Shown here piece by piece: positions 1-64,000 of a DNA stretch of 64,000 nt (position 1 is the first letter of the stretch; each line of letters opens with the position of its first letter). The stretch lies in IMG/VR virus record IMGVR_UViG_2061766007_000342, positions 193,909 to 257,908 of that record; one strand, given 5' to 3'. Origin of the DNA: a virus. Lineage: Duplodnaviria; Caudoviricetes. The notes under the pieces are model-generated. The model was given only the letters and a program-made list of their open reading frames with translations, was not told where the DNA came from and did no database searches. A program made the position numbers and the translations under genes.

Positions 1-1
1 T

Positions 2-922
2 ATGAATGTACTTCCGTACACTGTACCGAATGTAGAGGATGTTATCTATGCTTCCTCCATCTTCACTGAGGATGAGAAGGAATCTGTTCTGTATGACAAG
101 AGTGTTATTGCAAACATCAAGTCTTATGAGGATATTGATGTTAAGCAGGCGATGTATGACCTGATGATCGAGCGTGTATACCAGCGTATTCCTGAGGCTA
201 ACAGACCTGTTGGTCCCGGTTCTGGTTTGTCACTCCATCTCGACTCCGGTGTAACTGATGCCGAGACTGCAATCTCCATCAACAACTCCTTCAAGCAGCG
301 TTTTGATAACCCGAACGCATCTTGGGATATCGGTGGTTATGTGAGTGCGGATAATGGCGTATCTTATACATATCTGATGCAGATTGTTAAGAACTGCTTT
401 ACGCATTATCGTAACTACTCCGTCAACAAGCCGTTCGTCGGTGATTACTCCGCAATTGACAAGAGTGCTTATCTCAGCTTCTTCCCAGATCTGGATGCAA
501 CCGATTGGGAGATGAGAGAGCTGTACTACAATAGCGGTGGTAATGCTTGGATCCAGGATGCTCGTGGTAGCATCACTCGTCGTTCTCAAAGATCTCTGTA
601 TCGTGAAGAGACTGGTACGAGCGATCTCTATCAGGAATCCAATATGAGAACCCTGTCCCAGTTCTGCTACCTCATTCAGGAGGAGATTGATCACTATCTG
701 TTGGAGTACAACGATGATGGTGTTATCAAGACCATGCAGGAAGCAGTAAACAACAAGTTTGCTGGTTGGGCTGGTAATCTCGTACAGTCTTACGACATTA
801 ACTTCGCACGTGATTACAACACTGACGGTAGTGACATTCTCATTTGTAATGTTAATGTTACATTCCGTGGACTCATTCTCCGTGTTCCGATCATTGTGAA
901 TGTCAACAGACGTACCAATTGA
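2..922 (+). CDS. Tail sheath protein, C-terminal part (5'-truncated by the window edge)
   Basis: C-terminus resembles contractile sheath domain I (ESNMRTL...LLEYND...ICNVNVTFRGLILRVPIIVNV). Lies directly upstream of a tube-like gene, with codon usage typical of highly expressed genes. Confidence 0.75.
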   Translation: MNVLPYTVPNVEDVIYASSIFTEDEKESVLYDKSVIANIKSYEDIDVKQAMYDLMIERVYQRIPEANRPVGPGSGLSLHLDSGVTDAETAISINNSFKQRFDNPNASWDIGGYVSADNGVSYTYLMQIVKNCFTHYRNYSVNKPFVGDYSAIDKSAYLSFFPDLDATDWEMRELYYNSGGNAWIQDARGSITRRSQRSLYREETGTSDLYQESNMRTLSQFCYLIQEEIDHYLLEYNDDGVIKTMQEAVNNKFAGWAGNLVQSYDINFARDYNTDGSDILICNVNVTFRGLILRVPIIVNVNRRTN

Positions 923-946
923 TTCTATAGAAAGGAGATATAAGTT

Positions 947-2077
947 ATGGCTATTAGCTTGCAATCTGGTATCCGTGAATATAACGGCGACCTTTCACAA
1001 TATACAGGCATGCTCGGTGGCTTAACTCCGGACGTTCACACGCTCCGGAGTTTAAACCCCGAAACGACCAACCGTGTCATCTGTGTTATGTATCGTGGTC
1101 CGTACTTCCTGATGCACTACTTTGGTGGTGATGGTGCCAATGCATATGATCATCGTAGTCCGTTCATGACCTACAAAAAGGTCATTGAATACTACAATAT
1201 GGGTATTCGTCCGAATATCCAGGATCAGCAGCTTGGTTCCACACAGCTTCAGGGTGGCTTTGCTGGTAGAACGATTCCGATTCCTACTACACAGAATGCT
1301 TCCCAGGGTCAGACACTGACGATCCGTGTTCCGGAACTCGTTGGTCGTCCTATGGCGAATGTTCATAATATGTGGGTTGATGGTATTGCTGATGCAGTTA
1401 CTGGTTTGACCACATATCATGGCCTGGTCGCTGGTAGTATTGGCGAGGACAATACTCCTCAACGAGTATTCACCAATACAACTGGTTCAGGTTCCACTGA
1501 GGCATTGGAGCCTTCACCTGCATGGGAAGTTGCAGAATTCCTGATCATTGCACTGGATCGTTCTGGTGCACGTGTTGAAGGTGCTCTGATGGCACTGGGT
1601 TGTGTTCCTTCTGGTAAGGTTGGTAATGATACATTGTTCCAGCATGAGAACAATGGTCAGTCTCAGGTTCAACAGCTTGAACTGACTTACAACTGCCAGT
1701 TCATTCAGTCCGCATATGTAAATGACTTGGCGTCTCGTTACGTTCGTCAGTTTGCTGTATTCGGTAACTCTCTGAACTACAATCCTGGTGCTGGTGATGC
1801 ATTCTTCACGGATGTTACCAAGTCTACCGAGATCGATACCCCGATGTTCAACAATGGTGTTCGTCCGACGCTGGATGCTGTTCAGAGTGGTGTTGGCAAT
1901 GCTCCGGTATTCAAGGCCAAGGGAGATTATGTCTCTCGTCCTGGTGCCAAGGAGCATATTGTTACCCCAGCGGATCATTCTCGTATCTACGGAAACAACC
2001 AAGCAAGTGGCGAGTTGGATGCAACTCCCACGAGTATTGCAAATCCGTACGATATCGGCAATGCTGCTCCCGGTTGA
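947..2077 (+). CDS. Tail tube protein (putative)
   Basis: Follows the sheath gene with RBS AAAGGAG. Tube-like pattern (LTIRVPELVG...HNMWVDGIAD...LELTYNC). Confidence 0.65.
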   Translation: MAISLQSGIREYNGDLSQYTGMLGGLTPDVHTLRSLNPETTNRVICVMYRGPYFLMHYFGGDGANAYDHRSPFMTYKKVIEYYNMGIRPNIQDQQLGSTQLQGGFAGRTIPIPTTQNASQGQTLTIRVPELVGRPMANVHNMWVDGIADAVTGLTTYHGLVAGSIGEDNTPQRVFTNTTGSGSTEALEPSPAWEVAEFLIIALDRSGARVEGALMALGCVPSGKVGNDTLFQHENNGQSQVQQLELTYNCQFIQSAYVNDLASRYVRQFAVFGNSLNYNPGAGDAFFTDVTKSTEIDTPMFNNGVRPTLDAVQSGVGNAPVFKAKGDYVSRPGAKEHIVTPADHSRIYGNNQASGELDATPTSIANPYDIGNAAPG

Positions 2078-2092
2078 TAAAAAAATACACTG

Positions 2093-2126
2093 GATTGGTG
2101 GGGCGTCCAAGCCCCACCAATCTTTT
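2093..2126. terminator. Bidirectional intrinsic terminator
   Basis: GATTGGTGGGGC-gtccaa-GCCCCACCAATC followed by TTTT, between convergent genes. Confidence 0.75.
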
Positions 2127-2130
2127 GTAA

Positions 2131-2526
2131 TTATGTCAATATGAATAATTCGATGATATCGAATCTCTCATAATACATTCGCAATGAAACATAACGTACA
2201 TCACGGAATGTGAATATGGATAATCCAATTTGATTTAACTTCTTATCCGATTTTGTTACCATCTTTTTGGAGATGATAATACCATCATTCAACGGTGTTG
2301 GTTCTTTTGCTTTTCCGATGATGGTTCGATCATAATAACAGTATTCTGCATTGATTGCAGCTTGTATTAGATCGTCATCATGAATCGTATCCAATTCATC
2401 TAAATCAAATGATTCAGCCTGTAATTCTTTATACAAAGCATCGTCATGAATGATAAACCGATATTTGTAATTCTTCGGTTTATGCGTGTTGATTAATTTG
2501 GTTGCGGACATTAACTCTTTACCCAC
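2131..2526 (-). CDS. Hypothetical protein
   Basis: 131-aa ORF coupled to the upstream minus-strand gene, with RBS AGGAG. Confidence 0.6.
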   Translation of the reverse strand: MGKELMSATKLINTHKPKNYKYRFIIHDDALYKELQAESFDLDELDTIHDDDLIQAAINAEYCYYDRTIIGKAKEPTPLNDGIIISKKMVTKSDKKLNQIGLSIFTFRDVRYVSLRMYYERFDIIELFILT

Positions 2527-3176
2527 GTGGAATCTCTCCTATCTGAAAATGTAATCACATGTTTCACAAAATACCGAACATATGCTTCTAATGTAATCGG
2601 TAAACGCCGTGATGGATTAATCTTGAACATGAATCGATTATAAAGATCATCTAATGATGATAAATCATAATCAGAATTTTCATATTCTTGTTCAAACTGT
2701 TCTAAGTCTTTTTTGACAGTGAAGTATGATGTATCACATGCAGGACATCCATCTAAGATATCATAATCAAACGCAAATATCATCGGTATATCATCAATGA
2801 GTTTATTGACAATATTAATGAATGGGATATCACGTCTGAATATCATCTCGCCAAATATTAAGTAATCTGATAATCCTTCAACAACAGTTTCGGTTGCCGC
2901 TGTTACATATTCAGATGTCGTAACGATATGATGGATCTGTTTTGTTGTATTGGAAAACATCTGATACTCTTGAAGTGTATGATATTCTAAATCATCACCA
3001 TCATAATCGTTCGGTAATGTCTCAATCGTAACAGCTGACATATCGAATTTATGTTGTAACATAAACTTGTATATCATCTGATCATCAATTGAATATACGC
3101 GATGACATAACAAGTTATCATCATTTGGCGTTGCTTTATTCTGTTTAGAATACGGAGAAAAACGAATTCTATACAT
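2511..3176 (-). CDS. Hypothetical protein
   Basis: Start reassigned to ATG 3176 (MYRIRF) behind RBS GAAAGGTG. Confidence 0.6.
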   Translation of the reverse strand: MYRIRFSPYSKQNKATPNDDNLLCHRVYSIDDQMIYKFMLQHKFDMSAVTIETLPNDYDGDDLEYHTLQEYQMFSNTTKQIHHIVTTSEYVTAATETVVEGLSDYLIFGEMIFRRDIPFINIVNKLIDDIPMIFAFDYDILDGCPACDTSYFTVKKDLEQFEQEYENSDYDLSSLDDLYNRFMFKINPSRRLPITLEAYVRYFVKHVITFSDRRDSTWVKS

Positions 3177-3885
3177 TATGTTCACCTTTCCATTGTCTGG
3201 TTTCTTCAATTACAACATTCGCCAAGAATGCTAACAATTGCAAATTGTATGCTTTATAATCGGCACCAACTCTACCAAATGGAACATAATACTGTTGTGG
3301 TAGTTTATCTTGCAGATATTGCATTTGGAATTTGGATAAGTAATTGAAGATATCTTCATCATAGTCTTCGATCATACGGAATACTTTCTTGATATGGAGA
3401 TTAATCCCCATGGTTTGTTCCATCAACATGGTTTGATTAATGTTTTGATACTTGATGTAATCATTCATATAATACATATTGATGTTTTTAAACCTCATGA
3501 ATGAAGTCCATTCACCTTTCTTACGGAAGTTAACACCTTCGATATCAGTGATAACTTTGTTACGAGTTCTCATGAAGACTGCATCAGAATGCAATGCAAT
3601 GATATCATCCGTCGATAAATTATTTTGTATAATAAATTTTTGGCGGATATCCCTAATACCTGATAATAGGCTTTGAGAGAAGTCTTTATCTTCTCTTTGT
3701 ATTAAGCCAATCTTCACGACACGGTCTTCTTTTTTCATGAGATTCAATTGTGTGATCAAGTCATTATCCAACAATTGAAATCTCTTGGCGATGGATAATG
3801 ACGCTGCTTCCATATCATATTCACATATGTGTTCATGAAACATGTATTGAATGTCGTTATTTTCCCAAACTTGCTTATCATGCAT
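3169..3885 (-). CDS. Small family-B DNA polymerase palm-like protein (putative)
   Basis: EYDMEAASLS resembles PolB motif A and IIALHSDAVF resembles motif C. Only 238 aa. Confidence 0.45.
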   Translation of the reverse strand: MHDKQVWENNDIQYMFHEHICEYDMEAASLSIAKRFQLLDNDLITQLNLMKKEDRVVKIGLIQREDKDFSQSLLSGIRDIRQKFIIQNNLSTDDIIALHSDAVFMRTRNKVITDIEGVNFRKKGEWTSFMRFKNINMYYMNDYIKYQNINQTMLMEQTMGINLHIKKVFRMIEDYDEDIFNYLSKFQMQYLQDKLPQQYYVPFGRVGADYKAYNLQLLAFLANVVIEETRQWKGEHNV

Positions 3886-3975
3886 GATGCATGACCCCCT
3901 TTCGTGTAATTGATATCTTATAAAAGATATAAGTATCGATTAAAAATAAATACACTATCTAAGGAGTTGAAAACT

Positions 3976-5853
3976 GTGAACGAAAACAACAATGAGTTTC
4001 ATGACGAACTTGATGACGTGATTGCTCGTGCAACCAAGAAGTTCGGACTGAACAATGATGAACCCATTGATGATGTTGCAACTCCGGTTGTTCCGGAGAC
4101 ACCCATTGTCAATGAAGAAGTGCCAGCAACTCCAACGGTGAATTATGTTGATAATGATCTGTTGGATATGGATCTGGATGATGATATGGATGATGATATT
4201 CATATTGATGATCCCGATGATGATCCATATGGTGTAAGAGATTTTGACCGTGAAATGGAAGAAGAAGATCGTCAACGTGAGCTGATTCGTCAGCAGCAGT
4301 TACAAGAGGCAAAGAACCGTCAAGAAGAAATGAATGATGGTATGCGTGCATTACCCCCACAGTCTCTTGACAAGAATTTCCAGAAGGAAGCTATTGATTT
4401 CCAGACTGACAATCTCAGTATTGTCACTGGTATGGTGGAACGTGTCAAAGCAAAGTATCATCTCAAGGGTGGTATCAAGAATGACCGTCTGAGAATGGTT
4501 ATGGGAGATCTGTTGGAAGAATACTACAACAACGGTGAAGAGATCACTCCTCGGTTTGAAAAGATCATTATGGATAACTGGACACATGTTGGAGATAATG
4601 GTGAAGAGTATTCCAATACCGATGTACCACCGACCCAGAATGCTGTTGTTAACAATACAACAGCAGAACGACTTGAAGATGTTCAACCCGTTGAAGTCAA
4701 TATTGATGTTACACCCGATCAGCCAGTAACTGTCAACATTGATGATGAGATTGTTAATGCAATCAACAAGAAGCGTGTTGTCAATATCAATGTTCGTGAG
4801 TTAACCTCGAAGGATATGGATAAGGTAACTGTCATTGAGAACTCTCCTCGTGAAGGTATCATTCGTTCCTTTGATACTGGATTGGGTTATACACCTCTGA
4901 CACTTCCGTTATCTGCATATCGTTGTATGATCAAGCCAATGAACTTCTTCGATATGATTTCTATGAATGCTCCTGACAATAACTCTCCGGTGGATTATCA
5001 TCTGAAGCGTTGGAGAACCATTTATGATCATCTGAAGAATCCGTCGATTGGAGAATTCAAAGACTTTGAGGACTTCTTGAAGAATACCAAGTACAATGAT
5101 ATGACACTGCTGGAGTGGGGTCTGTTGACAGCAACCTCTGATGATGAAGAGACACTGACGCTTGAGTGTGGAAATCCCAAGTGTAAGCAAGAGTTCATTC
5201 ATCGTTACACACCACGTACGTTGATACATCCGAAGCCGGACAAGCTTCCTCCGGAATATGATGAGATCTCTAAGACTGGTGGTGAACGTGCAATTCAACT
5301 GCATGATCAGATTGCTAGTAAACGTACACGTTATCGTTTACCAAATTCCAAGGTTGTTATTGAAATCTGGGAGCCTTCTGCATATGAATATCTGACAATC
5401 AAGCTTCCGTTGATTATGTCTCGTTATCAGGAGAGATTCCCGAATGATCCCAACATGGAAATGATGCAGGATGAGAATCGTCGTAATTCTGATCCGAGAA
5501 TGATGGAGTTTTCCATTATGATGTCAATGATGATGCGTATTCCTGCAATCATTGTTCCACCTCCGGATGAAGATGACTTCAATACACCACATGAGTATCG
5601 TTTCACAAATTGGGATGATATTGAAGAACAGCTGGGGATGCTTCCGATGGAAGATACACTTGCAATCTTCAAACTCATTTCCGAACAAGACGACTCTGCT
5701 CCGATTGACTTCTATGTATCTGATATCCAGTGTCCTCATTGTGGTCGTAAGGAGCCTCGCGGATTACCTGTAACGAACCTTGTACAGAACTTGATTTTCC
5801 GCGTATCTCGAAGACTTCAGAATACAGAGATAAACTTGACGAGGCTGGATTAA
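3976..5853 (+). CDS. Baseplate hub / tail assembly chaperone-like protein (T4 gp26-like C-terminal domain, acidic disordered N-terminus)
   Basis: GTG start behind AAGGAG. Two Cys pairs (CGNPKC, CPHCG) with the spacing typical of gp26-type proteins; N-terminus is Asp-rich. Confidence 0.55.
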   Translation: MNENNNEFHDELDDVIARATKKFGLNNDEPIDDVATPVVPETPIVNEEVPATPTVNYVDNDLLDMDLDDDMDDDIHIDDPDDDPYGVRDFDREMEEEDRQRELIRQQQLQEAKNRQEEMNDGMRALPPQSLDKNFQKEAIDFQTDNLSIVTGMVERVKAKYHLKGGIKNDRLRMVMGDLLEEYYNNGEEITPRFEKIIMDNWTHVGDNGEEYSNTDVPPTQNAVVNNTTAERLEDVQPVEVNIDVTPDQPVTVNIDDEIVNAINKKRVVNINVRELTSKDMDKVTVIENSPREGIIRSFDTGLGYTPLTLPLSAYRCMIKPMNFFDMISMNAPDNNSPVDYHLKRWRTIYDHLKNPSIGEFKDFEDFLKNTKYNDMTLLEWGLLTATSDDEETLTLECGNPKCKQEFIHRYTPRTLIHPKPDKLPPEYDEISKTGGERAIQLHDQIASKRTRYRLPNSKVVIEIWEPSAYEYLTIKLPLIMSRYQERFPNDPNMEMMQDENRRNSDPRMMEFSIMMSMMMRIPAIIVPPPDEDDFNTPHEYRFTNWDDIEEQLGMLPMEDTLAIFKLISEQDDSAPIDFYVSDIQCPHCGRKEPRGLPVTNLVQNLIFRVSRRLQNTEINLTRLD

Positions 5854-5855
5854 CC

Positions 5856-6068
5856 TTGTTAGAAGACGCAGAACTATTCAAGAATTTAATCCCATTGGAT
5901 ATTCTTGAATCATTACCGCTTCCTTTACTGCGCCGTCTTCGAGAACTACAACGGAAGCGTCGTGCATATCGTGCGCAACAACAAAGTGTTTCCGGTGGTA
6001 ATCATACCACCGGAAATATTAACATTAACACATCAGCATTAAGCGAATTACTCATGGATGAAATGTAA
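5856..6068 (+). CDS. Small tail-assembly 'T'-like segment, possibly translated by -1 frameshift from the upstream gene
   Basis: The -1 frame is open from 5751. TTG start has only a weak RBS. IPLDILESLPLPLLRRL pattern. Confidence 0.45.
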   Translation: MLEDAELFKNLIPLDILESLPLPLLRRLRELQRKRRAYRAQQQSVSGGNHTTGNININTSALSELLMDEM

Positions 6069-6098
6069 CATTTTATACCAAAAGGAGAGTGATTCGCA

Positions 6099-6251
6099 AT
6101 GGAATCAAATAATACAAATTACAAATTGAATGATGTCGTGAATTGGTATTTTTCTAATTATGGGATACCATATACAGTTGAACATTATATCGAAATCCGA
6201 CAAGCATATTATGAACAACATCCCGTTGGGACAACATCATCAACGTCGTAA
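6099..6251 (+). CDS. Small hypothetical protein (50 aa, MESNNTNYKL...), not in the ORF track
   Basis: RBS AAAGGAG at 6081-6087, ATG 6099, TAA 6249-6251. Confidence 0.55.
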   Translation: MESNNTNYKLNDVVNWYFSNYGIPYTVEHYIEIRQAYYEQHPVGTTSSTS

Positions 6252-6270
6252 TGATTGGAGTGATAGCATA

Positions 6271-7104
6271 ATGATTACAATTCCAAATTCCAAGTTACAT
6301 GAATTCAAGAACATGTTCGAGAAATATCGTTTGTATGTGAATTCAATGAACATTTACATGAATGCTATTCGCATGATTAATGGTCATCATCGTTATTTAA
6401 ATAAAGAAGACTTTGAGAAGTATTACTTAAACTTTACTGCTGATATTGAATTGGTATCATCACCGATTGAATCGTTCATTCCCGACTATGGGGAGTTTGA
6501 ACAGAACGAAACCAAAAAGAGAATTTTCGTTGTCAATCGTGATGTGCCCGAATATGAACGGTTGAACAAACGTATGAACATAGAAGATTTGTTCAATACA
6601 CTTCCTGTGACACATGATGTTGTTACGTTATTAAAAGATAAACCGGAGAAGTTTGTTGATATCGTTGATGATGTCTTTATCTACTGGAACGTCAACAAAT
6701 ATCTGGATATGATCAATCTATTGCGACTGAAGTCGATCTCTGCAATGACTGGTTGTATCGAATACGTTGTACAGAACATCACACTGAATCAGTGGAAAGA
6801 TTTCTTAAGTGGTACAAAGAAGATCAATGAAGAGAAATGTGACAAGTACCAGACGGACAATCTATTTGAACCGGATTATCTGTCAACGATTGATTATTAT
6901 AAACAAATTCACATGGAGTTTGACGCATTTGATGTAGAAGAACTAATCGATCGACTGTGTACCAATATTATTATGAAAACAGATATCTATATGATTATCG
7001 CGGTATATCTGATACTGTCGTTCTCACGTGTGGATATTGATAACAATGCATTTGATGATTCTCCATGTGCAACGTATGTACGAGATGTACTGAGTAAACT
7101 ATAA
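6271..7104 (+). CDS. Hypothetical protein
   Basis: Start reassigned to ATG 6271 behind GGAGTG. Confidence 0.6.
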   Translation: MITIPNSKLHEFKNMFEKYRLYVNSMNIYMNAIRMINGHHRYLNKEDFEKYYLNFTADIELVSSPIESFIPDYGEFEQNETKKRIFVVNRDVPEYERLNKRMNIEDLFNTLPVTHDVVTLLKDKPEKFVDIVDDVFIYWNVNKYLDMINLLRLKSISAMTGCIEYVVQNITLNQWKDFLSGTKKINEEKCDKYQTDNLFEPDYLSTIDYYKQIHMEFDAFDVEELIDRLCTNIIMKTDIYMIIAVYLILSFSRVDIDNNAFDDSPCATYVRDVLSKL

Positions 7105-7137
7105 TCATTTTAATTGCAGAAGGAGTGTGTATGAGAA

Positions 7138-9429
7138 ATGGGTAAATTGAAAGCAAAGGTTGATACAAACGCCAATGTACAACCGGACGAACCAATCAGA
7201 AAGCATCGTAAGAAGTACGTCATGAATTCAATCGATGACATCAACGATCGTTGTTCACATGCGAGTACGTTGTCATTGGTTGGTGCTTCCGCGATGACGT
7301 TTCCGGATAAGATATCAACGGTTCGTTCCAACATGGCTGTTAAGCATACATCTCAGTATGTTGTATTAACCAATCCCGAGTTTCCAAAGGTGTACACCGG
7401 TGCAGAGAATGTGTTTGGTGAACGTTCTTCATGGAATATGAAGAATGAACATGCTTGCAGACTTGTGAAAAAGTTTGTCAAGTTTAAGAATGCACCCATC
7501 TCACCGGTTGTATACGTCTTCTTGGACTTGGAAACCAACAAGTACATTTGCAAACTGGTAAACTGTGCAGAGAACTTGATCGAGAAGTATGGTTTTAGAA
7601 TGTATGATCGTATCAAGAACAAATACGAAGAAGGTGATGTTGTACCGGCATCACAGCCCGTTGCACAGTCTTCCTCATATGTGAATGGCAATTACTGTTC
7701 TGGAAGAAATATCAGAATGGCGTACACTGTACTTCCGGAATTAACTGAGGATGCAGTTATCATTTCCGAATCTGCTGCAAAGGAATTGGAATATGACATG
7801 GTTGATATCGTCACTGTAAAGCTGAAGAGTGATGCTTATTTGTTAAATAAGTATGGTGATGATAATGTGTACAAACCATTTCCACGTATTGGTGAATTCA
7901 TACACAATGATGTATTGTGTTCCATACGTGAGAATTCATTCATGTCATCTGTATCTGAAGCACGTCGTAGTCATATCAATGACAAGAACTATTACTCACG
8001 TGGGCAGATTGTTGATATCGATGTATTTACCAATGTTGATTTGGAGAATGAAGAAGTCAATGAATACTTGAAAGAGATTACGGAATGGCATCAAGAAATT
8101 TACACATTCTTGTCAACAATTGTTGCCGATCCGTATCAAGATGATACATCATTGATTGATGTATATCATCGCGCGGAAAAGTATCTGTCTAATTCCACAT
8201 GGGTTACAAAGGAATACATTGTTGATACCATTATCCAATTCAAGGTATTAAAGCATGTTCCGATTCATATCGGTCAGAAGATCGTTGGTCGTTATGGTAA
8301 CAAATCTGTTGTAACTGCAATCATACCTGATCGTTTGATGCCTCACACAGATGATGGTCGTCCGATACAAATGCTGTGTAATGGTTTAGCAGTACCAAAC
8401 CGAATCATTGGATTCCCGACGTATGAAGCAACTATGACATTTATGGAAGAAAGACTTCATCAGCACTTCTTGCGTATGGAAGAGCGTGGTGAAAGTATGG
8501 ATTCCATTGTGGCACTGGCTGTGGAATTCTTGTCAACCTTTGAACCACATGAAGGTGGAGAACTTGCACGGTTGTATCGTGAACGTCCAGTTGATGTCTA
8601 TAAAGATATTATAAAGAATGGATTATACATTCAAATCATGCCATTGAATGATAAATGTGTTCGCGATGCTTTGGTGGAATGTTACCATAAATGGGGAAAT
8701 ACAATCTTCAAGAAGTACAAGCTTCGTACAAAGCTCCGTCATCGTTGGATTGAGATTCCTGGTGAGTATGCCATTGGTTTCCAGTACACATGGGTATTGA
8801 AACAAGAGCCATCGAAAGCAATGTCGGTTGTATCCACATGCAAAACAACGTGGTATGATCAACCGGTCAAGTCTCACTTGTACGGTAAGAATCTTCGTCA
8901 TTATTCTGACAATCCGATCAAGTTTGGTGAATATGATTCATATAACTTCTTAGCTGGTGTTGGTGTAAAGGACTTCTACAAGTTAACAACATACTTCCGT
9001 GGTTCTCAATATACACCCAATTCCATCTTGATGAGTCAGTTGGCAAATACACCAATTGACACAACAAAAGCAAATCAATTCCCACAACTTGATAATTTCA
9101 GAAATGTATTGAAATTCATTGGGTACAAACTCAGTCCCGAGATCTTTAATTACAACTCGGCAGGTGGATTCGACAGATTGTACGATGTCATGATGGGTAA
9201 TGTCAAAGTAAGGATTTCTATTCCAGACTTAAGACATGTATTAATTCTGAATTCGTATTATATGCAATATCAGAATTACATCAATGGCACAATCGATATG
9301 GACGACTTCTTTACTCAGATCGACGGGACAAATACTTTCGACAACTATCCTGATGGGTACTCTTTACATTGTAAGAAATTATTCCTATCTCTTCTGCCCG
9401 TGTTGCAGCAAATGAAGCAATATCGTTAA
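7138..9429 (+). CDS. Multisubunit phage RNA polymerase beta subunit, C-terminal half (probably non-virion RNAP)
   Basis: RSNMAVKHTSQ, EDAVIIS, GQKIVGRYGNKSVV (two conserved Lys), NRII, LKQEP and KFGEYD correspond to RpoB C-terminal motifs. Confidence 0.9.
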   Translation: MGKLKAKVDTNANVQPDEPIRKHRKKYVMNSIDDINDRCSHASTLSLVGASAMTFPDKISTVRSNMAVKHTSQYVVLTNPEFPKVYTGAENVFGERSSWNMKNEHACRLVKKFVKFKNAPISPVVYVFLDLETNKYICKLVNCAENLIEKYGFRMYDRIKNKYEEGDVVPASQPVAQSSSYVNGNYCSGRNIRMAYTVLPELTEDAVIISESAAKELEYDMVDIVTVKLKSDAYLLNKYGDDNVYKPFPRIGEFIHNDVLCSIRENSFMSSVSEARRSHINDKNYYSRGQIVDIDVFTNVDLENEEVNEYLKEITEWHQEIYTFLSTIVADPYQDDTSLIDVYHRAEKYLSNSTWVTKEYIVDTIIQFKVLKHVPIHIGQKIVGRYGNKSVVTAIIPDRLMPHTDDGRPIQMLCNGLAVPNRIIGFPTYEATMTFMEERLHQHFLRMEERGESMDSIVALAVEFLSTFEPHEGGELARLYRERPVDVYKDIIKNGLYIQIMPLNDKCVRDALVECYHKWGNTIFKKYKLRTKLRHRWIEIPGEYAIGFQYTWVLKQEPSKAMSVVSTCKTTWYDQPVKSHLYGKNLRHYSDNPIKFGEYDSYNFLAGVGVKDFYKLTTYFRGSQYTPNSILMSQLANTPIDTTKANQFPQLDNFRNVLKFIGYKLSPEIFNYNSAGGFDRLYDVMMGNVKVRISIPDLRHVLILNSYYMQYQNYINGTIDMDDFFTQIDGTNTFDNYPDGYSLHCKKLFLSLLPVLQQMKQYR

Positions 9430-9448
9430 TAAGGTATCACATACATTG

Positions 9449-9474
9449 AACTCCCGGGGACATCCCCGGGAGTT
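9449..9474. terminator. GC hairpin, putative terminator
   Basis: AACTCCCGGGGA-ca-TCCCCGGGAGTT downstream of the RNAP gene. Confidence 0.6.
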
Positions 9475-9544
9475 ACATATAACAAACTTCATTAATAAGT
9501 GACACATCTTAGTGTCATATTTTTTTATATGAGGGGGTGATGAT

Positions 9545-11728
9545 ATGAGTTATGTTACAACAAATGCACAAAGCAATATCATTTGTTTACCGGATGCAAA
9601 TGGCAACAAAGGTTATTATGACTTTGGAACAAAGAATACTTCTTTTTTGCAAACTGCACAAGAATTGAAATCACTTGGTATCAAGCATTGGTATTTTCCA
9701 TTAAAAGTAAAATATCCACAGTTTGGTTTACAAGATATCAATCCACGTGATCCTGACTTAAATGCAGAAACAATTGGTCGTATTCATTTGGAGTCTAAAG
9801 AGAATGTTTGGTATTGGGTTCGAGAAGTTGCACGTATTCCTGCAAAGGGAGCTCCACAACCATTCATGCCAATGTTAACACGTGCATCATGTTCGATGGT
9901 TTGGAATTTTGATCACAACATTGATTTCATGGTGTGTCAACCTCGTCAGACTCATAAGACGACATGGATTAATTTATTATTAACACATGCATTTATTTAT
10001 GATCTGAAGAACGTTGAAATTCCAATGATGCATCTGCAAGATAAAGATGTCACTCGTAACGTTGAAATGTTCCGTGATTATATTATGCAATTACCTACAT
10101 ATATGAATCCTTGGAGTGATCGTTTAAAACCACCAGGTGTCAAGTCTATTAAGTATGAAGCACATAAGACATCGATCTATCCATTGTGTCAACCCGATTC
10201 AGAAGTAACAGCAATGGATAAACTACGTGGTATGACGTTGTTTGCTGCTTTCATTGATGAGTTTGAATATATTAATTACATTTCAAAGATCATATCTGGT
10301 GCAAAACCTGCAATGGAGTCTGGACGTACGATTGCAAAACAAACTGGTGCGAGATGTTGTATTATGTATGCTTCCACACCGGGTAACTTGGAAACATCTA
10401 CCGGTAAGGAAGCACAACGATTGATTGATTCAACACCACGTTGGTCTGAGAAGTATTATGACTTGTCGGATGCTGATGTGGAACGTTTGTTTGAAAACAA
10501 TATCGATCAAGATGGTGTCGATCGTACTATGATTCGTCGTTTCTATATTGAGTACAATTATAAGCAGCTTCGTAAAGATGATGCTTGGTTGGAAAAGCAA
10601 CATATGGAAGCGGTTGCTTCAGGTGATATGGCAGAGTATAAACGTGGCTTCTTGTTACAAAGATTCCGCGGTTCTGATGGATCATTGTTCAAACAAGCAG
10701 ACATTGATTTCATCAACAATCATGTGCGCGAACCTGATGATGAGATTTTGTTGTTAAACAAATATCATCTGTACTTATATAAACATGATGTTGTGATGAC
10801 AGACATCAACTCCGAAACACCATTCTTTGATGTGACAATTCCATACATGATCGGTATTGATATTGCTGGCGGTACGGATGGTGATAACACAACATTTGTA
10901 GTTGTTCACCCATACACGTTCCAAGTCGTTGCTGAGCTTGCCTCGCCATATATGGGAGCATTGGATTTGATGCGTTGTATCATTGCATTGGCAAAGCTAA
11001 TCAAACATCCAGTGTTCTGTCCTGAAACAAATTCTATTGGTAAAGCATTACTGGAATGGATTCAAGATTCTAAGCTGGAGTATATGTTCTATTGTGATCC
11101 AAAATTGGATATCACCAAGAATGTCACTGAAGATGATGCGAATGATTTGGAGAAAAAATTAAAGAATACAGCATTGCAACGAAAATACATTGGTACTAAT
11201 GTTACTCCAAAGATTCGTAATATGATGATGCAATTGTTGAAGCGATATGTCCATGATTATCGACACTTGATCAATACGAAATTGTTGGTAACTGATATCA
11301 ACAACTTGACTGTATTGAAGGGTAAGATTCAAGCTGATAATGGATTTCATGATGACGTGGTAATGGCATATTGTCACATATTATATGTGTTCACATTCGG
11401 TTATGACTTGACACGGTATGGTATTGATAAAACAAAATGCAAGTTTGAGTTGGCATATCAAGAAGTCAAGGATTATGAAAAAGAAACTGAACTGAATCAT
11501 GTCAATAATATGAAACCATATGGACGCGGTGCATATGGATATGAAGAACAATTGTTACATGACATTGTTAATGTTCAAGAGAATAATGGCTTTGATAAAC
11601 AAACCGGTATGGATATGTATGGTTATAAACAGAACCAATACAATCGACAACAAACTGCAAACGAACAAGAGATTGTTCGTATGACACGTGCTGATTTGGA
11701 CTTCTTTACATCGGTACAAAACTTTTAA
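9545..11728 (+). CDS. terL: Terminase large subunit
   Basis: Walker A PRQTHKTT, Walker B AFIDEFE, motif ASTPG, RNase H-like nuclease motifs GIDIAGG and HDDVVMA. Confidence 0.9.
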   Translation: MSYVTTNAQSNIICLPDANGNKGYYDFGTKNTSFLQTAQELKSLGIKHWYFPLKVKYPQFGLQDINPRDPDLNAETIGRIHLESKENVWYWVREVARIPAKGAPQPFMPMLTRASCSMVWNFDHNIDFMVCQPRQTHKTTWINLLLTHAFIYDLKNVEIPMMHLQDKDVTRNVEMFRDYIMQLPTYMNPWSDRLKPPGVKSIKYEAHKTSIYPLCQPDSEVTAMDKLRGMTLFAAFIDEFEYINYISKIISGAKPAMESGRTIAKQTGARCCIMYASTPGNLETSTGKEAQRLIDSTPRWSEKYYDLSDADVERLFENNIDQDGVDRTMIRRFYIEYNYKQLRKDDAWLEKQHMEAVASGDMAEYKRGFLLQRFRGSDGSLFKQADIDFINNHVREPDDEILLLNKYHLYLYKHDVVMTDINSETPFFDVTIPYMIGIDIAGGTDGDNTTFVVVHPYTFQVVAELASPYMGALDLMRCIIALAKLIKHPVFCPETNSIGKALLEWIQDSKLEYMFYCDPKLDITKNVTEDDANDLEKKLKNTALQRKYIGTNVTPKIRNMMMQLLKRYVHDYRHLINTKLLVTDINNLTVLKGKIQADNGFHDDVVMAYCHILYVFTFGYDLTRYGIDKTKCKFELAYQEVKDYEKETELNHVNNMKPYGRGAYGYEEQLLHDIVNVQENNGFDKQTGMDMYGYKQNQYNRQQTANEQEIVRMTRADLDFFTSVQNF

Positions 11729-11740
11729 AATGGTAAAAAA

Positions 11741-11764
11741 TATCCCCCGCGTGTGCGGGGGATA
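11741..11764. terminator. Bidirectional terminator hairpin
   Basis: TATCCCCCGC-gtgt-GCGGGGGATA between convergent genes. Confidence 0.65.
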
Positions 11765-11776
11765 ATTTACACAGGA

Positions 11777-12010
11777 TTAATCGATATCCGGAATTTTACC
11801 GATCTCATTCTCGATGAATTCATCGAGTTGATCAGCCGGTATGTCATCTTTGTATGCCTTTTTCATAGCGTCGAGAAACCTCTCCAAGAAACCGATGTTT
11901 ACATAAGTATCCTCGAAGACTTTGATGAATGAGCTGATGCTGCAATGATGTGCATCGGCTATATCACCGATTGTTCGGATTTCTGTGATTTTGTCAAAAT
12001 TGTTATTCAT
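11777..12010 (-). CDS. Small hypothetical protein, probable early gene
   Basis: RBS AAGGAGG and upstream CATATATAATT promoter-like motif; a monocistronic unit flanked by hairpins. Confidence 0.65.
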   Translation of the reverse strand: MNNNFDKITEIRTIGDIADAHHCSISSFIKVFEDTYVNIGFLERFLDAMKKAYKDDIPADQLDEFIENEIGKIPDID

Positions 12011-12086
12011 AATGAAGACCTCCTTGTGAAATGGATGGGTTTATATTATCATATAAATTATATATGTAAATAAAAATAATATTTTA

Positions 12087-12127
12087 ATAGCTAAGTAGCG
12101 GGGCATGAAGCCCCGCCGTTAGCTATG
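12087..12127. terminator. GC hairpin, putative terminator of the portal-helicase operon
   Basis: GCGGGGC-atgaa-GCCCCGC with outer ATAGCTAA/TTAGCTAT arms. Confidence 0.55.
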
Positions 12128-12330
12128 TAAAATGGAGGTAAAAAGAAATGGGTACAATGCCACGTCCATTTGGGTCGGACATGTCGACATCCGCCCTATA
12201 TATCGACATGTCTCTATACCAGAGGAACTTTACGAAGAATGCATCGCACCAAACATTCTTCTCATGTTAGGAAAGCAGGAAAACCTAACATGGACGCAAC
12301 CCAAATGGATTAATTACTTGTGTAATCTAT

Positions 12331-14811
12331 TTAGCAATAAATTGGTGGTAATTGTTTATAATGACCACTTACACCTGGGAATGATTTCAGAACAACTCTA
12401 CGTTTCATGCCCCATTTCTCAAATGCACGTGCATACTTGACATGATCACATATGTCGAAGTAATAGCATTGGAATCCGCGGTCACGTAATCTACCAACAA
12501 TCTGTTCAAAGATGATAGGTGATGATTTCTGATCAAAGTTAACAACTGCACCTAGATTGGAGATATCAACACCAGTTCCACATGACATGGTTGTTGATAA
12601 GATAATGTCGGATTCAAACGCTTTTTGTCGTTCGGCAATTGGCATAGAACCATCAACATGTGCAATAGTATATTCCTTGAAGTATTCTTGTTTCTTCATC
12701 TCCTCTTCAACCATTGCTATGGCATCAAGTAATGGTAATAACAATAATACTTTACCTTGTTCTTTGATCTTTTGTGCAACTTTCACCATGTGGATGACAT
12801 TTGCAACGAATGGTTTGCCATTACGATAATCCATCAACATACGATAATATGTTGCTGATATCAAACCTTTCTTACCATATTTGAAATGCTTCTGACACAA
12901 CTGTGAAGAAGCATTGTAATGGATATCTTGAAGATATGGAATAATGTATTCGGTTTGATATTCTTCGTACTTCTTGGAACCAACGAAACGTTCTGCATCC
13001 GATAATGCACGATTCAGCACACGGTCTTCTACTTCATCAGAACGACCAAGTGTTGCCGATAAATAGTAATTGTGTTTGATATTACAGATTGCATCAAACT
13101 TTAATAAACCTTTCAAATGAAGATGTGCTTCATCGACAATACGAATACCAAAGTTCGCTTTGTCCATAACATCCATAAGTCCCTTCCAATCATCACGCAA
13201 TGCATTCTCGATGGAAGAGATTGTTACGACACATAGTTTCTTATCTGGTGCATCATAGATACGAGTTGCAATATCATCTTCATCAATACCGAGATCAGTA
13301 AAGTTTTCAATCCACTGATTCTTTAGGTTGGCTGTTGGTGCAATGATGATAGGTTTCTTCTTTAACAAATATACCGCATACAGAGCCATGAATGTATTAT
13401 GTGTTACAATGTAATCTTCGGTAAGATACAAGTGTTCTGGATTGTCAACCATGATGCATCGGCATTGTTCTCTATGGGATAATTCAATATTTGTTATACG
13501 AAGTTTTGAATAGTCATGTCTACTTGAAGATTTGGTATCATTTACTGCTTCATTTGCAATCAATAATTTTCGTGGATGTGTCATGATTAAATTCTTAATA
13601 GAATTTGGGATTCTAAAATACAAATTTGCACAAAATCCACTCGTATATTTCTCAACACGTTTATCAATTGCCAATCTGGATGAGTATCCAAATGAATATA
13701 ATAATTGTTGTAAGTCATTTAGTAAATTCAATGATGTTGAACAATATGACACATAATATCCTTTTGATGATATTGAACCATCAGTGTCCATTAGACCCTG
13801 CAACAGCTTTAAACGAACATCAACACTGTTGATCAGATACATATGTGGTATTCTTTTTTCATAAGAGTATGAATCAATAAATTCCGGAAGATCTTTGAAA
13901 AACTGCTTTTTGTCAATCGGTTTAAGAGTTTTCTTATCATAGAAATCATATGTGTAATTATGTAAAGAGCGTCTACGTACACCGAATCCACATATTTCAG
14001 CGATTTTATTCGGAACATATTCATCTCCGGAAGAAATCGCAAAACATCTATCTCGTAAACAACCATTACCAATTAAACATCCGAGAACATAAGGATCAAT
14101 GGGTACATTGGTATGTGGAAAATTAACCGGATCACATGTTGGAATATAGATTTTTTTATGAGCTATATTCTTGATCAGAGTCTCTGTGGTAACAGTTGTC
14201 CATTCATTACTATCATCCGTTTTAATTGTCCATAAATGTTCCAAACCACACATCGCGGTTCTTCCATCTTGGAATGTTATTTTATAAACATTTTTCACGC
14301 CTTGTTCAAAGATACCTGTAACATGTGTCATCATACCATCTCGTGAGAATACTGTATCACCAATGTTGAGATCACCCATCTTCACATAACCATTTGGCGT
14401 AGGAATTAGTGTTGAATATGGTTGTTCCTTACCGACACCGGGTTTCACTTCGATGGTAAGCTTTGGTGATTTACATTTCACCATAGCATCAATACAGTCT
14501 CTTTGTAATTGTGAACGTGGTTCACGATTCATCTTGATTTCAATTGTTGCTCCTTCACGTGGAGGAATTGTCTTGATGAATTTCTTTAATGGAATAACGT
14601 TCTGATCTTTCATGGTTAAGAATCCGGACGTAATGTACAATACATCATGTTCTTTACCAAAGATGGGCTTCTTATTTATATCTTTACCAACATAAATGAA
14701 GTATTCACGCACTGGATCTTTCAATGAGAAATAACGTAAAGCTGCACGTTTGACTTCATCGGATGGTTGATGAATAATCAGTCCGGTTGTTGTTTTTTCA
14801 ACCTGTTGCAT
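12331..14811 (-). CDS. Superfamily 2 helicase (UvsW/DEAD-like), intein-containing
   Basis: After splicing, Walker A reads KPGVGK|T. Also IVDEAH, LSAT, GTGVDI and EQIVGRLR. Confidence 0.88.
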   Translation of the reverse strand: MQQVEKTTTGLIIHQPSDEVKRAALRYFSLKDPVREYFIYVGKDINKKPIFGKEHDVLYITSGFLTMKDQNVIPLKKFIKTIPPREGATIEIKMNREPRSQLQRDCIDAMVKCKSPKLTIEVKPGVGKEQPYSTLIPTPNGYVKMGDLNIGDTVFSRDGMMTHVTGIFEQGVKNVYKITFQDGRTAMCGLEHLWTIKTDDSNEWTTVTTETLIKNIAHKKIYIPTCDPVNFPHTNVPIDPYVLGCLIGNGCLRDRCFAISSGDEYVPNKIAEICGFGVRRRSLHNYTYDFYDKKTLKPIDKKQFFKDLPEFIDSYSYEKRIPHMYLINSVDVRLKLLQGLMDTDGSISSKGYYVSYCSTSLNLLNDLQQLLYSFGYSSRLAIDKRVEKYTSGFCANLYFRIPNSIKNLIMTHPRKLLIANEAVNDTKSSSRHDYSKLRITNIELSHREQCRCIMVDNPEHLYLTEDYIVTHNTFMALYAVYLLKKKPIIIAPTANLKNQWIENFTDLGIDEDDIATRIYDAPDKKLCVVTISSIENALRDDWKGLMDVMDKANFGIRIVDEAHLHLKGLLKFDAICNIKHNYYLSATLGRSDEVEDRVLNRALSDAERFVGSKKYEEYQTEYIIPYLQDIHYNASSQLCQKHFKYGKKGLISATYYRMLMDYRNGKPFVANVIHMVKVAQKIKEQGKVLLLLPLLDAIAMVEEEMKKQEYFKEYTIAHVDGSMPIAERQKAFESDIILSTTMSCGTGVDISNLGAVVNFDQKSSPIIFEQIVGRLRDRGFQCYYFDICDHVKYARAFEKWGMKRRVVLKSFPGVSGHYKQLPPIYC
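13396..14427 (-). mobile_element. Intein (344 aa, class-3-like) with LAGLIDADG homing endonuclease
   Basis: Begins EQPYSTLIPTPNG and ends YIVTHN before +1 Thr. Block B CGLEHLW, block F CRCIMVD. Endonuclease motifs PYVLGCLIGNG and LLQGLMDTDG. Confidence 0.9.
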
Positions 14812-14812
14812 A

Positions 14813-17257
14813 TCACATCATGCCTCCCATCATATCTTCACCTTCGGGAGCATTGTTGAGAATGTTCTTTGCAGGATCAGCTTCCTTCTCCAAACGATAT
14901 TGATTGGCTTCATCACGTGCTTCATCAGATAAACGATCAAACAATTCAATGTCAACTTCCGGCATATATTCCGCTAATACTTTCTTCTTGAACATACGTG
15001 CAGTTGGTGACATATTATCTTCACCATCTTTACCTTCTTTACGTTCCTCAGGAGACAACCATATCGGAAGGATAAAGTCGATAAATGCGGACATATTCTG
15101 GATCTTTTCCGTTGTAACATTCAAGTATTTCGCCGTTGGCATACGGAATGAGAACTCCAACGTCTTAATGAGTTCTGGATCGATATCTGTCTCCCAACGC
15201 ATAATACGTCTGTAGAAATCTGTTATATACGGATTCAGTTCCAACTTTTGTCCTGAAATGAATGAATTGAACTTTGTGTTTGCAAGCTCTGTTTCTTTTG
15301 CAAATTCAATCTCGGATACACCACCATTGGTGAGTAACAATGCCGGAACTGGTGTACAGTTAACGGCTTCCGTTTTCATTTGATCCATCAGATCAGTGTT
15401 GATGGGTGCCTGAGCAGCCTCAATTGTCTCCACATTAATAGGAGGATTATCACCTGCACCAAGTGGCATGATCAATTCTGATCCACCAGACACTTTATTC
15501 ATGGATGTCCGATAATTGAAGATATCATTTGCAGTAACACGACGTGCAGCAAACTTACGCATGGTATCTTGTACGAACTGTTTGTAGTTTGTATCAATAC
15601 CACTCATACGAAGATTATACACACGAACTTGTGAGTTGTTGATCTGATAAAGAATAGAATACAACTTCAAGAACATGTACATTCTAGCAGTGATTAATCC
15701 TGGTTCCAACATGGAGTGACCATGTCCAAGACCATCTTCGTTGACAATGAACGGACACACATGCTCTGCAGGAATGAAGATGAAACGCATCATTGCTTCA
15801 TTGAATTTGTGAGACTGTAAGATTGCAACAATCTGTGCATGAAGTGCTGTGTTATCACGCATGAACTTCAAATCAAAGTTGTTGATGATCTTAGTTGCCA
15901 ACTTCTCACAGAACATCTGGTCGGGAGAGAATGTATCATAACCAATGGATGGTGTACGAAGTGTATATCCTGATAAACCGGAGTTACGTCTTTCACCACT
16001 CTTCTCGGGTCTGGTTTGATCGGCAATATAATAATAACCAATAATGGTACGATCAATACGAATAGGAATCAGCTTTGTTGCAGGAAGAATACGAATATAA
16101 CATCCCTTAACATTACCAAATTCTTTTTCAAAATCTTGTACGGTATCATTGGTATCATTGATAACTGCTTCAAATACAGCTTTTGCATTCGTTATATATT
16201 CCGGATGTTTCTTAGAATATTTCAAATCATATGCAAGTTTTAGATCATGTGGTGAATCTTCAATGACTGGTAATGCAATATCCTTATCAATGTAAGAAAT
16301 ATTATCACCGATTTCTTTCATGAATGCTTCTACTTGTTGATCATATTCTTTGATCATTTTCTTTTCTTGTGTAGATTGTTCCGGCGCATCCGACATTGGT
16401 TTTGCATGATACATCGGAACAACATCCATGATTTCTGCTTCTGTGATCCAACCACCTTCCATGATGGTTTGATGTTTCTTTTTATATTGAGCATTGTGTG
16501 CTTCTTGAATGATTTGTGTTGCTTTGTTCAATGACAACTCAACTGACTCACCATATCCGTAACCATTCATACGCGAAGATGTTTCAAACATATTCGCAAC
16601 GGATTCGGAATTACGTTTGTCTTTCTTGTTCAGTTTGTACTTATACAAATCCGAAAAAACTTTTGCATATGGAATGGTGTAAACATATGATTCACCATAC
16701 AACTCCGTGTTGAATACAACATGATTCTTGATGATATGATGAAGCTTCAAACGATCTTCAACATCTTCTACCTTTTCAATTAATGAATCCTTTTCATCAT
16801 CCGAAAGATTAGAACGATCGAATTTAATCGTGCGAGACAACTTTCCATTGACGGTATCTGCTTCACAAATGGCATCACGTGTAACCTGTAATGCTGTAAA
16901 CCATTCTGGAAGCTGAGACACAATCAAATCTAAGTCTTGACGTAATGCAATATCTGCAATGGTATTAACGGGTAAGAATGCAGCATCTTGAAGTTCATTC
17001 GGAAGTTCCGCAATGGATACTTCTTCACCTTTGTTGTTCGCAAACTTCAGTTTTGCAATCTTTTCGACGAACGACATATCCGTTCGCAGATTATACTTTG
17101 ATAAGATATTCTCGATAGTTGATGTGATCTCATCTTTTGTAACACTCTCTTTGTCTCTACCAATGACATCACCAATTAATCCATCAATAATGTCTTCATT
17201 AATCTTGGGATTTGCTTTTGCTCTAGGAGTATCGTTATTATTATTCATTTCTGCCAT
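14813..17257 (-). CDS. Portal protein (phiKZ/AR9-type)
   Basis: 814 aa. YGESYVY, IIGYYY, FIPAEHV, GHSMLE, RVYNL and PVP...EFAK pattern of portal proteins; near the terminase. Confidence 0.75.
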   Translation of the reverse strand: MAEMNNNNDTPRAKANPKINEDIIDGLIGDVIGRDKESVTKDEITSTIENILSKYNLRTDMSFVEKIAKLKFANNKGEEVSIAELPNELQDAAFLPVNTIADIALRQDLDLIVSQLPEWFTALQVTRDAICEADTVNGKLSRTIKFDRSNLSDDEKDSLIEKVEDVEDRLKLHHIIKNHVVFNTELYGESYVYTIPYAKVFSDLYKYKLNKKDKRNSESVANMFETSSRMNGYGYGESVELSLNKATQIIQEAHNAQYKKKHQTIMEGGWITEAEIMDVVPMYHAKPMSDAPEQSTQEKKMIKEYDQQVEAFMKEIGDNISYIDKDIALPVIEDSPHDLKLAYDLKYSKKHPEYITNAKAVFEAVINDTNDTVQDFEKEFGNVKGCYIRILPATKLIPIRIDRTIIGYYYIADQTRPEKSGERRNSGLSGYTLRTPSIGYDTFSPDQMFCEKLATKIINNFDLKFMRDNTALHAQIVAILQSHKFNEAMMRFIFIPAEHVCPFIVNEDGLGHGHSMLEPGLITARMYMFLKLYSILYQINNSQVRVYNLRMSGIDTNYKQFVQDTMRKFAARRVTANDIFNYRTSMNKVSGGSELIMPLGAGDNPPINVETIEAAQAPINTDLMDQMKTEAVNCTPVPALLLTNGGVSEIEFAKETELANTKFNSFISGQKLELNPYITDFYRRIMRWETDIDPELIKTLEFSFRMPTAKYLNVTTEKIQNMSAFIDFILPIWLSPEERKEGKDGEDNMSPTARMFKKKVLAEYMPEVDIELFDRLSDEARDEANQYRLEKEADPAKNILNNAPEGEDMMGGMM

Positions 17258-17284
17258 GGGTATTGTTCACCTACCTTTGTAATG

Positions 17285-19168
17285 TTAACGAACAATTGTT
17301 GGTTTACGTAAACTGGTTTCCATACGAGCATGAACTGCTTGTTCATATCCAGTGTAATTATCATAAACACCATCTTTCAATGAATCCGGTATTTCTTCTA
17401 ATCCAGTATTTGTTGGATTCGAAGTAAATGCTGTTGGACGATAACGCGATGGATATTCATGTTCAATGTAATTGTTCATCGAATGATAATCATGATTTTC
17501 AAATGCACGAGAATCCGAATTGTACAACGGTTTGAACATTAAGAATGGAGAATATATTTTGTAATTGGGATTGACTTGTTGACGTGTATTATCCAATACG
17601 ATGTATGGCGTACCAACCCACATGGATGATGCTCCCATATATGTTTTAGATTGATAATTGACATCATCACGTGGTGAATCACGGTAATAATCCCATGGTT
17701 GTGTATCATACATATCCATTCTTAATGAACCATTTGCGTTGACAACACCTGCGTTATAATTGAATTCTACAAAGGATTGTTCATTCATCTCCAATTTGTA
17801 TTGATAACGGAACTGTGCACTGACGGTCATCTCACTCGTGAGTGCTTGTCCATTGTTATTATTGATACCAGACAACTGTGCTGTTACTGGGTATACACCA
17901 TAATACTTACACCAATACAAGATTTGTGTACCAGATTCATTTGTAACCACATCAAATATGGATGAACAATAATCGAGTGCACGATCATATGGATGTCCCC
18001 ATAAACCATTACCAAATGTTTTAGAACCCGTAATATCAATGTCACTACCGGAACCAATTGCATATGTGTTTTGGTATTGGTATCCATTGTATGATGGTGA
18101 AAGAAATCCTTCATATGTTTTGAACTGATATAACATTTGGAGTCGTAGATAGTTGTATACTTCCAAACGTTTGGTATCTTTAAATGTCAATTCCAATGTG
18201 GAACCAACGCTGGATTGTAATGTACCAGCTGGTGTGATCGTATAACCATCTGTCGACTTTTGTATTGTTTCATCAATACCAATTTGTGTTCCAGTTGTAT
18301 TCATGCTCATGACACGATTGGACAACATGAAGTTGAAATTGGAAAATGATCCAGTGATATAAGATGGAGATAACAATTCCAACAAATGTGGAAATTGATG
18401 GAATGCAGTTGAGAAGTCACGATCCTTTTCACATTGTTCACTTAACACAAGTTGTCCATTATTCGTTCCCATGATATAACATTCAGGACGTGTGATAAAG
18501 ATATGACGAAATCCTTTACGCCATTCCAAATCTGCAACGGGTAACTTTGTACGATTATAATAGTAATAGTTTGTCGCTTGTGCAAGTTGTGGATCAGAAC
18601 GTGTAAATGGAAGAATCGGTGAGATACGTGGTTCCTTGTTATCGAACAACTGCTTCTCATGTTCGTGTAATCCATTTGTGATAATGTCATCTACATTGGG
18701 ATCATCAAATGGATTAACATTCGTTGTTGATCCTGAAAATACAGGGACTTTGTTTTGTTGTACACGTTGCCATGCTTTCGATGCAGTACGATTACGAACC
18801 GCTTGTTCATATCCCGAATAGAAATCCGTTCCTTGTGGGATATTGGTTGTTGGCTTTGCAACTAAATTACGAACCGTTGTTGGTAATTCTTCCATACCAG
18901 GTTCGTTGATATCACGTGTAAAGTGTTCGTCCATATGACGAATGAACGTGTCATTATTATCTGCATTGGGATTTTTCAATCCAGGTTGATGATGTGCGAA
19001 GTGGTTGTTTGGAGCCAATGAAACACCATCAGCATTTGGATTGATATTCCGTGCAGCATCTTGAACATATGATATGTATTTGGGAACACCACGTGGATAT
19101 CCCGTTGTAACATTTTCGTCTGTGGTGTAACCATCACCATATAACGAGTTCTTTTCTAATGTTGGCAT
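17285..19168 (-). CDS. Virion structural protein (tube-like baseplate component)
   Basis: HIFITRP...LTFKDT...YWCKYYGVYP...VSAQFRY resembles tube-fold baseplate proteins of jumbo phages. Confidence 0.5.
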   Translation of the reverse strand: MPTLEKNSLYGDGYTTDENVTTGYPRGVPKYISYVQDAARNINPNADGVSLAPNNHFAHHQPGLKNPNADNNDTFIRHMDEHFTRDINEPGMEELPTTVRNLVAKPTTNIPQGTDFYSGYEQAVRNRTASKAWQRVQQNKVPVFSGSTTNVNPFDDPNVDDIITNGLHEHEKQLFDNKEPRISPILPFTRSDPQLAQATNYYYYNRTKLPVADLEWRKGFRHIFITRPECYIMGTNNGQLVLSEQCEKDRDFSTAFHQFPHLLELLSPSYITGSFSNFNFMLSNRVMSMNTTGTQIGIDETIQKSTDGYTITPAGTLQSSVGSTLELTFKDTKRLEVYNYLRLQMLYQFKTYEGFLSPSYNGYQYQNTYAIGSGSDIDITGSKTFGNGLWGHPYDRALDYCSSIFDVVTNESGTQILYWCKYYGVYPVTAQLSGINNNNGQALTSEMTVSAQFRYQYKLEMNEQSFVEFNYNAGVVNANGSLRMDMYDTQPWDYYRDSPRDDVNYQSKTYMGASSMWVGTPYIVLDNTRQQVNPNYKIYSPFLMFKPLYNSDSRAFENHDYHSMNNYIEHEYPSRYRPTAFTSNPTNTGLEEIPDSLKDGVYDNYTGYEQAVHARMETSLRKPTIVR

Positions 19169-19190
19169 ATCATCACCACCAATGTATTAT

Positions 19191-20126
19191 TTATACCATA
19201 CCAGTTAACATCGTTAATGTTTTCTTACATGGAACAGATATCAGCTTATTCAAACCAAAGTTTGTCAAACGAGTTTTGTATGCAGCCGAGGTTAACAACA
19301 GCATCAAGTATGCGGGGTTCTCCAATGCGAAGATCAAATATACACCACATGAAGCTGTGAAGTAATTCAAATATGTGCTTTGGAGATTCTTATAACGAAC
19401 GGGATTGATTTGAATAATGAGATTCAGATACTCCATAAAGTTCATGTTATCCATTGATTGAACATTCTGAACAATTTCTTGTACAAGTTTGGGATCAACC
19501 TTTTGGTTTAACATACGCTTATAATTGATCTTGGATGCTTCCATCTTATCACCATCAATCATGCGATAGAAGTATGCAATGGAATATAACATAGCCTTTA
19601 CCAAGTTATCACCCTTCATGTACAGTCGTTGTTCCAAAGGAGCATTCACCATGTATTGATAAGACATGCATAACGACAATACCAAATCACGATTATTGGT
19701 AAACTTATTCGGATTGATTTGTAATTGTAATGCCAGATAACCTGCTTCAATACCAGCCATCAAGTTAATGATTTCAGATTGATTGGTTAACTTTGACATC
19801 AATGTACTTGCAAAGATGTAACACTTCGGTTGATCCTTACCGGCAATGATGTACGGAAGTACCGGCGGAATCTTAGAAGATGGATTAAAAGTCACAATCA
19901 AGTCACCTTTATCCCATGCAGCAATTGCTTTCTTCAAGATGGGATCACCATTCAATCGCATGAATGATACAACATCTTGTACATCTGTTGAACGGATCAT
20001 GTGATCATTAATATGTGCAAATTCATCCTTAACAGCATCGGTAATACCCGAAGCCGCATCGTATTTTGCATACAACGAAGTCTGTGACAGCTTTGGAAGC
20101 TGTGCTTCTAAAAACAGTTCAATCAT
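19191..20126 (-). CDS. Hypothetical (probable virion) protein
   Basis: 311-aa ORF with RBS AGGAGTG at the head of the structural operon. The N-terminal LFLE could be a prohead-protease site. Confidence 0.55.
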   Translation of the reverse strand: MIELFLEAQLPKLSQTSLYAKYDAASGITDAVKDEFAHINDHMIRSTDVQDVVSFMRLNGDPILKKAIAAWDKGDLIVTFNPSSKIPPVLPYIIAGKDQPKCYIFASTLMSKLTNQSEIINLMAGIEAGYLALQLQINPNKFTNNRDLVLSLCMSYQYMVNAPLEQRLYMKGDNLVKAMLYSIAYFYRMIDGDKMEASKINYKRMLNQKVDPKLVQEIVQNVQSMDNMNFMEYLNLIIQINPVRYKNLQSTYLNYFTASCGVYLIFALENPAYLMLLLTSAAYKTRLTNFGLNKLISVPCKKTLTMLTGMV

Positions 20127-20229
20127 TTTATATACACTCCTGACTTATAATGAAATTGAATTTGTCAATATCGGACAAATGTTATCAACTGGTCTTGGGG
20201 GTAAATTTATAATAGGAGGATCATTCATC

Positions 20230-21471
20230 ATGAGTAATGAAACACAATATTCTGTATTATATCGCGTCAGCTTGATTGCGAATGTAAATGGTTCCACATA
20301 TACCATTCCAACCAGTGACATCATTTCCATTTCGCTGTTACATAACTATGACGCATTAACATTTCCAATATGTCGTTTCAAATTAGAATCTGATATCTCA
20401 TTGATTCGGAATATCTTAGAATATCCTGATAATATTGAATTGGTTTGTTCATTAGATGCCAATGTATATGAGATGGACACGAATAACAACAAATTGAATG
20501 TGGTGAATGGTGCAAAAAATATCTCATTGACATTAAAAGGATATGCTGAAAATAAGAACATACCAACATCTACAATGGATCAATATGACGAAGGTGTATT
20601 GAAAACGGATGACTTGAATGTCAATCGTAAAGTACCCTATGAGTTATACGGATATAACCAATCCTTTATTTATGGTTTAAAACGTTTATCTGAAGCTGTA
20701 TATCACAACATTACTGTTCAAGATGTTATCACTGATGCATTGTCCCGTCAATCCATTCATAATATCAAGATACAATGTATTGAACAACAAACCAAGTTTG
20801 ATCAAATTATCATTCCTAACTTAGATATCATTCAAATGATTGCATACTTTGATTCGTATTATGGTTTATACAATACGGGCGGACAACTGTATGGTGATTT
20901 GGATAATGTCTTATACTTAACATCGTCTGATACATCAATGACAAATAACAATGTGGTTGGTATCCGTATCGAAGACTATAAGTCAAATTCTGATATGGGG
21001 GGATTACGTAAATATGGATCTGGTTATATGCCACATGTATTATACTCCAATGTCTCTATATTGACGGAAACGGATATTGAACGTGTATTGAATTCCGATT
21101 CATTGAATGCAGTCAATGTGAATACTGATGAAGTATTGAATGCTTCATTAAAAAAGATATATACCAATTCGGTGTTGACTGGTAAAGACCAAACACCAAA
21201 TATCTTACACAAACATGTCAATCCATTTGTTGCTACAATGAATGCTGCACGCGTGTTGGAAAAAACAACACAAGTTGATTTATCATGTACTGGTATGGAT
21301 ATTGGTACATTACATGTTGACACAAGAATCAACTTGATGTTTGATACCGCAATACGTGGAACGAATATGTCTGGAATGTATCGTATGTCTTATGCCAATC
21401 ATGTATTGCAATTGTTAGATGGTGAATTGTTTACGTCAACATCTACATTCAGATTATGTAAAAACAATTAA
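20230..21471 (+). CDS. Putative baseplate hub / virion structural protein
   Basis: Start reassigned to ATG 20230 behind AGGAGG. QIIIPNL...IAYFDSYYGLY and a C-terminal G-x-Y beta-barrel pattern resemble gp27-like hubs. Confidence 0.45.
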   Translation: MSNETQYSVLYRVSLIANVNGSTYTIPTSDIISISLLHNYDALTFPICRFKLESDISLIRNILEYPDNIELVCSLDANVYEMDTNNNKLNVVNGAKNISLTLKGYAENKNIPTSTMDQYDEGVLKTDDLNVNRKVPYELYGYNQSFIYGLKRLSEAVYHNITVQDVITDALSRQSIHNIKIQCIEQQTKFDQIIIPNLDIIQMIAYFDSYYGLYNTGGQLYGDLDNVLYLTSSDTSMTNNNVVGIRIEDYKSNSDMGGLRKYGSGYMPHVLYSNVSILTETDIERVLNSDSLNAVNVNTDEVLNASLKKIYTNSVLTGKDQTPNILHKHVNPFVATMNAARVLEKTTQVDLSCTGMDIGTLHVDTRINLMFDTAIRGTNMSGMYRMSYANHVLQLLDGELFTSTSTFRLCKNN

Positions 21472-21476
21472 AAAAA

Positions 21477-21505
21477 TATAATCGGGGGCATTGCCCCCGA
21501 TTATA
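21477..21505. terminator. Bidirectional terminator hairpin
   Basis: TATAATCGGGGGCA-t-TGCCCCCGATTATA between convergent genes. Confidence 0.7.
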
Positions 21506-21542
21506 CTTGATATTTACGCTCTATGTTCTACTACTAATTGCA

Positions 21543-22061
21543 TTACCGCAGACCTGTCAGGGATGTACCCAACAGATCAGACTGGTACTCCGCACCGACA
21601 TTATCCTGTGCAGATGCACGTGCATTCTCGTTCTTGACGAATTCACACAGTTCCTTCATCATCTGAGCAGCATCCGGGAGCAGATTCTTCAGTACAATCA
21701 GATTCTCAACAGGCTTTCTCTGCAGACCATGAAGCAGACCAAACAGCAGAAGCTGATTGATTGCAGGAATTGCATCGGAAATCTTGTTAACAGTATCCTC
21801 ATCGAACTTGGTGCCGATCTCACGACCACAGCACTTGCATACAAGCTTACCCTCATCATTACGCTGAGTAGCCAGAGAGAAGCCGCTACCATCGTACATA
21901 ATGTGTACACAAGATCTCTTCTGGATCTTTACATCATCGGGTTCATTATTACGACCATAGATTCTTGCCTGCTGTTCCTGGGACAGCTTGATCTTTGTCA
22001 TGTTATAGATAATCGGCTGAATGAGCTGATTAACGTCGGGATGAATTTTATTATTCAGCAT
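21543..22061 (-). CDS. Hypothetical protein with a Zn-ribbon-like motif
   Basis: CVH...CKCCG motif; codon usage typical of highly expressed genes. Confidence 0.6.
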   Translation of the reverse strand: MLNNKIHPDVNQLIQPIIYNMTKIKLSQEQQARIYGRNNEPDDVKIQKRSCVHIMYDGSGFSLATQRNDEGKLVCKCCGREIGTKFDEDTVNKISDAIPAINQLLLFGLLHGLQRKPVENLIVLKNLLPDAAQMMKELCEFVKNENARASAQDNVGAEYQSDLLGTSLTGLR

Positions 22062-22080
22062 GGTATAAACCCCCTTGAAT

Positions 22081-23076
22081 TTAATTGATCTTCAGGCTGA
22101 TAGCAACCTGTTTCAGATTCGGATACTGAGAACCACAATCCTTCGGCTGAATCAAGCATGTCTTCACATACTCAGCAGGAGATACAGATCCATAGACCCA
22201 TACCAACAGCTGCAGACACAGTGTTGGATCCATGCAGTTCAGTCTGTTGTAAATCCACTTTGTCATGGACTCAACAAGCTTGGTCTGGTTAACAGACAGC
22301 TTTACCCAGTCTGCTTTCTTCAGACGAAGAATACCTGCATACAGATACGGGAGCTGATCATTTGTCAACAGCGGACAATCGAATACATCTGCTGTGACTG
22401 CAATGTCGGAATCCAGCAACGCATATGCAACACTGTCATTACCCATTGCCAGCAGAGACGCTACTGCGATGACATCAGAATCAGACATCTTGACAAACTT
22501 ACTCTGAACGAATGCACAATGCTTCTTCAGAAGGAGTTTGCCGAGAGACATCATAGATTCCACGGTCTCCGGATCAACGTGGGATTTCAACGGTGCCTGT
22601 GCCTTGTCATCCTTCTTCTTTTCAGCCTTTGCTGTTTCGTTAGCCTCGTCATCAAGCTTCTTCATGTCCTCGAAGTACATTCTTAGTGCTTCACAAACGA
22701 ATGACCCAACAAGTGCATTTGCAAACTCATTGTTGTCATGCGCCAGCTGCTTCTCCAGCAGTGTCATGAAGTTCTTGTCGCGCATATGATGTGCAAGTGC
22801 AATCTTAAACGCAGACGCCTTATCATCTGCTTCAGGTGCAGAATTGATATAGGCAACGAGTCTTGGTGTACGCTGTACAATGTCGGAATAGAAGACATTG
22901 GAAGCGTCCTGGTAGTACCGCAGATACTCATCGGGTCTGGTGTTATCGGGTCTGACATTTCTTGCATTCATGTAAGATTCAAGAGACTGCAGAACGACAA
23001 TGTCCGATGCGATGACTTCTACGGGAATCGGATTATTGTTCATCATCGTATATGAACAACGACTTTTGTTTCTCAT
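22081..23076 (-). CDS. Hypothetical helical protein (start uncertain)
   Basis: 331-aa ORF with biased codons; no clear SD sequence. Confidence 0.6.
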   Translation of the reverse strand: MRNKSRCSYTMMNNNPIPVEVIASDIVVLQSLESYMNARNVRPDNTRPDEYLRYYQDASNVFYSDIVQRTPRLVAYINSAPEADDKASAFKIALAHHMRDKNFMTLLEKQLAHDNNEFANALVGSFVCEALRMYFEDMKKLDDEANETAKAEKKKDDKAQAPLKSHVDPETVESMMSLGKLLLKKHCAFVQSKFVKMSDSDVIAVASLLAMGNDSVAYALLDSDIAVTADVFDCPLLTNDQLPYLYAGILRLKKADWVKLSVNQTKLVESMTKWIYNRLNCMDPTLCLQLLVWVYGSVSPAEYVKTCLIQPKDCGSQYPNLKQVAISLKIN

Positions 23077-23245
23077 CCAAGTGGTTCTCTACGCCACAGA
23101 CAATGAGCTCTTACCGAGTGTCGCTCTCGGCTGACCAAGGGCGGAAGTATCATTGAATTGATACTTATGGATTTTTTGTATCTATGTGTGGACAGATACG
23201 TTGAAATTATATGTGTATTCGTCCACACATTTCTACCATAATGAA

Positions 23246-24325
23246 TTATACCCACTTGAACTTCTTATCTCCATCCTTGTTATCAACGATGGAAGCCTTC
23301 TTTTTCTTCATGAAGTTGGGTCGCTTGGAACGATTCATACCATTGGAAATACCACCGACATCATTGTACTGGGAATCAATTTCACGAATCTCCGGTCTGG
23401 GGAGACCTGCAATAATGACAGTTGCTTCACAGATACCATCATTGTCCGTCTGCTCGATATGGCGATACTCATCAAAGGTATGATGAATACGAGAACGTAC
23501 TTCATCAAATACAGACTTAAAGTCTTCAGATGCGAAGATGGATCTGAGAGAGAATGCAGACATGAATGTGAGACGACGTGCATCTTCTTCTGTCCACGAC
23601 GGCTGAAAACCTGTGAACATCTTTGCAGTAATTTCACGTGTCAGTTTCGGAATATCAGATGCCGTTGCAGTAATTGCAACAAATCTACCGGGAGTTGACA
23701 GTACAACATCCAGATCCTGATCATCGATAGAATCCTTGTCAGTATCATGATAACGTTTACCAAAGATGATCTCGATCATATCTGCAACAGCATTGTTGAT
23801 CGGACCATAGTTGGAATCGCCAGAACGATTACGAAACACATTATATGTTGTGACACCAATCTCGTCCAGTTCAATGAACAGGTCATTGGTGTTCAGATGA
23901 TATGCATCGGGATCATCCATTGCCGGACAAATGATCACCGGAATCACCTGGATGTCACGTTCGATAAGAGACTTACATAACGGAACAATCGATCCGGAAC
24001 CCGTACCACCTGCAGATGATGATACAACAATTACAGGGGTCTTGGAATTTTCTGCATCATTGTACATTTCATCAAATGCACCATTATCTTCATGATACTT
24101 GAACATGGCTGCACCACGCTCACGATCACGTCCAGAACCACACTTGTTATCTGCCATGATCGGAATATTCTTAATACGCTGAATAGAATCCAGTGTGACT
24201 GTATTTGTGACAGAGTCGATTGTATAAAGCTTTACGTCCTTTAAGCAAGATCTCTCAGTCAGTGTACGAACGATCATGCTTCCGGCATTTCCTGCTCCAA
24301 TAACCATATTTTCCATAATTAACAT
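23246..24325 (-). CDS. phuZ: Tubulin/FtsZ-family GTPase (PhuZ/TubZ-like)
   Basis: IGAGNAG, GSGRDRERG, signature SAGGTGSG, DDQD (T7-like loop), basic C-terminal tail. Confidence 0.85.
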   Translation of the reverse strand: MLIMENMVIGAGNAGSMIVRTLTERSCLKDVKLYTIDSVTNTVTLDSIQRIKNIPIMADNKCGSGRDRERGAAMFKYHEDNGAFDEMYNDAENSKTPVIVVSSSAGGTGSGSIVPLCKSLIERDIQVIPVIICPAMDDPDAYHLNTNDLFIELDEIGVTTYNVFRNRSGDSNYGPINNAVADMIEIIFGKRYHDTDKDSIDDQDLDVVLSTPGRFVAITATASDIPKLTREITAKMFTGFQPSWTEEDARRLTFMSAFSLRSIFASEDFKSVFDEVRSRIHHTFDEYRHIEQTDNDGICEATVIIAGLPRPEIREIDSQYNDVGGISNGMNRSKRPNFMKKKKASIVDNKDGDKKFKWV

Positions 24326-24345
24326 ATCCTTTCCTTGTGTAATAT

Positions 24346-24371
24346 GATACGGGGGTGATGACCCCCGTATC
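24346..24371. terminator. GC hairpin (terminator or attenuator upstream of tubulin)
   Basis: GATACGGGGGT-gatg-ACCCCCGTATC. Confidence 0.55.
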
Positions 24372-24382
24372 GTTATGTTGGA

Positions 24383-25093
24383 TTAAAACTTCTTAGCGTC
24401 ACCCTTGATGCTCTGCTTGATTGTAGATCCAGGAGTCAGCACAATCTGATCACCATTGAATACTTCAATTGTGAAGATATTATACATATTCACTTCACAT
24501 TTCTGTTCAATTGCAATCTGTACTCCGGCAGCATACATAGCTGCAACGACAATGAAGATTGTCGGAGCAACGATCATGTCGATACCATAATCCTGGACAA
24601 GCTTTGCAAATACAGCGTTCTCAATCTCTGTCAACGTCTCCGTGAGGTTCTCAGTTCTCCAAGAATTATACTTCTGGAGCAATGCATTCTTGAACGAAGA
24701 TCCGATCATGTCGGAATGTTCACGCATACGGAACATCGGGATTCGTTTGTGAATCAACTGAGGAACGATGTTGGTGTTCTTCTCATTCTCAGAGTATTCG
24801 GTTGTATACTCCATGGATACGCCACAGATATCAACTGCGAACTCAGGAGTATTCTGAGAAGCAACAAACGTGAGAATCTTCTCCCATGCTTCAACAAATA
24901 CGAATGGAAGCTGCTTCGGATTGGTGATCTTGAACTGGAACTCATTCCAAATCAGATTGGTTGCAATCTCGGGAATATCCGTGATCAGCATCTTGTCACG
25001 GACGAAGCCCTTCATGTTCAACCAATTCTCCTGGACGGTGGCGAAATGCTTCGCCAGTTCTTCGGGATTGTTTGCGTTTGGTGTTGTGCTCAT
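24383..25093 (-). CDS. Hypothetical protein, probably highly expressed
   Basis: RBS AAAGGAAG and strongly biased codons; first gene of the tubulin-containing block. Confidence 0.65.
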   Translation of the reverse strand: MSTTPNANNPEELAKHFATVQENWLNMKGFVRDKMLITDIPEIATNLIWNEFQFKITNPKQLPFVFVEAWEKILTFVASQNTPEFAVDICGVSMEYTTEYSENEKNTNIVPQLIHKRIPMFRMREHSDMIGSSFKNALLQKYNSWRTENLTETLTEIENAVFAKLVQDYGIDMIVAPTIFIVVAAMYAAGVQIAIEQKCEVNMYNIFTIEVFNGDQIVLTPGSTIKQSIKGDAKKF

Positions 25094-25177
25094 AATGAAC
25101 TCTTCCTTTCTGTGTGTGATTGATTTGATTTTGCTAACTGATTCATATCCAGAGTTGGGTATGAATACACGTGAAAA

Positions 25178-25205
25178 ATATAATTATTCAAAATAAAAAT
25201 ATTTT
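25178..25205 (-). promoter_or_regulatory. 28-bp motif, identical to 44887-44914; candidate phage RNAP promoter
   Basis: + strand ATATAATTATTCAAAATAAAAATATTTT occurs identically upstream of two minus-strand gene blocks. Confidence 0.6.
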
Positions 25206-25251
25206 GAAATTATATTTTTGATATGTAAAATAATGGTATGGAGGTTTTACA

Positions 25252-27771
25252 ATGAAAATTTTATATTTGAAATTAGTAAACTTTGCAGACGTGTATGCAG
25301 CAATGCATACGAATGAAATCGAATTTGATTTCAAAGACATTAACAAACCGATCATTCAGATATATGGTCGAAACAGGTCTGGCAAGACAGTGTTGATTCA
25401 GAAGTTACATCCATTCTCCAGTATTAATCTGAATGGTGATGATCGTAATGATGTTCCATTAATCATCAAAGGTGAAGAGGGAATGAAACAAATTGTATAC
25501 GAGATGAATGGTGACGTTTATCAGTTCACACATGTATACAAACCGACTCCATCTGGTAGACACACAGTATCTTCTTCCTTTATTAAGAATGGAACAGAAC
25601 TGAATGCTGCAGGTGGTGTTAACACGTTCAACCAGATGGTTGATCATGAATTCGGTATCAATAGGTATGTCTTCCAATTTGTTATTAACGGAACACAATT
25701 AACATCATTCGCGGGTTTAAACCAGAACCAACGTAAGACATTATTAAACAAAGCAATGGGGATTGACATCTATGATCGTATCCATAAGCTCAGTACGGAA
25801 GATTATCGTTATACTTCCAAACTGATCACATCATTGAACAATACAAAAGAATATTTGTTGAGTAGCTATGGTTCATATGAGACATTGAAGATGACATTAG
25901 ACAAGACAGAAACAGAATACAGTAGTATCACAAAACAAATGACAGATGTGAAATCCAAGATTGATCAATTCACCGGCGTGGTTGTTTCATTACAATCTCA
26001 AAACATTGAACAAAACTTGTATGATGTGAATACGAAGCTGGAACAATATGACACGGTTGTGAATAGTATTGGTTCATTTGATGCATTAATTTATGATCGT
26101 TTAGTTGATGAACAAATTCAATTGAATCAATCATTGAATGAGATGAATGCAAAGCGTATGGTATTACTGAAAGATCAAGATACCTTATATGAGAAACGTA
26201 ATCATATTCAAGATGAGATTATGATTCATCAACGTAACTCTCAAGAATATGATAAGTTAGTTAATATGAAGACAGAATTAACTGACAAAGTGAATATGAT
26301 GAATATTCCGTATGATATCGAAGCATCGTCGAATGCATTATTATCAACCATTCCATTGGCACAAGCTGTGAATGATACTGCAAAAGAAATCATATTGTGT
26401 TTGAATGATCATCATTTGGAGATGTTCTGTGATATGATTCTCAAGGGTGTTGATATATCCGGATTCTTAATCAAAGAAGGATCTGTATTAATGGATTCTG
26501 AAAAGGAAAAGAATACCATATCGAGAATCCGTCATATGTTATCAACCGTGCCGGGTGAACATATTGACTGTGGTCGAAATGAATGTTTGTATAAAAATAC
26601 ATTCGACCGTTTAAGCCAATACTTCAAATCATATGAATCCGTTCATGATGGTGGGTTTACACAATATGACTTAGAACAGTTTGAACATGCATTGAAGAAT
26701 TACCAAACGATTTGTCGTTTAATTAAATCACAAATTCCAAAAGAATTGGAATATGACTTTTCTGTCAATGCGATTGTTGAACAGATCAAATTGCGGAATG
26801 ATCCCATTGATGTTAATCATATCAAAGAATTGGCATCGATTGCAACAAACATTGAATTGCGTAAACAATACATTCATCAATTGTCGGAGATTGAACAACA
26901 TCTGTCTCGAATTCAGATGAACCAAGACATTGGTGGTAATCCCGATGAACAATTGAACAGTATCAATCAGCAATTGAGTGTAATCCAAAATGATGTGAAT
27001 GGTATGACAAATGACATTGAACAAATACGTGCCAAGTTAAACGATAATGAACAGAAACGTGTTCGATTGTCTTCTATTAAGAATATGGACATTAAAGATT
27101 TGAAGAAACGTCAAAAGCAATTGACTAAACATATGGAACAGTTGGTTGCAACTCGTAATGAACTGAATGACTTGAACATGGAATATCGCGATTTGGTAAA
27201 CAAAGCGGGTATGATGGAACAAAGCTTAAAACAGTTACGTGATGCAAATCAACAATACTTGAAAACAATGGAAGAGATTGCAAAGCACACGGTTATGGAT
27301 CAACGTTATAAGATCATATCCGAAGCAACATCTTCCACCAAGGGTAAACCGGTGATTGCTATTAAAGAAACCATGAATCAAGCATTACAAATGTCAAATC
27401 GATTATTGAATGTGATGTATGATGGTGACATTGAACTGTTAACACCTGTAATTGATGAAACATCATTTACATTACCATTCCGATGTGGGGTGAATACATC
27501 CGATGATATCAAGACTGGTTCTCAGTCGGAATCCACATTGTTATCATTGGCATTATCCATGTCATTAGCATCCATGCTGACACATTACAATGTATTCTTA
27601 TTGGATGAATGTGATGGTTATCTGGATATTGGCATGCGAGATGCTTATATTACAATGCTACAAGATATCATGTCAACATTGAAAATGGAACAAATGTTCA
27701 TTATTTCACATTCTATACAGCCTGGTCAATATGACTGGATTGTTCATACAATTGATATATCACATGATTAA
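25252..27771 (+). CDS. sbcC: SbcC/Rad50-like SMC ATPase
   Basis: Walker A GRNRSGKT, long coiled coil with a central Cys pair, signature GSQSE, Walker B LLDECDG, H-loop IISH. Confidence 0.88.
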   Translation: MKILYLKLVNFADVYAAMHTNEIEFDFKDINKPIIQIYGRNRSGKTVLIQKLHPFSSINLNGDDRNDVPLIIKGEEGMKQIVYEMNGDVYQFTHVYKPTPSGRHTVSSSFIKNGTELNAAGGVNTFNQMVDHEFGINRYVFQFVINGTQLTSFAGLNQNQRKTLLNKAMGIDIYDRIHKLSTEDYRYTSKLITSLNNTKEYLLSSYGSYETLKMTLDKTETEYSSITKQMTDVKSKIDQFTGVVVSLQSQNIEQNLYDVNTKLEQYDTVVNSIGSFDALIYDRLVDEQIQLNQSLNEMNAKRMVLLKDQDTLYEKRNHIQDEIMIHQRNSQEYDKLVNMKTELTDKVNMMNIPYDIEASSNALLSTIPLAQAVNDTAKEIILCLNDHHLEMFCDMILKGVDISGFLIKEGSVLMDSEKEKNTISRIRHMLSTVPGEHIDCGRNECLYKNTFDRLSQYFKSYESVHDGGFTQYDLEQFEHALKNYQTICRLIKSQIPKELEYDFSVNAIVEQIKLRNDPIDVNHIKELASIATNIELRKQYIHQLSEIEQHLSRIQMNQDIGGNPDEQLNSINQQLSVIQNDVNGMTNDIEQIRAKLNDNEQKRVRLSSIKNMDIKDLKKRQKQLTKHMEQLVATRNELNDLNMEYRDLVNKAGMMEQSLKQLRDANQQYLKTMEEIAKHTVMDQRYKIISEATSSTKGKPVIAIKETMNQALQMSNRLLNVMYDGDIELLTPVIDETSFTLPFRCGVNTSDDIKTGSQSESTLLSLALSMSLASMLTHYNVFLLDECDGYLDIGMRDAYITMLQDIMSTLKMEQMFIISHSIQPGQYDWIVHTIDISHD

Positions 27772-27782
27772 AAACGATGGAA

Positions 27783-27803
27783 GTGGGGGCTATAAGCCCC
27801 CAC
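27783..27803. terminator. GC hairpin terminator
   Basis: GTGGGGGCT-ata-AGCCCCCAC. Confidence 0.6.
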
Positions 27804-27887
27804 ATTTCCAAATCGTATAGCATACATAAAAAGTGACGATTTTTCTATTTTTTTAAAATTTGAAATATATATAATTAAAGTGTATAG

Positions 27888-28110
27888 GAAGGAAGAAAGC
27901 AAACCTTCCATATATAAAATCTGATGTATATCAGATTGCAAACCCGTTCCCAATGCCTCCGGGAATAGAAATATAGGACAGGCTTCCTGACTCAGTAGAG
28001 TTCAGGCTTGGGGTTAAAGCAATCGGATATTACACAGATTATCAACCCGAGATGCACGGGAAACAATACTGCATCCGGTTACGGAACATTTCGTATGTTC
28101 CCTCCACCGC
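27888..28110 (+). ncRNA. Multi-hairpin structured 5' leader (candidate cis-regulatory RNA)
   Basis: At least six consecutive stem-loops downstream of an ATATATAATT promoter-like motif. Confidence 0.45.
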
Positions 28111-28124
28111 AAAAGGAGTACACT

Positions 28125-28457
28125 ATGGCAGCTTTCGATTACACCCAGAATGCAGAAGCTTTCGCAGCCCTCAACACCGACCAGCAGGGCTTTGTCTTGA
28201 CGGGCCTGAATAAGGCCCACAACGATGCTGTCCGTGCTGAGCGCCGCGCCGAGCGCGCACAGCGCAGGGCAGACCGTGAGGCTTTCTGGGAGGCTCACAA
28301 GGGCCTCAAGACCGGCCTCATCGTAGCAGGTGCTGCAGTCGGAACCATCGTTCTGATTGGGACGGTATATTATATCGTCCGCAAGTTGAACGAGGATGGC
28401 AGCTGCGACTGCTCCCCCGCGACCGATGCTGAGAAGCTCATCTGCGGGCTCGTGTGA
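28125..28457 (+). CDS. Small single-pass membrane protein, GC-rich
   Basis: Start reassigned to ATG 28125 behind AAAAGGAG. Arg/Glu-rich helix, transmembrane segment GLIVAGAAVGTIVLIGTVYYIV, Cys-containing tail. Confidence 0.7.
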   Translation: MAAFDYTQNAEAFAALNTDQQGFVLTGLNKAHNDAVRAERRAERAQRRADREAFWEAHKGLKTGLIVAGAAVGTIVLIGTVYYIVRKLNEDGSCDCSPATDAEKLICGLV

Positions 28458-28470
28458 GAGGTGATCTCAC

Positions 28471-28548
28471 ATGACCATCAACGACGCAGATGACTTCATC
28501 GAGCTGCTGCTTGAAGTTCTCAGAGACTTCGGCAACGGCGGGGATTGA
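28471..28548 (+). CDS. 25-aa peptide MTINDADDFIELLLEVLRDFGNGGD, not in the ORF track
   Basis: RBS GAGGTGA, ATG 28471, TGA 28546-28548. Confidence 0.5.
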   Translation: MTINDADDFIELLLEVLRDFGNGGD

Positions 28549-28760
28549 GAACACGTCTAGTGTGTAGACGTTAAACACACACAGTCGTCAGCATGCTCAA
28601 TGCTGATGTGACTCTTCAACTACCTACACAGTGGGAGTTGACCCCTGATGGAGTTCAGGCGTATGGTTCGCGTAAGAATCACGGGTCCCGCTGAAAGGCC
28701 GGACAACAGATGACGTAAAGAGAAAAACAAAACCCCGCTTAATCGCGGGGTTTGTTTTTT
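28549..28760 (+). ncRNA. Structured 3' region with an H-type pseudoknot, several hairpins and a terminal terminator
   Basis: ACGTCTA-GTGTG-TAGACGT-taaa-CACAC, further stems, and terminator AAACAAAACCCCGC...GCGGGGTTTGTTTTTT. Confidence 0.5.
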
Positions 28761-28763
28761 GTA

Positions 28764-31736
28764 TCAAGGACGAGTATTTCCATAATAGTAGTAATCCGGG
28801 TTTACGTTATTTTTTGGAATGATCAACATGTATGTGGAAGTCGATTTGTTATAAACCAAATTACCAACAATCACATCAGTATTGGACATTGATGGAAGTG
28901 CAGTCTTTGTGATACGATTGCCATCATCAAACCAAATATCATATCCCATCGATTTCATATGCTGATATGTTGACTTGATGCGGAAGATTGCTTCATCGTA
29001 TATGAATGGAACAACATTCTCTTTGACACCATAACGGAGCTTCATATGTGATGCGTCATGTATCTTCAATACATCACGTGGAATCAAATGATATCGAAGA
29101 CGAGTAATCTCGTCATACAAATGCAACATATTCGATTCACCGCCATTATCAAATGGACCACCAAAGATATATGTGAATTCATCCTTGGTAAATTCTACCA
29201 TATATGATTTGAAGTAAGAAATCACTTCTTTCAAGATATCAATGTATTCTTGTGCACCCAATGTGTACATCTGTAATGCGATAAGTTTGGAATTTGTGTA
29301 TGCTTCCAAAGCACGAATGATGGATTTGATCAATACCACAATTGAATCCATGTTGGATTTCATTGACATCAATCCGCGATACAATACTGGGTTAGATCGA
29401 AGTAACAATGCTTCATATGTGCGTGGACCATAATCCGTATTCGACAAATCCAATGATACTTTGTCTTTGATGATGGATTGGTATTGATTACGGAATACAG
29501 CATTCAATGCAATAGCATTATCAATGTTGGAATCATGCCATGTATCCATAACCGCATTAAACTTATCAACGAATGCAGAATCTGTGGTGAATGGATACTG
29601 TGTTAATGACTTAACATCCGATGTCATTAACTCATATGGTGAAATCGCATATGTGGTTCCATTATATGGAACATTAATGGTGTTTTCATCTTGGAATAAG
29701 AAATACTTGAATGATTCGTATTCCTCTGCGGAGAACCCATAATTGGATATGAGGATTTCATCGGTTGATATCTCCATCGATTCAAACCATTTCAGATTCA
29801 ATGGATCCGTTAAGAAGATATGATGATACGCTGTATCTACTTGACGGAATTCGTGAATCGTCATTGCATTGAATAACTTGTCTCGTAAGTATTTATACAC
29901 TGCTTTGACTTCATGCATCATGGTTTCACCAATATTAGCTGTTGTGCGATTGTAAATGCTTTCCAACATTGGTACGAATACATCGGGATCCAGGTATGAT
30001 TGATAGGGAAGTGATTTGTAATACTTTGGATCAGTATTTGGTAAATCAAAATTAAATGCAGATACAAGATACGGTAATCCGGGAATCGTATCGTGTGGAT
30101 CTTGATCTGGATTTGCGGAAGTACCAATGAACAACATATCCAAACATGATGGTTTACCATCATACATACCATTTGGAGATTGTATCATAGATTGGAAATG
30201 ATTACCTCGGAAGTCAACATGCTTCCAATCCATTGCAACCAATAATACAGTAACTGCATCGAAGATGGACATTCGTTGAATACCATTGATATTATGATCC
30301 AAATGAAGCATAATCGCTTTGGTTTCTTCACGATTATCCAATAAACCACGCAACAAGATGGATGTCTGCCACCATATGTCATCCATTGACATATATGTTG
30401 ACAATTGGATGTATTTGGAATTGGACAAGGTATAATTCATCGTTTGGATCATTTCTTCTACTTCGGGAGTATTCCACCAACGTGGATCTCCGGAAGTGAT
30501 TTCATCCAACGTATATGTCTTAGATGAATCACGGAATTTGAAATACGAGGTATTATCTTCAGCGGTACCAAATCGACGGAATACGATCTCTTGTTGTGGT
30601 TTACGTACACCATGTTCATCCGTGTAATAAACTGGTTTACCATTCTTGAATGCTTGTTGTTTCACCATGATAAGTGTATAGATATCTGTGTATTCATATC
30701 CAATGATATCCTTAACACGATAAACGGTATTGGTTCCTTTGTCCATTAACAACAACCGGAACTTCTTGAGAAATTCCACCATGGAATCTGTATTGTCCAT
30801 AATGACGGATGGTAAACCATATAGCATGAAGTAATCATTCATGATGGATGGATTCATGTAAATCAACGTGGATGAACGTTTCATACATTCGTTCAACACA
30901 TTACCAATGGTCATGTAAATGGTTAAGAATCGAATGAACGAATTGTAATTCGCATAGATCATTTCGAAATTACCACGCAATGTGAAATACACATAATCAT
31001 GAACCTTTTCGTATGTGGTGGTATACAAATGAACGAGATCTGACGAAACGGATACATCACCAAATGTTTGATGATATACGTGAAGCTTCGATGTGTTAAT
31101 CAATAAGATATCACCATCATGTGCGGGTCTGGATATCTCCAATGGTATGGAATAACTACCGAGATGTTTTAAGTATTCCACATCAGGATATTGTCGCAAT
31201 AACAATGGATAGTAGTCGGAATTTAAAAACAACTCCATATATTTATCGGGTAAAGTATGGACATATGCATCTGGACCAAATGCATATGTATTTTTATACA
31301 ACTCATAAAATCCCGATGGAACGGAGATTAATGGATCTGCATCGACTGTGGCGGAACCGTCAAATGGTAATCCCATTAAGTTTACATAATACTTATTGGG
31401 TTCTTTGTACTGATTGATGAACTCTTGACGTTTATGATTAAGAATTACTTTCAATGCTTGTGTGGGAATGATGGATGGGGTGTCCAACATTCGTTGAATT
31501 TCATGTGGATTGAATCCCAATTCGTTTAACATCGATGCTAATTCGACGGGATCCCATTCATATGATTCAAACATATCCGTACCAAGCTTTGCACGAACGT
31601 ATGCATCACCGTTTAATTTAGACTCAACGGTTTCGTATTTGTTTGCGATTTCTTTATTCTTGAATTCTGTATTGGAAACCAATAACTGAATCTTGAATAA
31701 ATATTCCGACATAACATGGTTGTTACCATTTCTCAT
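28764..31736 (-). CDS. Large virion structural protein (baseplate wedge-like)
   Basis: 990 aa. E-x-N-x-YY motif and LLMDKGT motif seen in wedge-type proteins. Confidence 0.45.
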   Translation of the reverse strand: MRNGNNHVMSEYLFKIQLLVSNTEFKNKEIANKYETVESKLNGDAYVRAKLGTDMFESYEWDPVELASMLNELGFNPHEIQRMLDTPSIIPTQALKVILNHKRQEFINQYKEPNKYYVNLMGLPFDGSATVDADPLISVPSGFYELYKNTYAFGPDAYVHTLPDKYMELFLNSDYYPLLLRQYPDVEYLKHLGSYSIPLEISRPAHDGDILLINTSKLHVYHQTFGDVSVSSDLVHLYTTTYEKVHDYVYFTLRGNFEMIYANYNSFIRFLTIYMTIGNVLNECMKRSSTLIYMNPSIMNDYFMLYGLPSVIMDNTDSMVEFLKKFRLLLMDKGTNTVYRVKDIIGYEYTDIYTLIMVKQQAFKNGKPVYYTDEHGVRKPQQEIVFRRFGTAEDNTSYFKFRDSSKTYTLDEITSGDPRWWNTPEVEEMIQTMNYTLSNSKYIQLSTYMSMDDIWWQTSILLRGLLDNREETKAIMLHLDHNINGIQRMSIFDAVTVLLVAMDWKHVDFRGNHFQSMIQSPNGMYDGKPSCLDMLFIGTSANPDQDPHDTIPGLPYLVSAFNFDLPNTDPKYYKSLPYQSYLDPDVFVPMLESIYNRTTANIGETMMHEVKAVYKYLRDKLFNAMTIHEFRQVDTAYHHIFLTDPLNLKWFESMEISTDEILISNYGFSAEEYESFKYFLFQDENTINVPYNGTTYAISPYELMTSDVKSLTQYPFTTDSAFVDKFNAVMDTWHDSNIDNAIALNAVFRNQYQSIIKDKVSLDLSNTDYGPRTYEALLLRSNPVLYRGLMSMKSNMDSIVVLIKSIIRALEAYTNSKLIALQMYTLGAQEYIDILKEVISYFKSYMVEFTKDEFTYIFGGPFDNGGESNMLHLYDEITRLRYHLIPRDVLKIHDASHMKLRYGVKENVVPFIYDEAIFRIKSTYQHMKSMGYDIWFDDGNRITKTALPSMSNTDVIVGNLVYNKSTSTYMLIIPKNNVNPDYYYYGNTRP

Positions 31737-31767
31737 ATGATATCACTTCCTTAATGAAAAAAAAATA

Positions 31768-31789
31768 TGTGGGGGCGAATGCCCCCACA
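31768..31789 (-). terminator. Intrinsic terminator
   Basis: TGTGGGGGC-gaat-GCCCCCACA followed on the minus strand by a T-run. Confidence 0.7.
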
Positions 31790-31802
31790 ACATAACATTT
31801 GA

Positions 31803-32708
31803 TCAAAAATCACCGATCTCTGCATCCAATGCATCTAAGTATTCTTGGATGGTGCTGAGTGAGTTGGAACGAGATGTGTTCACATCATATACAACTCCAA
31901 GCTTCTCTGCACATTTACCAGATATGATTGTTATGATCTGTTGTTTCGTGTAGTTACCAGCTGGTAGTGGTTCATACGGAAATAACTTCTCATATATCAT
32001 AAATAGATGCTCGATGGATACTGTCTCCAAGAAGCATGTCAGATTATTACATTCCATATCATAACCTGTCTGAGAGATTAAACCTGTCAGTTTCATCATC
32101 ATGTCATAATCTCCCAAATCCGATAACATCTTCTTGGCAAATGCTTTGTCACCAACATATTGCTGTTTACCCGGAACGATCTGTGGACGATATTTTGGAT
32201 CCAAGAATGTGATATCTTCTCCAAAGAAATGTGCCAAATATGCACACATGATATGTCCAAATTGACGAACGATGTCTTCATCATTAATGATAATGATTCG
32301 TAAACCACGATGTTTTCTTGGATTGGATAATGTTCCATATAACCAATCTCGTACACCAATAATGGTCTGTGGACTTTGTAAACGTTTCACGTAGATCTGT
32401 TCTGCTGTCTCATGACGTTGATTTGACAAATCTCCAATGGCGTTGGTTGTTGCCATATTGACTGCCCACACCGGATCCAACCAACCATCACCATATATGA
32501 TATTGAATCTGGATATAGATCCAGATGTGATTGGTTTGTTAATAATCTCCGTTGTTCCATCATCATGATATACAACTTCTTTGTCGAAATGAACGTTCGC
32601 TGCTGAGTTCTGGACATCTGGAACGTAATATGTTGCTTTCAACAAATCTTGAAACGACATATACTGAACCAACACATTGATGAATACACGCTTTGATGTT
32701 ACAATCAT
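31803..32708 (-). CDS. Hypothetical protein
   Basis: RBS AAAGGAGG and upstream CATATATTAT motif. Confidence 0.65.
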   Translation of the reverse strand: MIVTSKRVFINVLVQYMSFQDLLKATYYVPDVQNSAANVHFDKEVVYHDDGTTEIINKPITSGSISRFNIIYGDGWLDPVWAVNMATTNAIGDLSNQRHETAEQIYVKRLQSPQTIIGVRDWLYGTLSNPRKHRGLRIIIINDEDIVRQFGHIMCAYLAHFFGEDITFLDPKYRPQIVPGKQQYVGDKAFAKKMLSDLGDYDMMMKLTGLISQTGYDMECNNLTCFLETVSIEHLFMIYEKLFPYEPLPAGNYTKQQIITIISGKCAEKLGVVYDVNTSRSNSLSTIQEYLDALDAEIGDF

Positions 32709-32746
32709 AATGAATTCCTCCTTTCTATGATAATATATGTATTGTA

Positions 32747-33400
32747 TTAATCTAAATACTCATATTCATCTGATGGTTTCACGTCATCATCCAATTCCAA
32801 CCAACACATGAAATTCCAAATGGCTGAAATGTGATGTGGCTCATCGGTTTCATCATTCAGCCATTGACAGAAGTGTCGAAATCCGGAATCTTCAAAACTG
32901 TTCTGCGGGATACCCTTTCGCCAATTGTTTTCACCGTATTTATCGGCTCCCTTTTCGAAATGGATTGCCAAGTCTTTCAACATCTGGATGACAGCTCTCC
33001 ACAAGTAAGCATACACAATCGGCTGGTTGATAGCCGGATAATTCTTATATGCCGAACCAACTTCTTCTGTTGTTACATACTTCGCATATGCAATCAACAA
33101 GATTGCAACCTCGAAGTTACGATTGGCAACTGCTGTCACCATATCTGAAACATTGCATTCTGCGAACGGTTCAACTTCAAAATCACGAAGCTTATCCATG
33201 ACACGAATTAATGCAATGGACGGAATCAGATCAAATCTTCCTTTACCAGTTTTGGTATATCTGATACCACCACCTTCGAACTGACGATATTCACCGTCCA
33301 TCTTGATGTTATAATCTTTCTTATCATCATCGGTTGAAGGCAGTGTATCAATTGATACACCGCCGATCTTTACCTCAACATTATTTGTCATTTCCGCCAT
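32747..33400 (-). CDS. dATP/dGTP diphosphohydrolase-family protein (DUF5664-like)
   Basis: GKGRFDLIP...GADKYGENNWRKGI...RH...EPHHISAIWN, with an insertion of about 80 aa inside the domain. Confidence 0.75.
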   Translation of the reverse strand: MAEMTNNVEVKIGGVSIDTLPSTDDDKKDYNIKMDGEYRQFEGGGIRYTKTGKGRFDLIPSIALIRVMDKLRDFEVEPFAECNVSDMVTAVANRNFEVAILLIAYAKYVTTEEVGSAYKNYPAINQPIVYAYLWRAVIQMLKDLAIHFEKGADKYGENNWRKGIPQNSFEDSGFRHFCQWLNDETDEPHHISAIWNFMCWLELDDDVKPSDEYEYLD

Positions 33401-34655
33401 TGTAATCATCCTCCTGAACTTGTTCGGTTGCTACCGTTTCGATTGCTTTTACTTCTTCATTCTTCTGATCTTCGGAAGTATCTTCATCTTCTTCTTCATC
33501 ATCAGATTCCTCTTCGTCATCGTCATCATTCAGACACTTGACATAATCATCATCGTCATGTTTGATGGCTTCACGTTCATCATGCATCATCTGTTCGAGG
33601 ATTGTTAAGAAATGTCCCATCATCCATGCAGGTTCATCTGTGAATGCTAAATACAGAATCATTGCCGGATTCAGTACATCAGGATCTTCGCGATCAAAAC
33701 TATCCATCATTCCTTCGTATACTCTACGAGGAACATTCCATACGAACTGTTTGAACTGTTCACCAGAGAACGGAATGTCGCTGAAGTATTTCTCATTCAG
33801 ATACATGATATAGTTCATGACTTCGGAAGCTTCTTTCTCCGTCAGAAGAGTCTTCACCTCTGCAGTTGATGAAGCAATCTCTGTTCTGATTTGCTGAAGC
33901 ATCTCATACAGTGCCATATTCTTAATGTCATCAGCTTCTTGTTCATCATACTTCGAAAGCTGACGATGGAGCTCTTCAATCTCAAATGCTTTTGCACCAC
34001 AATCCGTCTTCAACTCGTCAAGCTCTTCCTTTAAAGTTTGATTCTGTTTGTTCAATTCTTCATTGGTTGTATGAGCAATCAATAACTCAGAACTCAGTTC
34101 CTTGATTCTAGCATTCAACTCTTCAACCTTGTCGCGATAATACGTCACATTGGATTCAGCAATACTCTTTTCCAAATCGGAGCACTTCTGCGTGAGCTTT
34201 GTATAAGCCTCAATGTGAGGCTGAATGATTTCATTGATTTTATTCTCATTGGATGAAATCGTGTGAGTTAACTTTTCATTGTCCGTTCTCAATGTTGCAA
34301 TTTCACTGTTTAAACGAACAATCTCTTTCTCGTTCTGTTTACACTGAGACTCCCATGAAGAATCAGGAACCTTATTGGTTAATGCTTCCGCAATAGAGAG
34401 CTGTTTACGTAATGACTCGTTCTCACGCATTAAATCTTCGATGTCTTTTGTCAAATGATTCGATGCTTTATCATCTTCCGGATTATGATTGACATTGATC
34501 TTATCCCACAGCTCAGTATTCTCATTTGTCAAATTCTGAATACGGATATGGAGCGTCTCAATCTCTTTATCCTTCCCAGCAATGACGTCGGTGCTTACAA
34601 TGGTCGGGGATTGACCATTCATGTCAATCCCTTTCAGATAATTTGATGCATGCAT
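33381..34655 (-). CDS. Long coiled-coil protein with an acidic C-terminal tail
   Basis: Heptad-rich region of about 250 aa and a DDDDEEESDDEEEDED tail. Start reassigned to 34655. Confidence 0.65.
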   Translation of the reverse strand: MHASNYLKGIDMNGQSPTIVSTDVIAGKDKEIETLHIRIQNLTNENTELWDKINVNHNPEDDKASNHLTKDIEDLMRENESLRKQLSIAEALTNKVPDSSWESQCKQNEKEIVRLNSEIATLRTDNEKLTHTISSNENKINEIIQPHIEAYTKLTQKCSDLEKSIAESNVTYYRDKVEELNARIKELSSELLIAHTTNEELNKQNQTLKEELDELKTDCGAKAFEIEELHRQLSKYDEQEADDIKNMALYEMLQQIRTEIASSTAEVKTLLTEKEASEVMNYIMYLNEKYFSDIPFSGEQFKQFVWNVPRRVYEGMMDSFDREDPDVLNPAMILYLAFTDEPAWMMGHFLTILEQMMHDEREAIKHDDDDYVKCLNDDDDEEESDDEEEDEDTSEDQKNEEVKAIETVATEQVQEDDYNGGNDK

Positions 34656-34677
34656 AATAACACTTCCTTCTTTATTT

Positions 34678-35532
34678 TTATACAAGACTACTGAATGGAA
34701 CAATCGAATTTCGATTCAGTATCATGTTGGCAACATTCATAGATGTCTTATACGGATCCGGAGCATCTGGATTGTTTCTGGATACTTCCATCGGATCAAT
34801 ATCTACTTCCATTGTGACAGTTGGTTCTGTCAAATGAACTCCTTCGATGGTATTGAACAACCGAAGTCGATCCTGCTGAGTAATCGTTGAACGCAATGAT
34901 GAATCCGGATACACCGCATTACAAGATTGACAACGATATTCTGAGAATGTAGAATTCATTACCATTGTTTTGCATCCACATGTCAAACAATGAAACAGAT
35001 CCATTGACACAGGAAAGATATATGCATAATCGATACATACAGCTTTTCCTTGTGAATTAACACCCCAATTAGCATAGTTCTTATCAACGATACCAACATC
35101 TCCAATCAAGAATCGTTGACACCAATTAGACAAGATCTGTGAAATGGAATCTCTTCTAAGCATCATCTCTGAATATGATGAGAATGCTGGTGCATATTCT
35201 GCCACAAGTAAATGTCCGCCATCTGAGATTTCAAATGTGGATGCAACATGTGGTGCCAATTGATCTGACATGACCCATTCTTGGCGATTATCTGCAATGC
35301 CTTCTTTATCCAACGCGATCTTGATTACATATCCATCATACTTCACAATGTGACGATTGGTTCCAGTACCAATGGATCTGTATTCAATATTATATTTGGA
35401 AAATAACTCATTGATTTTATCACGTCTGGACGTTGGAAGCATTCCCTTTTGTAATGAGACTTCTCCAAGTTCATCACGTAACTCATGTGGAAGCATCAAC
35501 AATCTTGAACGATATGTCACTGTTTGCTTCAT
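34678..35532 (-). CDS. Protein kinase-like enzyme with a C-terminal Zn ribbon
   Basis: Gly-loop IGTGTNR, VIKIA Lys, NRQE helix-C Glu, catalytic D(VGIVDKNYA)N, IDYA (DFG-equivalent), and CLTC...CQSC. Confidence 0.8.
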   Translation of the reverse strand: MKQTVTYRSRLLMLPHELRDELGEVSLQKGMLPTSRRDKINELFSKYNIEYRSIGTGTNRHIVKYDGYVIKIALDKEGIADNRQEWVMSDQLAPHVASTFEISDGGHLLVAEYAPAFSSYSEMMLRRDSISQILSNWCQRFLIGDVGIVDKNYANWGVNSQGKAVCIDYAYIFPVSMDLFHCLTCGCKTMVMNSTFSEYRCQSCNAVYPDSSLRSTITQQDRLRLFNTIEGVHLTEPTVTMEVDIDPMEVSRNNPDAPDPYKTSMNVANMILNRNSIVPFSSLV

Positions 35533-35571
35533 GTTATCACTTCCATTCTACATTAAAAATGAATTATAATG

Positions 35572-35597
35572 ATCACGGGGCGATGATGCCCCGTGAT
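35572..35597. terminator. GC hairpin
   Basis: ATCACGGGGC-gatgat-GCCCCGTGAT. Confidence 0.55.
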
Positions 35598-35610
35598 ACA
35601 TTGTTATGGT

Positions 35611-36369
35611 TTACTTGTTGGGGAAGTTCTGTTTTGCAATACTCTCCCATGAAGTATCAGGTGTCACTGACGGTACAGCCGGAGGTGCGGGTGTCGGATA
35701 TACCGGACCTGATGCTTGCTGAGGATTCGGAATGTACTGCGTCCAATTCGCAACCGGAAGCTGGGACGGATTGGGCTGTGTATACGTATTTTCCCACTGC
35801 TGTGTCTTACGGGTAATCGGAGTGACATTGCACTGAGTATACATCGCAGAACAATCCATGGTCGGTACAGTATTGGGAAACTGGTTCTGTACAAACGGAT
35901 TGGGTGTGGAGTATGCAGGTGCAGACGGTGTTGTCTGTGTCCACGGAGATGTAGACTGAGGTGCATTCGGATCAAATCTACGAGAATCTGTCTGTACATT
36001 CATACCAAACGGATTCGTCGGAGCCTGATACTCCGGGGGATAACTACTGAACGGCTGAATGTTCTGTTCAACCGGTACAGAAATCGGAGATGTGGGATAC
36101 TGCTGATACTGGGGCTGCTGGGGCATGGAACAACCATTGTTCTTGGCATACAATGCCTGGAATGCAGCCATCTGATCATTCCAATTGTTCGGCTGTGCGG
36201 GCTGAGTCGGATTCATCATCGGTTCATTACGACGAGAATCCTGCTGGAATGTACCAGGCATGGAACCCATTCCACCATAATAGAACGTGTTGTTCTGGAA
36301 CTGGGGCTGCGGCTGATACGTGTGCGACAGGAAGCTTCCTGTGTTGGTTGGGTAGTCCGGATTAATCAT
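35611..36369 (-). CDS. Pro/Gln/Asn/aromatic-rich intrinsically disordered protein
   Basis: RBS AAGGAGG. Low complexity, few charged residues, two DSRR motifs. Confidence 0.75.
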   Translation of the reverse strand: MINPDYPTNTGSFLSHTYQPQPQFQNNTFYYGGMGSMPGTFQQDSRRNEPMMNPTQPAQPNNWNDQMAAFQALYAKNNGCSMPQQPQYQQYPTSPISVPVEQNIQPFSSYPPEYQAPTNPFGMNVQTDSRRFDPNAPQSTSPWTQTTPSAPAYSTPNPFVQNQFPNTVPTMDCSAMYTQCNVTPITRKTQQWENTYTQPNPSQLPVANWTQYIPNPQQASGPVYPTPAPPAVPSVTPDTSWESIAKQNFPNK

Positions 36370-36399
36370 AACGGTTTCCTCCTTAAATGAATTTTTGTA

Positions 36400-37032
36400 T
36401 CAATGATACATATTCGCGATCAGATGACTCAACAGCATCAAGTCTTTCTGAACTTCATTGATGGGTTTCATACCGAAATTCCATCTGGTGCGATAACACA
36501 TGTAATTATCATTGATACGTGTAATATGACCACACCGGTATGGTGTGTTCATCGGATTTACAATACACTGTGCATACTCATTCGGAATGTACAGTGTTGT
36601 CAGCATGTTCTCCGTTTCCATCGGTGTGCATCTACCGGATACATTCACCTCATATGTTCCTGTGAGAACAATGCCGCACTGCTCAAGTTTCTGCAGTACA
36701 CCCATCAGAAACATAAGCTGTTTTGTTGTCTGGGAACAAGGTACAGGTGCAGTCATTACCCAAAGACCTGTTTTATCAGGTACTTCTTCAATCGCTGCTT
36801 CACGAACCATGCAACCTGTCCCAGGCAGGATCTGCATCAAGAAGCGATCAATTGCTTCCAGACGAAGACGCGGATGCTGTGTTGTTGCTGCACGATCTTT
36901 CACCATTACCTTGAAACCGACAAACGGTTCACGCTGAACTGCTTCCGGCGGATATGCTTGCATAACCATACCGGAGTAGTCGATGATTTGGTGAGGACCG
37001 AGTACGCAACTCTGGTAAGCTTCAATACTCAT
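36400..37032 (-). CDS. Hypothetical protein, possibly a degenerate amidoligase (COOH-NH2 ligase) fold
   Basis: Motif order resembles amidoligases but the catalytic residues are substituted. RBS AGGAGG. Confidence 0.35.
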   Translation of the reverse strand: MSIEAYQSCVLGPHQIIDYSGMVMQAYPPEAVQREPFVGFKVMVKDRAATTQHPRLRLEAIDRFLMQILPGTGCMVREAAIEEVPDKTGLWVMTAPVPCSQTTKQLMFLMGVLQKLEQCGIVLTGTYEVNVSGRCTPMETENMLTTLYIPNEYAQCIVNPMNTPYRCGHITRINDNYMCYRTRWNFGMKPINEVQKDLMLLSHLIANMYH

Positions 37033-37111
37033 AACGAAACCTCCTATGAAAATTTGGAGACAGTAACACTTAGTGTGACCATCTCACCGGAATTATATGT
37101 ATATAAAATGA

Positions 37112-38605
37112 TTAAATATTTGCCACAAAGTTTTGCATTTGTTTACCGAAGAAGATTGGTTGTGACAATGTCGTTGTCTCCATGATATCCGGTTGTAATG
37201 CAAACGAGTCTTGTGAATAGAAAGGTTGACGGATTGCTGTAATATCAGATCCCTCTTTCTCGACATCACGACGCTTTGCGGCTTTGAGCATCAGATCTTT
37301 TTGGTCACCTGATTGTTCGATATTGACAATCCCTAAGAAGTCAGCAACTTCCAAGACTTCAATTGCGGAACCAATCTGTGAACGACCCAATACTTCAGCT
37401 GATTTGTTATAACCACCATGAGCAACAGCTTGATCAACTACTTGTGCAGCCATACGATTCAACTGATGACCGGTGACAACGGGAATGTTGAACTGTATCG
37501 CCATTGTCTTGAACTCATTCATGATGGCGTTCAATTCTCCCTTTTCAGAAGCTCGTGCAACTTCATCCCGAGAAGCCGGACGAATTCGCTTTAAATAATC
37601 GAAAAATAAAGCAACAACTTCCGTTGTTTCCGTATTGAACGCTCGAATGATATTTGCAATATCGGCAGTTGACTTTTCGCGATATCCATAATACAACAAT
37701 ACCGAACGGAATCCTTTGGATGTTAACTTCTCATTGATCATGTCTACAATCTCATCGACTGTATAGGAAGCCATATCTGCCATTGGATATAACAATGACC
37801 ACAACCGTCGAACGGTTTGTGCCATGGAGTTTTCCATGGAAATGTAAATGGATATAGGTTGTTTACCATTCAATGTGTTCTTGATATGTTCATTATACAG
37901 ACACGTATCCACATGTCCTTGAAGTAACATACCCGATTTGTAATTACCAGGCAAACCTGCCCATACATAAACACATCCAGACAAATATCCCGGAGACAAT
38001 AACATGTTCACACCTTTGAAAGATGTAATGATACATTTGTCTGCAGAACGAGCATCTTTTGTTTGTGCAACAACTGTTTTCATTCCTTCGATATTATCTG
38101 AATCGAATTGATGTGATACAGCTGCAATATTGGACACGTTATATGCTTCAACCATCTTGGTTGAGATTTGATAAATGGCATTAACCGTTTCTTTGACCGG
38201 TGCATCTTCATCGTCAAGTAAATCCATTGCTTTGATGAACGATTTCTTATTCTTCAATAACTTTGCATACTTGACATAATCCGAAAGCAATAGACAAAGC
38301 TCAGTTAATTCTGATTGTGTTTTAATTGTGGGATTGTCATGGAAGTATTTTACATTCTTAACAATCTCAGAATCTTCTCCCTCTTCATCCATTGAATTCA
38401 TGATCAATGTATAAGAACGAATATCTCGTTCGAAGTATGCGAGAATACGATGTGCCGTTTGATAATAGATGGATTTTGTTGACGGGTATTCGGATAATGC
38501 ACGTGAAAACAACACAAAGTTTTGTGCGGTTTTATATTCGTCATGCGATGATACCATCACCGATATAATGTCTTTGTAAAATGATGACCTCAATTGACAT
38601 CCCAT
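37112..38605 (-). CDS. dnaB: Replicative DnaB-like helicase
   Basis: Walker A GLPGNYKS, YISMEN, DYLKRI, GHQLNR, ADF. Start reassigned to ATG 38605 behind AAAGGGGG. Confidence 0.85.
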   Translation of the reverse strand: MGCQLRSSFYKDIISVMVSSHDEYKTAQNFVLFSRALSEYPSTKSIYYQTAHRILAYFERDIRSYTLIMNSMDEEGEDSEIVKNVKYFHDNPTIKTQSELTELCLLLSDYVKYAKLLKNKKSFIKAMDLLDDEDAPVKETVNAIYQISTKMVEAYNVSNIAAVSHQFDSDNIEGMKTVVAQTKDARSADKCIITSFKGVNMLLSPGYLSGCVYVWAGLPGNYKSGMLLQGHVDTCLYNEHIKNTLNGKQPISIYISMENSMAQTVRRLWSLLYPMADMASYTVDEIVDMINEKLTSKGFRSVLLYYGYREKSTADIANIIRAFNTETTEVVALFFDYLKRIRPASRDEVARASEKGELNAIMNEFKTMAIQFNIPVVTGHQLNRMAAQVVDQAVAHGGYNKSAEVLGRSQIGSAIEVLEVADFLGIVNIEQSGDQKDLMLKAAKRRDVEKEGSDITAIRQPFYSQDSFALQPDIMETTTLSQPIFFGKQMQNFVANI

Positions 38606-38670
38606 TGGTTTAGCCCCCTTTGGTGAAAATGAAAAGTGACGTATCATTTCGTTACAAATCGTCATGATTT

Positions 38671-38698
38671 TAAGTGGCGGGATATATCCCGCCACTTA
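38671..38698. terminator. Perfect 28-bp palindrome after the chaperonin gene
   Basis: TAAGTGGCGGGATATATCCCGCCACTTA. Confidence 0.55.
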
Positions 38699-38706
38699 TA
38701 TTATCA

Positions 38707-40479
38707 TTACATATTATCGTCACGAACGAAATGTCCCTGGTCACCCTGGGGTTGCATCAAGAATGCATCGAATACCAATGCACGAGATGTCAATAGATAT
38801 TTTACAATCGACAATGTTGCAACCAATACTTCCAAATCATATTGTGCAGATGTCGGAAGCTGTGTACATGGTACCAAATCATCAGTAATAATATCGAATG
38901 CATATTCCGGTGTTTCAACCGTATAGAATTCGGACATTAACTCATGAAGCTGTTGTTCCTTGGTGTTTCCATGTTTGGACTTCCAAATATCACGACACAG
39001 ATCTTCAATGGACAGCTGAATGGCATCACATACATCTTGTGTGAACTTTGAAAGTGGTGACACATGATCGGATGCATTTTGATGAATACGTGAGATACGT
39101 TCATCACCATACCACAGCATGTTTGGTACAACACCGTAGTTGCATGCAGATTTGACAATGGATACACAGTCATCAATCTTATCCGTGATCATCTTCAGTT
39201 CCAGATTTGTACCTGCTTTCACACGTACAAGTGTATCCTTCTGATCCAATGACAATGCAACGATACGATCATTGATGACAGTTTGACGAACATATGATGT
39301 TTCATTATCACGTTCAATCTTGAGCTTGTTGATGTAATCCGTTGGTGGAGTTGCGTTGTTAATGCACAAGCAATTGTAATTGTGAACTTGGACATTGAAC
39401 GTGGGAATGTTATTGTAATCCACCTCAAGATGATGAATATCATGAAGTGGTACATTCAATATCGCAGCCAAGTCATGCAGTTCATCCTGGACGTAACGAC
39501 CCTTGATCTCTGCCAAATAGATCCGTACAGGACGCTTTGTCAGCTGTGTGGATTTCAAGTAACGTGTGTACTCATTATCCATGAACTGCACATGGAAAGA
39601 TCGTGCAATCAGCAACACAAGTTCTTCTGCTTCTTTATCATATGCATGATTGTAGAAATTTTCCCACTCGGAAGCATTGAACGTGTGATCATACATTACA
39701 ATCTTAAGATTTGTTGGCTTTTCCAATGCCAATGCGAAATCGACATCCATGTTGATACGCGCACGATAATCACCCGGAAGAGGTGTAACTTCATAATTCG
39801 CATTGGATACCGATTCATATGTCGATGAAGAATCTACAATGACATTACGTACAGATGTGACAACATCGTTTTCATCAGTTTCGGGCATCAATGCTTCCAT
39901 CAGCATATCCACCAGCTTCATGTCATAATTGGATGCGACACGGATAATGTTTCGCAATGCAGTACGTGTCATCGGTAAAATCATACCCGTTTCCATATCA
40001 CGTTTGATTGCCAATGACTCTTGAAGCTCCAACTCGATATTGTCAAGCACTTCTTTCAAGTGACGCTTATTATCGGGATTATCCATTAGCGGAAGCATTT
40101 TGTTGAATACCTTTTCCGCCAATAGAATGCATGATGTCGTTCCATCACCAACCGTACGATTGACACGTTCAATAATGTTTTGAATTGCCATGTAAACCAT
40201 ACGCTTATATTGGTGATTGAACCCCAATGAATTGTAAATGTTATAACCGTCTTTGGTAGTAGTGGTTTCACCATTCTGTGAGGTCAACATCATGGTGGAT
40301 CCATATGGTCCATATGTGTTCCGAAGTACATCTGCAACAGTACCAAACGTATCACTTGTGAGACGTTGAAATGCTTCTTCGGGAATCACGTTGATGTGGT
40401 TCTCATGTGAATATTGTGTATAATCATACACACGTTTGAAACCGGCCACTTCCATTTCAGTATCCGATAAACCCGGCAT
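38707..40479 (-). CDS. groEL: Phage GroEL-like chaperonin
   Basis: TYGPYG, TTKDG, GDGTTS, KAGTNLELK...IDD, GVVP. Confidence 0.88.
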   Translation of the reverse strand: MPGLSDTEMEVAGFKRVYDYTQYSHENHINVIPEEAFQRLTSDTFGTVADVLRNTYGPYGSTMMLTSQNGETTTTKDGYNIYNSLGFNHQYKRMVYMAIQNIIERVNRTVGDGTTSCILLAEKVFNKMLPLMDNPDNKRHLKEVLDNIELELQESLAIKRDMETGMILPMTRTALRNIIRVASNYDMKLVDMLMEALMPETDENDVVTSVRNVIVDSSSTYESVSNANYEVTPLPGDYRARINMDVDFALALEKPTNLKIVMYDHTFNASEWENFYNHAYDKEAEELVLLIARSFHVQFMDNEYTRYLKSTQLTKRPVRIYLAEIKGRYVQDELHDLAAILNVPLHDIHHLEVDYNNIPTFNVQVHNYNCLCINNATPPTDYINKLKIERDNETSYVRQTVINDRIVALSLDQKDTLVRVKAGTNLELKMITDKIDDCVSIVKSACNYGVVPNMLWYGDERISRIHQNASDHVSPLSKFTQDVCDAIQLSIEDLCRDIWKSKHGNTKEQQLHELMSEFYTVETPEYAFDIITDDLVPCTQLPTSAQYDLEVLVATLSIVKYLLTSRALVFDAFLMQPQGDQGHFVRDDNM

Positions 40480-40482
40480 GGT

Positions 40483-41148
40483 TTATACCTCCTTTGATGA
40501 CGACGCTCTCGGCCGTTGATGTATCATCTTAAATTCATATATCGCTTTACCGTTCGGGAATCGTTTATTCAAAGAACGATGGGATCGTATGATATCAACT
40601 CCGCTTGTGATGCGGAACATGTCATACTGCACAGCCGTCAACAGTTTCAACATCGTGCTTGTCAACGCATCATGTTGTTTGTCAATTGCTCGACAGATAT
40701 TGTCCAGCTGTGTATCCATGTTTTGGAATTTAGTTTCAAAGTCATCATCGCATTCTTCATATTCATCCATAATGGGTTGCACTTGTTTACGTGCAAATGC
40801 CACTTGAGATTGTAAGAACTGATATCGAGATATCATTGCGTGATAACGTTTCAATTGCGATTCCATAACCCCGTTCAGATCCATCAATTTAATTGATGCA
40901 AACGGTCGAGAGAATTTATTATCTTCATACAACACTGTGAGTGTCTTGATAATTTGAATATTATATGCCAATTCATTGATATGTGACATGGTATCATAAT
41001 CATCTTCATGAATTGTTTCCATCGTATCTAATCCATCAGTTATGATTTCTATCAATGCATGAACAGTGTTGACAAATCGTTGTGCTTCTTGTTGGTCTTG
41101 TTTCTTAATTGATATGACATCCCAAAATAAAAACTTCATCGGAAGCAC
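40483..41148 (-). CDS. Hypothetical helical protein
   Basis: 221-aa ORF within the operon. Confidence 0.55.
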   Translation of the reverse strand: MLPMKFLFWDVISIKKQDQQEAQRFVNTVHALIEIITDGLDTMETIHEDDYDTMSHINELAYNIQIIKTLTVLYEDNKFSRPFASIKLMDLNGVMESQLKRYHAMISRYQFLQSQVAFARKQVQPIMDEYEECDDDFETKFQNMDTQLDNICRAIDKQHDALTSTMLKLLTAVQYDMFRITSGVDIIRSHRSLNKRFPNGKAIYEFKMIHQRPRASSSKEV

Positions 41149-41163
41149 CTCGCGTTTTCGTTG

Positions 41164-42282
41164 TTATTGTTTGATTTTGCATACAGTCAATGTGACAGAA
41201 TTCTTCATTAAAGAATACATCATGCGATTCGTTAAAATGAATGCATCCGTTTGAACAAAGACCGTGTGATTGAATCGATGTAATGCCGTGGTATCAACAT
41301 CAATGATGTTTGCGGGCATTGCACGAATTTGATGTACATCACAACCATTGATTGCAAATACATTGGTTTCTGTGACATCTCGTTTCAATGTCAGATACAC
41401 CCATGTATTCGATTTAAAGATGCGGAATGGTTGACGGGTGTTGACATCATTCTGTTGTCCAGCAATGACAATATCACCTTCGGACAAATGATGTGATAAG
41501 TTGTTGTCATCCAAACCCATCATGATTCGTTTATCCGTGATGACGAACTTTTGGTTCTTACGAATGGGATTCATGGTTTGTTTAGAACGAATGATGTCGA
41601 TCAAAATGGTGTCATCGGTCACATACATTTGATTACCCAATGCACCAATGGAATTGCGACGGATCTTACCATGGTATACTCCACCCTTGGCAGATTTATT
41701 CAACATATCGGTTTCTACACCCCACACATGTCGGGCAGCACCGATAATTGTCGGGAGCTTATGGAAAGATCGGATGATAGTTGGTGTATCAACAAATACT
41801 TCACCGTGGATATCAAATGGATCAACAACAACGACAACTTTTCCATGAAAGTATTGCAGTATTGCATCACGAAAAATATGATCCATTAGGTGTGCATTAT
41901 GTAATACAATGACATCATACATTTTTAAGTATGCAGCATTCAAATAACGTAATGCGGGACGATTGACGGTGGGACGTTTCAATGAAAATGGATCAAATGT
42001 AAACACATCAGAATCCGTTTTATCCACCATCAAGTTACGATAATAGATATGATTCACCATTGCATGTTCGGGTTTCTTCATGTATACAATGTCGGGACAA
42101 CCATCTGCAATCAATACTTTGTCAAATGACGTATATGCAGTTGTTGCATCCAACACTGTACGAAGTAATGGTGAACCACAGATACCACCAACGGTGATAT
42201 GTGTATCATTATTGTTGAAAAAATCAATCAAGGCGTTTAACATGACATCTACTTCAACAATATTCGTTGGACGATCAAACAT
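41164..42282 (-). CDS. Degenerate RecD/Dda-like SF1 helicase (probable pseudo-ATPase)
   Basis: ITVGGICGS (Walker A lacking GKT), VVVVDPFD (motif III-like), and C-terminal HRFNHTVFV and MMYSLMKNS (motif V/VI-like). Confidence 0.45.
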   Translation of the reverse strand: MFDRPTNIVEVDVMLNALIDFFNNNDTHITVGGICGSPLLRTVLDATTAYTSFDKVLIADGCPDIVYMKKPEHAMVNHIYYRNLMVDKTDSDVFTFDPFSLKRPTVNRPALRYLNAAYLKMYDVIVLHNAHLMDHIFRDAILQYFHGKVVVVVDPFDIHGEVFVDTPTIIRSFHKLPTIIGAARHVWGVETDMLNKSAKGGVYHGKIRRNSIGALGNQMYVTDDTILIDIIRSKQTMNPIRKNQKFVITDKRIMMGLDDNNLSHHLSEGDIVIAGQQNDVNTRQPFRIFKSNTWVYLTLKRDVTETNVFAINGCDVHQIRAMPANIIDVDTTALHRFNHTVFVQTDAFILTNRMMYSLMKNSVTLTVCKIKQ

Positions 42283-42313
42283 GTAAAATCACTCCGTTCA
42301 TATGAAATGAATA

Positions 42314-42343
42314 TATTCCGCGGGGATTTAACCCCGCGGAATA
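42314..42343. terminator. GC hairpin
   Basis: TATTCCGCGGGG-atttaa-CCCCGCGGAATA. Confidence 0.6.
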
Positions 42344-42354
42344 CACATTGCGGA

Positions 42355-43005
42355 TTACTTCATTGCGAAGATCTGATCGATCGACAGATCCGTGCCGATG
42401 ACATTATTGACATTGGAGATCTGTTCAACAAGCCAACGGAAATCGGAAGACGTCTCGCCAGTTACACGACGGATGTAGATATCACCATCCGGCTTACCAG
42501 TGCGAGGATCAGACAGCATCTCGGAGATGATTCTCTCAGGACGCAGATATACACGGAAATACTGACGACCATTCTCGGGTGAAGTTGCCAACGTCAGCTG
42601 TGCATTTCTGATGAGTTCGTCCAGCTTTGGACCGATAACACCGAGAGAGTTCAGATGACGTGCAGCTTCCGGAGTCAGCTGCTCGTAAGAGAAGTTCTTC
42701 GGATACATGAACGGCTCGAGCGCTTTCACAACGTCCTTGTCGAGTTCGTAACCGGTCTGGTTCTGCTGGAGAATGCGAGTTGCATAATCATCGGAAGCAA
42801 CATTGTTGTTGACAATCAGATCCTTGGCCTGGATGACAACACGCATACGTACATAAGAATGTGCAGCGTTGATACCAGTCCAACGTGTGAAGTCAGCATC
42901 GATGCGGAATCCGAGAACATCGTTCTCCAGATAGTGCATAATATCTCCAGCAGAGATATTATAGAACTTATTGCCGATCGGTTCGATATTTCCTTTGTTT
43001 GCCAT
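42355..43005 (-). CDS. Hypothetical protein, probably abundant
   Basis: RBS AAGGAGG and strongly biased codons. Confidence 0.7.
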   Translation of the reverse strand: MANKGNIEPIGNKFYNISAGDIMHYLENDVLGFRIDADFTRWTGINAAHSYVRMRVVIQAKDLIVNNNVASDDYATRILQQNQTGYELDKDVVKALEPFMYPKNFSYEQLTPEAARHLNSLGVIGPKLDELIRNAQLTLATSPENGRQYFRVYLRPERIISEMLSDPRTGKPDGDIYIRRVTGETSSDFRWLVEQISNVNNVIGTDLSIDQIFAMK

Positions 43006-43026
43006 GGCGGTTTCCTCCTTTGTGAA

Positions 43027-43401
43027 TTAAGAGATGTAATTTTGTACCAGAATGTAGACTGTCAATACTTTAATTATGGATTGACGATCAACATCCAAGT
43101 CATTGAATGGAATATCATACAGATATCGAGATAATGCATACGGGATACCATCATCGATATCATATCCATATTGGGATTCCAAGATCTCATTGATACGATT
43201 CATATCATTGAAACAAGCTTCAATGTATGTGATATGGATCTTGTCAAGTCGATTCATCTTGGGTTTTAAGGCATTCACCAGTGTGGTGATGTCATTCTCC
43301 AGATTGAACGGGATCTCGACCACGTTCGGATCATCCGGAGTTGTAATCGACAACACATTGTTTGTTGCCAGCTTTTTACAAAATTCCATAAATCCAGCCA
43401 T
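43027..43401 (-). CDS. Hypothetical protein
   Basis: 124-aa ORF coupled to the upstream gene. Confidence 0.6.
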   Translation of the reverse strand: MAGFMEFCKKLATNNVLSITTPDDPNVVEIPFNLENDITTLVNALKPKMNRLDKIHITYIEACFNDMNRINEILESQYGYDIDDGIPYALSRYLYDIPFNDLDVDRQSIIKVLTVYILVQNYIS

Positions 43402-43403
43402 GA

Positions 43404-43796
43404 TTAATACGACCCCATTCCATAAGACGGATTCCAGAAACCATCCATCGGGTGATCATACATCGATGAAATTCCCGACTGATAAGATCCAAATCCGAAT
43501 GAAGAGTAGTTTGAATTTGTACCATAACCATATCCGTACTGGACGGGTGCGGGCTGTGGTGTGGGATTATTACCATAACCATACTGGTTGGGATTCCATG
43601 ACGGAATACCACCGGTATTACGACGAGATGAAGTATCAACCGGAGCGATGGCATCGGAGATACGATTGACTGCTTGGGCGGAACGTTCGAACATGTTAGC
43701 AACACCATCGAACATACTGGGTGCACAATCAAACAGACGATCCATTTGGGCGGTCGTCATTCCCATGTCTTTTTCGTTCATAATGAAAACCTCCAT
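43404..43796 (-). CDS. Tyr/Gly/Ser-rich prion-like low-complexity protein (start probably MNEKD)
   Basis: QYGYGN, QYGYGYG, SYGMGSY and an SSRRN motif. GGAGG precedes the second Met. Confidence 0.7.
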   Translation of the reverse strand: MEVFIMNEKDMGMTTAQMDRLFDCAPSMFDGVANMFERSAQAVNRISDAIAPVDTSSRRNTGGIPSWNPNQYGYGNNPTPQPAPVQYGYGYGTNSNYSSFGFGSYQSGISSMYDHPMDGFWNPSYGMGSY

Positions 43797-43861
43797 TGTT
43801 TTGATATATGATGAACGGATTGCGTAATCAATAGTTCACACAATCCGTTGAATCATTTTGT

Positions 43862-44548
43862 TTACACATTACCATATGCGCATGTTGTTTCCACAACACG
43901 GGATGGGTCGGAACGCGGTACGAATACTTCAGAATGTACATGGGCGAAACATCGATTCAGTACATCATGAAGCTGGTTGCATTCTTCCATGGTCATATGA
44001 TGTACGGGTTCATATGTCGGTTGAAACTGGGCGGAGTTACAACCATATGCCGATTGATTGGGCATATATCCATATGCATTATTCATCACCGGTGTTGTGA
44101 ACATTGCGGGCGTTGCATAATTGTTCATATTCATCGGGATGACCGGATCATTACACGGTGGATAGATCGGATCAATACGATTGATATTGGGATAAATCAT
44201 CGTGTGATTCATCGGTGGGATCATCGGATTGTTTACCGGACGCATCGATACAACAGCCGGAGCACCAAATGTACACGGAGCACCACCCCATGTCCAATTT
44301 TCCGCATATGTTACATTGTTCGGATGTACGGGAACGGTCGGTGCCGGAACCATGCCATGTGCAGCGTTATACACATCCGCATGAGACGGTGCATTTGTGG
44401 TCATCATCATGCCACCACCACATCCACCCCCACAACCATTTTCTTCGGCATTGTTACGCTTTTTGATGTTCATAACAACAGCAACTACAATACCAGCAAT
44501 TGCTGCCAGTCCCATCACGGCATAACCAAACATTGAGATCGGATCCAT
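43862..44548 (-). CDS. N-terminally membrane-anchored Pro/Met/Asn-rich low-complexity protein
   Basis: Transmembrane segment at about residues 7-27, then KKR, GCGGGCGGGMMM and a P/M/N/Y-rich tail. RBS GGAGGTG. Confidence 0.7.
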   Translation of the reverse strand: MDPISMFGYAVMGLAAIAGIVVAVVMNIKKRNNAEENGCGGGCGGGMMMTTNAPSHADVYNAAHGMVPAPTVPVHPNNVTYAENWTWGGAPCTFGAPAVVSMRPVNNPMIPPMNHTMIYPNINRIDPIYPPCNDPVIPMNMNNYATPAMFTTPVMNNAYGYMPNQSAYGCNSAQFQPTYEPVHHMTMEECNQLHDVLNRCFAHVHSEVFVPRSDPSRVVETTCAYGNV

Positions 44549-44886
44549 TTTATTTCACCTCCAATATGTATGGATTCCAATATTCGAAATGAATTTTGAA
44601 TCATATATTCAACGATGACATTCCAAATCAATGGAATGAAATCACAATCAATATGTGCACATATGTTTGTTGTGATTTATTTTCATCGCAATATTCATTA
44701 TGACAACATGCATGGTTTGTTATCCATTCCGGACCACAACCGCAACCATTGCCAACGTATTGTATATGAATACGTTTATCGGTCTTCCATGGTATTACGC
44801 GGTATTACGTGGTTTTCCAAACATTTGTCGAACATGTAATTGGTACCCATTACATGAACGCACACATGCCGTTCATCCCAAAAAAG

Positions 44887-44914
44887 ATATAATTATTCAA
44901 AATAAAAATATTTT
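44887..44914 (-). promoter_or_regulatory. 28-bp motif, identical to 25178-25205; candidate promoter
   Basis: Exact repeat upstream of the low-complexity-protein block. Confidence 0.6.
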
Positions 44915-44970
44915 AAAAACCGACGGGTAAACCCCGTCGGTTTATGATATCATATAAGGAGTTGAAACAT

Positions 44971-46944
44971 ATGGCAGTATTTTTACCGGGGTATGGTCAA
45001 TTAAAAAGTGACAAAGAATCTTTTTTGACCAGTAACCCGATTAATTCCAATTATTCGCCACGGTTGTTTGGTGCACCACCACAATTAACCAGTTTGTGTG
45101 ATATGCGCACATTGTCATCCAAGAATGGACAACCGGGCGCAGTTGGTGATATGTATTTGAATAACATTTTAAAGAATGCACAAGTTGCCAACTTTTCCGT
45201 TGGTCGTGCATTGTTCACCGGTGGTTTCAATTCATTGGTTGCCATTGGTATGAATTTAGCGGCATATGCATATGCGTACAAGCATTATGGCATATCCGGT
45301 AAAAATCAAGAAACCGTTACTGCATCAAATGTATCCGATGACGCATTACATGATTTGACCGTCGCATTTAATGAACGTGCATTGGAATCCACATCATCAA
45401 CAACCACCGGCAATACCGTCACCGAAGATGACATCCAAGCCCAACAAGAATTGGATGCATTGATGAATGGTACCAATACCGAATCACAATATTCCACCAA
45501 TGGTTCATGGGTATCCATCATGGAAGAATTTGCGGAACGAACCACCGATTTAGTCAGTGACGAAATGAACAATGTCGATGAATCCACCGAAGAAGTGACA
45601 CCGTCCACAACCTATTCTGGTTTGGACGATATCTCCGCGGCATTGGGTGGAACATATAACAATTTATCCAATACCGGTTTGGAAGATGATGAATCATTGT
45701 CAATTGATATCGACAGTTTAGACTCCATCGTTGCCATCCTTGAGAACTTGGCTTCGGGTTTTAGTAATACAATACGTGAAACCGGAGCCACATTATCCGC
45801 ATCATTGTTAACCGGTTTATTGGTCAATCAACCATTTTACACATTTGAAGCCGATTGGAAGACGTACATCAACAATGTCAAAATGATGATCAACACCGCC
45901 GTTATTATGTTGGGTTTACAAAATGCATATGTCAGAATCGGTAATCAATACATGTGTGTTGGCAAATCGGCAACGTATACCGGTGGTGATGATGTTTGGA
46001 CGTTGTATCGATATATCACACCCGATGATGATATTGGTACACATACATCAATTGACAACATCAAGGGTGAATCTTCACAATATGTTTCATTTATGATTGA
46101 TCCATCGGGTGAATCGGAATCCTACACCAACACAACTTCTCCATCACAAATATATTCATCCGTCATCAATTCCGGTTCCGATATTGGTTCCGAAATTGCA
46201 TTCATCACGAATTCATCACAATCCGCGATCGATGATTCGGTAATCCAATTGGCGGGTGGTGCGGTCGATACAGCGAATCGCATACTTGGTGCATTGTCGG
46301 GTGGTGTTGGTAAATTCACCGCCGCAATTGCCGCGGGCATGGCACGTACATATACGGGTGATCATGCCATTTATCCCGAGATCTTTAAAGAACATTCATC
46401 CACACAAACGTACACAGTTCATATCAAGTTACGTGCATCACGTGGCGATCCATACACGTATTTGATGGATATATTGGTACCGTTGTTCCATATCATGGCA
46501 ATGGCTTTGCCAAAAATGTCCAAGAACTCCGCAGCATCGTATCAATATCCACCATTGATCCAATGTAATGTACCGGGTATGTGGGGAACACGTTTGGGTA
46601 TTATTGAATCTTTGTCAATCCAAAAAGCCCCCAATGGTGAAATGTCCGTATATGGATATCCATTGTCAATCAATGTTGATGTCATCATTAAAGATTTAAT
46701 GCATGCAATGGTTACCACACCAATGGATGCACCCGCATTGTTTTTGAACAATACTCCCATGTTTGATTATATTGCACAATGTACCGGCGTTGATAAGTAC
46801 CGTGTCAATTCAGCAGCACGTATCATCACCAAGATCGCATTAGCAGCATCCTTTTCAGAATCCACATTTTATAATATCGGCGAAGCAATGACATCGGATC
46901 TCACACATATGTACAACTCCGCCGTATCCATTGCAATTAAATGA
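44971..46944 (+). CDS. Virion structural protein (tube-initiator / baseplate, T4 gp48/gp54-like C-terminal domain)
   Basis: YQYPPLIQC...LGIIESLSIQK...GYPLSINVDVIIKDL. Start reassigned to 44971 behind AAGGAG. Confidence 0.6.
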   Translation: MAVFLPGYGQLKSDKESFLTSNPINSNYSPRLFGAPPQLTSLCDMRTLSSKNGQPGAVGDMYLNNILKNAQVANFSVGRALFTGGFNSLVAIGMNLAAYAYAYKHYGISGKNQETVTASNVSDDALHDLTVAFNERALESTSSTTTGNTVTEDDIQAQQELDALMNGTNTESQYSTNGSWVSIMEEFAERTTDLVSDEMNNVDESTEEVTPSTTYSGLDDISAALGGTYNNLSNTGLEDDESLSIDIDSLDSIVAILENLASGFSNTIRETGATLSASLLTGLLVNQPFYTFEADWKTYINNVKMMINTAVIMLGLQNAYVRIGNQYMCVGKSATYTGGDDVWTLYRYITPDDDIGTHTSIDNIKGESSQYVSFMIDPSGESESYTNTTSPSQIYSSVINSGSDIGSEIAFITNSSQSAIDDSVIQLAGGAVDTANRILGALSGGVGKFTAAIAAGMARTYTGDHAIYPEIFKEHSSTQTYTVHIKLRASRGDPYTYLMDILVPLFHIMAMALPKMSKNSAASYQYPPLIQCNVPGMWGTRLGIIESLSIQKAPNGEMSVYGYPLSINVDVIIKDLMHAMVTTPMDAPALFLNNTPMFDYIAQCTGVDKYRVNSAARIITKIALAASFSESTFYNIGEAMTSDLTHMYNSAVSIAIK

Positions 46945-46952
46945 ATAAAAAA

Positions 46953-46983
46953 TATACATGGGGGCTTGATGCCCCCATGTATA
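46953..46983. terminator. Bidirectional terminator hairpin
   Basis: TATACATGGGGGC-ttgat-GCCCCCATGTATA between convergent genes. Confidence 0.7.
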
Positions 46984-46999
46984 CCACATCAAATCATTA

Positions 47000-47563
47000 T
47001 CACATGAACATATTCATCGCAATCAATCCAAATGTATTTGGGTCAAATGTTGTCATCATACAATCCATTCCGATTGCATCCACCATTGGTACAATACATT
47101 CACCATATTCACCAATCAATTTCAATCCAACATAACATTTACCAGATTCATCAACCCATTTATCCGGTTCAATGCACATCCCACCAGCACGTAAACACTT
47201 TTCTTGACGATATATCTCTAATGCTTTTTCATTTACTTGAAACTCATCTTCGTTCATATTTGGATATAATTCGTCCATGTGTTTACGTATCTCATCAACC
47301 GTACGATGTAAAATGTTTACGAACAACCAATATTTTCCACCGGGTATGAATATCCGATTTCGTTCAAAACCTTCGGAGATACTGACACTCCAACCAATGG
47401 AATTAACCGATTTGGTACCATTTGCTGTTGTTTTCACCGTTGGATATTCAACTCCATCACCATCATATTTGTACACAAATGAAACACGTAATGCTTTGTT
47501 CACAGTCCCACGATATAACGAATATGACAATCTACCGTTACTGTTTACTCCATTCCCATCCAT
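47000..47563 (-). CDS. Hypothetical protein
   Basis: 187-aa ORF, beta-rich with interspersed helices. Confidence 0.55.
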   Translation of the reverse strand: MDGNGVNSNGRLSYSLYRGTVNKALRVSFVYKYDGDGVEYPTVKTTANGTKSVNSIGWSVSISEGFERNRIFIPGGKYWLFVNILHRTVDEIRKHMDELYPNMNEDEFQVNEKALEIYRQEKCLRAGGMCIEPDKWVDESGKCYVGLKLIGEYGECIVPMVDAIGMDCMMTTFDPNTFGLIAMNMFM

Positions 47564-47564
47564 T

Positions 47565-48290
47565 TTACATAATCACTTCCAATTCTTCATCATATTCATT
47601 ATTATGATAACTCATTACGTGATTTAAACGAGCGATAGCACTCTCTTGCTCATTATCATCACAATATCCCATAATGTAATTTAATGCGTCTTCATATTGT
47701 TCTCGTGTCATTCTAGGTATTTTATCAGAAGCTTTCTTATTCTCATTATTATCATTATTTTCAATATTAGTGATTTCATTATCATTCAAACATAATGTCA
47801 TTTTAATGTATTTAATAAAATCACAAATGTCTTCTTTACCATGTCCAAGTAATGTTCCATTCTTATAACTCACGGGATTAATCATATAATGAACATGGAA
47901 ATTACCATTTCTATCTTTATCATCTTCCACTTCATGTATTGCATAAACACATTGCCTTTTCTTTAATATGAAATATTTTGCAATTAAATCAGCTTTTATA
48001 ATAGCTTCATCAATCCCATTAACATGATTTTTATCAAATGAAACAACATAATGAATTAGACTTTTACATGATTTTCTATTAAAGAATTCTTTAATATCAA
48101 TAATACTCCAATAACATTTCTTAAGCATATTCATGTTATCTTCATCATTAAGATTAACACCATAAGCATTTAAATATCTAAAGTCATTTCTAATATTACA
48201 ATCTTTATCATATTTCATGTATTTAATTAAATTCCAACAGTATGTATCATTTACAATACTTTTATTCGTAATTAATTTAATAATGACCAT
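47565..48290 (-). CDS. MOB-P-type HUH relaxase domain protein (short)
   Basis: Motif I LIKYM, motif II HYVVSF, motif III AIHE...HVHYMINPV. Very AT-rich. Confidence 0.75.
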   Translation of the reverse strand: MVIIKLITNKSIVNDTYCWNLIKYMKYDKDCNIRNDFRYLNAYGVNLNDEDNMNMLKKCYWSIIDIKEFFNRKSCKSLIHYVVSFDKNHVNGIDEAIIKADLIAKYFILKKRQCVYAIHEVEDDKDRNGNFHVHYMINPVSYKNGTLLGHGKEDICDFIKYIKMTLCLNDNEITNIENNDNNENKKASDKIPRMTREQYEDALNYIMGYCDDNEQESAIARLNHVMSYHNNEYDEELEVIM

Positions 48291-48589
48291 AACCTCTCTA
48301 TCTCCTTATTAACATAATCATTTAAGTCATCATTACCATGTTCTTTAGCAATCTTCTTTAATGTTTCACATAAATTAGTCATTTCGCATATAAATTCAGG
48401 ATTAACAATTCTACATTTGCTATGTAATAAAATATATTCAGAAACAGTCATATCTTCTTCAATAGCTCTTTTCTTAATAAATTCATTATCTTTAGGAGAT
48501 ATTCTAAAGATAACATTCATACTCTTCACTTCATTAGGATCTGTTAAATACTTCTTTTTCATAATAAACCTCCAATGCATATAATTCAT
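48272..48589 (-). CDS. mobC: MobC-like ribbon-helix-helix relaxosome accessory protein
   Basis: VIFRISPKDNEFIKKRA...MTVSEYI RHH pattern; overlaps the relaxase start. Confidence 0.7.
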   Translation of the reverse strand: MNYMHWRFIMKKKYLTDPNEVKSMNVIFRISPKDNEFIKKRAIEEDMTVSEYILLHSKCRIVNPEFICEMTNLCETLKKIAKEHGNDDLNDYVNKEIERLWSLLN

Positions 48590-48630
48590 ATTTTTCTTTA
48601 AACAAAAAGATGTTTAAGAGTAGTTGGTAT

Positions 48631-48740
48631 GTATTCCCCTTTACAGGGAATACAACAGTAATGACTTAATGGATTAATTTAATAATGATTATATCATTCT
48701 AAAAAACGTGTGCCCTTCGGGCCCAGGTGCAGGTTAAATA
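48631..48740. promoter_or_regulatory. Candidate oriT
   Basis: Inverted repeat GTATTCCC..GGGAATAC, GCCC-ttc-GGGC hairpin, and minus-strand TAACCTGC resembling the IncP nic site TATCCTG^C, all upstream of mobC. Confidence 0.3.
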
Positions 48741-48785
48741 TAAGTGTATTTACATAAATTAAGTATTTACATTATGATTACATTA

Positions 48786-48817
48786 TTACATGTGGGGGAT
48801 ATATCCCCCACATGTAA
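48786..48817. terminator. Perfect palindrome downstream of the RNAP beta-N gene
   Basis: TTACATGTGGGGGATATATCCCCCACATGTAA. Confidence 0.6.
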
Positions 48818-48835
48818 CGATTATTCATTACATCA

Positions 48836-50927
48836 TTAGAATGGAACAGTACCATCTGTGTTATCATTATTCATAACAGCAGTATCATCTGTGGCTTCAG
48901 TATCTTCTTCGACATATCCACCCTCAGGTACCTTACAATCAATATCAATATATACAGAACAAGCAATCTTATCCAATATTGCATTATATTCTTCTATTGT
49001 ATTAGCATTGAATCGTAATGCACGTTGTGGAAAGTTATCTTCAATGAACTTATACAGTTCAAACTTTACATTTGGATATTTATTGATATTGACATTGGTA
49101 ATATCGGATATATCTCCCCATGGAGAAATGATACCACTCTGTCCAACATCCTTAGTGGATTCTACAAGATCTTGTTTACCAATCATACTTGGATTCATCT
49201 GTTTATTGATAAATGTAATCTTATGCTTATCCATACGACCAAGCGCATTAGGCGATGTGTTCACATAGTTCGCAACACTATGCAGTTCTCTTATGAACTT
49301 CTTTCACTTTTCGTGAAATGTCCAGACTATATCTTCAGATGCATATCTCACGACATTCATCTGTCTCTCGTTTCCCATGCCCGTCATTTGCTTACGGGGG
49401 TAAAATTAGTCGTTGAGCCTGTATCTTTACATTAGTTGATCATAAGATACTTGGCTGCGGGTTGACCATATATCTTTCACATTTTTACTATACCTTTGCC
49501 ATTATGCATTGCCATGTATATGTCACCATATACATTTAGTAGTGAAAGCTCTTAGGCATCCATCATGATTGACAGATCGAAACTTTTCCGGTGTTTCGCT
49601 TTTCCGCATATATGAGAGATCAGGCCACCGTTTGACCTTTCTTGGTGTAGGAATATAAATGGTAATAGTCCAAGTCATTTGCGAAATCAACTGCATGAAC
49701 GGTACCAAGTTCATACATCTTACGACGAATACAATCCGGTGAGAACTTCACCAATGGCTGAATATCCGTCATCTTGATCATACAACCAAACTTGAACATC
49801 TTCTTGAGTTTATCCGATACCAGTGCTGTGATGATGGTTGAGATGACTTCATTCTTTCGAAGTCGTTTATTCTCAAATGAGAAGAAGTTCATATCATCAA
49901 ACTCCGTTTGAAGTACATACTTCAACAACGAAATCATGACACGTTTATCAATCTCAGGAATTGGTAATACTTCCGCAGAAATGGTATCCAACATACGTGC
50001 AACATACATCTGATGACATGCACCACGATGTTCCACATTGGGCTCATAATATGACAATTCGTAGATCCACCATTTGGGATCACGTAATTGTTCAATGGTG
50101 GACGGACGATGTTTCTCAATCAGCTTCATTGCCATGACAAGAATGTTACGAACATATTCAAACTTACGTAATCCCTTCTTGTACGCTTTGATGTAAATGT
50201 TATCATTGTTTGGGATTGGTTGAAAATACTCATATTCATCTTTGTCACAATCATAAATGCGGTCACAGAACTGTAAGATTGGGAATACTTCGAGATATGA
50301 CAATGGTGCTGGTACATGCATGAAACATGACAAAATTGGTTCCATGGTTGTGAAGATCTTTACCATGCCAACTTTGGAAGTGACAACATAACCATCAACG
50401 GAAACGGCTGTTTCTTCTTCATAACGAATGACAACCGGAAGAAGTGACTTGATAACAAATGAATTTTCACCATTTGGATATAACAGCTTATCCACAAGCT
50501 GGTATTCGGAATAACGGAGATTGTCCAAGAAGTAACGACCCTTATCATCATCAATCGGAACATGTAACACATTGTGTACAACTTCACGTTCCAGACGTTT
50601 GTTCTTGTCACGTGCTTCGATGTACACATCAAATTCCAATACACCGATACGATTGTCACCGACCGTTTTTGTTTTCAACTTGACGCCGGTCTCACGGCGT
50701 CTTGTTTGAATCTGATCCGGTGACGGATGTGGGTTCCATTTCCAATTACAAATCTCCAAATATGGTGCATTCTCTGCACCCTTGATCGGATACAATCTCA
50801 ATAGATTGATGACTTGTAATCCCGAGATGGCTTTCATGACGTAAAACCACAACGGTTGATCTTTACCCATATCAACCGTGGTTTTTTCCAAGGGATTGTC
50901 CATGTTTTGAATACACATGTCCAGCAT
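48836..50927 (-). CDS. RNA polymerase beta subunit, N-terminal half (probably non-virion RNAP), spliced: exon 1 50927-49635, exon 2 49252-48836, 569 aa
   Basis: VP..DKGRYFLD..Y..YQLVDK and ENKRLR. The spliced junction YTKKG|PNALG and NPSMIG..DL..S..DVGQSG match beta fork-loop/region D motifs. Confidence 0.82.
49253..49634 (-). mobile_element. Group I intron (382 nt, no endonuclease ORF)
   Basis: 5' exon ends in U within P1 (AGGU|CA..UGGCCU). Q-like GCAGCCAAG, R-like UCAACGACUA, S-like AAGAUAUAGUCU, terminal omega-G. Splicing joins the exons in frame. Confidence 0.9.
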
Positions 50928-51048
50928 TGTTAACACAACCTTTCTTGATTTTATGAAAAGAAATAACCGGTATGAGTTGGTTGGCCGGTACGTGTGAATT
51001 ATATGAATATTCTTCAATTAAAAAAATATACGATGAGGTGATGATGAT

Positions 51049-54000
51049 ATGCCATTATACCGTCAATATCCATTGGTAACACCCGATTCCATACGTGCAA
51101 AGTTGCATATTGATCGAAAGCTATATGGAACCTATGTGGATCGATCAACAATGCATACACATACCAATGGTACGAAATACATTGGTACATTGGAGAACTG
51201 GGGATCGGAGTTACTTGCGGAAGCACACAAGTTGAAAATGAAGTATACTCCATTTAATATATTCCATTATTCTGATGCAGCACAACGATACTTCGATTTT
51301 CATTATGGAACAGAATTGAATTCTGTGTATCAACCAAATGTGATATTGGGTTGTGTGAACATGGACAACGTTCCACAAAACCGGTGTTACATTCAATTCC
51401 ACAGTTGTAAACGTGATGTGATATTACGTTCAACATCTTATTCTGATCCTGATTTGTCATTGATGACATATTACAAGACGTCATCTCCACCAAACTTTGT
51501 ATCGATCACACCAATGGGATCGGTGACATCAATGCCAATCAAAGTATATGATGACTCCATTCCCGCTGGTGATGATAATAGTCATGATACCATGTATTAT
51601 TTCAACTTAACTGCGACAAATGATACGTTAACAATTGATTCGGAATATCGCCGTAATTTGATTGATCCCGACTCTGTGGAATCATTGGAATCTGGATGGC
51701 GATTCAATACGTTGGATTTACAACCATGGATGGACGGACAACCATTGGTTTGGTTATCCATTCCAACGGTTAAAACAATTGAAACTGGATCATTCGTTGG
51801 CAATTATGATCAATATAACAATCCATTGATGACCGTCGGTATTGATGGTCACAACAACCAAGGATTATATTCCAATGTTTATCCGGACAATTTACCACCC
51901 ATGCCTGGATCATATGCATATGATTCACCGTGGATGTTAAAAGTGTATGCAAAATATGATGATTACTCGGGTGGAAATATGTCGAGTAATCGCTCCAAAG
52001 AATTACGTAAAATCACATTTTGTTTTTATGATGATACCCCAGCATTTCAAAATATCATATTCACACAAGATATCACATGGGACACCGATAAGTTTCATGT
52101 ATATTTAAATACGAATGCAAATCGATTATCAAAAACATATTGGGTATATCACAAACCAGTTGAAGGTGATTCGGATTATGATGGTATAACTTATCATAAT
52201 CCAGCATATCTGTTTGCAACAACACCGATGGGTGAAATCGATTATCGTAAAGCGTGCCCTGCAAAGATTAATAATAAATACAATCCATTGTTCATTGTCA
52301 AAACGGAATATCATTACAATGAAAATCGATACTTGACACCACGTGCACAAACGGGTGTTCATATTGATTTTACATCCGATTATTCTGATCATTGTGTGGA
52401 TAAAAAGAATGGTACAATCTATGACATGGGAGAATTCGATGGATTACCAAATTATTATAAAACAAAGAATGCTCGATATGTGAAACGTGGTCGTGTATCA
52501 TTATATACATTACGAGATTGGATTACAACCGAAACACAACGTCCAATGAAACGTCAATCGGCGGGATTGTTAATTGATTCGGGATTACAATCGTTTGTAT
52601 ACAATATGGATTCCACATATTTAGAGTCAATGATCCATTACAAGTATTCTCCGAATCGTACGTATTATACCAATGGCACACCGGAAACAATTCGAAATGT
52701 ATTATCGGATATTTGTTATGTGGGTGGAAACTCCATGGTGGATGTTCATAAACAAAAGACACCATACCAAATGATTTATCATGGTGATCGATTCTTTTCC
52801 GTTCGTATGTTGGCGGATTTGGGTGATGATGAATATGGTCGTGTTTATGTAATTTCAAACGATCCCGCGGAATATGATAACAACGGCAATACCATTTATA
52901 CGAAACCCGAACGTACATTGGCACGTATTTGTGATATACCAACGGATTATCGTCAATTAACACATATATCTGGATTGGTATCATCAGTAATAACCGATCC
53001 ATATTATGTACGTACCGAATGTTGTTATGGTGATGGAGCCATTCATTCGGTTAATGGTAATGATTTACAACGCGTATGGAATACCACGTCCAATGAAAAT
53101 ATCATGGTACATAATAACCAAACGCGTGTATTCGATAAAGACATTAACATGAATGCAGATTACGGTTCTGCATGGATGGACGTACATTATACTCGATGGG
53201 ATAATCGTAATGCATTCTTGGAAATGACAAATGCAATGGCGACCAATGGTGTATTTTCGAAATACACATGGCGTGTTGCAGATGGTGGTTCTGGATATAA
53301 AGTCGGTGCTGAATTGAAAGACTATGTTGGTGGCAAACCATTTGAAGCATACATACAACGCATTGATGGTAATGGTGGTGTCATTGTAACACGTGAAACT
53401 GAAAATACAAAAACGGTGAAAATGAATCGTGCAAACTTCAATGGACGAATTGCAACTTACACACCATCGTTTTCAGATGGACCAATGCAATCGGATGAAT
53501 ATGCTTCATTCGCATTGGAGATTGAACAAAATGCATGGAATGATTTACAACCGAAAAACAATGGTTCGGTGAATGGTTGTTATGCATTTAAATTCAATGC
53601 ATATGATCAATTAACCATTTGGAAGTACAATCCCGTGGATCGTTGGTGGTATGAGAATTGTGTATTAACTGGAGAAGCCATTGTGGACACTGTGTACAAT
53701 CATGATTTGGACATTGCGAAATATTCCACACCAGCCGTCATCATGGCAAAAATGTTAAATCCACAATATCAGTTGAATGGTTATGATGATGCAACATATA
53801 CCGATGGAATTCCATATTCTACATCGGAGATTTATGACGTATCCGGTTCTTCGAGTGATGTCATTATTGATAATGGATACAACTTACAAGATGCATTACA
53901 TGTCATTGTCAATGACTCGGGTGCATACAGCATGAAGAGTTATCAAATGATTCCGATGAATGCATCATCAAAAGCAATTTCATTACCAAAGTCACATGAA

Positions 54001-54861
54001 GCACCCTTGTACAATGACATCCCGAGAATGTGTACATTATTATTCAATAGAATGAATGATGGCTTTCCGGATATGGGTTATGTGCCAAAACAACCAAATG
54101 TGTATGTGTATAATCCATATAAAACATATCATCGTCAATATAAACAAGATTCTTCCGATGTTGTTCATTGCATCAAAGAAACACAAATTTCATTCATTTA
54201 TTATCCATCTATGACGGATAATGGATATACCATTGGTGACATATATCGATATACCGGACATGAGTTATCAAATAACCTGAAGACCCGATACAATGAATTG
54301 ATCGGTATGTCACGTGGTGATTTATACAATATTGCAATTACATTAAATCCCACATTGAATGGTGAAACGATTGATGAGAACCCGGTTCAATATGCTGAAT
54401 TTAATGGTGTTCCCTATTCCAAAGAACGTTTAATCCAATATATCATGTCATTTGATATCATGAATGAGAATGTTGAGAATGGACATGTGTATCGTCCAAC
54501 AATGACTTCCGGTAGTGTTGAGAAGTTGCGTAACGCTGGCGAGTTGGTTATGGAAGAAATCGGCGGACAAGTTGTGCCAGTTGGTGATCAACCATTGGGT
54601 GATATTGTACCAGTTACTTCACGTGATATTCATTGTGAACTGAAATTGGGTGAGTCGTCATCAACTGTTCGTGCAAAACCATTGTATGTATTCCGTTTGA
54701 GTGATGATGAACGTATTGAATCCTTTGATGGATTCCACATGAAGGATCAATACTCTAATCACGATATCTCTGAGAAGACATTGTTAATATACCAAAACAC
54801 ATTGTATGTGTATGACAAAAACGAAGACACATGGAAACATGTCGTACGTAGACATGTATAA
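51049..54861 (+). CDS. Large virion / tail-appendage protein, paralog 1
   Basis: 1270 aa, rich in Y/N/D/G. Shares motifs with the next gene. Confidence 0.55.
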   Translation: MPLYRQYPLVTPDSIRAKLHIDRKLYGTYVDRSTMHTHTNGTKYIGTLENWGSELLAEAHKLKMKYTPFNIFHYSDAAQRYFDFHYGTELNSVYQPNVILGCVNMDNVPQNRCYIQFHSCKRDVILRSTSYSDPDLSLMTYYKTSSPPNFVSITPMGSVTSMPIKVYDDSIPAGDDNSHDTMYYFNLTATNDTLTIDSEYRRNLIDPDSVESLESGWRFNTLDLQPWMDGQPLVWLSIPTVKTIETGSFVGNYDQYNNPLMTVGIDGHNNQGLYSNVYPDNLPPMPGSYAYDSPWMLKVYAKYDDYSGGNMSSNRSKELRKITFCFYDDTPAFQNIIFTQDITWDTDKFHVYLNTNANRLSKTYWVYHKPVEGDSDYDGITYHNPAYLFATTPMGEIDYRKACPAKINNKYNPLFIVKTEYHYNENRYLTPRAQTGVHIDFTSDYSDHCVDKKNGTIYDMGEFDGLPNYYKTKNARYVKRGRVSLYTLRDWITTETQRPMKRQSAGLLIDSGLQSFVYNMDSTYLESMIHYKYSPNRTYYTNGTPETIRNVLSDICYVGGNSMVDVHKQKTPYQMIYHGDRFFSVRMLADLGDDEYGRVYVISNDPAEYDNNGNTIYTKPERTLARICDIPTDYRQLTHISGLVSSVITDPYYVRTECCYGDGAIHSVNGNDLQRVWNTTSNENIMVHNNQTRVFDKDINMNADYGSAWMDVHYTRWDNRNAFLEMTNAMATNGVFSKYTWRVADGGSGYKVGAELKDYVGGKPFEAYIQRIDGNGGVIVTRETENTKTVKMNRANFNGRIATYTPSFSDGPMQSDEYASFALEIEQNAWNDLQPKNNGSVNGCYAFKFNAYDQLTIWKYNPVDRWWYENCVLTGEAIVDTVYNHDLDIAKYSTPAVIMAKMLNPQYQLNGYDDATYTDGIPYSTSEIYDVSGSSSDVIIDNGYNLQDALHVIVNDSGAYSMKSYQMIPMNASSKAISLPKSHEAPLYNDIPRMCTLLFNRMNDGFPDMGYVPKQPNVYVYNPYKTYHRQYKQDSSDVVHCIKETQISFIYYPSMTDNGYTIGDIYRYTGHELSNNLKTRYNELIGMSRGDLYNIAITLNPTLNGETIDENPVQYAEFNGVPYSKERLIQYIMSFDIMNENVENGHVYRPTMTSGSVEKLRNAGELVMEEIGGQVVPVGDQPLGDIVPVTSRDIHCELKLGESSSTVRAKPLYVFRLSDDERIESFDGFHMKDQYSNHDISEKTLLIYQNTLYVYDKNEDTWKHVVRRHV

Positions 54862-54915
54862 TTCATCATATGGGGATTGTTATAACAATCCCCATTATCA
54901 TATAACAAGAGGAGT

Positions 54916-57900
54916 GTGATTTTGTTGAAAACCATCAAACATTATGTCGGTCCCAACTCCATTGGGTTTATGTTGGAGCAAGAACGTAAGCATTGGTTGT
55001 TGAAGACTCACAAACAAAAATATTTATCGGATCCAAATACAGGTGATACCTATATTGGTCGTGTGGATAACTTGGGATCAGACATTGTGATTGAATCTCG
55101 TAAATCCGACGAAGTGTTCAATCAATTATCGTATATTAAATATGATGACAAGTTCTCACGTATATTCCAAACCGAACAGTCTGGATTAACGTATAATTCA
55201 TCAATGAATGGATTGGTATTTGCACGTGTGATATCAACCAATTATCCGAAATCTGCAAATGTAAATCGTCATTATCGTATTCATTTCCGTAATGCGGAAA
55301 CGGTGTTCATTCCATTTGGTGGATCTAATGCATCGGATGATGTATACGCATACAAATGGATCAAAACATCAACTCCACCTGTGATCAAGTTAATGAATGA
55401 TTCTGGTACATATATCGAAGAAGTGTCGTTAACATTTGCAACGGTTGACAAATATGATTTGTTGAATACGGAACCATCAGATTGGGATACAAATTATTTC
55501 GATTATTATATCAAAACTGCAACGGGTTATCAACCCATTCCCAATACATATGCCAATCCCCCGGAGTTTAAACCGAATTCTTATTATGCTAAGACGGAAA
55601 CATCTCCAACGAATTGTGTGTATTATTATCCGTTGGATGAAGCGTTACGTCCGTTCCATATCACAGCAATGACAACGACGGAGTGGTATACGGAAGGAAT
55701 CATCAATGATGACCAGATTGGTTTACCTGCATTTTGGTTTACATGTGATGAAACAAATGTTGGTCCGAATATTACAATCAATAATCCCAACGGTAATACC
55801 ACAATGAATTTGTGGTGTATTGGTAATGAAGGAAATGCGTCCAAATATCGTTCACATGTGTATATTGGTATTGATGGACATCATGACGCAACACCACATC
55901 GCACACCAACCGATGAAACGTATGTGCATGTCACTCCATTGAGAGGTGTGTTCAATGGTAATGATTCCGACTTCAATGTTCCATTAAATCCATTACATAT
56001 TAAAATGGACGATTTGGATTTGGACATGACGTACAACGGAACCAATACGAAGTTTTACATGACCAATATTGATGCATGGGAGTATTTGTCATCGCGTGAA
56101 TATCGTATCAAAGTCAGTGCATTTGATGGGAACTGTTATGCATATAATCGAAATCCATTAATGCCATTGCTTAATATTCATTTTGATGAATCAATTTCAT
56201 TTGGTAATAAAACAAGTGACTATGGATATGTGGGTATTCGTGGTGGATCTGGTAACATTGTATCTGATTTGTATCCCAAATATCCGTATGACTTAAACAA
56301 GTTCGATGGATTACCCGATCATGTGCGGAATCCAAACCCCGAAGATCCACAACAACATATGGCTGTGTATGCAGTACACAATACACCTGGATCAACAACA
56401 TCGGATCCAATGTCACGTCAAACTGCTGCGATATTGCTGGATCCGGGTCGTACACAACATCCCGAGAATGAACTTCCATACGATTTCGCGTTACCTGAGA
56501 TTGATCCGAACTCTGAATGGTATGGTCAGAGAGACATGGCTTATCCAGCACCATATGAGAATGATGTATTCTTCATTGAAATATTAAACGGTGGATATGG
56601 TCTGATAACTCCAGGTGATATGACTACCGGTCAAGGTGGTTATACTTACGACTATAATTACACTTTATATGATGAGAATAAACAACGCATTATGTGCATA
56701 ACGGCTCCTGCCAGAAGCGAATATCGTTATATTTGGGATCCTGATACGCAATCATTTGAAAAACATGAGATTTTGTATTATGGTGGTAATTACGATAATA
56801 ATGGTGGCATGCAACATTTCGGATACCTGTCAGAATTTGCTTGGGAGAATCCGAAGAATACCAAAACAGATGGAACTGGATTTGAATATAAAGATGTAAC
56901 ATATGTCACAAGTGATAGTGAAGAAGGTGCGCAAGAATATACCCATGGTGACATTGGTTTGCGATTCCGCATTTATCGTAACTTGGATTCCAGTGAAGCA
57001 AACTATACACGTGGTCGTGTATATATCTTGTCGAATGATCCGATCTCATATGAGAACAACATCACATCACAACATCCTAAGCCAGCACGTACCGCGGCAC
57101 GTATTTGTGATATTCCAACATCCGTTGCACAGTTGAGTGGTACGAAGAATGTATCTCCAACGTACGTTGTTGACCAAGATTATGTTCGTACCGAAGCATC
57201 CTATTCCGAAGCGGATCGTAACCGTTTGTACAATGTGAATTCTTCACGTTGGGTACGTCCGTGTCACTTGGGAACGAACGGTTTACCAATTGAACACGAT
57301 AACGATTTCGTATTCAATTCGGAATCGCAATTGAATTCCATCGATTTGATCAATCATAATGATTTCCGTTATTTGGAGAATCTGGTACCAATGGTGGATC
57401 CATCTAATGTGTCCATTTCCGAGATTGTAAATGCTGGTGAAGGATATGCAGTCAATGACTTTGGATATATTTACATTGGTGGCTTTGGGTTTGAATATCA
57501 TGTCACTGAAGTAGATCGTTCCGGACGTGTCAAGACAGCATATTTAGCATCACCTGAATTGGATAATCATCGTTTCATTAACTTATCCAATTTCAATATG
57601 CTTGAAGAAGGTGCATCACCATATACAGACGTATATGGAACTTCTCCACGTACAGGTGGTGGTTCTGGTTTACAAGTGCGATTGATGATTGCGGATTATG
57701 CTTCCATCCAAACATACAAGGGTGAACTATACGAAGACTTATTTGCATTGATTCGTGAATCGGACGGCTTATGGTTGTACAAGTATGACATCGATCGAAC
57801 AGATACACATACACCAAAAACGGGTGAATGGGTGAAGGATGTTCATATTGCACAATTTGAAATGAATGATCCGAATGTAAAATTCCCATCCACTGCAGAT

Positions 57901-58944
57901 GCATTCATGGCTTCGATCTTACCCAGATCCAAAAAAGAATATTGTTGTTTGTATGAAAACCATATGGGTTTACAAGCATTGGATGTGATTTCAACTGCAT
58001 CCTTTGTACAAATTGTATCTGGTACAAATTGTACACCAATTGTGAATCCAGTTGGTAACAATGTCAATGGATTTGATTTGTGTAAATGGTATTGTGATGG
58101 ATTAACCAAATATACCGTAAAGGAAATGTCAATCGATGGTGTATTGGATGCTGTTTCCAAGAAACGTACCATTCGTAGTGATTGTTACATTGCATGGAAA
58201 CCTGTGGATCCAACTGATCCATCCAATATGGATGTAACCGTTGGTGTGATATATCGTTCATTTAACAACACCCGTAGTGATGATAATGTCACCACATTAC
58301 CAGCAAACCATTTACAATACCAAAACTATGTCAATTCCAATGCAAACACAACCGTTGTATGGGATGTTGACAACATCGGTCCGATGGTGTGGGTGTTCAA
58401 TCCAAAGTATCGTCAACATGAAACATATCGTTATGATCATGAACGGAATCAATTGGTGGTTGAACGTGAAACCATGGATTGGTCCAAGGTAGAAATCCAT
58501 ACCAGTAATGTTACCATAGAAGAGTCGTTTGTTGATGACAATGGTAAGTTGAAATACAACATCATTACCAACAATCCATTCCATTTCCATGCCAATGAAC
58601 ATATTGATCCGAATATATTGTATGATCAACCCGAGTTCTTTACGGTTGCAACCATTGGTTCATCCATTGCAGTAATGTCCAATAATCCAACAGGTGGTTG
58701 GGAATTGGTAATGCCACGTGTACATGGTTTTGCATTTGAACGTGAAAGTGGTGGACTGACACAATCGTATACACCAACTGAAATGAACATCATTCATGAT
58801 ACGAATGTTGGATATGAAACACGTGTGTACGATGTCAATACGAAACAAGATGTTTCCATGTCAACTGTTATCTTTGAAGATTCTGCAAATGGAGTTTCCA
58901 TTCGTGTATTCAACTCGGTAACAGGTCAATGGGAATATGTATAA
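54916..58944 (+). CDS. Large virion / tail-appendage protein, paralog 2
   Basis: 1342 aa. GRVY(V/I)xSNDP..Y.NN....KP.RT.ARICDIPT is shared with paralog 1. Confidence 0.55.
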   Translation: MILLKTIKHYVGPNSIGFMLEQERKHWLLKTHKQKYLSDPNTGDTYIGRVDNLGSDIVIESRKSDEVFNQLSYIKYDDKFSRIFQTEQSGLTYNSSMNGLVFARVISTNYPKSANVNRHYRIHFRNAETVFIPFGGSNASDDVYAYKWIKTSTPPVIKLMNDSGTYIEEVSLTFATVDKYDLLNTEPSDWDTNYFDYYIKTATGYQPIPNTYANPPEFKPNSYYAKTETSPTNCVYYYPLDEALRPFHITAMTTTEWYTEGIINDDQIGLPAFWFTCDETNVGPNITINNPNGNTTMNLWCIGNEGNASKYRSHVYIGIDGHHDATPHRTPTDETYVHVTPLRGVFNGNDSDFNVPLNPLHIKMDDLDLDMTYNGTNTKFYMTNIDAWEYLSSREYRIKVSAFDGNCYAYNRNPLMPLLNIHFDESISFGNKTSDYGYVGIRGGSGNIVSDLYPKYPYDLNKFDGLPDHVRNPNPEDPQQHMAVYAVHNTPGSTTSDPMSRQTAAILLDPGRTQHPENELPYDFALPEIDPNSEWYGQRDMAYPAPYENDVFFIEILNGGYGLITPGDMTTGQGGYTYDYNYTLYDENKQRIMCITAPARSEYRYIWDPDTQSFEKHEILYYGGNYDNNGGMQHFGYLSEFAWENPKNTKTDGTGFEYKDVTYVTSDSEEGAQEYTHGDIGLRFRIYRNLDSSEANYTRGRVYILSNDPISYENNITSQHPKPARTAARICDIPTSVAQLSGTKNVSPTYVVDQDYVRTEASYSEADRNRLYNVNSSRWVRPCHLGTNGLPIEHDNDFVFNSESQLNSIDLINHNDFRYLENLVPMVDPSNVSISEIVNAGEGYAVNDFGYIYIGGFGFEYHVTEVDRSGRVKTAYLASPELDNHRFINLSNFNMLEEGASPYTDVYGTSPRTGGGSGLQVRLMIADYASIQTYKGELYEDLFALIRESDGLWLYKYDIDRTDTHTPKTGEWVKDVHIAQFEMNDPNVKFPSTADAFMASILPRSKKEYCCLYENHMGLQALDVISTASFVQIVSGTNCTPIVNPVGNNVNGFDLCKWYCDGLTKYTVKEMSIDGVLDAVSKKRTIRSDCYIAWKPVDPTDPSNMDVTVGVIYRSFNNTRSDDNVTTLPANHLQYQNYVNSNANTTVVWDVDNIGPMVWVFNPKYRQHETYRYDHERNQLVVERETMDWSKVEIHTSNVTIEESFVDDNGKLKYNIITNNPFHFHANEHIDPNILYDQPEFFTVATIGSSIAVMSNNPTGGWELVMPRVHGFAFERESGGLTQSYTPTEMNIIHDTNVGYETRVYDVNTKQDVSMSTVIFEDSANGVSIRVFNSVTGQWEYV

Positions 58945-58958
58945 AAAATAAATAAACG

Positions 58959-58984
58959 ACATCCCCCGCATATGCGGGGGATGT
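58959..58984. terminator. Bidirectional terminator hairpin
   Basis: ACATCCCCCGCATATGCGGGGGATGT between convergent genes. Confidence 0.7.
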
Positions 58985-58992
58985 TATCATAA

Positions 58993-59493
58993 TCATTCTT
59001 GTTCAAACTTGGATTGCTCTAATACGATGGTTCCAATACGTGTAAACACATCTTCGGTTAATGATGCAATGGATTCCAATTGTGTTTCTGCTTCCATCAT
59101 GGAATTTGTTTGTACATTATGTGAGATATCCATTACATGACGAATCAATGCTTCACCGATACGATACTTGAAAAAGAAGTCATACATTTCTTGATATAAG
59201 ATAGAATCGGGGTTTGCATTTAAGAAAGCATTTACAATAACACGCCCCATGTTGAATGGATTGCTGTCATGATTCAGCTTGATGAATTCTTTCAATGTAA
59301 GTTGACGTGCAGGTGATGTGGGTGTTGTTGGAATCAATTCTTTTACAGATTCCAATACATCCGATGTTGCTTTACGTAACAATGCATTCAGTTGTTCTTC
59401 CGTCATGGAGATGGTAAACGGTTGTACCTTTGGAGACGGTACATTCATCGTCTCAGATGGTTGTTGAGTTGGTTGCGGTGTATTGATCTTCAT
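58993..59493 (-). CDS. Hypothetical protein
   Basis: RBS AAAGGAG, 166 aa. Confidence 0.6.
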   Translation of the reverse strand: MKINTPQPTQQPSETMNVPSPKVQPFTISMTEEQLNALLRKATSDVLESVKELIPTTPTSPARQLTLKEFIKLNHDSNPFNMGRVIVNAFLNANPDSILYQEMYDFFFKYRIGEALIRHVMDISHNVQTNSMMEAETQLESIASLTEDVFTRIGTIVLEQSKFEQE

Positions 59494-59520
59494 AATGGAC
59501 GCTCCTTTTTTATGATATGA

Positions 59521-60777
59521 TTAATACCCGATATGATTGATATCCAATGAGTCATCATTGGTAATCCATTGAGAAACCGGGATTACTTTGAAGTCTCCAT
59601 TTGATTGCTGTGCAATTACTGTTTCAATACCCGAGTTAATGATAACACGCTTACACATAGAACAACAATCCGCATTGGTATAAGAACCATCATTCTCAAT
59701 GCCACACAGATACAATGTTGCCCCTTCCATCTCTTCCTTGGATGCTTGAATAATTGCATTCATTTCTGCATGGACGCTACGGCAACACTCATATCTTGAC
59801 CCCGATGGAATGTTATGTTCCATGCGATAACATACACCGCGGTCACAACAATTCACACGACCACGTGGTGCACCTGCATAGCCGGTTGATACGATCTTAT
59901 CATCTTTAACAATGATGGCACCAAACTTACGTCTCATGCAAGTTCCGCGTGTTGCAACAGTCATTGCAATATCCAAATAGTATTGATCCTTGGTTGGACG
60001 TGTTTTTATAACTTCCTTCATTGCATTTTTATACAACTCATCAGCCATTTTCATATAAGCATTAAAATCATATGGCTCTTCATTGGTTTGCGGTTTATAT
60101 GCGAGATCTTTATAGTGGATTGCATAGTCTTTGGAGTCGCACAATGCATCTAACCAATCTTTGTTAACATGCTCAATTGATGTGCTATCAGTATTTACTG
60201 TAACTGGAGTTGGTTTCTCTTTGGGTTTAACACTCTTTGCAATACTACTGATACGCTCTTTTGTGCGTTTCACAATATCCAAGAATTCATCAATAGATAT
60301 ATCATATGGGTTACCAACCAATACCAGATACTGTTCAATGATGGAAGAGTCAATGTGATAATATTTCTCCAATCCTTTGATGAGAACACGTTTATCGGAT
60401 TCTGATACGTTGGCATCATACAAACGCGCAATCATCTCCTCCTGAGATGCTTGTACAAAATCATCATCTCCATGTCCTGCGAGACATCCAATTCGGAAGC
60501 ATGTGCAAAGAATACATGCATCCGAGCAATCTGAAAACAGTTTCATTTCTTTAGTTCCTTCCTTATTCTCATTAGAATCAATGTGGTAATTGTAATATTT
60601 TAACAAAGCATCTTTCAATCTATTCTTACATGATACAGAATCTTCATCCATATATCGTGCAATTAATGTTTCCATTGATGCGAGTTTAAAATGAGCTGGA
60701 CAAGGACTTTTCATGTTAGAATACTTACATAACACGCATCCATTATCAATACAGCTTTCTGTAGTCATATCAACCAT
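59521..60777 (-). CDS. dCMP deaminase with a duplicated Cys-rich N-terminal extension
   Basis: RPTKDQYYL, TCMRRKFGA, HAEMNA and CCSMC zinc motifs. Start reassigned to 60777 behind GGAGG. Confidence 0.85.
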   Translation of the reverse strand: MVDMTTESCIDNGCVLCKYSNMKSPCPAHFKLASMETLIARYMDEDSVSCKNRLKDALLKYYNYHIDSNENKEGTKEMKLFSDCSDACILCTCFRIGCLAGHGDDDFVQASQEEMIARLYDANVSESDKRVLIKGLEKYYHIDSSIIEQYLVLVGNPYDISIDEFLDIVKRTKERISSIAKSVKPKEKPTPVTVNTDSTSIEHVNKDWLDALCDSKDYAIHYKDLAYKPQTNEEPYDFNAYMKMADELYKNAMKEVIKTRPTKDQYYLDIAMTVATRGTCMRRKFGAIIVKDDKIVSTGYAGAPRGRVNCCDRGVCYRMEHNIPSGSRYECCRSVHAEMNAIIQASKEEMEGATLYLCGIENDGSYTNADCCSMCKRVIINSGIETVIAQQSNGDFKVIPVSQWITNDDSLDINHIGY

Positions 60778-60796
60778 ATTTACCCAACCTCCATCA

Positions 60797-61036
60797 TTAT
60801 GATTTAAATTCACAAATGATCCATATAACCAGTGCAATCATTGCAATATCCACAATGACCTGCCATATATAATAAATCAATTTGATGCGGAGTGCAATCT
60901 CTCTTTGTTTGAATAAATCATCGGATTTATTCATCTGATGAAACGAGAGCTTTTTCAAAATCTTGTGAACAATCATATTTAGGATGGTTCCAATTGCAAA
61001 GATCAATATGATTATACCGAAAATCTTCCAAAACAT
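60797..61036 (-). CDS. Small two-transmembrane membrane protein
   Basis: Two hydrophobic segments. Confidence 0.6.
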   Translation of the reverse strand: MFWKIFGIIILIFAIGTILNMIVHKILKKLSFHQMNKSDDLFKQREIALRIKLIYYIWQVIVDIAMIALVIWIICEFKS

Positions 61037-61049
61037 AAAATCACTCCCA

Positions 61050-62018
61050 TTATTTTATTTTTAATATACGATGGATTTCCATTTTATCTTTGGATACACC
61101 ATAGTCTTTGTCAATGGTATTCTGGTAAACATAGATATGTTTGAACAATTGTCTCATACCATATGGAACACGAATGTTGTTATTATCCACATCGGAATCT
61201 TTGAAGATATGAATATGCACGGAGTTACCAAATATTCCCATCTTTAACATATGATCAATACCCGCTTTATAGTCACTTCCGAGCGTTGCAATATACATTG
61301 CATTGGGAATCGGATAGTGATAATATAAACCAATGACATCCATGATTCCTTCGGCGATGATAATGTTAATCGGTTCATGTGTATCCATACCCACACGCAT
61401 GGTATATATCCCACGTCCATGAACACGTTTCGTTTTATATCGCAACCAACGATATTCCGTGTCATCATTGTTACATCTTCCAATGATATTACCATTGTTC
61501 AATTGAAACCAATGTCTCCAACATATGACATTATGATTGTATTCATCATTACCAAAGAATTGTTTTACATATGCATGTGGATCACCAACATATCGGAACG
61601 TTTGTAAATCGGACAATGTTGGTTGTACACCAACTCGGGAATTGATATATGACACAATTCCCGTGATGTTGTTTGATTCATCACATGACACTTGGTTCAA
61701 TTTAATTGAAGCAGCATCATTGGATTCAATCCGTTTATGATACTTCACATTTGTTGGTGTATCAATATCATGATCCAATCCATATGCTTTCAAGAATTCT
61801 TTCCCAACAACACCTGATGAATTGCATTTAAAGCAATGCCATAATGGTGGTTCTTCATTGTTTAAACAAATCTTGACATAACAGTGGTATTTGTTATCGC
61901 CACATCTCGGACATGTTTGACAACGATATTGGTCACGATTTGTTGGCGTTTGTTTGAAGATACCACTACTGATCAAACTTTCTTTGAATGTTTGTAATGT
62001 CACATCAGTCCACTCCAA
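61050..62018 (-). CDS. DNA primase (Zn finger plus Toprim)
   Basis: CPRCGD...CFKC, AEGIMD, DSD, KDYG. Confidence 0.85.
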   Translation of the reverse strand: MEWTDVTLQTFKESLISSGIFKQTPTNRDQYRCQTCPRCGDNKYHCYVKICLNNEEPPLWHCFKCNSSGVVGKEFLKAYGLDHDIDTPTNVKYHKRIESNDAASIKLNQVSCDESNNITGIVSYINSRVGVQPTLSDLQTFRYVGDPHAYVKQFFGNDEYNHNVICWRHWFQLNNGNIIGRCNNDDTEYRWLRYKTKRVHGRGIYTMRVGMDTHEPINIIIAEGIMDVIGLYYHYPIPNAMYIATLGSDYKAGIDHMLKMGIFGNSVHIHIFKDSDVDNNNIRVPYGMRQLFKHIYVYQNTIDKDYGVSKDKMEIHRILKIK

Positions 62019-62265
62019 TCAGCATAATGTAATGGAATATCGATATCAATAACCACACGCTTCCAAAATCCCATAGTATTGATGAAAACCATTTGATTGT
62101 TTTATGATGTTCCAATACATCTTCATCATCAACATTATGCGTTTTCTTTGTATAAATCCAATTGAATATGATGAGTCCAATCTTGTGGAAACATACAAAA
62201 CAAACTGCATACAATGTAAATCCAATCAATTCTTTTACTACTTCCATTGTTGTCATAATGAACAC
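62005..62265 (-). CDS. Small two-transmembrane membrane protein
   Basis: Two hydrophobic segments; RBS AAGGAG. Confidence 0.55.
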   Translation of the reverse strand: MFIMTTMEVVKELIGFTLYAVCFVCFHKIGLIIFNWIYTKKTHNVDDEDVLEHHKTIKWFSSILWDFGSVWLLISIFHYIMLIGVD

Positions 62266-62285
62266 ACTCTCCTTCTGTTGATTAC

Positions 62286-62741
62286 TTATTCATCATCATT
62301 ATTCAATAATGATGCAATACGTTGTTTACGTATCTCCATGGTGTGATCATGTAAATAACCATACACTTGATCGATGTAATGATACAATACACCATAGAAG
62401 TCTTTATCCATATCATATGCTGGATCATTACCAATCATGATGGAATGTTCAAACACATAATACAACCGTTCACATTGAATGTCTTCTTTGTATTGCTTAA
62501 AGCTGTTGACAATATCCAACTCTTGTAAACGGTTCTTGGGTATTGGTGATTTAACAAATAAACCAATGCTTGTACCAAATCCCACTTTAAACATACTGGG
62601 ATTAAAGTCGTCAATCGTATCAATCTCATCAAATCCATATAATTGATTACCATTACGAATGTACAATGGTTCAATGACATTGGTTACGGGTTTATCATCG
62701 ATTAACTCCATGATGCGTTCTTTGTTGTTTAAATCAAACAT
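62286..62741 (-). CDS. Hypothetical protein
   Basis: RBS AAGGAGG. Confidence 0.6.
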   Translation of the reverse strand: MFDLNNKERIMELIDDKPVTNVIEPLYIRNGNQLYGFDEIDTIDDFNPSMFKVGFGTSIGLFVKSPIPKNRLQELDIVNSFKQYKEDIQCERLYYVFEHSIMIGNDPAYDMDKDFYGVLYHYIDQVYGYLHDHTMEIRKQRIASLLNNDDE

Positions 62742-63030
62742 AAAACATTCCTCCTTGATGTGGGTTATTCAAACCACTTATTTTACCCGCGCGAAAAGTG
62801 TACAGGTAATACTGTTTGTGTGTAATGGTTTGTTTGTGTATATGATATCTCTTATGTCTTTTACTATTTATTCTTATTAATTATTCTATATATAATATAT
62901 AATATACGTTATTCTCATCCAACTAACGTCAATTAAACATGATATGTATCAAATTTACAAATAATAGAAACGTTGTATGTATATGATTGGAATGTATTGT
63001 AATAAGTATAAGAATGGAGGTATATGTGTT

Positions 63031-63342
63031 ATGATATTACAATATGAAGATATTCATAAAGAACGTGAGTTAGATGAAGTAGAGTTACAACATATGGGAC
63101 ATCAGTTAGTTAGTCTTGTAGATTACTATCGTATGTTTATTCCTGTGGATGATGTAGATGTTGATAAACGTTTGAATGTATTGAAGTATATTGGTGAATG
63201 TATCATTCATAAAGAATACTATAAGCTTGTGAATGATCCTAAGTGTGTAATTGGTAATGACAATGATATTAGTTTAGAAGAATATCGTAGAAGTATGTAT
63301 GAATTAATGATGGATCAAATGTTCCATGGTAAACCTTTCTAA
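63031..63342 (+). CDS. Hypothetical protein
   Basis: Start reassigned to ATG 63031 behind GGAGG; followed by a hairpin at 63366-63391. Confidence 0.6.
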   Translation: MILQYEDIHKERELDEVELQHMGHQLVSLVDYYRMFIPVDDVDVDKRLNVLKYIGECIIHKEYYKLVNDPKCVIGNDNDISLEEYRRSMYELMMDQMFHGKPF

Positions 63343-63589
63343 TGTATGTAATGTATGTTGTTATGTATACGGGGGATATATCCCCCGTATATGTATCTGT
63401 TTATATGTGTAATGTATACTTAATGTGTAGGAATGTGGTACGTAGTCCTATATATCTACTTACCTGTTTATATTACTATATGTTAAAAGGGATAGGGTGT
63501 ACATGAGTACACTCTAAATATGATATAATTAATATCATATTCACATTGGAATACATTCTAAATATACTGTATAAATCATTATAAATAAT

Positions 63590-63760
63590 AATAATAAAGA
63601 ATAATGAAAGATAATAATATCCTTGTAAAGATAATAAACATACATTACCCTTATGATAGTAATATGACCATTAAGGTTTAATTAAGATTAAAGATAATAT
63701 AATATGAAAGATAAAGATTAGATTGGATTAATAATAAGATAATAAGTAATAATAGTAATG
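63590..63760. repeat. AT-rich non-coding region with repeated AAAGATAA(T) units
   Basis: Copies at about 63607, 63627, 63690 and 63707, plus a variant near 63737. Confidence 0.5.
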
Positions 63761-64000
63761 TAGTTGGATATGTAAAAGCATGCATATTGTAAGAGGATAG
63801 TATATGAATATGCGTATATAATACGTTAAGTTTAATTTTTTCGCGATGGTTGGATAAGGGCTGTTAAATTAATATAATAAGAAATGGATATTGATTGAAT
63901 AGATGTTTGGATACTTCATAATACTTTCTTACATTAAATGAACACATTCATTTTTAATTGTGTCATTAATGGGATAATATGATATTAAATAATAATAATA

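Follow-up and report, generated by a model that had tools for sequence, protein, structure and literature searches.

Three nearly uncharged, aromatic-rich and probably unfolded proteins were confirmed in a giant phage, and both their genes and the twin-arginine motif attributed to them are real. They form a conserved, linked and clade-specific set of an uncultured giant-phage group. We speculate that these are motif-bearing disordered proteins that build a multivalent, membrane-tethered assembly through docking and sticker contacts, and we put the probability of this reading at about 0.35. The window is the whole stretch of viral DNA that was analysed, 64,000 nucleotides long, from a 258-kb genome.

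The three low-complexity proteins and their conservation

The three proteins are encoded as follows:

35611..36369, minus strand: lc252, a low-complexity protein of 252 aa
43404..43781, minus strand: lc130, a small low-complexity protein of 125 aa from an SD-preceded ATG (the ORF as listed begins at 43796 and has 130 aa)
43862..44548, minus strand: lc228, a membrane-anchored low-complexity protein of 228 aa

What the sequence-only reading had said of the composition and sequence of these three low-charge ORFs proved correct throughout. The protein lc252 contains 8.3% charged, 11.9% aromatic, 16.7% Pro and 22.6% Gln + Asn residues. A rough gene call across all 258 kb of the genome yielded 222 ORFs; of these, lc252 and lc228 have the fourth and fifth lowest charged fractions, and the P/Q/N/G/S/Y share of lc252 is the highest by a wide margin. 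All three genes have strong ribosome-binding sites (SD AAGGAGG for lc252 and GGAGGTG for lc228).

The 15 homologues of lc252 (31–58% identity) showed conserved islands separated by indel-rich spacers. The islands are NPDYPT..G.F..HTY, FYYNGMG, DSRRN, AAFQALYA, PFSSYPPEY, DSRRF, SPW, NPF, QQWENxYTQP, NW and SW..IA.QNF, and the variable spacers between them consist of P/Q/N/T. Across the family, charge stays at 6–10% and aromatics at 10–14%. The aromatic residues of lc252 are more evenly spaced than in shuffled sequences (gap variance 26.6 vs. 54.6, P about 0.02–0.03), and 12 of 15 family members had a shuffle P below 0.5 in this test. Evenness was weaker and non-significant in lc130 and lc228.

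The FoldIndex was negative for almost the full length of lc252 and for the C-terminal part of lc130, and positive for the lc228 tail. The label "prion-like" is loose: low charge and spaced aromatics fit it, Q/N density does not, and the lc228 tail is not predicted to be unfolded. The maxima were 24, 14 and 16 Q+N per 80 residues in the three proteins, below the usual Q/N-rich cut-off of 30 per 80. Unlike typical prion-like domains, these proteins also have many strictly conserved motif islands.

The N-terminus of lc228 carries a transmembrane segment (residues ~7–27), followed by KKRNN and GCGGGCGGG. It is the single hydrophobic segment of the protein (Kyte-Doolittle 2.46 over residues 10–28), in agreement with the N-terminal anchor proposed earlier. 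A single transmembrane segment followed by K/R suggests, by the positive-inside rule, that the tail should face the cytoplasm. This tail is rich in P/N/V/A/M/Y, is 9.6% charged and closes with a short conserved C-terminal module (...YGNV). The match of lc228 to PF12669 was weak and sub-threshold. A transmembrane-anchored low-complexity protein of 193–572 aa occupies the same slot in nine related contigs read there (L003, L005–L007, L014, L018, L020, L021 and L023).

The ATG at 43781, which has an SD, is probably the true start of lc130. Its N-terminal third is helical-looking and is followed by the SSRRN site and a Y/G/N/P-rich tail with QYGYG/QYGYGYG repeats. Homologues were found in 11 contigs (L003, L005–L008, L014, L018 and L020–L023). 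A further gene lies directly downstream:

43027..43401, minus strand: acidic protein of 124 aa, 28–67% identical in relatives

The start of this gene abuts or overlaps the lc130 stop here and in L003, L005 and L006, an arrangement predicted to be translational coupling. The acidic protein had no match in Pfam or PHROG.

Gene order is kept in the relatives, as the earlier reading had asked of related jumbo phages: the order of 16 genes is identical in 13 contigs, and the related contigs of jumbo phages that keep the synteny number at least 13. The co-directional block that holds the low-complexity genes also contains replication and chaperonin genes (a divergent DnaB and a Cpn60-like gene). The low-complexity family is confined to a single phage clade. 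Synteny within one clade is inherited and is no proof of functional coupling. On either side of the block, at 28764–31736 and 44944–46944, lie genes that weakly match virion structural proteins in PHROG.

The twin-arginine motif

The motif sites, all within the ORFs for which QDSRRN, TDSRRF and TSSRRN had been claimed, are:

36229..36240, minus strand: DSRR site 1 of lc252 (QDSRRN, residues 43–48), in conserved alignment columns
35977..35988, minus strand: DSRR site 2 of lc252 (TDSRRF, residues 127–132), in conserved alignment columns
43620..43631, minus strand: SSRR motif of lc130 (TSSRRN, SSRR at residues 56–59), with equivalents in homologues

The SRR tripeptide is not enriched genome-wide (11 seen vs. 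8.8 expected) or in the large structural proteins of the genome, so the tripeptide alone proves nothing. Conservation in homologues, on which the sequence-only reading had staked its proposal, was found: both x-[S/A]-R-R sites of lc252 are kept, in conserved columns, in 14 of 15 family members. R47 is invariant, and R46, R130 and R131 are each conserved in at least 90%. The two sites account for 4 of the 4–8 Arg in each of these 14 proteins, and per-protein shuffles gave as many RR pairs with P = 0.0000–0.023 each. One RR site is present in 10 of 11 lc130-family members, the exception being L005. Its aligned or equivalent forms in the homologues are DSRRN, FSRRN, ISRRD, NSRRN and (E/Q)PRR(A/Q). 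The transmembrane family carries RR sporadically, with one to three copies in L006, L007/8 and L018, and lc228 of this phage has none.

Sequence comparison indicates that motif changes are coordinated between the low-complexity proteins of a genome. In L005, RR is gone from both lc252 sites and from the small protein, and PT(L/P)E(E/M)FNxMSxG is common to all three of its low-complexity proteins. In L007, L008 and L014, the residue before RR is Ala or Pro in every copy. Non-orthologous low-complexity pairs of the same genome were more alike than cross-genome pairs (permutation P = 0.009, 0.07 and 0.015), and this similarity could come partly from genome-specific composition. Within this phage, composition and SRR are nearly all that the three proteins have in common (same-genome scores 38–49). 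Because the genomes are relatives in the phylogeny, the independent motif events number only about two.

The (D/S)SRR site had been proposed as a docking or phosphorylation site. One subclade has Ala or Pro in place of Ser yet retains RR, so phosphorylation of Ser is not the general role of the motif, and docking is the better reading. The 124-aa acidic protein would be the obvious candidate for an RR receptor, but it is unchanged in L005, where the motif is lost. The motif also resembles the Tat motif S/T-R-R-x-F-L-K in its S-R-R-x core, once as S-R-R-F. This is a look-alike only: the RR sites are internal and repeated (lc252 44–47 and 128–131; lc130 56–59), lie in a polar P/Q/N context and have no h-region.

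Neighbouring genes, the 28-mer and chimallin

The features next to lc252, and the repeated sequence that had been thought to link the block to tubulin, are:

34678..35532, minus strand: 284-aa protein-kinase-like protein with a C-terminal Cys4 zinc ribbon (C182, C185, C201, C204)
33381..34655, minus strand: 424-aa coiled-coil-type protein, start set at a conserved ATG
25178..25205, plus strand: 28-mer copy, 47 nt before the SbcC-like plus-strand gene at 25252
44887..44914, plus strand: 28-mer copy, 30 nt before the plus-strand gene at 44944; a GC hairpin (44920–44940) comes directly after the copy

The kinase-like ORF lies directly downstream of lc252, as had been noticed, and both the kinase fold and the Cys cluster were found. 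The AF2 model (pLDDT 93, pTM 0.84) gave 50 listed Foldseek matches, all of them protein kinases (best E 4e-5, probability 0.99–1.0), with TM of only 0.3–0.45. VIA alignments reached Z 8–9 with CDKL1, RIO2, PRPK, POMK and ULK1 (rmsd 2.8–4.5 over 126–162 residues, model range about 5–209). The catalytic set GTGTNR (55–60), K71, E85, D145, N152/N155 and D168 is invariant in 150 sequences, and in the model these residues sit on the expected secondary-structure elements, with an atypical D-to-N spacing. No Pfam family was matched at E ≤ 0.1, profile searches against PDB sequences were empty, and the sole PHROG match was phrog_4301, an unannotated family. The modelled protein resembles RIO2 and PRPK/Bud32 in its compact bilobal fold, which has no long activation segment (Z 8.6–8.9, 143–153 aligned residues), and in the order Lys, Glu, Asp, Asn, Asp. 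It differs in its low identity (12–17%), its elongated catalytic loop (D145-x6-N152-x2-N155), an additional N-terminal helical part and the zinc ribbon. On the strength of the model, the neighbour has a protein-kinase fold with an intact catalytic set and is a putative kinase.

The family of this protein comprises 1,195 relatives, mostly in other architectures, and four distant loci inspected (L011, L024–L026) had no low-complexity ORFs near the kinase-like gene. These results speak against the kinase as regulator of the trio. Its adjacency to the low-complexity gene within the clade is one inherited arrangement and does not count as several separate signs of a functional pair. The adjacent putative kinase may act on the low-complexity set, and this is the weakest link in the argument. 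The next ORF encodes the 424-aa protein, whose coiled-coil-type composition, net charge of −54 and D/E tail agree with the earlier description. It has a conserved MHxSNYLKG start, a coiled-coil-type middle of variable length and a conserved C-terminal domain of ~110 aa.

The genome has exactly two copies of the 28-mer ATATAATTATTCAAAATAAAAATATTTT. The shared motif is thus as exact as had been claimed, but both copies are in plus orientation and upstream of plus-strand genes, and the minus-strand blocks lie 339 nt (44887 copy) and 85 nt (25178 copy) away. From this placement, the 28-mers are more likely signals of the plus-strand genes 44944 and 25252, and they provide no link between the low-complexity block and tubulin. 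A tubulin homologue is encoded in the genome.

No chimallin within the reach of PF25677, phrog_4795 or phiKZ gp54 was found in the 96%-complete genome. The earlier statement, made for the window, thus extends to the genome. With phrog_4795, three relatives and AR9 gave no match either, and the positive control phiKZ scored 1.8e-232.

Comparison with known systems and possible functions

The three proteins resemble the sticker-spacer domains of FUS/hnRNPA1 in their very low charge, 10–14% aromatics spread more evenly than chance (significantly so in lc252), polar spacers, YG-type repeats and, for lc252 and the lc130 tail, predicted disorder. They differ in that the spacers are P/Q/N/T-rich, not G/S-rich, and that no RNA-binding domain or RGG region is present. 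The viral-factory scaffolds of Nucleocytoviricota were found in a study that used sequence grammar and not homology, the grammar consisting of charge-patterned disordered regions (PMC12415211). Those scaffolds are likewise virus-encoded disordered proteins and proposed organisers of replication sites; our comparison is of sequence only. The phage proteins differ in being almost uncharged (6–10% charged across the lc252 family, not the charge-patterned grammar), in belonging to a bacterial virus and in that one is membrane-anchored. Disordered regions drive condensates in vitro in SPO1 Gp27 (PMC13401047) and in Chimalliviridae ChmC, which uses an Asn-rich C-terminal region (PMC11077065). Gp27 and ChmC contain folded domains that bind nucleic acid or RNAP, and both depend on electrostatics or RNA (PMC13401047, PMC11077065). 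They share with our proteins a phage origin and disordered regions, which are predicted here, but are not detectably related to them in sequence, and the trio is without a recognisable folded domain or nucleic-acid-binding part.

We speculate that the trio are functionally linked, largely disordered, clade-specific proteins carrying short linear motifs. One would be anchored in the cytoplasmic membrane, its low-complexity tail reaching into the cytoplasm, and the other two would be soluble. Modules may be interchangeable across the three: the x-[S/A/P]-R-R site, (Q)YGYGYG, and AAFxALY-type and PFxxYPP-type islands. The twin-arginine site could serve for docking to a single shared receptor, folded or acidic, of phage or host, and the evenly spaced aromatics in nearly uncharged P/Q/N spacers could be weak self-association stickers. 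The result would be a membrane-tethered multivalent scaffold or hub during infection by this chimallin-less, AR9-related jumbo phage.

The same anatomy, short conserved motifs in variable spacers, is typical of motif mimics. The proteins may instead be independent effectors of host takeover or anti-defence, whose motifs bind a host protein, such as one of division, the envelope, proteolysis or defence, and block or redirect it, with no phage-built assembly. This is somewhat unlikely. No phage-encoded receptor visibly co-varies when L005 loses the motif, which suits a host receptor, and the family is restricted to one clade, presumably of common host range. Module sharing within each genome and the membrane anchor of one protein suggest joint action. 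It is improbable that the proteins are scaffold, inner-body or ejection proteins of the virion with RR as a processing or targeting signal. Jumbo phages of the phiKZ/AR9 lineage package many processed internal proteins, and the flanking genes weakly match virion structural families. The phiKZ-type prohead protease, S80, cuts after Glu in S/A/G-x-E and not at RR; the large structural proteins lack SRR enrichment, the co-directional neighbours are replication and chaperonin genes, and a membrane anchor is unusual in a capsid-internal protein.

We consider very doubtful the full earlier model, a kinase-regulated, tubulin-positioned, membrane-tethered replication condensate whose phosphosite is the Ser in (D/S)SRR. 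It shares all the support for a docking-and-sticker assembly and adds the intact kinase set, the tubulin homologue and the missing chimallin. Against it are the Ala/Pro replacements with RR retained, the occurrence of the kinase family mostly elsewhere and the orientation of the 28-mer. Unrelated orphan ORFs with chance SRR would fit the genome-wide count and the weakness of a post hoc shared tripeptide; this explanation is already contradicted by RR columns conserved over 15 and 11 homologues and by coordinated losses and switches, and can hardly be upheld.

To return to the membrane-tethered assembly, a bolder and improbable extension is that this chimallin-less AR9-related jumbo clade organises infection around a membrane-tethered condensate of sticker proteins, in which RR motifs dock clients or each other. 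If true, this would be a second, shell-free route by which giant phages compartmentalise the bacterial cytoplasm.

Low-complexity proteins and gene block

The window spans the final 64 kb (193909–257908) of a 257,908-bp IMG/VR virus record with an estimated completeness of 96%. Its genes include a split multisubunit RNA polymerase (with a match to Rpb2 domain 6), an SbcC-like protein, a Cpn60-like chaperonin, a divergent DnaB, a dCMP deaminase, and a weak tubulin homologue. The region had no DNA-level match to cultured phages; the nearest named phages by DnaB were Listeria LPJP1, Bacillus AR9/PBS1, and large Staphylococcus phages, at an identity of only 24–30%. The strong GGAGG ribosome-binding sites would fit a Gram-positive host. 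An 826-aa SF2 helicase ORF (12331–14811) carries a LAGLIDADG domain (residues 332–384) between helicase motifs, consistent with an intein.

The three low-complexity ORFs of the sequence-only reading were all present as described.

Features of the low-complexity/kinase block
35611–36369 (−): lc252, 252-aa low-complexity protein; 8.3% charged, 11.9% aromatic, 16.7% Pro, 22.6% Gln + Asn; DSRR at residues 44–47 and 128–131
43404–43796 (−): lc130, small low-complexity protein; SSRR at residues 56–59; QYGYGYG
43862–44548 (−): lc228, TM-anchored low-complexity protein; single hydrophobic segment (Kyte–Doolittle 2.46, residues 10–28), KKRNN, then a P/N/V/A/M-rich tail
34678–35532 (−): 284-aa predicted kinase
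33381–34655 (−): coiled-coil/acidic-tail protein

In a crude whole-genome gene call (222 ORFs), lc252 had the highest P/Q/N/G/S/Y share, and both lc252 and lc228 were among the five least-charged ORFs. FoldIndex was negative for lc252 almost throughout and for the last two thirds of lc130, and positive for the lc228 tail. The Q+N density of the low-complexity proteins was under the classical cut-off. The aromatics of lc252 were spaced more evenly than in shuffles (gap variance 26.6 vs 54.6, P about 0.02–0.03), a tendency found in 12 of 15 homologues. The true start of lc130 is most likely 43781, with the ATGGAGG at the listed start serving as its Shine–Dalgarno sequence; that of the coiled-coil/acidic-tail protein is most likely 34655, at a conserved MHxSNYLKG. 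Right after the TM segment of lc228, residues 38–46 (GCGGGCGGG) gave a sub-threshold match (E 0.006) to PF12669, the FeoB-associated Cys-rich membrane proteins; this stretch is missing from the homologues in related phages.

Pfam and PHROGs gave no match for the three low-complexity proteins or the 124-, 216-, 372-, and 210-aa neighbours, and an ESM Atlas feature search with lc252 gave no usable match. Among 50,697 phage records, the block gave no match by megablast, nor did the kinase, lc252, lc130, or a 917-aa kinase fusion by tblastn, so the module is not known from that set. The gene order of the block was not present in the AR9 DnaB neighbourhood, and literature searches found no paper on the module.

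Four homologues of lc252 were found among 5.8 billion proteins. Their contigs, together with IMG/VR loci found via the lc252 and kinase alignments, gave 13 related contigs, several of them 200–295 kb, one with terminal repeats and two rated 100% complete. Gene order, which the sequence-only reading had proposed to compare in related jumbo phages, was identical in all 13 wherever the contig extends: TM-anchored low-complexity protein, small low-complexity protein, 124 aa, 216 aa, 372 aa, 221 aa, chaperonin, DnaB, 210 aa, lc252, kinase, coiled-coil/acidic-tail protein, dNTP diphosphohydrolase, 301 aa, and 990 aa. The small low-complexity and 124-aa genes overlap or abut in the window phage and three relatives (L003, L005, L006), which suggests translational coupling.

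Individual genes of the block vary among the relatives. The DnaB homologue of L006 (7251–9237) is in two pieces of 439 and 82 aa with about 420 nt between them, which may reflect an intron or other insertion. In L003 (4154–5263) the homologue of the 372-aa protein is broken up as a 99-aa and a 248-aa ORF, perhaps through a frameshift, inserted sequence, or misassembly. The dATP/dGTP diphosphohydrolase downstream of the block has about 380–410 aa in L007 (12517–13695), L019 (from 6945), and L021 (from 11456) and 220 aa in the window, so an extra fused domain is predicted in the longer forms.

Twin-arginine motif and links among the families

SRR was not enriched genome-wide (11 seen, 8.8 expected), and the motif was therefore tested in homologues. 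The sequence-only reading had made its case depend on conservation there, and the motif was conserved in the lc252 and small families. In an alignment of 15 lc252 members (31–58% identity to the window protein), R47 was invariant, with R46, R130, and R131 conserved at 90% or more. Further islands of conservation were NPDYP, FYYNGMG, PFSSYPP, (N/S)PW, NW, and SW..IA, separated by indel-laden spacers. Exactly the two RR pairs occurred in 14 of the 15 members, making up 4 of their 4–8 arginines, and per-protein shuffles reached that count at P 0.0000–0.023. One RR site was found in 10 of 11 small-family members, with the variants DSRRN, SSRRN, FSRRN, ISRRD, NSRRN, EPRRA, QPRRQ, and EVRRA. RR is present in only part of the TM family: L006 has ESRRT, L007/8 has APRRP, and L018 has three SRR sites.

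The residue preceding RR was Ala or Pro in all copies of L007, L008, and L014, and Ser elsewhere. The motif had been proposed as a docking or phosphorylation site; phosphorylation of the serine is disfavoured as its general role because the switch to Ala/Pro leaves RR in place. A Tat signal was rejected: the sites are internal and repeated, and no hydrophobic region follows them. PhiKZ-type prohead proteases cleave after Glu, and the genome's large structural proteins show no excess of SRR; a protease processing site is therefore not favoured. TSRRD in the kinase (residues 34–38) was not taken as a site of this type; it lies within a helix of the predicted fold and is SRRRD-like family-wide. 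The most economical reading is that RR would be a docking motif for the acidic surface of some candidate receptor. An obvious choice for this receptor would be the acidic 124-aa protein, yet it is unchanged in the motif-less L005.

In L005, RR is gone from both lc252 sites and from the small protein, and all three low-complexity proteins instead have PT(L/P)E(E/M)FNxMSxG in common. The TM protein of L006 holds the lc252 modules QAAFDALYSKP and VVPFGTYPS as well as the small-family YGYGYGYADNANY repeats. After removal of row and column effects, local-alignment scores of non-orthologous pairs were higher within than between genomes (permutation P 0.009, 0.07, and 0.015), a signal to which genome-specific composition may add. 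These comparisons indicate that the three families share modules and change in concert, which would point to a common function or partner; the compared genomes are related, so that only about two independent motif events are represented. Similarity among the three proteins of the window phage itself is modest.

Kinase, chimallin, and the tubulin block

The 284-aa kinase had no Pfam match, and its profiles gave only noise against PDB sequences. Searching 1.84 billion representatives by profile yielded 1,195 relatives at E ≤ 1e-3, of which 237 reached E ≤ 1e-30. Many of these proteins are 850–1,200 aa long, with an N-terminal kinase domain followed by long acidic C-terminal regions; none of ten scanned had a Pfam family above the curated cut-off. 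A poor first model (7 sequences, pLDDT 48.7) was superseded by one from 150 sequences (pLDDT 93). All 50 Foldseek matches listed were protein kinases, including ROCK1, RIO2, PRPK, PKA, and POMK (best E 4e-5, TM 0.3–0.45), and a second structural aligner gave Z 8–9 across 126–162 residues. Invariant in the 150 sequences were GTGTNR, K71, E85, D145, N152/N155, D168, C182, C201, and C204, all on the expected elements; C185 was also invariant among seven close homologues. The model and invariants fit the proposed Zn-ribbon kinase. We accept a protein-kinase-like fold for it, in which the predicted catalytic set is intact, the catalytic loop is elongated, and a zinc ribbon is present.

No low-complexity ORFs were found near the kinase in the distant family members L011 and L024–L026. 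Judged from gene neighbourhoods, the kinase and low-complexity genes adjoin one another specifically in this clade, an arrangement probably inherited once. The L011 relative, on a 112-kb contig, adjoins an S80 (phiKZ-type) prohead protease. The coiled-coil/acidic-tail protein was considered as a split-off C-terminal part of the about 900-aa kinase fusions, a reading rejected because neither hmmsearch nor hhalign (probability 0.4%) gave a match.

Chimallin, not recognised in the window by the sequence-only reading, was also not detected in the genome in searches with the Pfam chimallin model, the PHROG nuclear-shell family, and phiKZ gp54. The PHROG model was likewise negative in three relatives and AR9, and the phiKZ control was positive (1.8e-232).

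An exact 28-nt repeat had been read as a tie between the low-complexity and tubulin blocks. The genome has only two copies of it, both in plus orientation. The copy at 44887–44914 lies 30 nt upstream of a plus-strand structural-protein gene and 339 nt from the neighbouring minus-strand block; the copy at 25178–25205 lies 47 nt upstream of the plus-strand SbcC-like gene and 85 nt from the minus-strand block there. This orientation and placement therefore give no such tie. The tubulin homologue (23246–24325) scored 29.5–31.2 bits, below the Pfam Tubulin cut-off of 33, and touches Tubulin_2 as well. A GC-rich hairpin (ccgacggg-taaa-ccccgtcgg + TTT, 44915–44943) lies between the repeat and the ATG at 44944 and so covers the expected position of the ribosome-binding site; it may be an opposite-direction terminator or a translational control element.

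Possible functions of the module

The comparisons point to a real, conserved, clade-specific module of predicted disordered proteins sharing a twin-arginine motif, beside an unannotated kinase family. We tentatively propose (probability about 0.35) that the three proteins would form a multivalent hub or scaffold tethered to the membrane, within which the RR sites would act as docking motifs. Somewhat less probable is that they are independent motif mimics aimed at the host. A role as virion or assembly proteins is unlikely, and its processing-site version is opposed by the lack of SRR enrichment in large structural proteins. The membrane-tethered, kinase-regulated, tubulin-positioned condensate of the sequence-only reading, serving as a replication compartment, is more improbable still: RR outlives the loss of its serine, and the 28-nt repeat provides no tie to tubulin. 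Chance likeness of the three proteins is very improbable.

The proposed hub differs in grammar and architecture from its closest comparators, among them FUS-type sticker-spacer domains. Giant-virus factory scaffolds, which are charge-patterned (PMC12415211), are likewise of another grammar and architecture. SPO1 Gp27 (PMC13401047) and ChmC (PMC11077065), the condensate-forming phage proteins that the literature search turned up, have folded nucleic-acid- or RNAP-binding domains, and they depend on electrostatics or RNA; the window module differs from both. An uncharged, aromatic-rich trio, one member of which is membrane-anchored, with a co-varying shared motif would differ in grammar from Gp27 and ChmC.

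The kinase plus zinc-ribbon domain defines a family of >1,000 metagenomic proteins without a Pfam model, which is worth describing regardless of the role of the low-complexity proteins. For jumbo phages without chimallin, a 2026 review (PMC13282480) considers a protein nucleus unlikely and states nothing further. The module would bear on how replication is organised in jumbo phages that lack a chimallin shell, and it offers a concrete experimental target consisting of three small genes, a motif of four residues, and a kinase.

Follow-up and report, generated by a model that had tools for sequence, protein, structure and literature searches.

Local loss of AG/CT and nic-like words beside MobC and mini-relaxase cassettes in a jumbo phage

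In this study we describe a window of 64,000 nucleotides from the 258-kb genome of a jumbo phage related to AR9/PBS1, in which the loss of AG and CT dinucleotides is made up of two layers: a mild background common to the phage family and deep patches specific to the lineage. At all three orphan cassettes of a MobC gene and a mini-relaxase gene, the strongest lineage-specific AG/CT loss lies immediately downstream. Judging from sequence comparison, we think it probable that a relaxase cutting in cis at nic-like sites drives this local erosion of the motif. The downstream position of the patches, a loss that is maximal at YCTG, its dependence on cassette orientation and the ongoing removal of AG/CT alleles suggest that the patches are the footprint of the cassette. 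The relaxase island, which a first-pass annotation had recorded merely as an exempt region, is most likely the source of the patch beside it. Compositional biases seldom permit such a link between a dinucleotide anomaly and a specific enzyme and site; here it is drawn from a single phage clade and three sites.

Extent and controls of the AG/CT loss

Directly downstream of the relaxase gene lies a core purged zone (43860..47563) with rho(AG/CT) of 0.18-0.31 per kb. At 43860-47560 we counted 120 AG+CT where about 447 are expected (AG 68 versus 205, CT 52 versus 242). The first-pass annotation had claimed a near absence of both dinucleotides from a mostly non-coding stretch (44581..44880), and this holds on recounting: 0 AG and 1 CT beside 13 GA and 19 TC, with about 35 AG+CT expected. 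Gapped A-N(1-4)-G pairs stay at about 1.0, and the loss is confined to the contiguous pair. YCTG occurs 5 times in the core zone against 46 expected, whereas the orthologous interval of the cassette-less relative L012 has 64 against 47. A 228-aa low-complexity gene (43862..44548, minus strand) has a rho of 0.26 versus 0.92 in its homologue in another relative, G001. A conserved phiKZ-family gene of about 660 aa (44944..46944, plus strand), some distant homologues of which are annotated "virion structural protein", retains 0.44 of the AG+CT of its G001 orthologue, the lowest value of 54 lineages. The first gene downstream of the relaxase, a conserved phage gene of 187 aa (47000..47563, minus strand), retains 0.60, and a weaker outer zone (40483..42282, minus strand) retains 0.60-0.66 of its orthologues. 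The patchiness is real, and highly expressed genes and the relaxase island are indeed spared. Genes of the cassette itself are richer in AG/CT than the flank, and a gene at 42355..43005 (minus strand) with host-type AAG/CAG/CTN codons, which we infer to be highly expressed, has a rho of 0.93.

It could be argued that codon usage tied to expression, together with phage tRNAs, accounts for the whole pattern. Indeed, genes of high rho use AAG, CAG and CTN (0.85, 0.92 and 0.88), eight phage tRNAs read codons free of AG/CT, and the background layer is linked to expression and these tRNAs; much of that layer, like the exempt genes, is accounted for in this way. For the deep patches this account is refuted, and as a complete explanation it is most improbable. 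Control for codon and amino-acid usage, named beforehand as the refuting test, left the depletion in place: the three main genes hold 116 AG+CT, whereas sampling codons from the phage backbone for unchanged protein sequences gives 280+-12 (z -14), and their codon junctions hold 58 AG/CT versus 134+-8 in shuffles of their own codons. Non-coding DNA is depleted too, orthologues in relatives are not, and the effect flips with the orientation of the cassette and not of the gene. These controls support the earlier proposal of a context-specific pressure beyond codon usage.

The background layer ranks CTA>CTT>CTC and spares CTG (G004/G003 ratio within the family 1.17 for CCTG, about 0.6 for NCTA). 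Low AG/CT is present in the stretches of 51-59 kb and 61-62.7 kb, as noted earlier, but much of that signal is shared with relatives and belongs to this layer. Two large genes (51049..58944, plus strand) are low in 4/4 genomes compared and show family background plus a modest lineage excess, without a YCTG-specific signal; the DnaG-type primase gene (61050..62018, minus strand) is AG/CT-poor in relatives as well (0.29 in G001, 0.44 in G004). YCTG observed/expected is 0.93-0.99 genome-wide versus 0.1 in the patches; with the loss local in this way, we rejected restriction-site avoidance as a class. Separately from the patches, AGTACT is truly avoided genome-wide (0 versus 42).

Position, motif and orientation of the deep patches

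When genes are ranked by their AG/CT loss against G001 orthologues, five of the top eight sit downstream of a cassette. The first downstream genes stand at 0.38, 0.19 and 0.60 against a genome median of 0.95 (permutation p ~0.001), and the pooled downstream profile per kb (0.20, 0.33, 0.41, 0.48, 0.73, 0.77) shows the loss declining over about 4 kb. Patch limits were set post hoc, after the data had been seen. Within the patches YCTG is down to about 10% (7/71, orthologue-normalised) and other CT classes to about 40% (0.37-0.41, likewise normalised). A logit with amino acids fixed gives -3.0 for CCTG, -2.9 for TCTG, -0.72+-0.15 for a pyrimidine at -1 and -0.60+-0.16 for G at +1. The depletion is strong enough to reach protein sequence: in SbcD behind cassette 2, K/E/Q followed by a codon starting with G occurs twice versus 16 expected, the lowest of 120 homologues. 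The strand symmetry claimed earlier holds in so far as both strands are hit, but CT is hit harder opposite the relaxase gene (-1.84 versus -1.15 log-odds); the depletion differs by relaxase strand, not by coding strand.

Might the avoided words be primase start sites, with CTG/CTA in the template and pppAG in the primer, for example near an origin carried by the cassette? DnaG primases start at CTA/TTA in Firmicutes and at CTG in Proteobacteria (PMC2978363). The penalty on G at +1, the rarity of CTA (the rarest trinucleotide genome-wide, 0.25) and the AG/CT-poor primase gene of relatives would agree with this, as would an AT-rich motif with a four-copy repeat, shared by cassettes 1 and 2, that could be an origin; the displaced strand would then have to remain single-stranded, or priming be harmful. 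However, RCTG stands at 0.37 like any other CT and the extra loss is limited to YCTG (0.10), TTA falls merely to 0.76 and CTA carries no extra logit penalty. Cassette 3 lacks the AT-rich motif. The repeat itself was rejected as the cause of the patches: its copy at 189.6 kb is patch-free, and the strand bias at 110-116 kb runs in the wrong direction. We regard primase-start avoidance as a minor and improbable rival for the patches, which may bear on the background layer.

The options put forward in the first-pass annotation, namely DarT-type TCT/TNTC defence, base modification at AG/CT and CT deamination, fared worse than its general idea of a context pressure. TCT is depleted (0.29), and the phage has domains of a dCMP deaminase and a dGTP diphosphohydrolase, but both of these nucleotide-pool enzymes, cited as a hint, also occur in patch-free relatives. 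TATC, TGTC and TTTC lie at 1.05, 0.98 and 1.05 of backbone, which refutes TNTC avoidance. Deamination fails as well: TT is not enriched, and every mutational route into AG/CT is suppressed in the patches. AR9/PBS1-type phages with uracil or modified bases in their DNA would be expected to carry modification genes and to lack thymidylate synthesis; Pfam scans of about 200 ORFs found ThyX and no methylase or hypermodification family, most ORFs having no Pfam match. Base modification is unsupported. None of the three explains a kilobase-scale polarity beside cassettes, and we give them very little credence.

The MobC and mini-relaxase cassette

The mini-relaxase gene (47565..48290, minus strand) matches PF03432 above the cut-off (27.7 versus 24.6 bits) and, weakly, a NCBIfam MOBP model; the top matches of a fold search were all relaxases (E 0.007-0.1). 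A full-length TraI/MobA(P) equivalog was rejected (NF041893, 16-24 bits versus a cut-off of 250), the C-terminal part being missing. The nuclease domain is thus an HUH relaxase and not HNH, GIY-YIG, LAGLIDADG or related. Across five alleles with 25-44% identity, Y17/Y24, H80, H119, H132 and H134 are invariant, corresponding to the motif I Tyr, the motif II His and an HxH-type His triad. Same-site alleles are only 34-44% identical within flanks that are 97% (close strain) and 74% (relative) identical, and the catalytic residues are retained despite these swaps. Swaps breaking exactly at nic were not supported: at cassette 1 the homology of the flanks runs on beyond nic, and at cassette 3 it is patchy. 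The fixed-site cassette is absent from G001, L088 and 50 more lineages and is an optional element. Searches for the relaxase gave no matches in IMG/VR (single-protein and phage-type alignment queries) or among GenBank phages, and Pfam scans of the genome showed no coupling protein or T4SS.

A ribbon-helix-helix gene with a NikA-like match (MobC/NikA type; 48272..48562, minus strand) overlaps the start of the relaxase gene. Upstream of it is an oriT-like AT-rich region (48563..48815, minus strand) with inverted repeats, a terminator-type hairpin (~48787-48814) and a predicted nic, CCTG^C (48729..48733, minus strand), its nick position taken from the MOBP consensus (C/T)ATCCTG(C/T) (PMC3772185). 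The upstream and oriT region of a second cassette (63343..64000, plus strand) has a nic-like CCTG^T at 63463; this cassette continues at genome position 21-904, the contig evidently being circularly permuted. The best-conserved word in the upstream regions of 30 family cassettes is CCTG^Y, read on the mobC strand, and the most enriched 4-mer is CCTG (25/30); of the MOBP consensus this part alone is kept, and the AT of ATCCTG is not conserved.

Ongoing erosion and its possible mechanism

Among strains of 97% identity, synonymous AG/CT gains in the patches run at 0.51 (0.33-0.77) of neutral and losses at 2.6 (1.7-3.8), compared with 1.09 and 1.14 in the backbone. New AG/CT alleles in the patches are still being removed, and the comparison of strains favours selection or biased conversion over hypermutation. 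In the gene at 44944, the two cassette-bearing lineages have the lowest YCTG content of 54 (observed/expected 0.13 and 0.54); the 52 cassette-less lineages average 1.29+-0.27, with a minimum of 0.63. It is conceivable, if very unlikely, that the patches came in with the cassette by co-conversion from a donor poor in AG/CT throughout its genome, as they are polar and decay with distance like typical homing co-conversion tracts (PMC2790892). However, none of the 52 lineages offers a donor with YCTG below 0.63, the patch gene ranks relatives as the backbone does (73% to L082, 67% to G001), cassette genes are richer in AG/CT than their flank, and the suppression of gains among current strains largely refutes an import. 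A test for recombination within the gene body (P0009) was negative.

A more serious, though still unlikely, alternative is that the cassette is a mere local hotspot of nicks, recombination or single-stranded DNA amplifying a separate family-wide AG/CT bias, which could stem from repair or conversion bias or from a host nuclease. Every CT context drops and not only YCTG, background rho spans 0.42 to 1.06 in family lineages without cassettes, junction AG/CT is penalised across the whole genome in 4/4 genomes (-0.34 to -0.79), and synonymous divergence is slightly raised in patches (0.074 versus 0.054). Against this stands the difference in motif: the family bias spares CTG, and the patch bias peaks at YCTG.

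The reading that we prefer, relaxase cuts in cis, would work as follows. MobC would load the relaxase at oriT, where it would nick CCTG^Y on the cassette-encoding strand; strand displacement would then cross the cassette, enter 1.5-5 kb of flank and expose single strands. Since the recognition core is merely short, the relaxase might also cut nic-like sites in the flank, YCTG best and any CT weakly. Such cuts could truncate or break the DNA; alternatively, in heteroduplexes formed on co-infection, they could convert the site-bearing to the site-less allele. Sites would thus erode by viability selection or biased gene conversion, with an effective strength of about 1 log unit for each CT and 3 for each YCTG that weakens with distance. 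The cassette is most likely a selfish, homing-like element that passes from one phage to another on co-infection.

Several observations count against this reading. Tested MOBP relaxases require ATCCTG (PMC3772185), and with non-YCTG CT also at 40% the enzyme would have to be very relaxed. The harder-hit strand is the opposite of the one predicted to be nicked, and genes upstream of cassettes also show a milder excess loss (0.66-0.88). Two patches of similar depth, at genome 133.5-136 kb and 179-181 kb, are cassette-less in two strains. Generality across the relaxase family failed: about 40 homologous cassettes on Ruminococcus-type chromosomes and other contigs show no downstream AG/CT or YCTG loss, and L110, a jumbo phage of the same family with one cassette, has no patch (YCTG 1.29). 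About 16-17 related phage records lacked cassettes in our search, hence no independent long-resident replicate was found.

Meaning and comparison with known systems

If the relaxase reading is true, a two-gene selfish element locally rewrites neighbouring host genes, and relaxases play a part beyond conjugation, in the competition between lytic phages. The composition of a genome would then record which off-target sites an enzyme uses in vivo (a ranking of 16 contexts), and local composition patches would be no proof of foreign origin. Our literature search, whose coverage was incomplete, returned nothing relevant on relaxase homing in jumbo phages, phage AG/CT depletion or a deficit of nic-like sites around oriT.

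Restriction-site avoidance in phages removes a nuclease target in a selection-like manner, on both strands and at synonymous and non-synonymous positions, and the purge beside the cassette resembles it in these respects. Unlike that genome-wide avoidance, however, the purge is local and polar, the motif is non-palindromic and graded, and the putative nuclease is encoded by the phage beside the purged DNA. PRDM9 directs cuts, erodes its own target by biased gene conversion and has fast-diverging alleles at one locus; as an analogy only, the cassette is similar in own-target erosion and allele divergence, but it belongs to a prokaryotic virus, is limited to cis, and its eroded core is common to all relaxase alleles. 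Rolling-circle HUH transposons (IS91, ISCR, Helitron) share with the cassette an HUH enzyme, one-ended strand displacement into the flank and short target words, whereas the cassette uses the relaxase family instead of a Y2 transposase and occupies three fixed, strain-shared sites instead of dispersed copies.

MOBP relaxosomes with MobC/RHH proteins (RP4 TraI/TraJ, VirD2, pC221 MobA/MobC) have in common with the cassette PF03432, the catalytic Tyr, the His triad, the overlapping RHH gene and an upstream CCTG^Y that fits the nick consensus (PMC3772185). Unlike them, the cassette has a relaxase of just 160-240 aa without coupling protein or T4SS, resides in a lytic-type jumbo phage, and its nic orientation would displace the cassette first; we found no report of motif loss flanking relaxase/oriT systems. 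Free-standing nicking homing endonucleases of phages (T4 MobE, I-HmuI/II) are likewise optional, intergenic, situated beside core genes and polymorphic between close strains, with an effect that decays with distance and donor immunity through flank polymorphism (PMC2790892). It might be, though we hold this only tentatively, that the cassettes form an undescribed homing-like selfish class in jumbo phages, in which a conjugative HUH relaxase replaces the hydrolytic nuclease and relaxed nicking leads to polar, ongoing, kilobase-scale erosion of nic-like words that alters essential-gene proteins; it would be a prokaryotic counterpart of hotspot-motif erosion and would also mark former element sites. 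Where HNH homing enzymes have one long target and leave a single altered site, the cassette, whose homing is putative, combines an HUH transesterase, a separate RHH protein and an internal oriT with kilobases of flank that have lost a motif of 2-4 bp.

AG/CT loss, its background and the phage

The deficit of AG and CT dinucleotides described in the first-pass annotation is borne out: window positions 44581-44880 hold 0 AG and 1 CT against ~35 expected, and 43860-47560, the core of a lineage-specific AG/CT-poor zone (patch), holds 120 against 447. The codon and amino-acid control proposed there leaves it standing, with 116 AG/CT against 280±12 when amino acids are fixed and backbone codon usage is applied. 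Codon junctions are poor as well (58 versus 134±8), all synonymous codons containing AG/CT are reduced, and gapped A..G pairs occur at normal frequency.

Beneath the patches lies a background layer common to relatives. The genome odds ratio (rho) of AG is 0.66 here and 0.65-0.76 in three complete relatives, with per-gene values correlated among orthologues. Genes with rho ~1 use the codons AAG, CAG and CTN, and low-rho genes use codons matching the phage's own tRNAs (TTG, TTA, AAA, GAA, CAA, ACA, TCA, CCA). Nine tRNAs were found (L001 18208-18372, L002 13652-15922, L003 669-2483), and all eight non-Met ones read AG/CT-free codons. The exempt genes, and the bulk of the signal at 51-59 and 61-62.7 kb of the window, follow from this layer; its junction component (-0.34 to -0.79 log-odds) is not fully explained. 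It ranks CTA>CTT>CTC and spares CTG. Avoidance of primase starts, an option of the earlier annotation, fits this ranking better and the patches less well; primases start at CTA/TTA in Firmicutes and at CTG in Proteobacteria (PMC2978363). The DnaG-type primase gene itself (window 61050-62018, no cassette) has few AG/CT in three of the four genomes compared and, among the orthologues of G001, the closest complete relative, it is the one with the strongest depletion (core -1.40). In some family lineages (L246, L215, L206 and G004) AG/CT is low throughout (rho 0.42-0.56) and YCTG is normal; this is a distinct bias of the lineage as a whole. DGR reverse transcriptase/TnpB-like genes at genome 122310-124599 are AG/CT-poor too (0.32-0.40), without YCTG-specific signal.

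The remaining early options failed or found no support: TNTC words without CT are normal (DarT-type avoidance), TT is not enriched (CT deamination), dCMP deaminase and dGTP diphosphohydrolase are also present in patch-free relatives (altered nucleotide pools), and the Pfam hits of about 200 ORFs included no modification enzyme (base modification). Across the whole genome AGTACT (ScaI site) occurs 0 times versus 42 expected, CCGCTC/GAGCGG once versus 14, and GGCC at 0.46, which is ordinary restriction-site avoidance.

The window is the final 64 kb of a 257.9-kb virus record. The record is assigned to the phiKZ-related jumbo phages by its split multi-subunit RNA polymerase, terminase, divergent DnaB, GroEL, tubulin and SbcCD; the cultured phages that best match an RNA polymerase subunit are Bacillus AR9/PBS1 and jumbo phages of Staphylococcus (24-27% identity). 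The phage encodes an endolysin with GH25/CW_7/LysM, which together with relaxase homologues in Ruminococcus/Oscillospiraceae suggests a Firmicute host of gut or rumen. Since ThyX, dCMP deaminase and NrdD are encoded, ordinary thymine DNA is likely, in contrast to AR9. Genes for a Tpt1/KptA RNA 2'-phosphotransferase and a TROVE-domain protein lie at genome 1-39 kb. The NAD ligase gene (637 aa here) has 1089 aa and a faint NUMOD4 match in one strain (L170 10001-13270), likely an intein or endonuclease insertion.

Cassettes and the placement of the patches

Aligned AG+CT relative to G001 is ~1.0 across most of the genome and drops to 0.18-0.6 at few places. The genome contains exactly three cassettes of a MobC and a mini-relaxase gene, and 16 relatives contain none: cassette 1 at genome 21-904 (+), cassette 2 at genome 57198-58096 (-) and cassette 3 at window 47565-48562 (-). 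Their first downstream genes have 0.38, 0.19 and 0.60 of the orthologue's AG+CT, and five of the eight most depleted genes lie downstream of a cassette (permutation p ~0.001, post hoc). With cassettes pooled, rho per downstream kb is 0.20, 0.33, 0.41, 0.48, 0.73 and 0.77, and 0.74 in the first upstream kb. Upstream genes are low in relatives as well, some with milder excess depletion (0.66-0.88); the polarity is strong, yet not absolute.

In a strain of 97% identity, the window's cassette site holds a relaxase with 34% identity to the one here, together with the same patch. A relative of 74% identity has a third allele (44%) there, and its patch is shallower and limited to ~4 kb. The cassette-less L088 and L012 lack the patch. 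Cassette 1 has been exchanged too (38% identity). In a conserved phiKZ-family gene (window 44944..46944, +) compared over 54 distinct lineages, both cassette bearers have YCTG observed/expected of 0.13 and 0.54 and rho of 0.24 and 0.42, versus 1.29±0.27 (minimum 0.63) and 0.73±0.13 (minimum 0.42) in the other 52. These bearers are sister lineages and count as one event; the three cassette sites are the replicates.

Some observations do not fit this picture. Downstream loss is absent at ~40 homologous cassettes of bacterial chromosomes and other contigs (AG 0.98 up, 0.97 down; YCTG 1.4-1.7), nor is AG/CT or YCTG lost downstream of the cassette in L110, a jumbo phage of the same family. The latter cassette (L110 9741-10492), of bacterial type, adjoins the tape-measure gene with no purge so far; judged post hoc by its bacterial-type oriT, it may have arrived recently. 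Two other patches, at genome 133.5-136 kb and 179-181 kb, show the +1G and -1C signature in weaker form, and the strains seen carry no cassette there. At genome 179062 a copy of the cassette-3 nic context with one mismatch, oriented toward the patch, suggests a possible cassette relic.

Two further elements were noted. A ~380-bp insertion, a probable intron, lies in the gene upstream of cassette 3 (window 49253-49636) and is missing from strain L085 and from L083/L088, where that gene is a single 554-569-aa ORF. A ~200-bp intergenic repeat has four copies (window 62750-62990 (-); genome 3.3, 116.3 and 189.6 kb), laid out as TTGACG, AT-rich AAAGAT-type repeats, then TT(T/G)CGCG..TAAAATAAGGG. 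G001 has two weak copies, and the 3' motif of the repeat is found again upstream of cassettes 1 and 2; the repeat is a candidate origin, promoter or protein-binding site.

The lost word and the pressure on it

Words upstream of mobC were counted without bias in a non-redundant set of 30 family cassettes, drawn from bacterial genomes and contigs. The top 4-mer is CCTG (25 versus 11.5), which on the mobC strand stands in the context GAGCGAAGCGACG-CCTG^Y (^, predicted nick); the window's counterpart is TTTAACCTG^C at 48733-48729. The MOBP nick consensus is (C/T)ATCCTG(C/T) (PMC3772185). On the opposite strand of the patches CCTG occurs 0 times versus 18 and TCTG 3 versus 46. Normalised to orthologues, YCTG is at 7/71 and RCTG, YCTH and RCTH at 0.37-0.41. 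A conditional-logit model with amino acids and backbone codon bias fixed gives -0.97 for the CT core, to which a 5' pyrimidine adds -0.72±0.15 and a 3' G -0.60±0.16 (LRT 38, 2 df); this context effect is missing from virion genes at 166-177 kb (LRT 0.4). Split by relaxase strand, the penalty is -1.84 versus -1.15; split by coding strand, it is practically equal (-1.46 versus -1.47). The lost word matches the cassette's predicted nick word. To explain the 60% loss of non-YCTG CT sites, either the enzyme must be highly relaxed or another process must act as well. Pairs of MobC and a 160-180-aa relaxase with conserved GAGCGAAGCGACG-CCTG^Y are common in gut Firmicutes chromosomes (L114-L169, Ruminococcus and Oscillospiraceae contigs; L112), and some genomes hold several pairs or tandem ones.

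Synonymous differences from strains with 90-98% identity were compared with the matched neutral rate. In cassette patches AG/CT-creating changes run at 0.51 (0.33-0.77) and AG/CT-destroying ones at 2.6 (1.7-3.8) times that rate, versus 1.09 and 1.14 in the backbone; the pressure behaves as selection or biased conversion would, and it is still at work. Hypermutable AG/CT would predict gains at 1. The effect covers transitions both ways and transversions, so one deamination route alone is excluded. Protein sequence is affected too: SbcD, encoded behind cassette 2, has 2 cases of K/E/Q before V/A/D/E/G, where AG is unavoidable, versus 16 expected (family median ratio 0.87), and over five patch genes the ratio is 0.59 versus 0.88 in G001.

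Proposed mechanism and known systems

The phenomenon is real and points to a mechanism. Position, polarity, motif, strand bias, maintenance and intact catalytic residues are shown; the steps of the mechanism itself are inferred. The relaxase would nick at CCTG^Y on the cassette strand, strand displacement would proceed via the cassette into the flank, and exposed single strands there would be cut off-target. Template-strand cuts would give double-strand breaks, which may account for the heavier purge of that strand. Alternatively, mismatch bubbles of co-infection heteroduplexes might be cut and then converted. We consider nicking, displacement and off-target cleavage by the relaxase cassette a moderately probable cause of the patches, and a causal part of the cassette in any form is very probable, when this explanation is taken jointly with its first three rivals (the cassette as a local hotspot that amplifies another bias, avoidance of primase starts, and tracts imported with the cassette).

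The components are of known kinds and their combination appears undescribed: our literature search turned up no paper that treats MOBP mini-relaxase cassettes as exchangeable jumbo-phage elements or describes local loss of nic-like words. Relaxase-like phage genes noted before belong to a different, CloDF13-type family and lie inside a translocation operon (PMC3357382). Being optional and exchanged, the cassette is similar to free-standing nicking homing endonucleases, for which flank polymorphism protects donors and co-conversion falls off with distance (PMC2790892).
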